DNA of 64,000 nucleotides, taken from contig CM059432.1 in assembly GCA_030390025.1 (NCBI GenBank), forward strand, positions 63,242,001 through 63,306,000, written 5' to 3'. The translations under genes were made by a program, and so were the position numbers. The notes beneath the pieces are model-generated. The model saw only the letters and a program-made list of their open reading frames with translations. It searched no databases and had not been told where the DNA came from. Each line of letters begins with the position of its first letter. Positions within the stretch are counted from its first letter, which is position 1. Positions 1-64,000 of this stretch are shown one piece after another. Origin of the DNA: Squalus acanthias (Eukaryota).

Positions 1-246
1 ATGAGTCTAGGTTCGGATCGGTCATGGCCCTGTGGGTAGTGGAGCGGGCCCAGGGACTGTGTAGCCTGATTCTGCTCCTATTTCGTGTGTGCAATTCTGT
101 TAGATGCAGGAGATGGTTCTGTGATAGATAGTAGATTGGCGGTTAGGATCAGATCAGCCATGATCTTATTGAATGGCGGAGCAGGCTCGAGGGGCCGATT
201 GGCCTACTCCTGCTCCTATTTCTTATGTTCTTATGTATGTTCTTAT
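1..246 (+). mobile_element. Dimeric CR1-3'UTR-derived short retroelement (5' end cut by window edge), inserted in the Harbinger Myb exon
   Basis: A diverged CR1-tail monomer is followed by a canonical CR1 tail (GATCAGATCAGCCATGATCTTATTGAATGG...CTCCTATTTCTTATG repeats). It is the near-identical reverse complement of 33614-33857. Confidence 0.8.
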
Positions 247-1837
247 GTCACAGCCAGCACTGTGGTGTCTAGGTCGGCCATCCAGTGCCAAAAATAGTTT
301 AATGACCTCATACGGCAGGTCAAGGTGAGTGAAGGCTTCAGCAACTGCCATATCCCACCATCTGCACTACAAACCTTACACACTACTCAATGCACCACAC
401 CCCCATCACTCACCTATCAACAATTTCTACCTATCAACACTCACACCTCATAATCAGAGCTTCACTGCACTCTCACAGCCTTACCACTGCTGCAACACTC
501 ACACCCGCATCTCATTCCTTGCACACACTGACAGCTATTCAACTATGGCAGGCACATCACCCAAACACATTGCACCGCACTCACTGACACACTTCTCTTT
601 CTCTTGCAGGCCAAGGTCGCGCATAACCAAAGGGAGCAGCGTGAGACTGGCGGGGGTCAGGCTGACACCCACGACCTCAGCCAGCTGGAGGAGAGAGTGA
701 TGGACATCATTGGGCGGCAGAGCATAGAGGCCGTAGCAACCGGCGAGGTTGAACCTCTTGGGGACAAGAACAGTATGCTCATTCCTAATCCTTCTTCTCA
801 CATCCCACTTTCCCCTCATCCCACAATCTCTTCTCACTTTCAAGCTGCTGATGCTGTATGCATGGATATCTTGCTTAACCCCACCCTCCCATCACCATAA
901 CCCAACTCTTGTGCCTTTCTGCTTTCAGATAATCAGCAACAAGCACTCGAGCAGCCTGTCCCCGAGGTGATACACGAGAGCAAGGGGGGAGAAGAAGAAA
1001 AAGAAGACACAGCGTCTCTGCATCTGTCACGCGAAGACACCAGTTCAGAAACTGGCACTGCGCGGACTTTAGAAGCTAGTGTAGAAGTGGGATCCGCACA
1101 GGGTGAGGCACTGGGCATGAGTGGGCTGCAGCAAGGCCAGGGAGAAAGGGTAGTTCGGGGGCCAGCTCCCCGGAGGGCGAGTTCACGGGCGAGTTCTGCT
1201 GCACAGGACTTAGATGAGGACCTCGAAGGGGGCGTCCACCTCCAACATTGCACGGGGCTCTGCGCAGAGCTTGGAGCCCAGGATTTCCAGGATGGAAATG
1301 ATGGAAGACTCCCGAAGAGACCATGTCGACCCAGACGTGATGGGTGATGTCGTGGCTGTCATTGCAGCACAGGCGGAAGCGACCCACCATTTTAGTGCTG
1401 CAGCAGAAGCGCAGACCGCTCTCATGAAGTCTCAGCTTGATGCCACCTAAGCTCAGACTGCTGCCATCATGGCTGGGTTTACCAGTATCGTACGGGGCTT
1501 GCAGGGTGTCACAGCAGCCCAGCAAGCTGTCCTCCAAAAGATTGCTAGGAATGCTGAGGCGCTGCCCCGGGGGAGTGGCCGTGGGTCTGTGGAGCAAGAA
1601 CCTGCTGTCCTCTCTCAGGATGACAGCATTCCTGCTCCCACCATTGCCACTCCGCCCTTGCCCTTGCCACTGCCTGTCAGCCAGCCAGCCCAGACTGCCG
1701 CCGCCCATGCCAAGGTAGTACAGTCTGCAGCTGAGCCTTCTAGGGCCAGAGCTGCTCGAGGTCGCCCTGCAAGGCCATCTGAAGTGTCCCCCATGCTCCA
1801 CCAGCCCTGCTGCAGCCACTGGTGGAGCACTCCGTAG
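247..1837 (+). pseudogene. Harbinger Myb/SANT-like DNA-binding protein gene, spliced (exon ..324, 610-772, 929-~1837)
   Basis: Exon 1 reads VTASTVVSRSAIQCQK*FNDLIRQVK and ends at a GTGAGT donor. A TTGCAG acceptor leads to AKVAHNQREQRETGGG, then a GTATGC donor and TTTCAG acceptor with consistent phase into the 967 frame. In-frame stops and frameshifts are present. Confidence 0.75.
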
Positions 1838-2042
1838 AAGGCACTAAGAGATCGCACAAGGGTGATTAGTTCATGTCGTTACTGTAAATGTGTGTGATGT
1901 GATTTTTGATCAATTTATTAATTTTGTTTGGAATTTTTTGTGATGTCTCTCACTTCAGTTTTGTGCCCAGGAGGACGCTGTGATATTTCGTGTCAGAGGG
2001 ATGGAATGATGGGGATGTGGTGAGCAACGGGGATCTGAGGTT

Positions 2043-3240
2043 TCATTCATTGGAATCGGAGTCTGATGAGGCGTTCACGGACAGCCCATCTGGAAGGGGG
2101 ATTGGCTGCCTACCTCCTCCCTCCCTCCTCTCCTCTTCCTCTTCCTCTTTCTCCTCTTCCTCTTCCTCCTCTTCCTCCTCCTCCTCTCCCAAGTCCTCCT
2201 CCTGAGGTGGTCCCACAATCCCTGCTGGCAAGGTTTGCGTCCTCATGATGACCAAGTTGTGAAGTAGCAGACCACCACGAAATGGGACACGCACTCCGGC
2301 GTTTACTGGAGGGCTCCTCCCGAGCGGTCACAGCAACGGAACCGTTGCTTCAGCAGCCCGATGGTCTGCTCGATGATGTTCCTGGTGGCAGCATGGCTCT
2401 CATTATATGAGTGCTGGGCACGAGTGTTGAGGTAGTGGAGGGGCGTCATGAGCCAGGGGCAGAGTGGATACCCCTTGTCTCCGAGCAGCCACCCACGAGT
2501 TTGCTGCGGTGGCTGGAAGATTACTGGCACACCGGTTTGACGCAGGGTGAAGGCATCATGGCTGCTGCCAGGATAGCGGGCATTAACCATCAGGAAGTGC
2601 TGGGTGTGGTCGCACACCAACTGTACATTAAGAGAGTGGTAGCCTTTATGGTTATGGAGGATCTCAGGATTGTTATGTGGCACCTGCAAAGCCATATGGG
2701 TGCAGTCGATGGCACCCTGCACCGTGGGGAAGCCCACTATCCTGGCAAAGCCGCATGCGCACTTGTCCTGCTTCTCTCTGCTCAAAGAGAAGACAATGTA
2801 ATCCCGTCTCCTGATGTAGAGTGACTCAGTGACCTCCCGGATGCAGCAGTGGACGGCAAACTGTGAGATATTAACTACGTCTCCTGCTGCAGACTGGAAA
2901 GATCCACTGGCGAAGAAATTGAGGGCCACGGTGACCTTGACTGCCACTGGGAGAGCCGTGTTCGCCCTGCTCTCAGGCTGCAGGTCTGGTTGCAGGAGGT
3001 GGCAGAGTTCTGTGACCACCTCCTTGCTGAAGCGGAGCCTCCTAATACACTGCTCTTCACTTAAGTGGATATAAAAGAAGTGCTCTCGGAAGACCCTCGG
3101 TGGGTCAGGCCTCCTGTTGAGAGCCTTCCTGGCCCTCCTCCTCTTCACTCTACGTGCATTTTCTCCTCTCCTTCACTGCCTCCGCTCCCTCTCCCGAAGA
3201 TACTCGAGCACGAGGGGGACTGCCAGTAGAGCCCCCGTGA
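2043..3240 (-). pseudogene. Harbinger/HARBI1-like DDE transposase
   Basis: ORF 2303-3148 contains GAIDCTH, KGYHSLNVQLVCD, YPGSSHD, LLGDKGY and YNESHAATRNIIEQTIGLLKQRFR. The acidic C-terminus continues in ORF 2043-2294 after a frameshift. Confidence 0.92.
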
Positions 3241-3874
3241 CTGTGAGCAAGTGTTGTGAGCAGAAGCCTTTAAATAATAATGAAGGCGTTCTCCACTTGC
3301 AACAATACTCCCTGTTACCTTAGAACTTTCAACGAAGTTTATAAAGCTGCTGGAGTTGCAGAAAGTTGCACAGAGCCAATCAAACTGAACAAACATGTCA
3401 GGTGCAAGTAGTTGCTGATGATCCCTTTAAGTACCATTGCTGGAGCCTCCTTCCTGCTTGTCAACGGTTGCTCAGCTCGTCGCACTTAAGGCAAGCCAGT
3501 AGGTTCAATGGCGAACTCAAAACTTGCAGATCAGGCGTCAAGTGAGCGTTGCACACTAACTGACGTCACAATCTGCCTCATTTCCATGATTTTCGCGATT
3601 GTTAATATCGGCAGCATTGCTGGCCATCTGAAAATGGCGGCCGCCACGGGACCCACCGCCAGCTGGTGGAAGAGCGGCAGCCACGATTTTTTTCGCCCAA
3701 TTTTGACAGTACCAGGTGGCGATAAGCCACACAATTTCTAGGCCAATGGTTCTTTCGCAGCTCTACAAATACCAAAATCTCCAACATTTCAGCCTGGCGA
3801 TAGGAGTCCATCAGCAGTGAAACAACTGCAGTAAGAGTGTAACATTAAAACTCCAATAGTGCTTTATGTTTCAT

Positions 3875-4592
3875 GGCCTAGAAATTCAATGGCATTGCGC
3901 CTGTTTACCAGATGCTAAACTGATGCCTAAGCCTCCAATATGGCGGGTACAAAGTGCACGCACATTTCCAGCTGGAAGTGCATTGCCACCATATTGGAAC
4001 GGGCTTTTCCATTGGTTTCAGGAGCGCATGCCAGAACTATGGAAAGCACGGAATACGTTATGTAAATTAGGGCCCTGCACTTTTTGCAGGACTCTTTTTC
4101 GATTTTGGTATGCCCCAGTGCCTGACTTGCCAGGTGTTGAACTCGACAAGCAACACGTGGCATTAATTGGTCGGTAGGAGCTCTCGCCAGAGCTATTTAA
4201 AGGAATAGTTTACAGGTTAGTTGCTGGTTTGGCATTTCAGGATTCTGGTTAACTTCTGTGCGTTTCTTGGTGTGTTTTCTGACTTGGGAAAGTTCAGTTT
4301 GTCTGCTGAGGAGAAGATTCTGTTGGCGTTGCACTATTGTTGGCTGTCTCATAAATAGTTTGACTACAGTCATGAGTGGTCTCATCGGGCTGCCTTCAGA
4401 GCTGGAGGACAAGGGGCAATGGCAAGGAAGAGCAGGTACATCTGCCACAAAGGAAAGAGGAGGCGGGCACTGCAGAGGAGGCCATACCCACAGTGAGACT
4501 ATGAGATGGACCTCAAATCCGTGCCATTCATAGGAAATCTGTGAGAGTTGATATGTCTGCAGATGGGGTATAACAGGCACCAAAATTGGCCC
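3875..4592 (+). mobile_element. Non-autonomous Harbinger deletion derivative retaining the transposase N-terminus
   Basis: Starts GGCCTAGAAATT and ends AAAATTGGCCC. Internal sequence near 4460-4495 reads RRRALQRRPYPQ, resembling RRARKALNRRPDPP of the adjacent transposase. Confidence 0.6.
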
Positions 4593-4768
4593 CAGAATGT
4601 CTTTGTGAATCCTCTTTTAATGCTCCATCCTCAAACAGTTACTCTCTCACTCATTTTTTGTAAATCATTTTTTCCTACTCTTTATGCATGCCATAGCATA
4701 TTTCATGATAGTGAACGTAGGTTTGCAACCCATACACAAATTTGAAACCAGCTGCTAGGATGCATATA

Positions 4769-4980
4769 CAAAAGCAAAATACTGCAGATGCTGGAAATCT
4801 GAAATAAAAATAGAAAATGCTGGAAATACTCAGCAGGTCAGGCAACATCTGTGGAGAGAGAAACAGAGTTAACGTTTCAGGTCGATGACCTTTCGTCATC
4901 AAACCTGAAACGTTAACTCTGTTTCTCTCTCCACAGATGCTGCCTGACCTGCTGAGTATTTCCAGCATTTTCTGTTTTTA
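4769..4980. mobile_element. Penelope-like family-2 solo insertion made of two inverted pLTR pieces
   Basis: 4769-4900 (-) and 4901-4980 (+) are inverted copies of the family-2 3' end. A 16-bp TSD TGCTARGATGCATATA lies at 4753-4768 and 4981-4996. Confidence 0.85.
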
Positions 4981-6759
4981 TGCTAAGATGCATATAGTTT
5001 GCTTGTCATCCCTCCTGGGGAAAGCATTTTACCTGCATTTGTCATTTCCCTTAGATAATCTCAGCAAAACATGGAACCCATGAGGTAAAAGGAGACCTAT
5101 GTCCTATCACATTGTGGCACCGTGCATCAGTACAAAATGCACTGAGCAACTGTCTCATCTTCAAATTATTTTATTTCATTCACTTTCACCCAATTGATGC
5201 TTCCTGCTGCCACATTCCATGTTTTGAACTGAATCCTTTGCTGCTGAACCTACTAGCCTACCCTCATAGAATTAATTGTCAAAAAAGAAATCTTTGTAAA
5301 CGAGAAAGCTGATTATCATGATACAGAAATACAAAAGTTATATGTGTATTTTCTGATTTGTTATGACTCCAGTCGGATAAACTCAATAATGGTTCAGGTT
5401 ATCTTTGAAGCCTGAGTCTTTTCCATGAGGCAAACTGTCCAAGCGGATGAGATATTAATGTGAGAAATTATAAACATAGTTTGATTTTTCTAAACGAAAG
5501 TAGAGTGATGTGTTTGATTTCCAGCAACATACTGCCATCTTTTAAAGTAAACTCAAACATCCAAATTAAACAAAAACATAAATATTAGCCAGATGTTCTC
5601 CAAGAATTAAATCATTCTTGTCTCAACATTCTCATAAATTAGGAAAGAAATCTTATTTTTAATTGAATGGAGATGAGATCAAGCCAGCTCATGTGCTTTT
5701 TTTTACTGGAGCTGAACTAGAAAGCTGTGTAACTTATTACTTTGATGTCACTGAATCCAATCACGTTAATGTCATATGATTGCAACCATCTTTGGTATGG
5801 GTCACGAGTAGGTCAAACAACTGGAATTGGGTTGGGTTCAGCATCGCCTGAAACAAACTGAAAGCTTCAGTTGTCAGGTTAGTCCGGCAGAGATCAAAGA
5901 AATTCTCATACTCCTCAACTGATTTACTGCGGAGATTATAACAGTTTTGATAAAATATGGATGTCCCTCTTTCACATAGAATCTTTCAAAAGATTTAGAT
6001 ATGTCATTTGTGACACTAAGCAACTTAAAGTCCTCCAAATCTACCGAATATAAATCAGGTCATTTAAAATGGACACAAATTCAAATAGTGATTTATTGAT
6101 GATGGCAAACACAGGAGCTGGAATCATTTCTTTACAATGAAACACAGTACATGCATGTATCAATAGGATATTCAGTGGCTGAGTAGTGGATTATGGGAAA
6201 CACCATCTCATGAGAGTCAGGTGATATTGATAACAGAATGGGCATTGCACACACCGTAACCAGAACAAATTTGCTGAATTACATTAAAAAAAATTAAAAA
6301 CAAGCTTTCCATTCATTAAGATTTTACGACTACCTAGATTTTGCTAAATACTGACATGGCACAGTTAAAACTGACGTGTGAGTCTGCAAATTAATATCTA
6401 AACGTTATTGACTGTTTTTCTCATCGGCAGATTTTCACATTGCAGGCAAAATTGCAGGAAGTTTTCAGTGCTGGTGATTCTCTGTGAGTCGCACGAATTC
6501 TGCAGGAAATGCTGCAGGAGAGGCCATTGTATCTTTCTCAACTAAGAAGTCATCTGTTACGTGGCACAAAGTAGCTGCTGGCATTTGCTCGCCAGCTGAC
6601 AGGTGTTCAGAAACACCTGGCAGGTGCTTTTAACCCACCCTCTGGGAGGCTTGATTAAACTAACTTATAAGAGTTGGAAATCATCCAGAAATGTATTACA
6701 GGAGTTATTAGAAAGGCCAGCAACTACTCCTCAGACTCTTATAGCAAACACACTTGGAG

Positions 6760-7205
6760 TGCTCACTGACCTACATTGTCTCCTGATCCGGCAACGCCTC
6801 AATGTTAAAATTCTTATTCCTGTTTTCAAATCCCTCCATGGCTTTGCCCCTCCCTGTCTCTGTAACCTCCTCCAGCCCTACAGCCCTCCGAGATCTCTGC
6901 ACTCCTCCAATTCTGGCTTCTTGCGCATCCACTATTTTAATCGCTCCACCATTGGTGGCCATGCTTTCAGCTGCCTAGGCCCTAAGCTCTGGAATTCCCT
7001 CCATAAACCTTTCCGCCTCGCTACCTCTCTCTCCTCCTTTAAGAGACTCCTTAGAACCTACTTTGACCAAGCTTTTGGTCATCTGCCCTAATGTCTCCTT
7101 ATGTGGCTCGGTGTCAAATTTTGTTGGATAATGCTCCTGTGAAGCGCCTTGGGATGTTTTATTACGTTAAAGACGCTATATAAATGCAAGTTATTGTTGT
7201 TGTTG
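6760..7205 (+). mobile_element. L2-type LINE 3' fragment
   Basis: Translation LTDLHCLLIRQR..KILIPVFKSLHGFAPPCL..GGHAFSCLGPKLWNSL..SFKRLLRTYF is typical of an L2 ORF2 C-terminus. The tail is GCTATATAAATGCAAGTT(TTG)n. Confidence 0.8.
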
Positions 7206-8907
7206 AAGTGGTTTCTCCTGGGCAGGGTGCATCAGAGAATCTGATTGTGATATAGATGAGGTACATGTTACATTCTCTTCCTTCTTCCTTTTAGTATTGC
7301 TCTCCTTCCGTGTTACATCCCTAATATTCTAGACTGATATGACAGATGAAGACCACCCTAGTTATACATTTAGAGAATCGGAAAATTGAAGTGATTTTGA
7401 AAGGTTAGATGTTACAAAAGTAATAATGTGTTTCTTTTTTTCTCAAAATGGCCTAGTTTGTACTTCTCAGATTGATGATAATGATGCAGAACCCTGTCCT
7501 CTGCTCCTGGAATTCTTGGATTTGGAAGTCCTACTCCTTTGGTTCCACCATTATCAGATGCCTCATCCTTGCTCGTATGAGTTCTCAGAATTATCATATC
7601 AGATTCTGATGGTTTTCATTGACCATTGACCTTTGAATGTCTGTACATGAACTTGCAGTGTGAAATTCCAGGGAAATCCCAGTGCAACTACCACCAAAAC
7701 CTGATCCTAATGCCACTGCTTCAGCTTTGAATTCTTTTAAACCTTATGAGGTGAAGTGATGGTGATCTGCTTACTGGACAAGCTTAATACCAGCAATGTT
7801 ATACCTGATATCTGTAAAATCCAGGGCCATTGAACCCTCTGCAGAATCCTTGTTTTCATCTGAATAGAAATCACCAATTATATTATGTCAATTCCACTTG
7901 TTTGCTGATTTGCAGATTTTTGAGGAAGATGTTCAATGTTTGAAAGGGATTTAGTTAAATCCAAAGCTAGAGTCTTAAATCTAAACAGAGCAAACTATGT
8001 AGGTATGAGGGGCGAGTTGGCTAGGGTAGATTGGGAAACTATATTAAAAGGTATGGCGGTAGCCAAGCAATGGCTAGCATTTAAAGAATTAATACATAAT
8101 TTACAACAAATATACATTCCTTTAAGGCCCAGAAACTCCACCGGAAAAGTGGTCCAACCATGGCTAACAAGAGAAGTTAAAGATAGTATTAGATCAAAGG
8201 AAGAGGCTTATAATGTTGCCAAAAAGAGCAGTAAGCCTGAGGATTGGGAGGATTTTAGAATTCAGCAAAGGAGGACCAAGAAATTGATAAAGAAAGGGAA
8301 AATAGAATATGAGAGTAAACTAGCGAGAGACATAAAAACAGATTGTAAAAGCTTCTATAGGTATGCAAAAAGGAAAAGATTAGAAAAAGTAAATGTGGGT
8401 CCCTTACAGGCTGAGACAGGAGAAATTATAATGGAGAATAAGGAAATGACAGGGAAATTAAACAAATACTTTGGGCTGGATTTTGAATGACCCATGGAGT
8501 CGGGTTTGGAGGCGTGTGGGGGGTTAAATTTGCGGGATCGGGGTTTCCGACCCCATCCCGCCTCCACGCAATTTTGACAAAATCAGTCGCGGGGTTCCCG
8601 ACTCCGTCCCGCCTCCAAGAGGTGGGAGAGGCCATTAAAGCCCTTAACAAGCTCTAAATTGGCTCTGTAATGCCATTTTGAAACGTTTTAGCTAGTTTAA
8701 CCCTTTTCTGACGTGAAGTACGCCTGGTGTGAAACACTCCAGTGAAACCTGGCGGGAGCACAAGTGGACAGCTGACTATCAGCTGCAGGTCCACTATTAC
8801 AACGGAGATGTGATGAAGGTAGTAGTATTAGGTCTGAAAGTCGCCGCTGCTGCATTGAATGTGTTCAGAGACTGCCTGGCCTTTGCTGTGAGAGGACTTG
8901 GATGCAA

Positions 8908-8911
<4 letters not shown>

Positions 8912-8950
<39 letters not shown>
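8912..8950 (+). repeat. (CT)n microsatellite
   Basis: About 19 CT units followed by a C run. Confidence 0.95.
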
Positions 8951-8953
<3 letters not shown>

Positions 8954-9110
8954 CCCCCCCCCTTCTTCCTTCCCCCCGCCCCCATATTTTGCATCCAGGT
9001 CCACTCACATCAAAAGCAAGCCAGGCAGGTCCTCTCTCACCAACAGTCTCTGAGACTAGGCAGTCAGCAATGAAGACATCATCAGAGGCGACTTTCAGAC
9101 TGAAACCATT

Positions 9111-9852
9111 GGCCCAAAAATTCGTGAGGAAGCCTTCGTGCGAGGGTAAGGCCTCCCCGCGATCTCTCACTCCACGTTGGCTTTTTCAGTTCCAGCTCGC
9201 ACGAACTTGATGTTCTGGACAGCTGCTGTGCTGGGCTTGCGTATCCCACCGGCGTAGTTAATTCGTGCGAGCTGTGGGATCACGTGACTCAGTTAGAGCC
9301 AATGGCAGCACACCATCTTCCATTCGTAACTTTCACATAAGTGCTGTGAAAGTTATGAATACTATAGCTCCCCAAAAGAACAGCTAAACCTCAATTAAAT
9401 TTTAAAAAAAACATCACATTAATAAAATAAGTATAGTTAAATAAATTAACCATTTTAAATAAAAAATTAAATTTTTGAAAAAATTTAAAATCTTTTTAAA
9501 AGTTATAAAAATAAACTTACCTGTCTTTAAAGTCTCTAAAAATGATATACCTGTTAAAAAAAATTCAAAATAATACTTAATTCACTACTTACCTTGTTAA
9601 AAGTGGGTCTTACTCCTCCTTTTTTTATGTGTAGAATCTTCCGTACTTACCTGCGCGTTGAAACCACTAAGTGCACAGCGTGCGCGCAGCCTGTAGCACG
9701 CACGCGGTTCAGCTAGGACCCGCCCCCTTTTCCATTCACCAAGTGCCGGTTTTCAGCGCATGTGCAGTGCATGCAGAAAACCGGCAATTGGAGACAGAAT
9801 ACGCGAGAGTACACAGTGCGTACTCTCGCGTAGCGGCACTAATTTTTGGGCC
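9111..9852. mobile_element. Nested Harbinger-type MITE (hairpin family)
   Basis: TIR GGCCCAAAAATT / AATTTTTGGGCC with TSD ATT. AT-rich core and GC-rich subterminal hairpins; homologous in reverse orientation to 54056-54820. Confidence 0.88.
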
Positions 9853-10834
9853 ATTAATTGCTTCATGGGTTCCCACATGCTGGAACTCAATTGCCCAATT
9901 AAGTGAAAATTGCATCATTCATTCACATTAATCTGGAGTCGGGGGGACAACACGAAATGCGGATTACACGACCCCAACCCGACCCCAAGACAAAATCCAG
10001 CCCTTTGTGTCTGTCTTCACGGAAGAAGACGCAAAAAACTTCCCGGAAATAGTGGAGAATCAAGGGTCTAGCGAGAATGAGGAACTGAAAGAAATTAGTA
10101 TTAGTAAAAAAAAGTACTGGTGAAATTAATGGGACTGAAAGCCGATAAATCCCCTGGACCTAATGGCCTACACCCTAGGGTTTTGAAAGAGGTGGCGATA
10201 GAGATAGTGGGTGCATTGGTTGTCATTTTCCAAAATTCCATAGATTCTAGAACGGTTCCCGCAGATTGGAAGGTAGCAAATGTAATCCCACTATTTAAGA
10301 AAGGAGGGAGAGAGAAAATGAGGAACTACAGACCAGTTAGCCTGACATCAGTAGTAGGGAAAATGCTAGAATCTATTATTAAGGACGTGGTAACAGGGCA
10401 CTTAGAAAATAAAAATAGGATTGGGCAGAGTCAACACGGATTTATGCAAGGGAAATCGTGTTTGACAAATCTGTTAGAGTTTTTTGAGGTTGTAACTAAC
10501 AGAATAGATAAGGGGGAACCAGTGGATGTGGTGCATTTGGATTTTCAGAAGGCATTTGATAATGTGCCACACAAGAGGTTATTAAACTAAATTAGGCCTC
10601 ATGGGATTGATGGTAATATACTAGCATAGATTGAGGATTGGTTAATAGACAGAAAACGGAGAGTAGGAATAAACGGGTTATTTTCAGGTTGGCAGGCTGT
10701 AACTAGTGGGGTACCGCAAGGATCAGTGCTTGGGCCTCAGCTATCCACAATCTACATTAATGATTTGGATGAGGGGACCAAATGTAATATATCCAAGTTT
10801 GCTGATGATACAAAGCTGGGTGGGAATGTAAGTT

Positions 10835-11258
10835 TGAAGTATTATAAGAATGTAAGAATCCAATGACTTGCGCACATAAAGCTAGGCTGACACTCCAGTG
10901 CAGTGCTGAGGGAGTGCTACACTGTTGGAGGTGCCGTCTTTTGGATGAGACGTTAAACCAAGGCCCCATCTGCCCTCTCAGGTGGACGTAAAAGATCCCA
11001 TGGATCAAAGAAGATTAGGGGAGTTATCCCCGGTGTCCTGGCCAATATTTCTCCCTCAACCAACATAACAAAAACAGATTATCTGGTCATTTTCATATTG
11101 CTGTTTGTGGGAGCTTGCTGTGCACAAATTGGCTGCCATGTTTCCCACATTACAACAGTGACTCCACTTCAAAAGTACTTCATTGGCTGTAAAGCGCTTT
11201 GAGATGTCCGGTGGTCATGAAAGGCGCTATATAAATGCAAGTCTTTCTTTTCTTTCTT
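10835..11258 (+). mobile_element. Deu-domain SINE (SacSINE1/AmnSINE1-like), 5'-truncated
   Basis: Core GGAGGTGCCGTCTTTTGGATGAGACGTTAAACC...CAAAAGTACTTCATTGGCTGTAAAGCGCTTTG with an L2-like tail and (CTTT)n. TSD TAAGTT at 10829-10834 and 11259-11264. Confidence 0.85.
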
Positions 11259-12029
11259 TAAGTTGTGAGGAGGATGTAAGGAGGCTTCAAGGGGATATAG
11301 ACAGGCTAAGTGAGTGGGCAAGAACATGGCAAATGGAATATAATGTAGAGAAATGTGAAGTTGTCCACTTTGGTAGGAAAAATAGAAAAGCAGAGTATTT
11401 TTAAAATGGTGAGAGATTGGGAAATGTTGGTGTTCAGAGGGACCTGGGTGTCTTTGTACACGAATCACTGAAAGTTAACATGCAGGTACAGCAAGCAATT
11501 AGGAAAGCAAATGGTATGTTGGCCTTTATTACAAGAGGATTTGAGTATAAGAGTAAAGACGTCTTTCTGCAATTATATAGGGCCCTGGTGAGACCACAGC
11601 TAGAGTATTGTGTACAGTTTTGGTCTCCTTACCTAAGGAAGGATATACTTGCCACAGAGGGAGTGCAATGAAGGTTCACCAGACTGGTTCCTGGGATGGG
11701 GGATTGTCCTATGAGGAGAGATTGAGTAGACTAGGCCTATATTCTCTAGAGTTTAGAAGAATGTGATGTGATTTCATTGAAATTCTTACAGGGCTTGACA
11801 GGGTAGATGCAGGGAGGATGTTTTCCCTGGCTGGGGAGTCCAGAACCAGGGGTCACAGGCTCAGAATAAGAGATCGGCCATTTAGGACTGAGACGAGGAG
11901 AAATTTCTTCACTCAGAGGGTGGTGAATCTTTGGAATTCTCTACCCCAGAGGGCTGTGGAGGCTCAGTTGTTGAGTATATTCAAAAATGAGAAGTCGCAC
12001 AATACCAGGTTATAGTCCAACAGATTTAT

Positions 12030-12080
12030 TTAAAATTACAAGCTTTCGGAGCTATCCTGCCCCTTCTTCAGGTACTGTGA
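12030..12080 (-). ncRNA. Minimal hammerhead ribozyme motif in PLE pLTR
   Basis: Minus strand reads CTGAAGA-AGGGGCAGGATAGCTCC-GAAA-GCTTGTA: a CUGANGA/GAAA core, a short stem II and a palindromic AAGCTT. Confidence 0.75.
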
Positions 12081-12311
12081 GAGAATCTATCAGAATTCAC
12101 AGAATATAAACACAGAGAAAATGCATAGATTAAATCTTTCCCTACATCAAAGACATACTAAGAGCACAGCCAAGACAATGAGATGTGTCCCAGGGGGTCC
12201 AATGCGTCAAAACACCTGCTGGCTGCATATCCTCTCCATTTGGGTTTGTTTTTTGTGTTTGTTTCTTGTGTTTTTTTTTTAAAAACTGGAAAGACAGGCA
12301 ACGATGTCAAG

Positions 12312-14989
12312 TCACGTTCTATAGCGTGACATGAACCCGATATCCCGATTGAGGCCGTCCTCATGAGTGCGGAACTTGGCTATCAGTTTCTGCTCGATGA
12401 TTTTGCGTTGTCGTGTATCCCGAAGGCCGCCTTGGAGAACGCTAACCGGCTGATCCGAGGCTGAATGCCCTTGACTGCTGAAGTGTTCCCCGACTGGGAG
12501 GCAACCATCCTGCCTGGCGATTGTTGTGCAGTGTCCGTTCATACATTGTCTCAGTGTCTGCATGGTCTCGCCGATGTACCATGCTCTGGGGCATCCTTTA
12601 CTGCAATGTATCAGGTAGACAATGTTGGCCGAGTCACATGAGTATGTACCATGTACCTGGTGGGTAGTGTCCTCACGTGTGATGACGGTATCTGTGTTCA
12701 TGATCTGGCATGTCTTGCAGAGGTTGCCGTGGCAGGGTTGTGTGGTGTCGTGGTCGCTGTTCTCCTGAGAGCTGGGTAATTTGCTGCGAACGATGGTACT
12801 TTTGAGGTTAGGCGGCTGCTTGAAGGCGAGTAGTGGAGGCGTGGGGTTGGCCTTAGCAAGGTGTTCGTCGTCATCGATGACATGTTGAAGGCTGCGAAGA
12901 ACATGGCGTAGTTTCTCCGCTCCGGGGAAGTACTGGACGACGTAGGGTACTCTGTTGGTTGTGTCCCGTGTTCGTCTTCTGAGGAGGTCTGTGCGGTTTT
13001 TCGCTGTGGCCCGTCGGAACTGTCGATCGACGAGTCGAGCGTCATATCCCGTTCTTACGAGGGCGTCTTTCAGTGTCCGTAGGTGTCCATCACGTTCCTC
13101 CTCGTCTGAGCAGATCCTGTGTATTCGCAGGGCTTGTCCATAGGGGATGGCTTCTTTAACGTGGTTAGGGTGGAAGCTGGAGAAGTGGAGCATCGTGAGG
13201 TTGTCCGTGGGCTTGCGGTAGAGTGAAGTGCTGAGGCGTCCATCTTTGATGGAGATTCGTGTGTCCAAGAATGAAACCGATTCTGAGGAGTTGTCCATGG
13301 TGAGTTTGATGGTGGGATGGAACCTGTTGATGCTATCGTGTAGTCCTTTCAGTGATCCTTCGCCGTGGGTCCAAAGGATAAGATGTCGTCGATGTATCTG
13401 GTGTACAGCGTTGGTTGGAGGTCCTGTGCAGCGAAGAAGTCTTGCTCGAACTTGTGCATGAAGATGTTGGCGTATTGGGGTGCGAATTTGGTCCCCATGG
13501 CTGTTCCGTGTGTTTGGGTAAAAAACTGGTTGTCGAAGGTGAAGACATTGTGGTCAAGGATGAAGCGGATGAGTTGTAGGATGGCGTCTGGAGATTGGCT
13601 GTTGTTGGTGTTGAGTACTGAGGCTGTCGCAGCGATGCCGTCATCGTGGGGGATACTGGTGTAGAGTGCCAATACGTCCATCGTGGCGAGGAGTGTTCCT
13701 GGTTCAACTGGTCCATGGGTGCTGAGTTTCTGCAAGAAGTCTGTAGTGTCGCGACAGAAGCTGGGGGTTCCCTGTACGATGGGTTTCAGGATGCCCTCGA
13801 TGTACCCAGAGAGGTTCTCACATAGGGTTCCGTTGCCTGATACGATAGGACGTCCGGGTGTGTTGGCTTTGTGTATCTTTGGGAGGCAGTAAAAGTCTCC
13901 TACGCGGGGAGTACGTGGGATGAGAGCGCGTAGGATGTTTTGAAGGTCTGGATCGAAGGTCTTGATCAGTCTATTGAGTTGGCGGGTGTGCTCTTTGGTC
14001 GGATCTGCGGGTAGCTGTCTGTAGTGTTCCAGGTTGTCCAGTTGTCGGTATGCTTCTTTGCAATAGTCCATTCTGTTCTGTATGACGATGGCTCCTCCTT
14101 TGTCCGCTGGTTTGATGACGATGTTGCGGTTGGTCTTGAGAGCGTGGATGGCATTGCGTTGTGCTCGGGTGACATTCTGGACTGTCTTGTGAGTGCGGCT
14201 GATGAATCTGGCGTTGATGCATTTCCTGACAGCTTGAGCATACATGTCAAGCTTAGGGCAGCGACCCTCCGGAGGGGTCCAATTTGACTCTTTCTTCCTC
14301 GGTTGTAGCACTGCGGTTCCCTCTGTCTGCTGTTCCGGATCATTGATTGTCTCATTGGGTTTGTTGCTGACATCTTGGGATTTGTGGTAGTATTCCCGGA
14401 TCCTCATTCTCCTGATGAATTCCTCTGTGTCTGCCGCGAGACCGATGGGGTCCATTTTGGTGGTGGGGCAGAACTTGAGCCCCAGGGCAAGAACTTCGAT
14501 TTCGTCTGGTTGAAGGGTGTGGTCCGACAGGTTGACGATGGACTTCCCTGTGGTTGCAACCGTGGTACCGGGGGAGGCTTGGTTGCAGCTGGTGGTGATG
14601 CCGAGTTTCTCAAGCTTCCTGTTCTTGATGCGCATGTAGGAAGCATAGTTCCGTTGCCTCGTCTGTTTGGCGGTGTCTCGTAGCTGGTCTGCTGTGCCCT
14701 GAGCACAGGCTGAGAGCATGGACTCTATCTTGGTTTCGAGGTTGCGACGTCTGCTGTACAGCTGGTGTACGAGATGGTTGAGGAGTGTGCGAGAGGTACG
14801 ACGGCAGAGTCTCTCAGCGTAGTCTGTGTTGTATGTCGACTTGAGTGGGTTCGTGATCTGTAGTCCTTTCGGAATCTTGTCTGCTTTCTTGCATCTCTGC
14901 AGATACTTGATGTCTGTGTCAATATGCGCGATCTTCTTGGCGATTCTCTCCACTTTGAGCCGGCAGTTTGCGGTGTCAATAGTGGTCAT
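12312..14989 (-). pseudogene. PLE reverse transcriptase / GIY-YIG endonuclease polyprotein (~890 aa), one frameshift near 13380
   Basis: Motifs KPADKGG, LPKIHK..PGRPIVS, GTAMG and YTRYIDD; then PCHGNLCKTC and IVYLIHC..WYIGET. Comparison with the 17.6-kb copy shows a 1-bp deletion after YIDDI. Confidence 0.92.
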
Positions 14990-17459
14990 GATGCGGAGAT
15001 ATATTCAAGACAGAGATCGATAGATTTTTGAATATTAAGGGAATCAAGGCATATGGAGATAATGCAGGAAAGTGGAGATGAGGAAGAAGATCAGCCATGA
15101 TCTTATTGAATGGTGGAGCAGGCTCGAAGGGCCAAATGACCTACTCCTGCTCCTATTTCTTATGTTCTTATGTTCTTATGAGTAGCTTTAGAAACCTCTC
15201 GTAAACTGGGAGCAGACCCAATAAATTCAGCCTCTTGTGGGCAATTCAAATGTTGCAAATTGAATTGGACCAGTAGACAGAAACCCCACCTCTAGAGCAG
15301 ATTTCATTTTGGGACCAAGACAGAAGTTGTACTCTGTAAACTACCAGTTCCCTGACAAATCAACTGTTCCAGGAGTGTATATGCAATAGCTGGTTCCCAT
15401 TCACTGCTTCCCCCAGCAGCACATTGATCCTGCTGATTGGGCATCAAGGTTCCACCCTACCAGACTGTGACTCCATGATTGGTGTTCTAATTCACTGTCC
15501 CACCATACCAGCTCATGCATATGGTGATAAGTCTTGCAGCGCACCATATTTTACAGTAAAGAAAATGAACAGGCACATGGACACTGCATCGCTGGCCAGT
15601 GCAAGCCTCATTTGCACAGTACAATGATGCACTCATGTCCCATGCTGAATTTCATGTTCTTCTGGTGAGCTCTCCCTGCATTCACTTCGACCACACCTAT
15701 AACTTTTAGGAACATAGGAACAGGAATAGGCCATTGAGCCCCTTAAGCCTGTTCCGCCATTCAATGAGATAATGGGTGATCTGCGACCTAACTCCATATA
15801 TCGGCCTTTGGCGCATATTCCTTAATAATTTTAGTTAACAAAAAGCTATCAATCTCTGACTTAAAATTAACAATTGATCTAGCATCAATAGCCATTTGCG
15901 GAAGAGAGTTCCAAACTTCTACCACCTTTAGTGTGTAGAAGTGTTTCCTAATTTCACTCCTGAAGGGTCTGGCTCTAATTTTTAGAGTCTGCCCCCCAGT
16001 CCTAGAATCCGCAACCAGCGGAAATAGTTTCTGTCTGTCTATCCTATCTGATCCCCTTAATATCTTGAAAACTTCGATCAGATCACCCTTAACCTTCTAA
16101 ATTCTAGGGAATACAACCTTAATTTTTGTAATCTGTTCTGATAACTTAACCCTTCAAGTCCGGGTATCATTCTGGTAAAGCTACACTTTTTAAAATTTGT
16201 TTATGGGATGTGGGTGTCGCTGGCAAGGCCAGTATTTATTGCCCATCTCTAATTGCCCTTGAGAAGGTGGTGGTTAGCTGCCTTCTTGAACCGCTGCAGT
16301 CCGTGTGGTGAAGGTATTCCCACAGTGCTTTAAGGAAGGAAGTTCCAGGATTTTGACCCAGCGACGATGAAGGATCAGCGATATACTTCTAAGTCAGGAT
16401 GGTGTGTGACTTGGAGGGGAACTTGGAGGTGGTGGTGTTTTCATGCACCTGCTGCCCTTGTCCTTCTAGGTGGAAAAGGTCACTGGTTTGGGAGGTGCTG
16501 GCGAAGAAGCCTTGGCGAGTTGCTGCAGTGCATCTTGTAGATGGTACACTCTGCGGCCACGGTACACCGGTGGTGGAGGGAGTGAATGTCTAAGGTGGTG
16601 GATGGGGTGTCAATCAAGTGGGCTGCTTTGTCCTGGATGGTGTCGAGCTTCTTAGGTGTTGTTGGAGCTGCACTCATCCAGGCAAGTGGAGAGTATTCCA
16701 TCACACTCCTTACTTGTGCCTTGTAGATGGTGGAAAGGCTTTGGGGAGTCAGGAGGTGAGACACTCGCTGCAGAATACCTAGCCTCTGACCTGCTCTTGT
16801 TACCACAGTATTTATGTGGCTGGTACAGTTAAGTTTCTGGTCAATGGTGACCCCCAGGCTGTTGATAGTGGGGGATTTAGCGATGGTAATGCCGTTGAAT
16901 GTCAAGGGGCGGTGGTTAGACTCTCGCTTGTTGGAGATAGTCATTGCCTGGCACTTCTGCGGCGCGAATGTTACCTGTGAATGGTGCTGAACACTGTGCA
17001 GTCATCAGCGAACATCCCCATTTCTGACCTTATGTTGGAGGGAAGGTCATTGATGAAGCAGCTGAAGATGGTTGGGCCTAGGACACTACCCTGAGGAACT
17101 CCTGCAGTGATGTCCTGGGGCTTTGATGATTAACCTTCAACCATCACAACCATCTTCCTTTGTGCTAGGTATGACTCCAACCAGTGGAGAATTTCCCCCC
17201 TGATTCCCATTGACTTCAGTTTTACTAGGGCTCCTTGATGCCACACTCGGTCAAATGCTGCCTTGATGTCAAGGGCAGTCACTCTCACCTCACCTCTGGA
17301 ATTCAGCTCTTTTGTCGATGACACCTTCCATCCTTTGCTGATGATTGAGAGTAGACTGATCGGGCGGTAATTGGCCGGATTGGATTTGGCCTGCTTTTTG
17401 TGGACAGAACATACCTGGGCAGTTTTCCACATTGTCGGATAGATGCCACTGTTTTAGCT

Positions 17460-19601
17460 ATGATGTGGAGATGCCGGTGTTGGACTGGGGTGGACAAATG
17501 TGAGAAGTCGCACAACACCAGGTTATAGTCCAACAGCTTTATTTGAAATCACAAGCGTTCGGAGCGCTGCTCCTTCGTCAGGTGAAGTGAAGAGATGCAT
17601 ATAGGCACAGCAGAATGGACTATTGCAAAGAAGCATACCGACAACTGGACAACCAGGAACACTACAGACAGTTACCCGCAGATCCGACCAAAGAACACAC
17701 CCGCCAACTCAATAGACTGATCAAGACCTTCGATCCAGACCTTCAAAGCATCCTATGCGCTCTCATCCCACGTACTCCCCGCGTGGGAGACTTCTACTGC
17801 CTCCCAAAGATACACAAAGCCAACACACCCGGACGTCCTATCGTATCAGGCAACGGAACCCTGTGTGAGAACCTCTCTGGATACGTCGAGGGCATCCTGA
17901 AACCCATCGTACAAGGAACCCCCAGCTTCTGTCGTGACACCACAGACTTCTTACAGAAACTCAGCACCCACGGACCAGTTGAACCAGGAACACTCCTCGC
18001 CATGATGGACATCTCGGCACTCGACACCAGTATCCCCCATGATGACGGCATCGCTGCGACAGCCTCAGTACTCAACATCAACAACAGCCAATCTCCAGAC
18101 GCCATCCTACAACTCATCCGCTTCATCCTTGACCACAATGTCTTCACCTTCGACAACCAGTTTTTTACCCAAACACACGGAACAGCCATGGGGACCAAAT
18201 TCGCACCCCAATACGCCAACATCTTCATGCACAAGTTCGAGCAAGACTTCTTCGCTGCACAGGACCTCCAACCAACGCTATACACCAGATACATCGATGA
18301 CATTTTCTTCCTATTGACCCACGGCAAAGAATCACTGAAAAGACTACACGATAACATCAGCAAGTTACATCCCACCATCAAACTCACCATGGACTACTCC
18401 TCAGAATCGGTTTCATTCTTGGACACACGAATCTCCATCAAAGACGGACACCTCAGCACTTCACTCTACCGCAAGTCCACGGACAACCTCACGATGCTCC
18501 ACTTCTCCAGCTTCCACCCTAACCACGTTAAAGAAGCCATCCCCTATGGACACGGGACACAACCAACAGAGTACCCTACGTCGTCCAGTACTTCCCCGGA
18601 GCGGAGAAACTACGCCATGTTCTTCGCAGCCTTCAACATGTCATCGATGATGACGAACACCTCGCTAAGGCCATCCCCACGCCCCCACTACTCGCCTTCA
18701 AACAGCCGCCTAACCTCAAACAGACCATCGTTCGCAGCAAATTACCCAGCTTTCAGGAGAACAGCGACCACGACACCACACAACCCTGCCACGGCAACCT
18801 CTGTAAGACATGCCAGATCATCAACACAGACACCATCATCACATGTGAGGACACCACCCACCAGGTACATGGTACATACTCATGTGACTCGGCCAACGTT
18901 GTCTACCTCATACGTAGCAGGAAAGGATGCCCCGGAGCATGGTACATCGGCGAGACCATGCAGACACTGCGACAACGTATGAACGGACACCGCGCAACAA
19001 TCGCCAGGCAGGAGTGTTCCCTCCCAGTCGGGGAACACTTCAGCAGTCAAGGACATTCAGCCTCCGATCTTCGGGTAAGCGTTCTCCAAGGCGGCCTTCG
19101 AGACACACGACAATGCAAAATCGTCGAGCAGAAACTGATAGCCAAGTTCCGCACCCATGAGGACGGCCTCAACCGGGATCTTGGGTTCATGTCACGCTAC
19201 ATGTAACCCCACCTGACGTAGAGTCATCCAGACTCGAGTCGTCGTTGACTTGTTCTCTCTGCACAGATGCGGCCGGACCTGCTGTGATTTCCAGCAAAAA
19301 AAGTTTTTTTTTTCCATACAGACCCCAGCATCTGCCACATTGTCTTTGATGTAATGTTTTCCTGACTGACCTGTTTGGACACCATCCACACCTTTGATTG
19401 CCGTGATTATCTCTCTGCTGAGGTGTGATAAAAGGCAGTTAGAAAGATTAACTGTAATCATCTGGCAGTGTTCTCTGACTATATATGCTGTGCCTATATT
19501 CATCTCTTCACTTCACCTGACAAAGGAGCAGCGCTCCGAAAGCTTGTGATTTCAAATAAAGCTGTTGGACTATAACCTGGTGTTGTGCGACTTCTCACAA
19601 G
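17460..19601 (+). mobile_element. Penelope-like family 1 copy, 5'-truncated with an inverted 5' pLTR and an internal deletion
   Basis: ORF 17615-19206 closely matches the 12-15 kb copy. 17500-17612 is the reverse complement of 19488-19599. TSD TGTTTTAGCT at 17450-17459 and 19602-19611; deletion near 18551. Confidence 0.92.
19510..19552 (+). ncRNA. Hammerhead motif (one core mismatch) in PLE pLTR
   Basis: CTGACAA-AGGAGCAGCGCTCC-GAAA-GCTTGTG. The inverted copy at 17551-17585 has CTGACGA...GAAC, so the consensus of the two is an intact core. Confidence 0.65.
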
Positions 19602-22129
19602 TGTTTTAGCTGTTCTGGAACAGCTTGGCTAGAGGCGCGGCTAGTTCTGGAGCACAAGTCTTCAGCACGATAGCTGGGACGTTGTCGGGTCCATTAGCCT
19701 TTGCTTTATCCAGTGCGCTCAGCCATTTCTTGATATCATGTGGAGTCCCTCCAAGGCCAATACATACTTCCTACGGTGTGGTGCCCAGCACTGCTCACAG
19801 TACTCCAGGTGTGGTCTAACCAGGGCTTTGCATAGCTGCAGCATAACTTCTACCCCCTTGTATTCTAGTCCTCTAGATATAAAGGCCAGCATTCCATTAG
19901 CCTTTTTAATTATTTTCTGTATCTGTTCATGACATTTTAATGATCTATGTACCTGAATCCCCAAGTCTCTTTGGACCTCCACTGTTCTTAGCTTTTTACC
20001 ATTTAGAAAGTACCCTGTTCTATCCTTTTTAGGTCCAAAGTTGATGACCTCACATTTGCCTACATTGAAATCCATTTGCCACAGTTTTGCCCATTCACTT
20101 AATCTATCGATATCCCTTTGTAATTTTATGCTTTCACCTACACTGCCTACAATGCCGCCTATCTTTGTGTCATCGGCAAATCCAATATATGACTTTCTAT
20201 ACCATCATCTAAGTCGTTAATAAATATTGTGAATAGTTGAGGTCCCAACACAGATCCCTGCAGGACACCACTAGTCACATCCTGCCAATTTGAGTACCTA
20301 CCCATTATCCCTACTCTGTCTCCTGCCGCTCAGCCAATTTCCTAATCAGGTCAATAATTTGCTCTCAGTTCCATGGGCTTTTACCTTAGTTCACAGTCTC
20401 TTATGTGAGACTTTATCAAATGTCTTTTGGAAGTCCATATAAAAAAATCCATAGACATTCCCCTGTCCACTACTTTAGTCACCTCCTCAAAAAATTCAAT
20501 CAGGTTTGTCAGGCATGACCTACCTTTCACAAATCCATGCTGGCTCTCTCTGATCAACTGAAGATTTTCGAGGTGTTCAGTCATCTTATCCTTAATTATA
20601 GACTCTAGCAATTTCCCGACAACAGATGTTCGGCTAACTGGTCTATAATTCCCTGGTTTCCCTCTCTAGCCATTCTTAAATAGCAGAGTGACATGCGCAA
20701 CTTTCCAATCTAAAGGAACGGTTCCTGAATTGAGAGAACTTTGGAAGATTATAGTTAGGGCATCTGCAATGTGCTCACCTACTTCCTTTGAAACCCTGGG
20801 ATGGAAATCATTGGTCCTGGGGATTTGTCACTCTTTAGTGCCATTATTTTCTTCATTACTGTTATTTTACTTACGTTAATTTTATTGAGTCCCTGTCCCT
20901 GATTCAATATTAGTTTCCTTGGGATTTCTGGCCTGCTATCCTCTTCTTCTACTGTAAATACTGACGCAAAGTAATTATTCAACATGTCCGCCATTTCCTT
21001 ATTATCATTGATAATATCACCGCTTTCAGTTTTTAAGGGGCCAACATTGCACCTGACTACCCTCTTTTTACTAATATAATTGTAAAAATTATTTTTATTG
21101 ATTTTGATATCCCTTGCAAGTTTCTTTTCATACTCCCTTTTTGTAGCTCTTACTATCTGTTTTGTGACCCTTTGCTGTTCTTTGTATCTTTCCCATTCAC
21201 CATGATCTGTGCTATTTTTTGCATTTTTGTATGCCTTTTCTTTTAGTGTTGTCCCTTACCTATTTAGTCATCCATGGTTGTTTTTTTTGGCAAGTTGAGC
21301 TCTTGCCCCTCGGGTATAAACTGGTTCTGTATCACATTAAATTCTTTTTTGAACATCTCCCACTGATCTTCTGTCGTTTACCCATTAACAGATTTGCCCA
21401 GTTTACTGTGGACAGTCTCTGTCTCATCCCGTTGAAGTCGGCCTTACCCAAATCTAGAATCTTAGTAGTTGTTTCATGTTTCTCCCTTTCAAACGCTACG
21501 TTGAACTCAATCATGTTATGATCGTTGTTGGATAAATGTTCACGCACAGTTAGGCTGTTAACTAGATCTGGCTCATTACTCATTACTAAATCTAATATGG
21601 CATGCCCCCCCTTGTTGCCTCCAGGACATATTGTTGTAGAAAACTATCCCGGACACACTCAAGAAATTCACCACCTTTCTGACTAGTCTGCTTATCCCGA
21701 TCTATATGAAAGTTAAAATGCTATATGCTTGTCTAATCTCTGCATTTATACAATCTAGCACTTCAAAGTTGCTACCAGGGGGCCTATACACAACTCCCAC
21801 TACAGTCTTAAATCCTTTCCCATATCTAATCCTACCCATAAAACTCCACTGCCTGCTTACCTCTCGTTATATCCTCGCTTATCATTGAAGTGATTTCATC
21901 CTTAATCACTAAGGCTACTCCTCTCCCTCTGTCATTTTCCCTATCTTTCCTGTAGACCTTATAACCTGGTATATTTAGTTCCCAGTCCTGACTGTCTTGC
22001 AGCCATGTCTCTGTAACTTTTCTTTTTTATACTATTGTTTCTTCTTTCTACAAGTGACAAGGCACAAAAGTGCTGAGGATGTGAATCCTTTATACTTCAT
22101 ATAGCACTCCATGGTTTAGATGAGGTACA

Positions 22130-23350
22130 ATGACACTTGAGCTGTTACGTACATATCTATCTTTACCCCATGGCCCACATTTGCTGAAGTGGACAGTCCT
22201 TCCTAAACATTTCAGAGGAAACCTGCCTTTGGTGCCTCTGCTCACAGAGGAAGTTGTCACATGGCCATGTCCTGGAGGCTTATCTTCAGCAAACCATAGG
22301 AAAATCTGTCCTTTTGTTCCTTTCAAGCCACCGACAGTGGACACATGCCAAATCAGTCAGTCAGCTGACCACAGATGCATCAAGCAAGTGACAGAGACCT
22401 TGAGCTGGATTTTCTCAGCCCCAAGGAGGCGGGTATGGAGGCAGGACTGCCGGTAAAGTAGCAGAAAGTGGGGGCGGATGACAAACCCACCCCCATCCCG
22501 CCTCCGTGCCCTTTTGCCAGGAGGCGGGAAGATGTGCTGCTTCGGGTCCCGTCTCCTGGAGGCAGGAAAGGGATTAAATCCTTTTAACTGCCTGTTAACA
22601 GGTAGTTAACTGGCAGAAAAAAGGATTCGTGCCATTTTACCTTCTCAGGTGAAGGCTTCCTGACCTCGGAGAACTCTGCCGGGTTGGAGGAGTCTAGTAG
22701 GAGGTCTGTGGGGGTCGGAGGGACCTGAAAGTAAGATGTAGAGGTGAGCGATGGGTGCAAGTGTGGAGTGGTAAGTATGGAAGGGGAGTGTTAAGTGCTA
22801 AAAAATGTTCACTTAGCTTGTTTTCTGCCTACAGCCTTCATCCACCCTGGATCGGGAGACCCGACATCTTCCTTGTCGATTTCACAGACTGGCTGTTGGA
22901 TCCTCCGACCCAACAGCCATCTGAAATCTACAAAGTTGAAAGGTTTGATGAGTCCTGAACATAAGGTCTCATCAAACTACAGAGAATGTCAGTGTTTGAC
23001 AGCTTCACAAAGCTGTCAAACGCTGACATTTCTTCTTTCAAGAAGTCTTGACAGATAGCACGTCAGACGTTGACGTGCTCTGTCAGTGACTTCCCCCTAA
23101 TTGGCCTGCTGAGCCTGCAGGGCGGGCTTAACAAGGTCAATCAGGGGAAAATCACGCTGGTTGGCCAGAAGATGATGGAGGCGGGACATTGACCCGACAA
23201 GCAGCAGTCCCACCTCCAACTCGTCTCCATTGAGAAAATCCAGCCCCTTGTTTGCAATTGGCAACATGTTCATCACTTTCCCTGTGGAATGGAGGCATTC
23301 TTCCTGATGACTGGGTTTCCTAGAGTTCAGAGCAATGTAGATGTACGAAA
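22130..23350 (+). pseudogene. Highly decayed Harbinger transposase fragment split by a MITE
   Basis: DTCQISQSADHRCIKQVTETL matches DVVNISQFAVHCCIREVTESL of the 2.3-3.1 kb transposase. It continues after the MITE with a GFPRVQ-like motif. Confidence 0.6.
22402..23246 (-). mobile_element. Harbinger-type MITE, same family as 40501-41330 in opposite orientation
   Basis: TIR GAGCTGGATTTTCTCA / TGAGAAAATCCAGCCC with TSD CTT. Shares internal TTAACTGCCTGTTAAC and TTTGACAGCTT..AAGCTGTCAAA palindromes with 40501-41330. Confidence 0.85.
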
Positions 23351-25049
23351 AGACCAATGAGTCAGCCTGCAACCTCTTGATAAACAAGATGCACTGCTGT
23401 TTTCTAGGGAGGGTGTTTTGGAGTGCCAACCAGAGCATCTGTCCTCACACCCAACCTCACATGGCAGCAAGCCTGCTTTACCAAGCATAAAACTAAGGGT
23501 TGGGTGAAGTGTCACTTCATCAGTTGCCTCAGTCTCTATTTTGTGCTTCCATATTAGTTTTCCTTCCACACTATTTTTTTCTGGCACTTCTTTCCTCCCA
23601 AACCTCCTTCCCTAATGTTTTAGCAAAGGCTAACAAATAGTTAAAACCCACTTTGAACCTTTATGAAGGCTGACACAATATTTGTTCCCATATGCAACCA
23701 CTTACATTTATGTGGGAATACCCCCTTAAATCTGAGCTACAAGGCAGATTTTCTGCATGTCTCACTGTGCTGGAAGCTTATCCTAATTATTCAAATCACC
23801 CGCCCCACAGAATTGCGTGCAGTCAGCTCAATACGCTGTGGGCTAACATTGCCCTAGCAGCCAACTATTCCCAGCACAAATGTCATATCACCTATTATAG
23901 CCCAGCCAGTTTCATAGGTACTTTGATGATGTTATATTACAACTGTGTTTAACATTTGCAAATGAGCAAAAAAAGAGAGAGCCAGCAATGTAAATGGGAA
24001 ATCCCAATCAATTCAACTTTGCACTTTGGACTGTTGAGTCAAGATTAATTCATCAGAGCTCAACAATATTCGACAAAACAAAAGATTGAACAAAATGATT
24101 GTTGGTTAACCATGACTTTGGGCTTTTGGACACATGCAGCTCTCTTTTCAACTCCAAGCCTATCTTGTCTGTGTTTCCTTTTTAGTGATGTATTGCTTAT
24201 CACCCTTCAAATTGGATGTGAAAACTTGTTTCCTTCCAGCGGTTGCTGGTGATTCACTTCCTCCTCCCTTCCTTATAGTAAAAGGTTGTCATTGTTTTAC
24301 ATTAAGTTCCTGACATCCTTTTCTATTTCAAGTTCCTAGGGTAAGATTCTAAAAGGCAGCTGCAGTCACCATTTTGCTCTTAATTAATCCCAGTCATTAG
24401 CAATTGACATTTTACTCTGACCAGACTCTGTAAATTCTGAATAGTTCATTTCAATGTGTATCAGTCCCTTCTTGCACTTGTCTTTGAAAGAACTGAGAGC
24501 TATTTCTAACATCATTCGTTTTTGATCCCTGCGACACTGTGGGTGCAGGTAAACATGATGGATCAAGTCTATGATCATACAGGTTAAGCTGATGATATTA
24601 AGAATCTTAAATATGTTTTACTTAATCAATTTGTTTGTCGGATTTTTTTGCCTTATAATGAATATTCTATATAAATAGATTCATGCGCTCCTTTATTCAC
24701 AAGAGTTCTCAAATTATGTGATGATTGGTACTGGGAAAGTTAAACAACTTTTCTGTCATATTACGAGCATCTTCCTTTTCTATATTGCCAACTTCGGAAT
24801 TACACACGCACCAGACTGGCTCAGATTTCATATTCATAAAAACAGCAACAAGTCACAACTGAAGAGGCAAAGATGTATTAAGTAGCAAGCAGAAATGAAA
24901 ACCACCAATGATGAAGTTCAAAAAGCTACACAATAAAAATGGGCTGTCAGCAACAGCTACCAATAAAAAAGAAAAGGCGAATCAATCAAATTGATTGAAA
25001 CAATTTTTGAAAATTATTTTGGCCGCCATCTTGGACTCACATGCTACTG

Positions 25050-25400
25050 GAGATGGAAGTGTGCGGATCGAGTTAAATGATATCAAGGGGAAGAAACTAA
25101 TGATTAGAATTTTTTATAGGACATCAGGCCAAGAAGAGACATTGAGGTAGATTTTCAGCTTGTTGGTTGGACATTAAAGTGGCGTTGTTGATCGGCCATC
25201 CATTATAGAAACCGCCCGATCCATTGGCAGTTTCTACAACACCATTATACCAAAACCTTTATATCCAAATTAGATTATGTAGTGGATTGAACAATAATGA
25301 AATCAGGGATAAATTGGGAGGATTATAATAGGAGTGACAGAGAAAATATAGCGATGATTTTCCTGAGTTTACCTAAAGAGCACTGCAGCAGAATTTCCTG
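25050..25400 (+). mobile_element. Very old CR1 endonuclease-domain remnant
   Basis: Translation resembling SVRIELNDIKGKKLMIRIFYRT and GINWEDY aligns loosely with ESIWLEL..LLGVFYRPP and NIDWD of the 60-kb CR1. Confidence 0.35.
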
Positions 25401-25904
25401 TATGACTTTCCAGGTGGTTGAACCTGATTGCACCGGGGGAGGGTACAGCAATGTAAATTGCATGCAAATGATTGTCAGAGACTTTGCACTTAGGTTTCTT
25501 GCTCTGGCACCAGGAGCAATTAAAAAATTAAAATATTATTGTGTTGCCCGCATCAGGTGTTTTTTTTATTATTCATTGGTGCAGTTCTGACAGTGTCTAA
25601 CTGCAAAGCAACATAAATGGTATATATCTGGTGGGACGGGGCTGCCAGTTCCTAGCTGAATGTGGCTTTTTTTAATATGTAATTTGGATCGTTAATCATA
25701 TGCGTTGTGAAAGTGGTCATTATTGATTAAAATCTGCCCATTTACACCTTATTAAAATCCAAGTAGTATATCGCAAAGATCACTGGGATTATGGACTGTG
25801 TAAACAACCGAAGACTAAAAGCCTCTGGTTACCGTGTTGCTCGTACAACCCAATGGGAAGGGTGGAGTCACTATCCCATCTAATGAACTAACCAGGCAGT
25901 AATA

Positions 25905-27235
25905 CAATAGCAAAATACTGCGGATGCTGGAAATCTGAAATAACAACAGAAAATGCTGGAAACACTCAGCAGGCCAGGCAGCATCCGTGGAGAGAGAAAC
26001 AGAGTTAACGTTTTATCTCTGTGATCTTCGTCAGAACTGGAAAAAGTTAGAGAAGTAACAGGTTATAAGCAAGTGCAGGAAAAGCAGGGAGGGGTGGGGG
26101 GGAGACGGGAGGAAGGAACTAAAGGGACAGTCTGTGCTAGGATTGAAGGCAGGAGAGATTAAATGTTGCAAATGGGGTGGCAGAATCATCAACAGCTGCT
26201 GCCTGAAAAAAATGGGGGGGTTTATAGTCTGAAATTGTTGAACTCGATGTTGAGTCCAGAAGGCTGTAAAGTGCCTAATCTAAAGATGAGGTGCTGTTCC
26301 TCGAGCTTACGTTGAACTTCATTGGAACAATGTAAGAGGCCGAGGACAGAGAGGTCAGATAGGGAGTGGAGCAGAGAATTAAAGTGACAGGCGACCGGAA
26401 ACTCGGGGTCACCCTTACGGACTGAACGGAGGTGTTCCGCAAAGCGGTCACCCAATCTGCGTTTGGTCTCCCCAATGTAGTGGGGACCGCATCGTGAGCA
26501 GTGAGTACAGTATACTAAATTGCAAGAAGTACAAGTAAATTGCTGTTTCACCTGGAAGGGGCATTTGGGGCCCTGGACAGTGGGATGGGAGGAGGTAAAA
26601 CGGCAGGTGTTGCATCTCCTGCACTTGCACGGGAAGGTGCCGTGGGGAGGGGAGGGGCTGTTGGGGGTGATTGAGGAGTGGACCAGGGTGTTGCAGAGGG
26701 AGCGGTCCCTTCGGAATGCTGAAAGGGGAGGGGAGGGGAAGATGCGTTTGGTGGTGGGATCACGCTGAAGGTGGCGGAAATGGTGGAGGATGATCCGTTG
26801 AATGTGGAGGTTGGTGGGGTGAAAGATGAGGACAAGGGGAACCCTATCGTGGTTCTGGGAGGGAGAAGGGGTGAGAGCAGAAGTGCGGGAAATGGAACGG
26901 ACACGGCCGAGGGCCACGTCAACCATGGTAGAGGGGAATCCTCGGTTGAGGAAAAAGCAAGACATATTGGAAGCACTGGTATGGAAGGTGGCATCGTCAG
27001 AACAGATGTGGCGGAGACGGAGAAACTGGGAGAATGGAATAGAGTTCTTACAGGAAGCGGGGTGGGAGGAAGTGTAGTCCAGGTAGCTGTGGGACTCAGT
27101 GGGCTTATAGTGGATGTTTGTCGATAGCCAATCACCAGAAATGGAGACAGAGAAGTCAAGGAAGGGAAGAGAAGAGTCAGAGATGGACCATGTGAAGGTG
27201 AGGGAAGGGTGGAAATTGGAAGCAAAGTCAATGAA
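25905..27235 (-). mobile_element. Penelope-like retroelement family 2, 5'-truncated
   Basis: ORF 26222-26965 has PCKCRRCNTC, LVYCTHC..HYIGETKRRLGDRFAEH and LQPSGLNIEFNNFR. 3' pLTR at 25905-26040; homologous to 57335-58875. Confidence 0.9.
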
Positions 27236-28239
27236 AGATATAAAAGCAGTCCTTAAGGTGAATGAGCGCTCTATAAGTTGAATCTCTGCTTATTTCTACC
27301 CATCGGTTCAACCTTTAAACATCAATTTAAACACATCTGGGCCGAGTAGCATCACATCACAATGGGTTATTACTTTTGCCATTGGCGCTGCTGTTCCCGA
27401 TCCAGTGCTATCCTCGCTGCGATGTATTCTAATTATTTTTCCAGCAATTTGTGGCGTGAATTCACCACTGGAGGATCGGGGAGCACAGCGGCCTAACATG
27501 ACGTTCATCACTAATATCACCAATATCGCCATTGCAGCGAATTCTGATGGTCCCACTGGCTAAGAGAGGGCAGTATAGACCCAGAGGTTCCTGGAAACTT
27601 GTGTCATTGGAATGACGTTGGGTTCTACAACGTTGGGTTCATTTTACATCGTAACAGTCCCAAGAATTTAAGATGCAAATGAGTTACGCCATTATTTACA
27701 ACGCGCCATAAATTCCTGGGACATTTCCAACAATACCTTTGCTGAAATTATGCAAAATTGATTATTGTAGTTCCACCACCCAGTTAAGTCAATACCTATC
27801 ACAAATTTCCTGTATTTATATCAGTTTTCTTGTCACAGCCACTTAGACTAAAAAACAATAACACAATAATTCATGAGTTCAAAATAATGATTAAAAATAA
27901 AATCTCTGCTCTTTCGTGCTATTTTTAATTCTTAGCTAAAACCCATCAAACCACTTTTTCTTTGTTATTATGTGTTAGGTTTCGTGTATATTGTGTGCAT
28001 GGTGTACGGCACTGAAGTGCCTGCACATGCCATTGATTAAAGTGATAGTGGGGGGGAGAATTTGTTTTGACTCATTTTCGGGCCTGAAATGGTTGACGTG
28101 CTCACAGTATGCACTGGAAGCTAGAAGCCCAAGCTTGTTGAAAATTGGACCTTGGACCTCATCTGAATGATTCTAGGGAGCTGTGGGCAACTGTCGGGTC
28201 TCCTGTGGCTGTTCACTGGTTTACTTGGTACCAATTTGG

Positions 28240-28555
28240 GCCAGCTCTGCATTGTGGGAGGTGCTGCCTTTCAGATGAGACACTAAACGGAGGCCCTGTC
28301 TGAAATCTCAGGTGGACATTTAAAGTCCCTCGTCGCTATTCAAAGAAGAGCTGGGGAGATCTCCTGGTGTCCTGGCCAATATTTAGCGCTCAACCAACAC
28401 CTAAACAGATGATCTGGTCATTTATTCATTGCTGTTAGTGGGAACATGCTGTGCACAAACTGGCTGCGCATTTCCCTGCATTACAACAGTGACTACATTT
28501 CAAAAGTACTTCTTTGGCTGTGGAGTGCTCTAAAAATGTAAGTTCCTTCTTTCTT
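28240..28555 (+). mobile_element. Deu-domain SINE, older copy
   Basis: Colinear with 10920-11250 (GGAGGTGCTGCCTTTCAGATGAGAC...TTACAACAGTGACTACATTTCAAAAGTACTTC). Confidence 0.8.
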
Positions 28556-28818
28556 ATCTAACACAGCCACTTATAAACCTGGTTTTCAAAATTAAATGGT
28601 AAGTTCAGTGCTATTCTGGTGCAAGCTCCTGGAAATTATGAGGACATCCAAATTACATCATCAGGGGCTTATTTAAATGCTGCAAGTGGGAAATTGAAAG
28701 GTGCTACTTGCTGGACCAGGAAGTTAAGTGGGGCGATAAATTATGCCAATTTATTGGGCATAATTGATCGTAAATATACTATACTGAGTTGATTAAAATA
28801 CAAGGCAGAAGTCTCTAG

Positions 28819-29731
28819 GGGAGATTTTCTAGTCACTAAAGCCTGTGTCACGGGAGTGGAATGATTGCTGGGGGACCAAAAAGTTTGTGGCATTTTAGTG
28901 CTTGACAGCAATTTTCCAGCACGGCTTTAGACCAGCCTAAAGTGGTCTCGCCAAAAAGGAGCCGTAGCTTCAGTTAACTATTAAAGCACATTTAAATAAA
29001 GCTAGCTTGATTTTCCATATGCTCGGTTAAGATTGGGCTGGACACTCACTTTGCACAGGAATGGGCATAAGGGAAGCTTCTTGACTGACAGTGCTCTTAA
29101 AGAGTCTAAAGGCTTTTTAGTTTTTTTACATCGCAGCTTTACAGTTCAGTTTTACAACTGGTTTCTGTTGTTACGGTTTTTTGGCATTTCTATGAAATAT
29201 TTATGGATAAAATTTTTTGTGTTTTCTCTTAATGGCCCTGAAAATACGCAGCCATTCCGGAATACTCTCCTAGTAACCTTGGCAGGGGGACGTCAGAATG
29301 GCCATAAACTAGGCCAGAACCTGGATGTGCTGGGTCCCACTTAGAGGCAAAGTTTCCTCAATGGCCTATTGAGGGGGAGCCTCTGCCTGCGAAAGCAGAG
29401 CCATTGTTGTAAGTCAGGGGAAGGGGGCAACAGGGCAGGGACACCCTGAATGTTGGTGTTCTCATACCTAGCACCTTCAGTGGGACCCAGCGATGGTCAG
29501 TGGACGTATGCCTGGCCAGACCAGGTGTACTTCCACAACCGGAGCATAATTGGGGCCCACCTGGTGGTCCAAGCTGGGATCAAGGCCTGGACTTTTTGTC
29601 ATTTTATTAGGGCTGCTGAGGGCAACTCCGTGGTATTTCCGGGTGGAGCCCAAGAACCTCCCACTGCAACAGGCACCTACACTAGACTTTGCAGCTCTAT
29701 TTTATATGGTGGCCACCTGAAATTCAACCCC
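28819..29731. mobile_element. Probable Harbinger-type MITE
   Basis: Imperfect TIR GGGAGATTTT / AAATTCAACCCC, flanked by TAG on both sides. Confidence 0.5.
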
Positions 29732-31189
29732 TAGTAGTTTAGCCGCCAGCCATTTGAAGTCTATTTATGGAATTTCTCCTGATCACAGAAAGTTTGCCAG
29801 GGTCAGCAGCAGAGGTTCCTAGTGGGCACAATCCTGGTTTCAGTGCGGCATCGCTCGTCTGCGTTTTTTGGGACCGTGATGTTTACGTGGAGCTTAAAAT
29901 ATTGAAATATTGGCTGCTAAATCACCATACTGGTGACTGTTATTGAAGCATCTCCAAGACTTTAGCAAAAAAGCAAAAGCTTAAAAAAGGAGGGGCGATA
30001 AAACAAAAGCTCTTACAAAGAAACTTTCACAGGAACTCCAGGAGCAACAAGGTATCTTGTACAGCATTGGTGTTGCATTGAAGTGGCACTGAAGCTGACG
30101 TATAAACAGAGATTGCCAACCAGCAATCCCAGAGCAGGTCATACTGGTATAGTCAAAGTGGAACCGTCAGGTGCTGTTGGTCTTGCACTTCAATTGCTGA
30201 TCCCAGTAAACGCGGTCTTCTGTTTCTTACTCAGAGCTCTGTAAGTTCTCATCCACTGCAGTGTTTCCAGCTGTTAGTCAATTTCTCGGCCCTATGACAC
30301 TTTAAAGAATATAAAGGTTTTGCTTTAGGTGCCTGTACTCCAAGTGTCCTGATGTCATCATGCATACATCATAACATTGAAATGTGTACAGTTTTCAAAC
30401 TGATTTCAAACTGGAAGTCAAAATCAGGCTTTGGGAGAGCCAGTGTACATTGGACTTCAGTGAAGAGTCTTATAGTGGTTGCTAAGTCAAGTTAAAATTA
30501 ATGGTGGTGGTATTATTTCATGGTTGAAGTGGGAAAGAAAACATGTTAGAAAGAAATGAAAAGTTAGGGCTTCTTTCACTCGAGTTGAGAATGTTAAGAA
30601 GTGACCAATGCAGGTTAAGGAATGCCCAAAGCATGTCATAGAAATCAACAGGCACCAGAACCAAACTCTCACACCCACCATTATATCATCAACCATATCT
30701 GCAGATCGTGGCACACCTAGCTGACAATGGCCAGGGAAACTGACTCTACAGATTCTGGTTCAGCAAGAACCAGTTGTAGATCTGTACCATCTGCTGTAAG
30801 GACACCTACAGCCAAACTGCACAAATGGATAGCACAGCCAATGGCTGTGAAGGTCAACTCCTCTCAATTTCTTTTTCCCTGCTTCCTTCCAGGCTAGCAT
30901 ATGGATAATAGGATCATGTAATGTTACAGTACAGAAACAGACTATTCGGTCCATCGGGTCTGCACTGGTGTTTTCCTCCACATCAGTCACTCAGTCTACT
31001 ACCATCTCTTCCAATATTATTTTATTCAAACAATTATCTAATTCCCTTTAAAAGAATTCATGGACTTTGCTTGAAACAATGATTTGTGACAGAGAAGGCT
31101 GCATTCTAACTACTCTCTCTTTAAGTAGTTTTTTATAACCTCCCCTTTAATTCTGTGATTATCTTAGAAGTATACTAAGAATAAAACTG

Positions 31190-33342
31190 GGCGGACCACC
31201 TGGCATCGACCTAGGCACCAGACACGACAAAGGCACACCCAGCCCAGCCGGCCCTCTAAAGTTCTCCTCATGAACATTTAGGGACTTGTGCCAAAATTGG
31301 GAGAGCTGTCCCACAGACTAGTCAAGCAACAGCCTGACATAATCATACTCACAGAATCATACCTTTCTGCCAACGTCCCAAACTCCTCTATCACCATCCC
31401 TGGGTATGTCCTGTCCCACCGGCAGTACAGATGCACCGGGGTGGCGGAATAGTGGTATACAGTCCTCAACATTGACTCCAGATCCCATGAAGTCTCGTGG
31501 CATCAGGTTAAACATGGGCAAGAAAACCTCTTGCTGATTATCGCCTACCGCCCTCCCTCAGCTGATGAATCAGTACTCCTCCATGTTGAACATCACTTGG
31601 AAGAAGCACTGAGGGTAGCAAGGGCACAGAACGTACTCTGGGTGGGGGACTTCTATGTTCATCACCAAGAGTGGCTCGGTAGCACCACTACTGACCGAGC
31701 TGGCCGAGTCCTGAAGGGCATAGCTGCCAGACTGGGGCTGCAGCAAGTGGTGAGAGAACCAACGTGAGGGAAAAGCCTACTTGACCTCGTCCTCACCAAT
31801 CTACCATGTGACATTATTGGTAGGAGTGACCACCACACAGTCCTTGTGGAGACGAAGTCCCATCTTCACACGAAGGGCACTCTTCATCGTGTTGTGTGAC
31901 ACTACCACCATGCTAAATGGGATAGATTCAGAACAGATCTAGCAGCTCAAAACTGGGCATCCATGAGGCATTGTGGGCCATCAGCAGCAGCAGAATTGTA
32001 TTCCACCACAATCTGTAACCTCATGACCCGGCATATCCCTCACTCTACCATTACCATCAAGCCAGGGGAACAACCCTGGTTCAGTGAGGAGTTTAGAAGA
32101 GCATGCCAGTAGCAGCACCAGGCGTACCTAAAAATGAGGTGCCGACCTGGGGAAGCTGCAACACAGGTGGACAACTAAACAACTAACGGAAGGAGAAGGA
32201 GGCTCCATGAACATCTCCATTCTCAATGATGGCGGAGCCCAGCACGTGAGTGGAATACCATCTTCAGCCAGAAATGCCAAGTGGATAATCCATCTCGGCC
32301 ACCTCCTGAGGTTCCTACCATCCCAGAAGCCAGTCTTCAGCCAATCAAGAAACGGCTGAGCACACTGGATACAGAAAGGACTATGGGCCCCGACAACAAC
32401 CCAGCTTTCATGCTGAAGACTTGTGCTCCAGAACTAGCCACGCCTCTAGCCAAGCTGTTCCAGTACAGTGACAACACTGGCATCTACCCGACAATGTGGA
32501 AAACTGCGCAGGTATGTCCTGTCCACAAAAAGCAGGACAAATCCAATCAGACCAATTACCACCTCATCAGTTTACTCTCAATCATCGGCAAAGTGATGGA
32601 AGGTGTCATTGACAGTGCTATCAAGCGACACTTACTCACCAACAACCTGCTCACCAATGCTCAGTTTGGGTTCCGCCAGGACCACGCGGCTCCAGACCTC
32701 ATTACAGCCTTGGTCCAAACATGAACAAAAGAGCTGAATTCCAGAGGTGAGGTGAGAGTGACTGCCCCTGATATGAAGGCAGCATTTGACTGAGTGTGGC
32801 ATCAAAGAGCCCTAGTAAAATCGAAGTCAATGGGAATCAGGGGGGAAATTCTCCACTGGCTGGCGTCATACCTAGCACAAAGGAAGGTGGTTATGGTTGT
32901 TGGAGGCCAGTCATCTCAGCCCCAGGGCATCGCTGCAGGAGTTCCTCAGGGCAGTGTCCTAGGTCCAACCATCTTCAGTTGCTTCATCAATGACCTACCC
33001 TCCAACTTCAGGTCAGAAGTGAGGATGTTCGCTGATGATTGCACAGTGTTCAGTTTTGTTCGCAACTCCTCAGATAATGAAGCAGTCCATGCCCACATGC
33101 AGCAAGACCTGGACGACAGTCAAGATTGGGCTGATAAGTGGCAGGTAACATTTACCCCACACATGTGCCAGGCAATGAGTATCTCCAACAAGTGAGAGTC
33201 TAACCACCGCCCCTTGATATTCAACGGCATTACCATCGTGGAATTCGCCACCATCAACATCCTGGGAGTCACCATTGACCAGAAACTTAACTGGACCAGC
33301 CACATAAATACTGTGGCTACAAGAGCAGGTCAGAGGCTGGGT
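31190..33342 (+). mobile_element. Second CR1/L2-group LINE family: APE endonuclease + RT, decayed and 3'-truncated
   Basis: [38 protein letters not shown] and MFADD motifs. Confidence 0.88.
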
Positions 33343-33613
33343 AAAACAAAAATCTCTTGTTACCATATTGCTGACCAGTAGAAACAATCACTCACTATTT
33401 TCCTTATCCTTACCCTTCATAATCTTGAAGACTTCTATTGGTCACTCTTTAACATTCTTAACTTTAATGAAAAAGCCCTAACTTCTTATTTCTTTCTTCA
33501 TAATTGTAACCCCCAAATTTGTGGCAATGCCTCAGTGAATCTACATCCTACCTTTCAGTAATGGGGTCCCAAAACTGCCCACAGTACTCCAACTGTGGCC
33601 TATTTAAGGTCTT

Positions 33614-33880
33614 ACATAAGAACATAAGAACATAAGAAATAGGAGCAGGAGTAGGCCAATCGGCCCCTCGAGCCCGCTCCGCCATTCAATAAGATCATGG
33701 CTGATCTGATCCTAACCGCCAATCTACTATCTATCACAGAACCATCTCCTGCATCTAACAGAATTGCACACACGAAATAGGAGCAGAATCAGGCTACACA
33801 GTCCCTGGGCCCGCTCCACTACCCACAGGGCCATGACCGATCCGAACCTAGACTCATGTCCAAATTCCTGCCCGCTCCCC
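33614..33880 (-). mobile_element. Dimeric CR1-tail short retroelement, 267 bp, complete insertion
   Basis: TSD GTCTT at 33609-33613 and 33881-33885. I saw one substitution versus 1-230 outside the tail repeats. Confidence 0.85.
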
Positions 33881-34010
33881 GTCTTGTACAACTTTAACAT
33901 TATTTCCTTATTTTAATCCACTAGATTGAAAAATCAAGTATTCTGTTTGCCTTACTATAGCTTTATCTACTTGTACTGCCATCTTTAAAGAACTTGTGTC
34001 TCTACACTAT

Positions 34011-34791
34011 GACCCATAATTTGTGGTCAGCGGCGAAGCAAGGGCGCTTGCCGTTGGCCCCCAAGAAAGCTGCCCGCAGATATCTCGCGATCTCTCTGGC
34101 GAGGCGTTTGCCTTTTCCGATGTGTAATTGATTGCAGCGCTGTGAATTGGGGATTCCTAGCAAAGAGCTGCAATGACTTCTACAAGCTGTCTGAGCAGCC
34201 AATCACAATGAAGAATTCTCACAGACAGCAAACCAGGAAATGAGAAGCTGCTTTTATTAGGACTTTAAAAAAATGTTACAGAGAGCAAAATAAAGATTGG
34301 GACTTTCACACGGGGATAAGGTAAAAGCTGAAATATCATCAACAAACTTTAAATAAAAGTAAAACTTTTTGAAAAGTTGAAATTTTTATCATAATGGAGA
34401 AATTTGACATTCCACAAATATAAAAATTAGTTTTTCAGGGCCAGAAAGGTTGTTTAGCAATCAATACACTTAAAACCCCAGTTACATCTATTCCAACAAG
34501 GCTTAAGATTTAATGGGATATTTAACAGCAATATTAACGCGGAAAAGTCCAATTTTTTGTCAGTTTCACTGATTTCGCTGATTGGACTGATTGCTGGCTA
34601 TTGGGGGGGGGGGGGGGGCGGGGGGCTCCACAGCGCAGCCTGTGTCAGAGCAGTGAATGACTGATCGCAAGGTCAGGATTTCTGCGTTTAGATGCGCATG
34701 CGCTAAATCCTGAAGTTGCGGTCAGTTTCAGAGGGGTAATGACGACGAACGCTGACAGTTCGCCGTTATTACCCACCGCAAATTCCGGGCC
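34011..34791. mobile_element. Harbinger-type MITE related to the hairpin family
   Basis: GACCCATAATTTG / CAAATTCCGGGCC ends with TAT/AAT flanks. AT-rich core and a subterminal ATGCGCATGCGC palindrome. Confidence 0.65.
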
Positions 34792-34949
34792 AATGTTCCT
34801 TCTGCTGCTCTACTCCATTTAAAAATCTTAACAGTTAAGGTGACTTTCCTATATCTGTGTGAGAAGGCTGAGTATTGAGTTTGCTACTCGTTGCTTGACC
34901 CAGTAGTTGAATAGATTCAAACTAGTGGGCTACAACTCTCACCATGCAC

Positions 34950-35087
34950 CTGTTCTGACAAAAAGTCATCAACCTGAAACGTTAACTCTGTTTCTCTCTC
35001 CACAGATGCTGCCTGACCTGCTGAGTATTTCCAGCATTTTCTGTTTTTATTTCAGATTTCTAGCATCTGCTGTATTTTGCTTTTGTA
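34950..35087 (+). mobile_element. Family-2 PLE solo pLTR
   Basis: CTGACAAAAAGTCATCAACCTGAAACGTTAACTCTG...TATTTTGCTTTTG matches 58741-58875. Confidence 0.85.
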
Positions 35088-37399
35088 CGCAACTGTGTTC
35101 GCCTGATCGTAACTTTGGCAGAAGATTGGAGGAAACCCAAGAGAAATGAGAGATAGCCTTCACTATATGTACAACAGCCTAAACAGAGGAACAGTAAAGA
35201 GCTTCTACACCACTGAAAACCTTCTCCTCACTTGCAACAGTGTAACATCTGATTCACTGTGAGTACATCACAGGAGGTCTGCTAATAGCTTCAAAAAGGG
35301 GATTACAACAGAATGGAATCATGGACTCTACAGATTTACCAAAGTAACCTAAAATAACTGTTAGATAATTAAATTGTAAAAGAAACAGTAAATTAAGTTA
35401 CTAACTGTAAACCAATTATTCTTCTAAGTAAGAAAATAGGAGTCAGTAGAACATTATTTTTAATTACTAATTGTTCATAGTTTTGAAGTGATTGCAATTT
35501 ATTCCCAAGAAAAAAAACTTCCTTTTGACTAATGGCTAAATTGAACGTTTTCATGGTTTTCACAAATATTTTACAGATGGATTCAAAAGATCTCTTACAA
35601 ATTTGTCAAATATGGATCTCATAAGGTTTTACATTTGGAACAAATTAGCTTTTTCTAAGCCCTTTTCACTCTGCAAAGCATATTATACACTTTCTGTGAA
35701 TAGATCAAAGATGTTATATTTTCATCTGCCCATTTGGTTGCATGTTATAGATGTTTTTTTAATATGATGCCAGGATTTGAAGCTTTCAGGCTTAGAAGCA
35801 GCACTCTTAAATTTAAGCTGTGGTATCACTCAAACGGCAAATGCTTGACTGTAGGTAGGCTGGAAGGGGGGTGGGAATACAATTCTTTCCTGAATACCCC
35901 CCACTATGTTTTTTCCCATATTACTGAAGAATTATTAAGCTGGCTTCTCCTCCAGGAATCTGCCAATTTATAGGTGATCCCAGAGGAAAATGAGGTGAGA
36001 AGGCCCACCATCAAATCCCCACCCCTAAAACTGTCCACAAACAATTTATCTTTCCCCTCCACCATTGATGTCTGCCGCAGTGCCCGTTGCCCAACCCATT
36101 GCATGTAAATAATGTTCGGGTGGTGGAGCTTGGGATTCTGCCCAATTTCTCTTCATTTCTGCCCCTAAGCCACCAATGGAGGGGAAGGCCAGGAGAAAGG
36201 AGACAATAAGAAGTTATTGGCAGTGGAAAGCAAGAAGAATCTTTTTCATGAATGAAAGGTACGTGATCTAGCCACTTCTCGAGCTCCTAATCCCTCCAAC
36301 TGCTGGCTTTTCTGCTGCTGAGCTCATTCAGCATCAATTGTAAATATTGACCTGCACATTTTGGGGGCTCCTGTCCCCTTTAAATCTAGCCCTACCCAGT
36401 TCAGGTGCTGCAGCAAGTGCCCTGCATATGCAATTGATCCCGACCCAGGAAAATGGCATTGCGTCACTACAGGACCGGAATGTTGGGCGGAAGTTTTTCT
36501 CCAACTCAATTCCAGTAATGACATTGCCCTTAAGGAAAAATCCTCCCCTCTGTCAAGTGATTGGTTGGGCTTCTAGTGAAGTACATTTACGTGTCTATGA
36601 AAAGCACTCTGCTAACCTTTTACTGTGCAGTTGTATTGGTACAGTACAGTATTTACCCTTCTGAACATTTTATGGATTCCTGCCTCACTTTACCCCTGCT
36701 GTTTTTGTCCCTACATTCATACACCTCTTCCCCCATTGTAGCAAAAGATTGTTTTACTATATCTGTGTGGAAGGGGGTGAATTTATATTGGAAAATTAAA
36801 AGCAATAATATCAATTTTATATTTAGTATTAGCACTGCCAACTTTACTTTTATTCTGGTCCTTTTAAAATATATGTCCATTTACTTGTGCATTCTTGGAT
36901 TAAGTAATAAAGTATTTATGGACAAATTATGCCACAAAGGGCCAGCAATTTCCATTGAAAATAATCAAAGTTCCTGAAACTCTCCTGAGTACATGAGTTA
37001 TTTAAGCTTCTTCTGCCCAAATCTCCCACTTAATTCCAATATACATGTGAAACAATTTAACTCTACTTCCTGAGCTGTTTCTGCTACAAAACATCTGAAC
37101 CCACTACCAGCACCTCAAACACTATCTGCAGGGTCATAGATGCGTCAGACATGAAGCATAATTAAAACCTTGGCTCTAAACAAGACTTGGTTGCACTTGT
37201 GCTTCAAAGTCTTTCAAAAGAAATGTAACTATTGAAAATATATTTTCAGGGCTTAAGGACCTGGATTACACAAGCTGGTCCTATGTCACAATTCTTAGTA
37301 AACCGTTTTAAATATTTTAAAGTCATCAAAACCAGGATTGTTCAATAATGAAAACTAATTATTTTAAACTTTGAGATGGGAGATTTTATAGCACATTTG

Positions 37400-37698
37400 C
37401 AGCTGTCAAGTAATGAGATGATCCTATGGTGATACAACTCCCGACCTCCTTACCTGACATGATCCCCGAGCAGCGTGGATCCCGTGGGCGACCTCGTAAA
37501 ATGGTAAGGTGAGCTCAAAATACTGTTTAATGGGCTGTTAACAAGGTCATAATGACCTGAATTGCCTCCCTTGCCACTGCGTGTCGGGTCTGTTCAGCCC
37601 TAACAGACCCGACATTTGGGAAAGTCCCGCGGGTTGACAGCGGGTTCCTGACCTGACCCGCCACTGATCGCGCCTGCTGACCCCCCGAAAAATTCCCC
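37400..37698 (+). mobile_element. Harbinger right-end fragment
   Basis: 37510-37698 is colinear with 53030-53252 and ends GAAAAATTCCCC-ATT. Confidence 0.7.
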
Positions 37699-37934
37699 AT
37701 TATTCATTATTCAGAGTTAAAAAGAACAGCAAATCCTTGTTGCTGTTTATAATACATTTGATTCCAAGCATTAGATAATGGTTGCATCCCAGAAATTATA
37801 ACTGGAAAAAAAATGCTAATAACAAGTGCACTTCTAAGAAGTTGCATTCTGTCTCAGGATATTTTATATAGCTGAATAGCTAAAGGTTAACCCAGAAAAA
37901 GAAATACAGCACATAAAAGAACACTTGGGCAATT

Positions 37935-38325
37935 CTGCTCAGTTCTGTGAGTTAGAACACTGTCCTTTCACCTCTGGGACACTGGCTTGAATCAGCTTCA
38001 GCCAACTCCTCGCTCTAATCATTGCAACACGCTCTGCAAACTCCTCTGTTTGATTGCTGCATTAGGCTCAGTCAGTCTTTTCCCTCTGATGATTGCTACA
38101 GATCCTAAATAAAGATTATTTGGTCAATCTCAACCGCAATCTGAGTGGAGATGATTCCCCCACACCAAGTATTCAAAACTCACCACTAATTGGGCAATCC
38201 ACCTTACAGAGGCCGTAATCATTGGCAATGTCACGTCACTGCAGGAGGGGGTGCTTTTCTGAGTTTAGGATTTTAAAAAGTCCTGCTTCATAAAGCCTGT
38301 GCTATATGCAGCCAGACACTGAATA
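37935..38325 (+). mobile_element. Old tRNA-derived SINE, LF-SINE-like
   Basis: GCTCAG..CCTTTCACCTCTGGGACACTGGCTTGAATC head, then CACTAATTGG and GAGGCC blocks in the order I recall for LF-SINE; diverged. Confidence 0.4.
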
Positions 38326-40500
38326 CAAAGCAGAAAGTGTTCTATTCCTCAGTACCTCACCTCACCACAAAATTCACCCAATTTTTAAAAAACTAGGAAC
38401 ACAACCATCACTTGAAAAGTGACAAAGTTAAATTTTATGCAATCGCATCCCTCTTGAAATCTAGCAGAAGCGAACTTGCAGTCTTATGTTTGGAGTCTTT
38501 TGAAAGTTATACACCCTGGGCTTATTAGTGTGGACCTTCAATACATTCCAGAACTACAAGCAACTTGTTATAATAAACTGGAGTCAACAAAAATATGGAG
38601 TCCAGAGCTCCAACAGATGACTAGTCAACTGACTGTCCCTGTATCTGGGTGAAGAAACACATTATAATCTCTGTGATAATCAACTCAAAAAAATATACTT
38701 GACACAATGCTGCATGTTATTTCACTTTTATTGTGAGCCTGTCTCCACAGCAGCTCGATCCATTAAAAAAATGTGCATGCACATTTTTTTAAAGTCAAAA
38801 ACACTGACAATTTTCAAGAAGTAGATACCTTCCTCACTGGTTTAGGGAGCAAGCAACAACACCAAAATTGCTTCCTTGACATTTACAGGATACAGGTGAG
38901 CGCATTAGCCAATCAGCCCATCTAGCAAGTGGCTAAAAACGTGTGACTGCTTTCCATCTCCAACTACAGTTTGCTTTGCATCTATGCTGCCATGTGGGTC
39001 AAAGCCCCCTTTTTGATGGTCTACAAACTCAAGAGCACCACCTTATTTACATTGCTAGCTTGGCTCTGACTATGGAGATGCTATTGGCATTGAAATGGTA
39101 GTGTAAATGTGCTATCAAATGATATTTAGTGCTCATGAAATTGAGCATTTTGAACACTGCTTGGCTCAATGCGCCTTTTAAAATAGACAACCAATAAGTA
39201 AAGAGCAGAAATATAACTTAAATCTCATCACACAGGTGTCAGACCTGGCAGCTTTTGAAAAGGGATCTCAGTGAGATGATTAGGTAAGGGCTATGACTTT
39301 TCACCACCCAACAAATTTACCAGTTTGAGGGTGAGAAACTTGGGTCTGAAACTAGTGTCTTAAACTTAAATAAAGGCAATTACAAGGGTATGAAGACAGA
39401 GTTGGCTAAAGTGACTGGGAACATAGATTAAATGGTAAGGCGGTAGATAAGCAGTGGCAGACTTTTAAGAGATATTTCAGAACTCTCAACAAAGATATAT
39501 TGCAGTGAGAAAGAAAGACTCTACGAGAAGGGTGAACCATCCGTGGCTTACTAAGGAAGTTAAGGAGGGTATCAAATTGAAAGAAAAGGCATACAATGTT
39601 GTGAAAATTAGTGATAGGCCAGAAGATTGGGAAACTTTTAGAAAGTTGCAAAGGATAACTAAAAAAAATAAAGAGGGAGAAAATAGATTAAGAGAGTAAA
39701 CTAGCAAGAAATAGAAAAACAGACAGCAAGAGCTTCTACAAGTATATAAAAAGGAAGAGAATAGCTAAAGTAAACATTGGTCCCTTAGAGGATGAGACTG
39801 GGGAATTAATAATGGAAAAAAAGAAATAGCAGAAACTTTGAACAAATATTTTGTATCTGTCTTCACGGTGGAAGACACTAAAAGCATCCCAATAATAGTG
39901 GAAAATCAAGTGACAAAAAGGAGGGAGGAACTTAAAACAATCATTATCACTAGAGAAAAAGTACTAGGCAAACTAATGGGACTAAAGGCTGACAAGTCCC
40001 CTGGATCTGATGGCCTGCATCCTAGGGTTTTAAAAGAAGTGGCTGCAGAGATAGTGGATGCTTGTAATGGTTGTAATCTTTCAAAATTCCCTAGACTCTG
40101 GAAAGGTCCCAGCGGATTGGAAAACCGCAAATGTAACGCCCATATTCAAGAAAGGAGGAAGACAGAAAGCAGCAAACTATAGGCCAGTTAGCCTAACATC
40201 TGTCATTGGGAAAATGCTGGAATCCATTATTAAAGAAGTAGTAGCAGGACATTTAGAAAATCATAATACAATCAAGCAGAGTCAACATGGTTTTATGAAA
40301 GGGAAATCGTGTTTGACAAATTTATTAGAGTTCTTTGAGGATGTAACGAGCAGGGTGGATAAAGGGGAACCAGTAGATGGATTTCCAAAAGGAATTCGAT
40401 AAAGTGCCACATAAAAGGTCACTGCACAAGATAAAAGCTCATGGTGTTGGGGGTAATATATTAGCATGGATAGAGGATTAGCTAACTAACAGAAAGCAGA

Positions 40501-41330
40501 GGGCTGGATTTTCTCAATGGGGGCGCGTTGGGGGCGGGACTGCTGGTTGTCGGGTTTCAGTCCCGCCCCCAACGACGTCCAGCCAATCCACGCTATTTTC
40601 CCTTGATTGACCTTGTTATGCCTGCACTGCGGGCTTAGCTGGCCAATTAAGGGAAAGCGTCAGTGTATGACGTTTCATCTGTCGAAAATTTTTGACAGAT
40701 GAATTGTTAGCGTTTGACAGCTTTGAGAAGCTGTCAAACGCTGACAATCTCTGTTCTAAGGTGAGCCCTTGCACAAAGTCTCACCAAAACCTCTTTCCTC
40801 AGCAGAAATCAGATGGCTGCTGCATCTGAGAATGCAGCAGCCATTCTGTCATCTCTGCCGTTGAGATGAGGCACCTCCAGATCCCCAAGGGTTGAAGCCT
40901 GTAGAAAGAAACAAAGGTAAGTAAACTTTTTCTAACACTTTACACTCACCTCTCATACTTACCTCTCCACACTTGCACCCATCACTCACCTCCACAGCGC
41001 ACTTTTCGATCCCTCTCACCCCCGCAGACCCACTGCTCGCCTCGTTGACCCTGACGAGGTTCGCAGATGTCGGGAAGCCTGCACTTGCAGGGGTAAAATG
41101 AGGATAAGCCTCTTAACTGCCTGTTAACTAACTGTTAACAGGCAGTTAATTGGCTCTAATCCCTTCCTGCCATGAGGAGACGAGTCCCTGCGCAAGTCAG
41201 GGACCCGCCTCCCGGGAAGATGGCACGGAGGCGGGTTGGGAGCGGGTACGGTACCCACTCCCAGTTTCTGCCATTTTCCCGGCAGTTCCGCCTCCATACC
41301 CGTCTCCCCAAGGCTGGCAAAATTCCCCCC
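40501..41330 (+). mobile_element. Harbinger-type MITE in CR1
   Basis: GGGCTGGATTTT / AAAATTCCCCCC ends with TSD AGA. Removal restores CR1 AGAAAGCAGAGAGTCGGGATAAA. Confidence 0.88.
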
Positions 41331-41521
41331 AGAGAGTCGGGATAAAAGGATAATTTTCAGGTTGGCAAACTGTAACTAGTAGGGTGCCACAGGGATCAGT
41401 GCTGGGACCTCAACTACTACAATCTATATTAATGACTTGGATGAAGGGACCGAGTGTACTGTAGTCAAATTTGCTGATAATGCAAAGATAGGTGGGAAAG
41501 CAAGTTGTGAGGAGGACACAA

Positions 41522-41745
41522 GGCTGCGAATTTAATAGAGAAGGTGGGTTGGAGTTGGGTTGCCTGATGGGCAGGGTTCCGGTCCCGCTTCCGGTTTCAG
41601 GTGCTCCCGATTTGCAAATTTTATTTAAGTGGCCGGCCCAATGAGTGGGAGCGTGTCTGTTGATCTCCACTGATGATGTCATTGCTGCAGTTGTTTTTAA
41701 GGGACCCATGTAACCTCAGCCTCTCATTTCTCCTTTCTGCTGCAG
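41522..41745 (+). mobile_element. Single-ended Harbinger fragment at a CR1 deletion breakpoint
   Basis: Begins GGCTGCGAATTT and contains TTAAGGGACC. The CR1 jumps here from the FADD region to the end of ORF2. Confidence 0.55.
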
Positions 41746-42129
41746 TTTGTGGAGGCTGAGTCATTGAATATATTCAAGGCTGAGATGGACAGATATTTGA
41801 ACTACAGGGGAGTCAAGGGTTATGGGGAACAGGCAGAAAAGTGGAGTTGAGGCCAAGATCAGATCAGCCATGATCTTATTGAATGGTGGAGCAGGCTCGA
41901 GGGGCCGAATGGCCTACTCCTGTTCCTATTTCTTATGTTCTTATGTAAAGCTCTATGGAATTGAATTTTAATGGAGGTTCTCCCGAAAGTGCACCATTAC
42001 TTTGGTGGAAGATGCGCGGAAACCCTGGAGAAATGATATAAATGCGCAAATTAGTGGCGCACATGTTTTAGTAGTATTGTCTAAATTTCATACTTTCTTT
42101 TCCAATTTTCTCCCAGTGTCCCATCGCTC

Positions 42130-42456
42130 ATGAAGACACTAGCTCATAATAGTGTACAGACTCACAAGTCCTAGCCATGCTCAAGTATCTGACTCAAATG
42201 GCCACTCATCTTGTGTGTGCCCAGGCAGTGAGTGTAGGCAGGCTTTTTGTCCACACAGGTGTACTTTCCAGCAAGAGGCCCTGGACGGCAATCAAGAGGC
42301 TTGGCTGATTTTTTTCTTTTTCAGCCCAGTGATGCTGAGGTTAATTGTATCTGCCTAAATTGAGATTAGTTGACTCAATACAGACCAGGGAATACTTTTT
42401 TGATCTGTATGACTAGGCATCATATCACATGATGCATTCACCCACTGAGTCATCAA
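42130..42456 (-). mobile_element. Old tRNA-derived SINE
   Basis: Minus strand begins GATGACTCAGTGGGTGAATGCA (A-box like)...CATACAGATC...CCCTGGTCTGT; diverged. Confidence 0.4.
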
Positions 42457-42467
42457 TGAAAGAGCAT

Positions 42468-43784
42468 GGTCACAAAAATTTCAAGAAAAAACCCCACCAA
42501 TTTTTGGGTGGACTTCGATTTAGGCAGCCAACACTCCCACCGGAAACATGCAGGGGCCTAATGAATATATTTAAATAGGGGTCAGATGACATAATTTTCA
42601 TGTCAATCAATGTTGCCAGGCTACTACCTCAACCCACCCATAAATCATGAGTGGCATAGGTCAGGTGGCAGCCATTTACAACCTTACTTAAAAAGGGATC
42701 CTCACCTGCTCTCATTTAAAACACTGCAAGGGTTTGGAATACATTTGCTAGTAGTTTATAGTGGTTTTTGACTAGTTACTTGAGTGTAAAGTGCTTGTAG
42801 CAGCTGGCTCGAGGAAGTAGAGCAGCAGCAACAGGTGGGAGAAGCACATGAATCTGCAGCTGCAGGAAGAGCAGCTGGAAGGAGGCAAGCGCACAGGAAT
42901 CCTTCCCTTCCCAACTGAGTCTGTAAGCCTAGGACAACACACCTGCATTTCTCTAAGGAGCAGTGCATAAGGAAGCTGCACCTCTCCAGGGAGGCTGTAC
43001 AGAGATGTGCCAGTTCCTGCAACAAGACTTGCAAACCACTGCCACAACAGGCACTGCATTGCCTCTTGCAGTTAAAGACAAGACAGTCCTAAACGGCTTT
43101 GCCTGGCTCCTTCCCAGCTGAAAACGGGAGATATCAGCAACAGCAGCAGTTCCTGCTTCCATTAAACAGGTGATTGATGGCATGTTTGTTAGATGCAAAC
43201 ACTTTCATTACTTACCCATAGAAAACCAAAAACAGCTGGATAGGGCTCTGGGTTTACAGGCTTCCCACAAGTCCAGAGGCTCATTGACTGTACCCACATC
43301 ACCCTACAAGCTCCTTCAGACAAACATTTACATGAATGACAAGGGTTTCCACTCCATTAATGTGTAATTGGTGCCTGATCACCAGCAGTGTATCATGCAG
43401 GTCTGTGACCACTTTCCTGGCAGCTCCCATGCTGCATTTATGTTGCGCCAATCCTCCATCCTGGCAATAAGTTCTTTGTGAAAGTGCACAACCCATGGCA
43501 GCATCTAAATATCAGTGTGCCCTGGCCATCGTCAATCTGCCAGCTGTCCACTCACCACCACTAAAAACTCCACCTTCCCTTTAAGAACTGCAGGCTGGCT
43601 TTAAGAAGCAACAGGCCTGCCAGCTATCTGGCCCTCCCAAATGGCGAGCAGTGCAATTAGTGCTGGCAGCTCATCTCCTGTATTTAAATTATGCAAATTG
43701 ATTGGGCCCCCTGCCAACATCATTGGGCGGGTGGAGTGGACATTACTGCTCATCTAATCTGCGCCACAAATGAAAATTAGACCC
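42468..43784 (+). mobile_element. Harbinger derivative with decayed transposase
   Basis: TSD CAT. Internal KGFHSINV*LVPDH..FPGSSHAAFMLRQ and TALPLAVK match the transposase; right end AAAATTAGACCC. Confidence 0.78.
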
Positions 43785-46256
43785 CATGCATTTTTGAGGA
43801 ACTAACCAAGATCTGGTAAGAATTATATATTTGAAGTAAAGTTTTACAGAATGGAATAATTTTCATACTTCAAGTGGATCCTCCTGTGCTTAAGGTAATA
43901 AGGTGCATAGAAAGCGAAATAATGGTGGGTAAGCCAAAGGTTTTCAAGATTGAGTTGAGCCTGAGCTGAGTGAGGGGTCTGGCTTGGCTCTTACAGCCAA
44001 AATGCCAGAGGAGCCAAATTAAACACACAATAAATAAAACAAACTCTGGCAATGATGTTGATTGTGATTGGACCATCCATGGAAGAACATGTGATCATAT
44101 TTAATGGTTGTGCATTTTCACAAAGAACTTGGTTGCCAGGAAATCAAAAACGCACAAGTCAAATCAGGCAGTGAACATTCAAAAACATGTTGGGATAGAT
44201 AGCAAAAGTACACTGATCATATTGTAGGAAAGGACATGGCAACAACTGCTGCACACAGTGATCTGCTGGCTCCCTTAAACTCTGGCTCAGTATTTGCTTC
44301 TATCTCAAGCTGGGCCCAAGCCAGATAACTAACTAACTTGAGCTTCCTTTGACTTGGCCAGGCAAAGTCTTAAATGAATTTTCTTTTACAGTTTTCAATA
44401 CACAGATATAACTCTCATATAACTTCTTAAGAAAATATTGTTCTCTATGTCAGAATAGTGAATGCTATAAAAGTGACTGTATGATAAAGTACAGAATTTA
44501 CAAATTAATAAAAACATTCTTTAAAAACTGGATGATGAATTAAAACTCATTTTAATTTATTATGGAGACACTACAATAGAGACTGAAGGTAATCATTTTA
44601 ATAAAGTTGTACTGGCACATATTATATTAATTTCAAGCACTACATTAGTATCCTTTGCTTTTATTCATGTTTATCTAGGTACTGTGCCAGTATAGTTACA
44701 ATGACACTTTGAGATCGGGCGAGATGTGTTGGAAGTTATTAAAAGTTGGAGTGTAAATATTCACTGCAATTTTCATCACGAATCATAAACCATTGCTGAT
44801 GAGATGAAATATAGGTGCACTTTACAAATAATGTGAACATTAATCAATCCAAATTTGTAAAACAACTAACAAGTGAGGTTGTAAAACTGAATAAAATGTT
44901 GTTTTATGTGTAACTAGTGAGACTTGAGAGGACCTGAGTAAAAGTTTCAGGTTGTGACTGGTGGCTGGAGATCGATGTTTTGTGGCAGTGGCTAAGTGCA
45001 GACCAGTAGGTCCAGGCTCAAGAATTGATTCAAACTCAGTTTGAACTAGTTTGAGCAGCCTGGATTAAAACTTTGCTTTTTTTCAATGCATGCTCATTTA
45101 TTTATTTTTTGTGGCAGGTTTGTTTTGCTAACCTAGACAGACAGCCATGGTTTCTGCTGTGAAAGCTGGTAAAAATGTGATAAAATGATTATGTGGGTCC
45201 GCTTGTGATATTCATGATCTCATGCAATCTAGAATGTGATTTGAGGTTCAGTTTGATTGAGTTAACATTACATTTACTGGCATCTGTGGAATAATGGCCA
45301 TTCAAAATGTAATGCAATGCTAAGTAAATGGAAAGCATCTTGTAACATAATTAACATAGATTAACACTGTTTACGATTCTAACAGATTATGTTGACTTGA
45401 ATGGAGGCAACAGAAAAGATATTTGAAACAAAAAAAGGTTGGGTAACTACAGATCTTATACTTTACTTTTTACTAAAGCCCTGTTTAGATGGAATCATAT
45501 GGGTGGACTGAATGGAATGACCTCATTCATACTGCTGACCCGTTAGGGGCTGTAATCACTTTTTATGAGTAAATGTGCTTGAGGCACATGTCAGATATTT
45601 TATGCATGTATATGTCAGACACTGATTGTATGTACATCCAAAAACATTTATTTTTTTATGAACAAGTATACAGTCTGCTGTTCATTCAAAATCATTTTTG
45701 TTAAATAAAAAATGGAATTATCCAGCAATTCAAATTAAGTAATTTAAATAACATAGCACTGGAGACATTTTCTTAATTCAAATGAAGCAACCTTGCAGTA
45801 TAGAATCATGGAATCATAGAATGGTTACAGCACAGAAGAAGGCCATTCAGCCTGTCGAGCCCGTGCCGACTCTCAGCCAGTCCCACTCCCCCGCCCTTTC
45901 CCTGTAGCCCTGCAATTTTTTTCCTTCAGATACTTATCCAACTCCCTTTTGAAAGATAAGACTGAGTCTGCCTCCACCACCCTTTCAGGCAGTGCATTCC
46001 AGATCTTAACCACTTGCTCCATAAATTTTTTTTTTCTTACGTCGCCTTTTGGTTCTTTTGCCAATCACCTTAAATCTGTGTCCTCTGGTTCTCGACCCTT
46101 CTGCCAATGGGAACAGTTTCTCTCCATCTACCCTGTCCAGACCCCTCATGATTTTGAACACCTCTATCAAATCTCCTTTCAATCTTCTCTGCTCCAGCTA
46201 ACGTAGTACCATTATTCAAGAAGGGTAGTAGGGATAAACCAGGGAATTACAGGCCA

Positions 46257-47558
46257 GTGAGCCTAACATCAGTGGTAGGGAAATTATTGGAAAAAATTCT
46301 GAGGGACAGAATTAGTCTCCACTTGGAGAGGCAGGGGTTAATCAAGGATAGTCAGCATGGCTTTGTCAGGGGGAGATCATGTCTGACCAATTTGATTGAA
46401 TTTTTCGAGGGGGTGACTAGGTGTGTGGATGAGGGTAGTGCAGTTGATGTGGTCTACATGGACTTCAGTAAGGCTTTTGACAAAGTCCCGCATGGGAGAC
46501 TGGTCAAGAAGGTAAGAGCCCATGGGATCCAGGGCAACTTGGCACATTGGATCCAAAATTGGCTTAGTGGCAGGAGGCAGAGGGTGATGGTCAAAGGTTG
46601 TTTTTGTGACTGGAAGCCTGTGTCCAGTGGTGTACCGCAGGGATCGGTGCTGGGACCTTTGCTGTTTGTAGTGTACATTAATGATTTAGATATGAATGTA
46701 GGAGGTATGATCAGTAAGTTTGCAGATGACACGAAAATTGGTGGGGTGGTAAATAGCGAGGAGGGAAGCCTCAGGCTACTGAACGATATAGACGGGTTGG
46801 TCAGATGGGTAGAACAATGGCAAATGGAATTTAACCCTGAAAAGTGTGAGGTGATGCATTTTGGGAGGACTAACAAGGCAAGGGAATACACAATGAATGG
46901 TGGGACCCTAGGAAGGACAAAGGATCAGAGGGACCTTGGTGTGCATGTACATAGATCCCTGAAGGCAGCAGGACAGGTAGATAAGGTGGTTAAAAAGGCA
47001 TATGGGATACTTGCCTTCATTAGCCGAGGCATAGAATATAAGAGCAGGGAGGTTATGATGGAGCTGTACAAAATGCTAGTTAGGCCACAGCTGGAATACT
47101 GTGTGCAGTTCTGGTCGCCACACTATAGGAAGGATGTGATTGCATTGGAGAGGGTGCAGAGGAGATTCACCAGGATGTTACCTGGGCTGGAGCGCTTCAG
47201 CTATGAAGAGAGACTGGACAGGCTGGGGTTGTTTTCCTTAGAGCAGAGAAGGCTGAGGGGGGACCTGATTGAGGTGTACAAAATTATGAGGGGCATAGAT
47301 AGGGTAGATAGAAAGGAACTTTTCCCCTTAGTAGAGGGGTCAATAACCAGGGGGCATAGTTTCAAGGTAAGGGGCAGGAGGTTTAGAGGGGATTTGAGGA
47401 AAAACTTTTTCACCCAGAGGGTGGTTGGAATCTGGAACTCACTGCCTGAAAGGGTGGTGGAGGCAGGAACCCTCACAACATTCAAGATGCATTTAGATGA
47501 GCACTTGAAACGCCATAGCATACAAGGCTACGGACCAAGTGCTGGAAAATGGGATTAG
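46257..47558 (+). CDS. CR1 ORF2 RT domain and C-terminus, uninterrupted 433 codons (5'-truncated young copy)
   Basis: [26 protein letters not shown] and RPQLEYC with no stops, followed by a 3' UTR and a (GACTCTAT)n tail. Confidence 0.9.
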   Translation: MSLTSVVGKLLEKILRDRISLHLERQGLIKDSQHGFVRGRSCLTNLIEFFEGVTRCVDEGSAVDVVYMDFSKAFDKVPHGRLVKKVRAHGIQGNLAHWIQNWLSGRRQRVMVKGCFCDWKPVSSGVPQGSVLGPLLFVVYINDLDMNVGGMISKFADDTKIGGVVNSEEGSLRLLNDIDGLVRWVEQWQMEFNPEKCEVMHFGRTNKAREYTMNGGTLGRTKDQRDLGVHVHRSLKAAGQVDKVVKKAYGILAFISRGIEYKSREVMMELYKMLVRPQLEYCVQFWSPHYRKDVIALERVQRRFTRMLPGLERFSYEERLDRLGLFSLEQRRLRGDLIEVYKIMRGIDRVDRKELFPLVEGSITRGHSFKVRGRRFRGDLRKNFFTQRVVGIWNSLPERVVEAGTLTTFKMHLDEHLKRHSIQGYGPSAGKWD

Positions 47559-47630
47559 AATAGACAGGGCTTGATGGCCGGCATGGACATGATGGGCCGA
47601 AGGGCCTCTTTCTGTGTTGTATAACTCTAT

Positions 47631-48523
47631 GGGGGAAAAATTCAGTTGGTTGCGCCTCCCGTTAGCGCCTTAAGAGGGCGCTAATGGGGCGCAAAGCAGC
47701 TAGCGCCCGGGCGCGGCGAAGTTTGCGCCGCTCGCGAAATTAACTAGACATTTTGCGGCGGCGCTAAACACTACTGCCACGATCTCCTGCGCCGGCCGAT
47801 CATGACGTCACTCGAGTGCGCAACGCCCCGGTATCGCCCCGGAGCGGATATTGAGTGGCGCCCCCTGCCTTACCGCCTGACGCTAGCAACGACAGGTTGA
47901 GGGGAGCGTTCTGCAGTCATGAAGGGAAAGGGGGAGCGCTATTTAAAGGTGACCGCTTCCTGCCTTTTATTGTTGGTGCCATTTTTGAACTACGCATTCT
48001 GAGAGAGAGAGGGAGAGACTTCTGGAGAGATTCAATGTTGTGTGAAGGAGTTTTGGATACTGAGCAGCACTTTGCAGGTTCATTTTGATTTGCCATTCCT
48101 TGTATCGATTTAGAAGAGACTGTGGGGGCTGCACTCTGAGCACTTTGCCTGATACTCTCCATTGTTCTTTCCAGCACATTTGATGTGCAGGTCTCTCCAG
48201 GCCGAGATTCAAGGCTGCAATGAGCAGGATGTGGATGGAAAGCAAGATTAACCATCCCCTTTAAGAACTGGCCCGTGCCATTGTGTGTGTGTTCCATTGC
48301 TGACAGACATTACATGAGCTTCGCCAGCGCTCTGAGGTAGCGCCTCGCTCCTCGGCCTTTGCGCCTTAAGACAGGTGTGAAGCGCCTGATTTAGCGCTGC
48401 AATCACCTCCAGGGGCAATAAAAGTGAAGTTTGCAGTCGGTGGCGATAATTAGCGCCAGGCGCTAATCTTTGCGCCCGGCCGATATTTGCGCCCCAAACA
48501 GGGCGCGACTGAATTTTTCCCCC
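47631..48523 (+). mobile_element. Harbinger-type MITE, copy 1
   Basis: TIR GGGGGAAAAATTCAGT / ACTGAATTTTTCCCCC with TSD TAT; many subterminal GCGCC/GGCGC repeats. Confidence 0.92.
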
Positions 48524-48534
48524 TATGACTCTAT

Positions 48535-49424
48535 GGGGGAAAAATTCAGTTGGTTTGCGCCTCCCGTTAGCGCCTTAAGAGGGCGCTAATGGGGCGCAAA
48601 GCAACTAGCGCCCGTGGGCGGTGATGTTTGCGCCGTTCACAAAATTAACTAGACATTTTGCGGCGGCGCTAAACACTACCGCCACGATCTCCTGCGCCGG
48701 CAGATCGTGATGTCAGTCGAGTGTGCAATGCCCTGGTAGCGCCCCGGACCGGATATTGAGTGGCGCCCCCTGCCTTACCGCCTGCCGCTAGCAACGACAG
48801 GTTGAGGGGAGTGTTTTGCAGTCAGGAAGGGACTGGGGGAGCGCTATTTAAAGGCGACCACTTCCTACCTTTTTTTGTTGGTGACATTTTTGCAGCACGC
48901 ATTCTGAGAGAGAGAGAGACTTCTGGAGAGATTCAACGCTGTGTGAAGGAGTTTTGGGTACTGAGCAGCACTTTGTAGGTTCATTTTGATTTGGCATTCC
49001 TTGTATCGATTTAGAAGAGACTGTGGTGGCTGCACTCTGAGCTCTTTCCCATGGCCTCTCCATTGTTCTTTCCAGCAGATTTGATGTACAGGTCTCTCCA
49101 GGCCGAGATTCAAGGCTGCAATGAGCAGGATGTGGATGGAGAGCAAGATCAACCCTCCCCTTTAAGAACTGGCCGGCGCCATTGTGTCTGTGTTCCATTG
49201 CTGACTGACATCACATGAGCTTCGCCAGCGCTCTGAGATAGCGCCTCGCTCCTCGGCCTTTGCGCCTTAAGACAGGTGTGCAGCACCTGATTTAGCTCTC
49301 CAATTACCTCCAGGGGCGATAAAAGCCAAGTTTGCAGTCGGAGGCGATAATTAGCGCCAGGCGCTAATCTTTGCGCCCGGCCGACAATTGCGCCCCAAAT
49401 GGGGCGATACTGAATTTCTCCCCC
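48535..49424 (+). mobile_element. Harbinger-type MITE, copy 2
   Basis: Same TIR (one mismatch) and TSD TAT; colinear with copy 1 but with many substitutions. Confidence 0.92.
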
Positions 49425-50365
49425 TATGACTCTAACAACCCCAGCTTCTCCAGTCTATCAACGTAACTGAAGACGCTCATTCCTGGAATCATTCTCGTAA
49501 ATCTTTTCTGCACCCTCTCTAAGGCCTTCACATCCTTCCTAAAGTGTGGTGCCCAGTTGGGGCCGAACCAGTGTTTTATACAGGTTCATCATAAATTCCA
49601 CACTTTTGTACTCTATACCTCTATTTATGAAGCCCAGGATCCCGTAAGCTTTTTTAACTGCTTTCTCAACCTGCCCTGCCACCTACAACGATTTATGCAC
49701 ACATACCCCCAGGTCTCTCTGTTCCTGCACCCCCTTAAGAGGAGTAAACTGTATAGGTGTGCATATTGGAATGCTACTTGCATGGATTTGTTACATGCTA
49801 AATGCCAGGCACAATGGATGTATAGAAGAATGGATTGTGTTTGGTGGGACAAGATAGATGCAGTAGTTTTAATGGAGTGGGTGCTGTGGTCAGCAAATCC
49901 AGTGACATGGTACATTGCGCTTTCTCCAAACTAGTCCTGCATTAAACCAGTCTTAGACGTGAGTTTTCCTTATACCAGCATGTTTTGCAATGCAGAAATT
50001 GTGGAGTTTCAACTGATGATTAGAGATTGGTATCAAGCAAACTTTATGTTTACTCGGACAGCCAGTGCAAAACTGGATTTAAAATAGGAGGCTAGCTTAT
50101 TTTCATAAAGTTTATATTTGCACATGCTTTGCTTGAAATTGAGTTTCTGATTTTATGTGATTGACTCTCTAATAGTACAGAATGTTACATTTTTACTGGC
50201 ATTTAGGTGACAAAGCTTTCCAGGCTTTTATGCTTTCAATTTGGGTACCAGCAATTCTAAGGTTGGTATTGCACATAAGAATGACATTGTTTAAAGTTGC
50301 TGTTCTGTAGAGAGAGAGAGTTAATACAATAGCTGTAATAAATGTTGCAGCGATTATATTTCTTA

Positions 50366-50442
50366 TGAATGAATGAATGAACTTGCATTTATATAGTGCC
50401 TTTCATGACCTCAGGACATCCCAAAGCGCTTTCTAGCCAATG
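50366..50442 (-). mobile_element. Deu-SINE/L2 3' tail fragment
   Basis: Reverse complement of TCATTGGCT..AAAGCGCTTTGGGATGTCCTGAGGTCATGAAAGGCACTATATAAATGCAAGT(TCAT)n. Confidence 0.75.
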
Positions 50443-52159
50443 ATTATGCAAATTATTGTGCCTTGTGTTTACATGACAAAAAAAAACTTTGCCAATGAAC
50501 TCTTAGGGGTGACTATGATCTTTTTACTGTGATTGATGTGGTTTGAAGAGAAACATATGCCATTCTGAATGACAATGTCTATTGAAATGTTTGTCAACAA
50601 TAATGCTCATACTGTGTGAATGCTTACTATAACTCTAATATATTAAAAGTATTGTGTATGCATGCACTTCCTGTCAAGTAGCATTTCATTACTTCCTCCT
50701 TCCACATTTTTTCTGTCTATTTCCATTATGCCTGTCTCTCATGCTTTGCTGCCACACATTTGTGTTGTGACTAAACTTACCTATTTGTTTTTCTTAACTC
50801 TAATTGAGTCCTCCAAGCTTGGTCCCAAAGGTAGGTGACACTCCTGCTTACTTATCTCTGAGACCTTCCAGCTATTAGCTAAGAGAAGTGACACCATGGT
50901 GCTGTTCTCCATAGCACTGCTCACCTGAAATTGGCCCTCCTGATGCTGTCTGACCCCTCCCCATTGCCCCTTCTCAAGGCTGCCACTAACTCTTGCTGCT
51001 GCCATCATCTCCCTCCACCTCCATACATAAATCAACCACCGACCACAAGCCCACACTTAACATTGAGCTGCCACTTTCCTCCTTCATGACTGAACCCTTC
51101 TCACCATGACCTCCAATCCAGCCTTGAGCCCCAATTCCTGAGGTCTCAGGTTGTCTCCTCTCCAGTAGCGCCAAAAGCCAATGCCAGGAGCCAGCTTAAA
51201 GTTTTTCAAGGGCAGTCATCAGTTTTAAAATCATTGCCTTTAAATGTGCTAAAAGCACTCCAAGAACTTTAATCCAAATGAGAAGACGGCCTTCAGCATT
51301 ATAGGGGAACAAGCCTTGAGGTTGGGTCATGTTTGTGGGAATCTGGGCAGGAGTCTGGTCAGGGCTGGGTGAGGAGGGAATTTATGGAAAGGTTTTCACA
51401 GCATTGGGAAGACCCGTTGTTATGTTTCGGGATCATTTCCAACCTTCTAATCCAGGTTATTTTGACTCACATACTTAGAACACTCTCATGAGTAAGTCCC
51501 AAGTTCCCAAACCTTCGAGACTATCTATCTTTCCCTTGAGATTTAGGTAAGCTTTCAGTAATGCATCTGGGAAACAAACAGTAATCTCTGTTGAATAATT
51601 ACTTTTAGCTATTGAAGTTATGACTTCTATAGATATGACTCCAGTTCTTCAAAAGTAGTAGAGCATCATATCAGGTCTTTATTTAAGTTTACAATATTGA
51701 ACAAATTAATTTTAGAAAGGATATGTAAATAAAAATCATATAATAGACATACAATTATGGTAGACATTCTTCCACGCCAAGCACCAAGACACAAACTGGG
51801 ATCTGCCTGATTTAGATAGTGAGTTTGAGGGGGGTCCACGGAGATTCATCGAGCACAAGTGAGCTGGAAGGCAGAGGGAAGAAGTAACTGTAGGGCCAGC
51901 TCACATCTTAGCTCTGCTTAAGAGGACAGAAATGCAGACTTCAGGAGTACAGCATTTAAAAAAAGGATGATTTCTGTGCACCAGCAATTGCTGAAGTCAT
52001 AGGGCTGCCTGCTAGGGAACTTCCAAAACATGTTAGGTAAATAGTTGTGAGTTTTCATGCATGGCATCGACAATCTGCAGTCAGCCATGGAGTATGTGGT
52101 CACCTTAAGGCCTATTTCAGCTGAGCCCCCCTGCAGGAATCTGATACACCAGTAATAGT

Positions 52160-53252
52160 GGCCGCGATTTCCCCTACCTCGGCGGGTCCAGGGCGGGCGA
52201 CATCAGTGACGGGTCCTGACCCCACTGCTGGCTCCAGTCCGCTCTGTAGAATGATTTTACGTTGATTGGGCTTGTTAAGCCTGCCCAGCGCGTTTGCCGG
52301 CCAATTGAAGGAAGCGGGTCTGATGACGTCATTTGATGACGCATCATCAGTCGGTTTCCTTAAAGGGACCTTGCGTAAATTGATTTTGACAGTTGTGCTG
52401 TCTGTGTTCTACAGCATTGTGGTGCTGCAAACACTGACAAGCACTGCACAGAGGTGCACGGCTGCACCCAGGCTCTCCCATGACTCCCTCCATATGCTTA
52501 TGGAGAGAGTCACAGCACGCAGGGAGGTTCTCTTCCCTTCCAATGGGCAGAAGAGACCTCCCCAGGAGACCAACACAGCCTGGTTGCACATTGCACAGGA
52601 GGACACAAGCAGGGATGTTGTCAGGAGGACCAGGCTGCAGTGGCGCAAACCTTTCAATGATCTCAGCAGATCACGAAACGTTACTGCAAAGCCACACTCA
52701 ACCTCATCCTGCTGTGCCACTCATCACATCCCCATCACTCTGCACTCCCCTCCCCTACTCCTGCACATCCTTACACACACCAACTTACCTTGCACCTCCA
52801 CCCATCCCTCTCTATCTACATTATCACTTCCCCATCTCACTAGCCACCCCTCACACTCACCCTCATCCTAGTGCAATTATACCAACTAACAACACACAAG
52901 GGCAGGCACTTGTGTGTTTTAGCCAATGTTCATGTAAAGTTTCTGTTAATGTGGTGTCAAACATTGAAACTTTTATTTTCAACACTGCGTTCTTGGACAG
53001 ATCTGTGTGCACCTTTGGAAGTGGCTTAGAGATCTCAAAACACTTTTTAATGGGCTGTTAACAAGGCCATAATGACCTGAATTGCCTCTCCCGCCGCTGC
53101 GTATCGGGTCTGTTCAGCCCTGACAGACCCAACATCTGGGAAAGTCGCGTGGCGGCGGGTTGACAGTGGGGTCCCGACCCGCTGTCAAATTTTTTTTCCC
53201 CCACCTGACCTGCCATCAAACGCGCCCACTGACCCCCCGAAAAACTCCCCCC
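52160..53252 (+). mobile_element. Harbinger derivative retaining Myb/SANT exon 1
   Basis: AAPRLSHDSLHMLMERVTARREVLFP..TAWLHIAQE..RRTRLQWRKPFNDL followed by a CA-rich intron like 325-609. Ends GGCCGCGATTT / AAAAACTCCCCCC with AGT/ATT flanks. Confidence 0.8.
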
Positions 53253-54055
53253 ATTAAGTCTCAGGGATACTCGTACTGGAGACGTGCAGCCTCTGGGCTC
53301 AACCATCCCTTCCACCTTGGATAGGATGGGAGATCAAATGGATAGGAACTTCACTTTTGCTCAATGGTCTCCTAGATGGGCCAGACTGTCCTGCCAAACA
53401 TGGAGTTGTTGCAGCCTGCAGCTGGGCCCTCTTGAGCTCCTAGAGGATGTCGACCATGAACATCTCATGAACCCTTGATTGAGCTATAGCAGTCCATCTC
53501 CTCCTATGTGGCAGCCTCTGGGGCAAAGCAACTCACAGAAGCACTAGGGTAGGTAAAAGATTACGTTAGCCAGGCATTAATGGCTCACACCAGGATAATG
53601 CGTAGGGGGAGATCTTCATGGGTCCGCAAGCATACGACTGAATCACCTGGGTGCAGCAAGTAAAGGAAAATCAGGCAGGTCGGAGTGCACATCTGTAAAG
53701 GAGCTTTCCTAATTTTCCTACCGTTTAAGTTAATGGAAGGAACTCGGGTTTGTTCCTTTACAGACACATGTTCTGACCAGGCTGCTTTTCTGATAATTGC
53801 TACACCCAAGTAATCCAGTACACGTGGAAAATTACCCTTATACTGTGTAGGCCTTTCTGTAATCCAGTAAAACCAAAATGCTATTTGAAGCCTTTTTGTG
53901 CAGAGAATGTGCGGTGACAGTAAGAGAAGTTTTGGCATTTGGGCAGAAGCTGTTGATTGTATGGGGAAGGACCGGGCCAGATGTTGGACATGACTGTCAA
54001 TGCAGGGGACTTCTCATTATTCAGCTGAAGTGCTCTTCAATGAGCTGCTGCTAAC

Positions 54056-54820
54056 GGGCCAGAAATTCGGCTCTTGTCAGGTGAGTACGCGCTGTGTACT
54101 CACCCGTAAGGCCACCTGAAGTGCCGGTTTCCTGCATGCACTGCGCATGCGCGGGAAACCGGAACTTCCGTTCCCCTGAAGGATGGGGTTCAGAAGTCGA
54201 ACGCGTGCGCGGGAGAGGCTGCGCGCACGCAGCGAACTGCAGGTTTTTTTTTCAGGTTTCTCCGGGAGGGTAAGTATGGAGAAGCTGCACTTTTAAAAAG
54301 GAGGCGCAAGGCCTGTTTCTAACAAGGTAAGTGGTTAATTAATTACAATTTAAACATTTTTTCAACAGGTTTATCTTTTTTAGATACTTTAAAGAAAAGT
54401 AAGTTTATTTTTAGCACCGTTAAAAAGTATAATTAATTTTTGCAAAAATTTAAATTTTTGTTTAAAGTAGTTAATTTATGTAACTTATAGTTATTTTAAA
54501 AATGTGATGTTTTAAAAACATTTATTTGAAGTTTAAGTGTGGTTTTGGGGCCGATCTCTATTCATAGATTTGACAGGCCTTCCTGTCAAATCTATGAATG
54601 AAAATGCCCTGCTAGGATTGGCTCTCCATGGCCCACATGATCCCAGGGGACGCTTCGAACTAGCTGTGCCCCTGGGATACACAAGCACTGCTCGCCGGCA
54701 GCTGGAGGAGGCCCAGGAGTCGAAGTCCTCGTGGGCCCAAAGCACAACGGCAGGCGCGGTAGGCAAGTACACGCGCGATGCTTGCACCCGCAGGAAGCCG
54801 GAAAGCCGAATTTCTGGCCT
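54056..54820. mobile_element. Harbinger-type MITE (hairpin family), reverse orientation to 9111-9852
   Basis: TIR GGCCAGAAATTCGGCT / AGCCGAATTTCTGGCC with the same hairpins and AT-rich core; no clean TSD. Confidence 0.8.
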
Positions 54821-55260
54821 GTTATTTTGTGGGGCGGGGTGGTGGGAGGCGGGGAGTGACTTCTGGACTTCTAGGTGAGATGAACTATTTTACACCTGCT
54901 ACCAGCTCATTTACAGGCAGGAAGGAGACAAAAATCACCTGCTATGGACCTCAGTCTTAATTTTTTGTTAAATCTCCCTCTACATTTTTCTTCTTCTGGC
55001 TGTAAATTTTTGCAAGTTTGATTTTATTTCATGTTAGTGTCTCCATGTGCTGTTGTGAAATGTTGAAAGTCTGGTACCATTCCTTATGTTACAAGAACTG
55101 AGTTGATATCATACTGTTAGTAATTTATTTCTCTGCTATCTTAACTAAGGGGTGAATCTATTTGTTTTAAATGTGTTGTAACATTTTAGGACCTTTTGCC
55201 TTTATGACCTGGAAGGGATTTTGTGGGGATATCAGATGGAACCACCATTATAGACAGCAG

Positions 55261-57088
55261 GGGGGAAAAATTTGTGTTCGCCAGCAAAGTTGCCGGTGTC
55301 ACCAGCAACTGCAGTTAACGGCCGCTGGAAATGGCCGCAACGCTAACCGAGTGAAATTGGTCTGGGGGCATGGAGATAGGTGGCACAGTGCTCACCTTCT
55401 GGTGACATTGCTGGAGGGATTCAGGACGAAGTTTCTGTCCAGGTCCGGCGTTGCATCTTCCCACAGCCTCTGTGAACGAAGCTGTGGAGCTCTCAAGGAA
55501 TTGTGGGTAATGAAGAGATCTGAGAATTAAAGGGGCCATGCACACTGAAGCAATACAAAATAAAATGCAGTGAATCAATACATTTTTCAGCCCTTTCTGC
55601 CTTTTAAAAAATATTCAACATTTAAAAGTTCCAAATGTGAATATTCAGTTGTTAAAGCTGAATTACCTTCCTAACCTCAACAAATGGGAAGAGTGCCTCA
55701 GCACTAACACAAATGGCTCAGCAAGCCAGGGAAGGGGCACCCAGGGTCTCGCACTCAGCACTCCAGCTTTGTGCAGGGGGGTCAACACTGCAAGACATGT
55801 CCTCTACCCACAGGGGCCAGGAGGCCCTCCAGAAAGAACGATGTGAGAGTGCATCACTAAGGCCATCACTGCCAGCAGTGTCACTCTCCACCACCTGGCT
55901 CCAGTGCCCAAAGAAGCTTCATGACCTCAGACCACTGGTCAAGGTCAGTGAATGCATCTTCAAAAGCCGTCTCCTACCAACTGCACCACTAGCCTCACAC
56001 ACTGTTGAATGCACGACCCCTAATCACTCACCTACCAACAATCTGCACCAATGACGAGGCACATCTCCCATTCCTAGCCTCACCTCACCCTCTTGGAGGA
56101 GACAGTGCATGCCATTCTTGGCAGGGGCATGGTTGAGCCCTTGGCCAGTGGCGGGGCAGAAAGGATACAAGATGCTGGTATCCTTGTATGTTATCCTCCT
56201 TCTGGCATGCACCTCTTGCTTTCCCACCCTCCCGTCAGCACAACTCCACCCTTGTGCCTTCCTCATTTCACACACCCAAAAAATGCAGCCTGCCCAGCCA
56301 GTGGGTCAACAAGAAGAGGCAGTCTGTCCAGCCAATGGGACCGCAGGCGGATGATTCCATCCTGGATATCTCGGCCACAAAGGGGCTGTCTGGGATGCAT
56401 CCTTTTGTCTGATTCCTCCTCTTTGGCTTCCTCCTCTTCTACGTCTTCCTCTTCCTTCTGCAAGCAGATGCTGTAAATGTGAAATGACAACATAAAATGC
56501 TGGAAATACTCAGATGGTCAGGCAGCATGTTGACCTGAGACGTGAAATCTGTTTTTCTCTCCACAGATGTTGCATGACCTGCTGAGTATTCGCAGCATGT
56601 TCTGCCTTCTCAAAGGCCTTCATTTACCATCCGAGCCCTTGCAAGTGTCCAGCAGCACTCCCTACACACTTAAAAACCTTTTCACATCGATTGCAGCAAG
56701 CCACCACTTCAATAAAATCAAAAAACGCAGTCCAAACCCTTAAATTCAAATTTACCTGAATGATGAGTGTGTCCCTTTAAGAGCTGCAGACTTCGCCACT
56801 GTCAGCCACTGTCAGCCTGCTTGCACAGCAGGTTAACCTGTTGTGCTTATGGCCCAGCGCTGAATTTAGCGCTAGGGTCGAAGTTCGCATCGGTGGCGTT
56901 AAGTCGGCATTGCACGCCGATTGGTGTCACCATGCTGCCACTTTTTTTTGCAGAGCGCAGCACCATGGAGGAGAGGAATATGGCGGCCGCCGTGGGACCC
57001 GCCACCAGCTGGCGAAAGAGCGGCGGCCACATTTTATCACCATTTCATGGCACTATGGAGTGGCGGTAAGTACATGAATTACCAACCC
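55261..57088. mobile_element. Harbinger deletion derivative related to the 247-3744 element
   Basis: TSD CAG. Myb exon-1 remnant MAQQAREGAPR...LHDLRPLVK|GTCAGT on +. The right subterminal 56980-57035 matches 3630-3690. Confidence 0.78.
56464..56606. mobile_element. Older inverted family-2 pLTR insertion
   Basis: A minus piece (CAGATGCTG..AAATGCTGGAAATACTCAG) is joined to a plus piece (GACCTGAGACG..CTCTCCACAGATG..GCTGAGTATT). Confidence 0.65.
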
Positions 57089-57334
57089 CAGTTTCTTTTT
57101 TTTTACATGTTATATTAGTTGTGAGATAATGAGGGTAGTTAAGGCCTAGTCCTCGGTATATCCAGTATTTTAGAATGGATTTCCAATCAATATGCCCAGA
57201 AGGAGGCTTAGCTGTACACACATACTAGTGCTGCAAGTTTCCACACCAAGTGAGTGGCTTTTCATTCAAGGTGATAAGTTTAACTAAGAGCTCAGAAGAC
57301 CAATCGTTGACACTTAGACTTGAGGAAGGGGTCA

Positions 57335-58875
57335 GAGAACATTCTTTGTTCCAGTCCTACTCAGGTCCCCTCCCTCATCTCTTTTTCCGGTACATTGATG
57401 AATGTATCGGTGCCGTTTCCTGCTCTCACCCTGAACTAGAATATTTCACTCACTTCGCTTCCAATTTCCACACTTCCCTCACCTTCACATGGTATATCTC
57501 TGACTCTTCCCTTCCCTTCCTTGGTACATCTCCGACTCTTCCCTTCCCTTCCTCGACTTCTCTGTCTCCATTTCTGGGGATAGGCTATCGACAAACATCC
57601 ACTATAAGCCCACTGACTCCCACAGCTACCTGGACTACACTTCCTCCCACCCCGCTTCATGTAAGGACTCTATTCCATTCTCCCAGTTTCTCTGTCTCCG
57701 TCGCATCTGCTCTGCGATGCCACCTTCCATACTAGTGCTTCCGACATGTCTTCCTTTTTCCTCAACTGAGGATTCCCTTCTACTGTGGTTGACGTGGCCC
57801 TTGACCGTGTCCATTCTATTTCCTGCACTTCTGCTCTCACCCCTTCCCCTCCTTCCCAGAACCACAATAGGGTTCCCCTTGTCCTCACCGTCCACTCCAC
57901 CAGCCTTCACATTCAACGGATCATCCTCCGCCATTTCCGCCACCTCCAGCATGATCCCACCATCAAACACATCTTCCCCTCCCCTCCCCTTTCAGCATTC
58001 CAAAGGGACCGCTCCTTCCGCGACACCCTAGTCCACTCCTCTACCACCCCCAACACCCCTTCCCCTTCCCACGGTACCTTCCCATGCAAGCGCAGGACAT
58101 GCAATGCCTGCCCTTTTACCTCCTCCCTTCCCACTGTCCAGGGCCCCAAATACTCCTTCCAGGTGAAACAGTGATTTACTTGTACTTCTTGCAATTTAGT
58201 ATACTGTATTCGCTGCTCACGACACGGTCTCCTCTACATTGGGGAGACCAAACGCAGATTGGGTGACCGATTTCTGGAACACCTCCGTTCAGTCCGTAAG
58301 TGTGACCCCGAGCTTCTGGTCACCTGTCACTTTAATTCTCTGCTCCACTCCCACTCTGACCTCTCCGTCCTCGGCCTCTTACACTGTTCCAACGAAGCTC
58401 AACATAAGCTTGAGGAACAGCACCTCATATTTCGATTAGGCACTTTACAGCCTTCTGGACTCAACATCGAGTTCAACAATTTCAGACCATAACCTCTGAC
58501 CCTATTTTTTTTCACATGGCAGCTGTTGATGATTCTGCCATTCCCAGTTACGCCTCATCTAGAGTCATCTTTTGTTTCTTAACTTGTCCCATTAACATCT
58601 CCTTTTGCCTTGCACCATCATCTCTTTTGTCTTTTAATCTCTCCTGCCTTCCATCCTATCACAGACCTTCCCTTTTGTTCTTTCCTCCCCCCTTTCACTG
58701 CACTTGCTTAAAAATCTGTTACATCTCTAACTTTTTTCCAGTTCGGACAAAAGGTTATCGACCTGAAACGTTTACTCTGTTTCTCTCTCCACAGATGCTA
58801 CCTGACCTGCTGAGTATTTCTAGCATTTTCTGTTTTTATTTCAGATTTCCTGCATCTGCAGTATTTTGCTTTTGT
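57335..58875 (+). mobile_element. Penelope-like family 2, 5'-truncated, decayed
   Basis: FFRYIDE, YIGETKRRLGDRF and LQPSGLNIEFNNFR; 3' pLTR; ~30-bp internal tandem duplication near 57492-57552. Confidence 0.9.
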
Positions 58876-59394
58876 TCTGGTAGTCTTGTTTCTTTCTCTC
58901 CCTCTGGAGAAGCAGTCTGGAACAGTGAGAGACACACAGAGATGTCTCTGTCTCTCTCACTATCTCTAGCCAGTCAGTGTGACTCAGACACTCCGGGCTC
59001 TGGTATTAACATGCAGTCTGTAGCAAAGGAAGTCAGCTGCTAGTTAGCTCATGGGCAGATAATTTGCAAGTGAGTTTGGCCTATAATAGTGGCAGGGTCA
59101 TATATTTTGTTACTTCCTTTACAAAGAGCAGTAATGAATTGATTGAATCTTTGCTTGAAAAGTGTATTCTTTGCATTCACATATTTCAGATAAAATAAAA
59201 CAATTTATTGGTATATCATTTCTTGAATCATACCTTGTCCTTACGCCTTCCATAAAGACGTGATAGCATGTGCGAGATCATAGTATCAACTATACGTAAC
59301 AACTAGATATTGAGCAGAAAAGGTGCATTCCTGATCATAGGGAAGATGTGGTGTACTTACAGGGGTGACCAGCGATGCTGAACATGAATACTGG

Positions 59395-62391
59395 TGAGGT
59401 CGATGGTTCCTCTGGGAAGTACAGCCAGAGCCAAGTCACGGCACCATGGGTGGCTCAGCTGTACGGCGGTGGGAGGAGAAAAATCTGGAAAGCAATAGTG
59501 ATAGGAGATTCAATAGTTAGGGGAATAGACAGGTGTTTCTGCGGCTGCAGACGTGATTCCAGGATTGTATGTTGCCTCCCTGGTGCCAGGGTCAAGGATG
59601 TCACTGAGCAGAACATTCTGAGGGGGGAGGGTGAACAGCCAGAGGTCGTGGTCCATATTGGTATCAACGACATAGGTAGAAAGAGGGATGAGGTCCTGCA
59701 AGCAGATTTTAGGGAGCTAGCAAAGAGATTAAAAAGCAAGACCTCAACAGGTATTAATCTCCAGATTACTCCTGGTGCCACGAGCTAGTGAGTATAGAAA
59801 TAGGAGGATGGAGCAGATGAATGCGTGGCTGGAGAGATGGTGCAGGAGGGAGGGCTTTAGATTCCTGGGACATTGGGACCGGTTCTGGGGGAGGTGGGAC
59901 CTGTACAGGCCGGACGGGTTGCACCTCAACAGAACTGGGACCAAGTCCTCGCGGGGGGTGGGGGGTTTGCTAGTGCTGTTGGGGAGGGTTTAAACTAATT
60001 TGGCAGGGGGATGGGCACCAGGTTGTAGAATTAGAAAGGAGAAACAAGGTGCACAAAGGATTGGGAGAGGCAGATAGCACTAGAGTAAGAAATAGTACGG
60101 TATTAGGTGGGGTCAGACTAAGAGAGAATACAAGAAGGTCTAAGATAGGTTTGGAGTGCCTGTGTGTAAATGCACGAAGCGTGGTAAACAAGGTCGGTGA
60201 GCTGCAGACGCAAGTAGCCACATGGGAATATGATGTCGTGGCGATAATGGAGAACTGGCTCAAAAAAGGGCAGGATTTGGTATTAAATATTCCTGGATAT
60301 AAGGTGTTCAGGAAAGATAGGGAAGGAAAGAAAGGAGGTGGTGTGGCAGTATTAATTAAGGACAATATTACAGTGCTGGAGAGAGAGGATGTCCTGGAGG
60401 GGTCAAGGACAGAATCTATTTGGTTAGAGTTGAGAAACAATGGAGGTGCGATTGCACTACTAGGTGTATTCTATAGGCCGCCAACTATTGAGAAAGATAT
60501 AGAGGAGCAAATTTTCAGGGAAATTACAGAGAGGTGCAAGAACTATAGGGTAGTCATAATGGGGGACTTCAACTATCCTAATATAGACTGGGATAGTAAT
60601 AGTGTAAAGGGTAGAGAGGGGGAAGAAATTATAAAGTGTGTTCAGAGAACTTTCTTGATCAGTGCGTTTCCAGCCCATCGAGGGAGGAGGCATTGCTGGA
60701 TCTGGTTCTGGGGAATGAGGTAGGTCAAGTGGAGCAAGTGTCAGTAGGGGAATGGTGATCATAGTATCATAAGGTTTAGATTAGCTATGGAAAAGGACAG
60801 GGAGCAATCTAGAGTAAAAATACTTAATTGAAGGAATGCCAGTTTTAAAGGGTTGAGAATGGATCTGGCCCGGGTAAATTGGAATCAAAGATCGGCAGGC
60901 AAAACTGTAATCGAACAATAGGATGCCTTTAAAGAGGAGATGGTTCGGGTACAGTCAAGGTACATTCCAACGAGGGGGAAAGGTAGGGCAACCAAAGTCA
61001 GAGCTCCCTGGATGATGAAAGAGATAGAGAGTAAGATGAAGCAGAAAAAGGGGGCGTATGACAGATGTCAGTTGAGAATACAAGTGAGAACAAGGCTGAA
61101 TATAGAAAGTTCAGAGGGGAAGTAAAAAAGGAAATAAGGGGGCAAAGAGAGAGTTGGAGAATAGATTGGCAGCTAACAAAAGGGAATACAAAAGTTTTCT
61201 ATAGGCATATAAATAATAAACGGGTAGTAAGAGGGGTGGGGCCGATTAGGGACCAAAAAGGAGACCTAAGCATGGAGGCAGAGGGCATGGCTGAGGTACT
61301 AAATGAGTACTTTGCATCTGTCTTCACCAAGGAAGAAAATGCTGCCAAAGTCATCGTGAAAGAGGAGGTAGTTGAGATACTGGACGGAATAAAAATTGAT
61401 AAAGAGGAAGTAGTAGAAAGGCTGATGGTACTTAAAGTATATAAGTCACCAGGATGCATCCGAGGATGCTGAGGGAAGTTAAAGTGGAAATTACGGAGGT
61501 ACTGGTCATAATCTTCCAATCCTCCTTAGATATGGGGGTGATGCCAGAGGACTGGAGAATTGTAATGTTACACCCTTGTTCAAAAAAGGATGTAAGGATA
61601 AACCCAGCAACTACAGGCCAGTCAGTTTAACCACAGTAGTGGGGAAGCTTTTAGAAATGATAATACGGGACAAAATTATCAGTCACTTGGACAAGTGTAG
61701 ATTAATTAAGGAAAGCCAGCAGGAATTTGTTAAAAGCAAATCATGTTTAACTAACTTGATCGAGTTTTTTGATGAGGTAACAGAAAGTGTTGATGAGGGC
61801 AATGCGGTTGATGTGGTGTATATGGACTTCCAAAAGGCGTTTGATGAAGTGCCACATAATAGGCTTGCCAGCAAAATTGAAGCCCATGGAATAAAAGGAA
61901 CAGTGGCAGCATGGATACAAAATTGGCTAAGTGACAGGAAACAGAGAGTAGTGGTGAACACTTGTTTTTCGAACTGGAGGAAGGTACACAGTGGTGTTCC
62001 CCAGGGGTCGGTACTAGGACCACTGCTTTTCTTGATATATATTAATGACTTGGACTTGGGTGTACAGGGCACAATTTCAAAATTTGCAGATAACACAAAA
62101 CTTGGAAGTATAGTGCACAGTGAGGAGGATAGTGATAGACTTCAAGAGGTCATAGACAGGTTGGTGGAATGGGCGGACACATGGCAGATGAAATTTAATG
62201 CAGAAAAAGGCAAAGTGATACATTTTGGTAGGAAGAACGAGGAGAGGCAATATAGACTAAAGGGTACAATTCTAAAGTGGGTGCATGAACAGAAAGCCCT
62301 TGGAGTATATGTGCACAAATCGTTGAAGGTGGCAGAGCAGGTTGAGATAGCGGTTAAAAAACATACGGGATCCTGGGCTTCATAAATAGAG
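59395..62391 (+). mobile_element. CR1 LINE with ORF1 (SGNH esterase) and ORF2 (APE + RT), 3' end missing
   Basis: AIVIGDSIVRG, LPGARV, VHIGINDI and DGLHLN are GDSL/SGNH blocks; CVNARS, FYRPP and GDFNYP mark APE; RT ORF 61576-62385. Confidence 0.92.
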
Positions 62392-62799
62392 GTCATGATG
62401 TGGAGATGCCGGCGTTGGACTGGGGTGGACAAAAATGAGAAGTCGCACAACACCAGGTTATAGTCCAACAGATTTATTTAATTTTACAAGCTTTCGAAGC
62501 AGTTCGCTCCTTCGTCAGGTAAGTTAGCAATGAGAGAATCTCCCAGAATTCACAATTTAAACCCAGACAAAATCTATTCACATTATTCCCTGCAACAAAG
62601 AGCACAGCCAAGACAATGAGATGTGTCCCAGGGGGTCCAACGTGTCAAACCACCTGCTGGCTGCATATCCTGTCAATTTGTGTTCTTGTGTTAGCCTTTT
62701 TAAAAAAAAAACACCTGGGAAGACCGGCCATGATGTCAAGTCACGTTCTGTATCGTGACATGAACCCGATATCGCCAAGTTCCGCACTCATGAGGATGG
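62392..62799 (-). mobile_element. Family-1 PLE 3' end (pLTR with intact hammerhead core) plus a short inverted ORF piece
   Basis: Matches 11985-12345. Minus strand CTGACGA-AGGAGCGAACTGCTTC-GAAA-GCTTGTA at 62485-62518. GCCAAGTTCCGCACTCATGAGGATGG (62774-62799) is in + orientation. Confidence 0.88.
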
Positions 62800-64000
62800 T
62801 TCTAGACTCCCCAGCCAAGGGAAACATTCTCCCAGCATCCACCCTATCAAGCCCTGTAATAATTTTGTATGCTTCAATGAGATCCCCTCTCATTCTTCTG
62901 AATTCAAGAGAATACAGGCCCAGTTTACTCAATCTCTTCTCATACGACAGTCCCGCCATCCCAGGAATCAATCTCGTGAACCTTCGTTGCACTCCCTCTA
63001 TGGCAAGTATATCCTTCCTTATGTAAGGAGACCAAAATTGTACACAGTACTCCAGGTGTGGTCTCACCAAGGCCCTATATAATTGGAGTAAGACTTCTTT
63101 ACTCCTGTACTCAAATCCTCTTGTAATGAAGGCCAGCATACCATTTGCCTTCCTAATGGCTTGCTGCACCTGCACATTCACTTTCAGTGACTCATGTACA
63201 AGGACACCCAGGTCCCTTTGAGTATCTGCATTCCCCAATCTTTCACCATTTAGGAAATACTCTGCCTTTCTGTTTTTTCTACCAAAGTGGATAACTTCAC
63301 ATTTATCCACATTATATTCCATCTGCCATGTTCTCGCCCACTCACTGAGCCTGTCGACATCCCCCTGAAGCCTCTTCACATCCTCTTCACAACTGACACT
63401 GCCACCTAGCTTTGTATCATCAGCAAATTTGGAAATGTTACCTTTAGTCCCCTCATCCAATCATTGATATAGATTGTGAATAGCTGGGGCCCAAGCACCG
63501 ATCCTTGCAGTACCCCACTAGTCACAGCCTGCCATCCTGAAAAAGACCCGTTTATTCCTACACTTTGTTTTCTGTCTTTTAACCAATTCTCTATCCATGC
63601 TAGTATATTACCCCCAATTCCATGTGCCCTAATTTTTATCACCAACCTCTTGTGTGGGACCTTATCGAAGGCCTTCTGAAAATCCAAATACACCACATCT
63701 ACCAGTTCCCCTTTGTCTACTCCACTAGTTACATCCTCAAAGAACTCCAATAGGTTTGTCAAACAGGATTTCCCTTTCATAAATCCATGTTGACTCTGCC
63801 CAATCTTACTATTAGTTTCTAAGTGCCCAGTTATTGCATCCTTTCTAATAGATTCCAGCATTTTCCCAACTACTGATGTGAGGCTAACAGGTATGTAGTT
63901 CCTCGTTTTCTCTCTCCCTCCTTTCTTAAATAGCGGGGTTACATTTGCTATCCTCCGATCTGCAGGAACCGTTCCAGAATGTATAGAATTTTGGAAGATG
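62800..64000 (-). mobile_element. CR1 LINE RT region, runs off window; 3' end missing
   Basis: ORFs 63406-63861 and 62800-63460 contain QHGF, LDFQKAFD, QGSVLGP, FADD and RPHLEYC. Confidence 0.92.

Follow-up and report, generated by a model that had tools for sequence, protein, structure and literature searches.

A 267-bp insert lies on the minus strand at positions 33614-33880 of the window (the whole 64,000-nucleotide stretch of DNA that we analyzed), between two copies of the 5-bp sequence GTCTT at 33609-33613 and 33881-33885. Read in its own direction, it runs from the end of a CR1 ORF2 through a diverged 3' UTR (UTR-1), a spacer and a canonical 3' UTR (UTR-2) to an octamer tail (Table 1). 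The host sequence, itself a decayed CR1 fragment, reads continuously (LYKTLNRPQLEYC) once the insert and one GTCTT are removed, and retaining both GTCTT copies shifts its frame. The joined flanks match 46995-47304 at 62% (E=3e-13). We aligned 4 of 24 public runs to 33400-34100 (X7, X3, X15 and X11); all of them consist of assembled contigs, with no raw reads, and X7 and X3 were flagged as possible sources of the window. A contig of X7 carries the empty site: it joins 33608 to 33881 and skips 272 letters (267+5, with 5 ambiguous). Because the host CR1 fragment regains a continuous reading on excision and the empty-site contig skips exactly the insert plus one duplication, the boundaries of the insert are exact. 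The target site duplication (TSD) GTCTT had been proposed in an earlier note made from the sequence alone, and the copies on both sides together with the empty site in X7 bear it out.

Table 1. Features of the insert, its insertion site and related CR1 sequences in the window
Feature	Positions	Strand	Basis or remark
TSD (5 bp), 3' side of insert	33609..33613	.	Empty-site joint in X7
3' octamer tail, (TTCTTATG)x3 plus T	33614..33638	-	Sequence
UTR-2: canonical CR1 3' UTR, hairpin 33642-33680	33639..33717	-	Alignment; 78/82 letters identical to 41857-41938
Spacer, 50 nt; a 4-nt shorter variant exists	33718..33767	-	Contig variant
UTR-1: diverged CR1 3' UTR, degenerate octamer at end	33768..33853	-	25/86 aligned letters differ from UTR-2
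UTR-1 hairpin: outer stem of 8 bp retained, including G-U pairs; changes in inner stem and loop	33780..33817	-	Predicted fold only, -18.5 versus -23.3 kcal/mol (UTR-2)
Last 8 codons of CR1 ORF2 (GERAGIWT) plus TGA stop (33854-33856); truncation point 33880	33854..33880	-	Register and motif shared with 41794-41850 and 15025-15081
TSD (5 bp), 5' side of insert	33881..33885	.	Contig alignment extends to 33882 in all 4 runs
Host of insertion: remnant of an old, decayed CR1 ORF2, interrupted by insert	33400..33960 (extent approximate)	-	Joined-flank match
Second copy, same subfamily; 5' part beyond window, 3' flank different	1..248	+	Alignment to 33614-33880
Ordinary single-UTR CR1 end (comparator); ORF2 stop 41848-41850	41794..41946	+	Same register and motif
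Second ordinary single-UTR CR1 end (comparator)	15025..15180	+	ORF2 end register plus tail

The second copy (1-248, plus strand) is cut by the window start and begins at element base 24. It is 98% identical to the insert (33614-33880, minus strand), with a single substitution (window position 33675 versus 183) and a 4-nt extra tail unit, as the earlier note had stated in describing the element as present twice with one substitution outside the tail. At 33675, the difference makes the UTR-2 of the insert match UTR-1, and approximately 98% of the depth in X7 and X15 carries the other letter; a private mutation or local conversion is possible. Copy 1-248 is followed by gene-like sequence (249-3172 region) which we take to be of the Myb/SANT type, with a DDE_Tnp_4 transposase ORF at 2306-3172 (minus strand), and the copy was probably inserted into a Harbinger-type transposon. 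The two single-UTR comparators read FLNIKGIKAYGDNAGKWR-stop (15025-15081) and YLNYRGVKGYGEQAEKWS-stop (41794-41850).

The 5' end of the insert

The GERAGIWT-stop motif that closes the coding part of the insert also ends an ORF with a Pfam RVT_1 domain (46158-47555). Contigs run beyond 33880 in all four of the runs aligned to 33400-34100. Behind 33882, one common loose end was seen in 22 contigs of X7 (agreement 0.89) and in single contigs of X3 (53 nt) and X15 (10 nt), as read from the 21 loose ends listed out of 472; these contig tallies refer to the pieces listed, beside which there are 40,291 further contig pieces. Records 6 and 8 of X11 extend 41 and 61 letters past the aligned part. Thirty upstream letters (of at least 53) read FLEVKGIKG on the strand of the element, in register with the first 27 nt of the insert. 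They match the CR1 ORF2 ends of the window in the expected register at 18/30 and 16/30 letters, compared with 5/30 for the real flank, and the 18/30 match ranks in the top 10 of approximately 128,000 positions. The loose ends of X7 and X3 differ at one letter, in a third-codon position at which Gly is kept. Relative to the previous bin, the depth on 33880-33882 was equal in X11 and X3, 89% in X15 and 50% in X7 (within the bin-to-bin spread of X7), and no common start or end at 33880 was found among the contig ends listed for the four runs. Positions 33881-33882 are common to the target and to the upstream sequence of the element, giving a 2-nt microhomology.

Since the upstream letters and the start of the insert read as in-register ORF2, the insert is the end of a LINE cut eight codons before the stop, and position 33880 is this truncation point and not a fixed start of the element. 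Copies extending into CR1 ORF2 had been named beforehand as the observation that would speak for an ordinary truncated LINE, and they were found in part: the upstream letters shared in three runs are ORF2 codons. A protein search with a four-row alignment of the CR1 C-termini in the window, a weak query, gave 189 candidates, none with E<=1. As a separate observation, a predicted hairpin at 33845-33869 (minus strand) would place the ORF2 stop codon in its loop; the fold depends on the derived letters 33851-33852.

Neither a tRNA nor a known RNA family was found at the 5' end. The only tRNA that ARAGORN called in the window lies away from the locus, at 6229-6318, and no Rfam family over 33400-34100 was better than E=3.4, in agreement with the earlier note, which saw no tRNA or 5S head; the 5' end is ORF2 sequence. 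The fold of the whole element gave z=-2.0, with 6 of 200 shuffles as good, and we claim no special structure for it.

With good probability, the insert belongs to a CR1 subfamily that has two tandem 3' UTRs and is a copy truncated at its 5' end; its assignment to CR1 is based on the C-terminal motif and the tail. The four features of CR1 copies that we looked for are all present (a hairpin-plus-octamer tail, an ORF2 C terminus with stop before the 3' UTR, a 5' end that is a truncation point, and a short TSD), and the two SINE features (a Pol III head, and a unit of constant length with a common 5' end) are both absent. The insert is a real feature and an ordinary 5'-truncated CR1 insertion; the doubling of its 3' UTR, with conservation that is asymmetric between the two units, makes it a modest variant of a known LINE. 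It gives no evidence of a new promoterless SINE class. The earlier note had left two options, of which the second, a young CR1 truncated at its 5' end and carrying a duplicated UTR, is supported by the upstream ORF2 continuation in the public-run contigs. The first, a very recent 267-bp SINE-like parasite made only of LINE tail, is largely refuted, as copies extend upstream into CR1 ORF2 and there is no defined 5' end at 33880. The composition given there for the 267 bp was correct for the tandem diverged and canonical UTRs and the 50-nt spacer and incorrect for the first 27 nt, which are the end of ORF2 and not UTR.

The subfamily's putative ORF2 is represented here by its last eight codons and the 30 upstream letters only, and this short reach accommodates an alternative that we consider unlikely, namely, a longer nonautonomous element, either a CR1 with an internal deletion or a SINE whose head lies further upstream, in which the ORF2 end and both UTRs are retained and which would borrow the reverse transcriptase (RT) of the dominant CR1 families through UTR-2. 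UTR-2 is approximately 95% identical to the tails of other families, which makes mobilization in trans possible, and bipartite nonautonomous LINEs and SINE tail exchange are documented in the available part of PMC5786205. However, the ORF2 end reads in register without interruption, and it has kept its conserved stop while the adjoining UTR-1 drifted by approximately 29%, which suggests coding constraint; moreover, 5' LINE parts in SINE bodies are reported in that part of PMC5786205 only for the RTE and Vingi clades. A 267-bp SINE-like unit consisting of two CR1 tails only, with a fixed 5' end at 33880, is highly improbable: the clean TSD at both ends, the G-rich start and the near-identical copies would suit it, but all four runs continue past 33882 (three with identical letters), depth is kept at 33880-33882, and the start is coding sequence without a Pol III head.

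Distribution and age of the family

Public runs were searched with 16 sampled words from the diagnostic part of the element (33700-33880). All 16 words were present in 15 of the 24 listed runs and at least half of them in 18 of the 24; X19 and X20 (shares of 0.25 and 0.19) were left out of the counts. The 18 runs with at least half of the words represent eight coded organism labels plus one metagenome. Nine of these runs are possible sources of the window, and the other nine come from five studies plus one more, with four labels. In X7, the summed contig depth was 319,000 to 883,000 on the diagnostic part, 20 to 51 on the unique flank and 6 to 12 million on the shared tail; summed contig depth is not a copy number, and we use it only against the notion of just two copies. 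The double-tail family is thereby suggested to be a minority CR1 family. The X7 depth of 319,000 to 883,000 also contradicts the possibility, named in the earlier note as one that would refute its reading, that only these two copies exist. The spacing of just 33 kb between the copies in the window might suggest that a single chance chimera was duplicated locally or spread by gene conversion, with no replicating family involved, but this is already refuted by the empty site in X7 and the presence in many runs (all 16 sampled words in 15 of 24, with the X7 depth set against 20 to 51 on the unique flank), and the copies have different 3' flanks and the insert has its own TSD.

The flank of the X7 empty site agrees with the window at all but 1 of 220 letters, and the filled site was in no listed X7 piece (55% of the run read). 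The insertion at 33614-33880 is young. The empty site may be a polymorphism within one species, X7 being a possible source of the window. The family is not newborn, as older subfamilies and several organism labels attest. "Very recent," the wording of the earlier note, therefore suits this insertion, with its empty site, and does not suit a family with diverged subfamilies under several labels. With an insertion that varies in presence and absence, the family could yield population or species markers.

Contigs of X11 (organism G) cover 180 nt of UTR-1 and spacer with 0 differences, at a summed depth of approximately 250 versus 0.4 to 5 million on the shared tail. The majority letters of X11 in the canonical tail are different ones, and the unique flank is uncovered; low-copy shared ancestry, transfer and contamination are all possible. 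A metagenome-contig match to the element (an exact 22-mer, 1 match) was dismissed as chance, lying inside a bacterial gene region without further similarity, and an exact 22-mer scan of viral contigs gave 0 matches. No claim of transcription is made from X15, which consists of contigs and is merely presumed to be RNA.

The doubled 3' UTR and its possible origin

Over 115 alignment columns, the first 113 nt of the insert are 68.7% identical to the ordinary CR1 end (41824-41938; E=1.5e-11), and the local score of this first monomer was 97, whereas 1,000 base shuffles averaged 28 and reached 51 at most. The first monomer had been described as colinear with the ordinary CR1 end but heavily substituted, and these values confirm it. 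For the spacer, no significant match was found within the window (best E=0.14), and its derivation from a decayed ORF2 end was unsupported against four window stretches (p=0.23 to 0.75).

Nine variant sites in UTR-1 and the spacer were seen among the contig variants listed, and all six that lie inside UTR-1 restore the UTR-2 letter. The chance expectation of the UTR-2 letter is approximately 0.10 to 0.15 per site, with the sites nonindependent and no sharing of haplotypes implied. One X11 contig, with 8 letter differences and a 4-nt gap, represents a second subfamily, and single contigs in X15 and X3 cross UTR-1, the spacer and part of UTR-2 with 0 to 1 differences. Because six of six listed UTR-1 variants restore the UTR-2 letter, UTR-1 appears to be drifting; older masters appear to have had a UTR-1 closer to UTR-2, with UTR-2 being held. 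Full release of UTR-1 may be doubted, as its 8-bp outer stem is still predicted to fold. Both UTRs start with TAGG and the copy at 41851 starts with CAAG; this difference, of two letters only, suggests that the donor of the second UTR belonged to the same lineage or to a closely related one. A joint of 33710 to 33859 in X7, considered as a single-UTR sister with the same ORF2 end, was found in one contig with a side of 22 nt and was rejected as unreliable.

We also noted an excess of A-to-G changes on the sense strand of UTR-1 (33768-33853, minus strand), with 10 of 27 changes relative to 41851-41938 and 7 of 23 relative to UTR-2 (p=0.005 and 0.02 among transitions, post hoc). RNA editing fixed in the master and strand-biased mutation are both possible.

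The junctions, the TSD, the empty site, the upstream continuation and the anatomy are observed directly, and we infer the enzymology (from CR1/L2 biology) and the gain of the tail. For the 5'-truncated CR1 copy that we favor, a CR1 endonuclease would have nicked the old CR1 fragment, and target-primed reverse transcription would have begun at UTR-2, the distal tail with its hairpin and octamers, and ended eight codons into ORF2. The 5' end would then have joined through the 2-nt microhomology, leaving the 5-bp TSD. Before this, an ancestral master would have gained 50 nt and a second UTR at its 3' end. The most probable origin, to which we give even chances, is readthrough: the master's transcript would have run past its own tail into the flank and on into a short piece of a closely related CR1 lying downstream. 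A template switch during reverse transcription seems less probable, and an internal tandem duplication is the least probable of the three. UTR-2 would have taken over recognition and priming and stayed canonical, and UTR-1, once released, would have drifted from master to master. Our tentative proposal, about which we are somewhat doubtful, is that a long-lived, still-active coding CR1 lineage switched its RT-recognition site by adding a second tail and not by replacing the first, that every copy still carries the two states, and that graded subfamilies record the decay of the old tail with an A-to-G excess.

If a second tail was indeed added and the first kept, the family would be a natural experiment on the 3' nucleotides that the CR1 RT needs and would exemplify a route by which a LINE takes over the tail of a relative. 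If the master is autonomous, UTR-1 and UTR-2 offer a paired comparison of released and constrained sequence in one element, which would reveal the hairpin and octamer positions needed for stringent 3' recognition.

Known elements and other repeats in the window

Published systems are compared here as far as the available parts of the cited papers describe them. CR1-group elements make up 22 to 34% of elasmobranch genomes (PMC13343379), and CR1 copies are mostly heavily 5' truncated (PMC4316615). In amniote CR1, the RT has been suggested to recognize the hairpin and octamer of the 3' UTR (PMC4316615, PMC8665684). The insert resembles the vertebrate CR1 LINEs of these two papers in its ORF2 end, 3' UTR hairpin, octamer microsatellite and heavy 5' truncation. 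It differs in having two tandem UTRs and a 50-nt spacer, whereas the CR1 descriptions known from these parts have a single hairpin plus microsatellite; the octamer is TTCTTATG here, and the published hairpin and octamer descriptions (PMC4316615, PMC8665684) concern amniotes. We found no CR1 with a doubled 3' UTR in the literature as screened by title and start of abstract, a scope outside which most subscription papers and Repbase Reports fall and which does not imply absence from print. The supplement of PMC13343379 holds CR1 consensus sequences that may bear on the novelty of the double tail.

The HE1 SINE and HER1 LINE are a known pair of sharks and rays (Table 1 of PMC3747384) and likewise use a CR1-type tail for mobilization. 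HE1 has a tRNA head and a V domain, unlike the insert, in which none was found, this comparison being by description only. The doubled tail also recalls SINE tail exchange (PMC5786205), in which the LINE-derived 3' part is replaceable and an old remnant can be left (IdioSINE2), and Bov-A2, a dimer of LINE-derived units (PMC5786205). In contrast to IdioSINE2 and Bov-A2, which are noncoding RTE-derived SINEs, the host of the tail here appears to be a coding CR1, with the new tail appended behind the whole old UTR. The zebrafish LINE ZfL2-1 has 5-bp TSDs and 5' ends joined by microhomology or extra nucleotides (PMC4245944), and the insert shares the 5-bp TSD and a truncated 5' end joined by microhomology; ZfL2-1 was assayed in cultured cells and is not CR1 proper, so the likeness is an analogy only.

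Several other repeats were noted in the window. The tRNA-like sequence called by ARAGORN at 6229-6318 (minus strand) has a stop anticodon and adjoins the end of a LINE-like ORF (6600-7088); it is probably a SINE head or part of a tRNA-headed element. Two near-identical (94 to 96%) inverted retroelement copies with long RT-like ORFs, presumably Penelope-like, lie at 12315-15004 (minus strand) and 17591-19203 (plus strand), and another similar retroelement family is present at 26222-27289 and 57229-58492. Finally, 47631-49205 contains a direct repeat with a spacing of approximately 900 nt and an identity of 89 to 93%.
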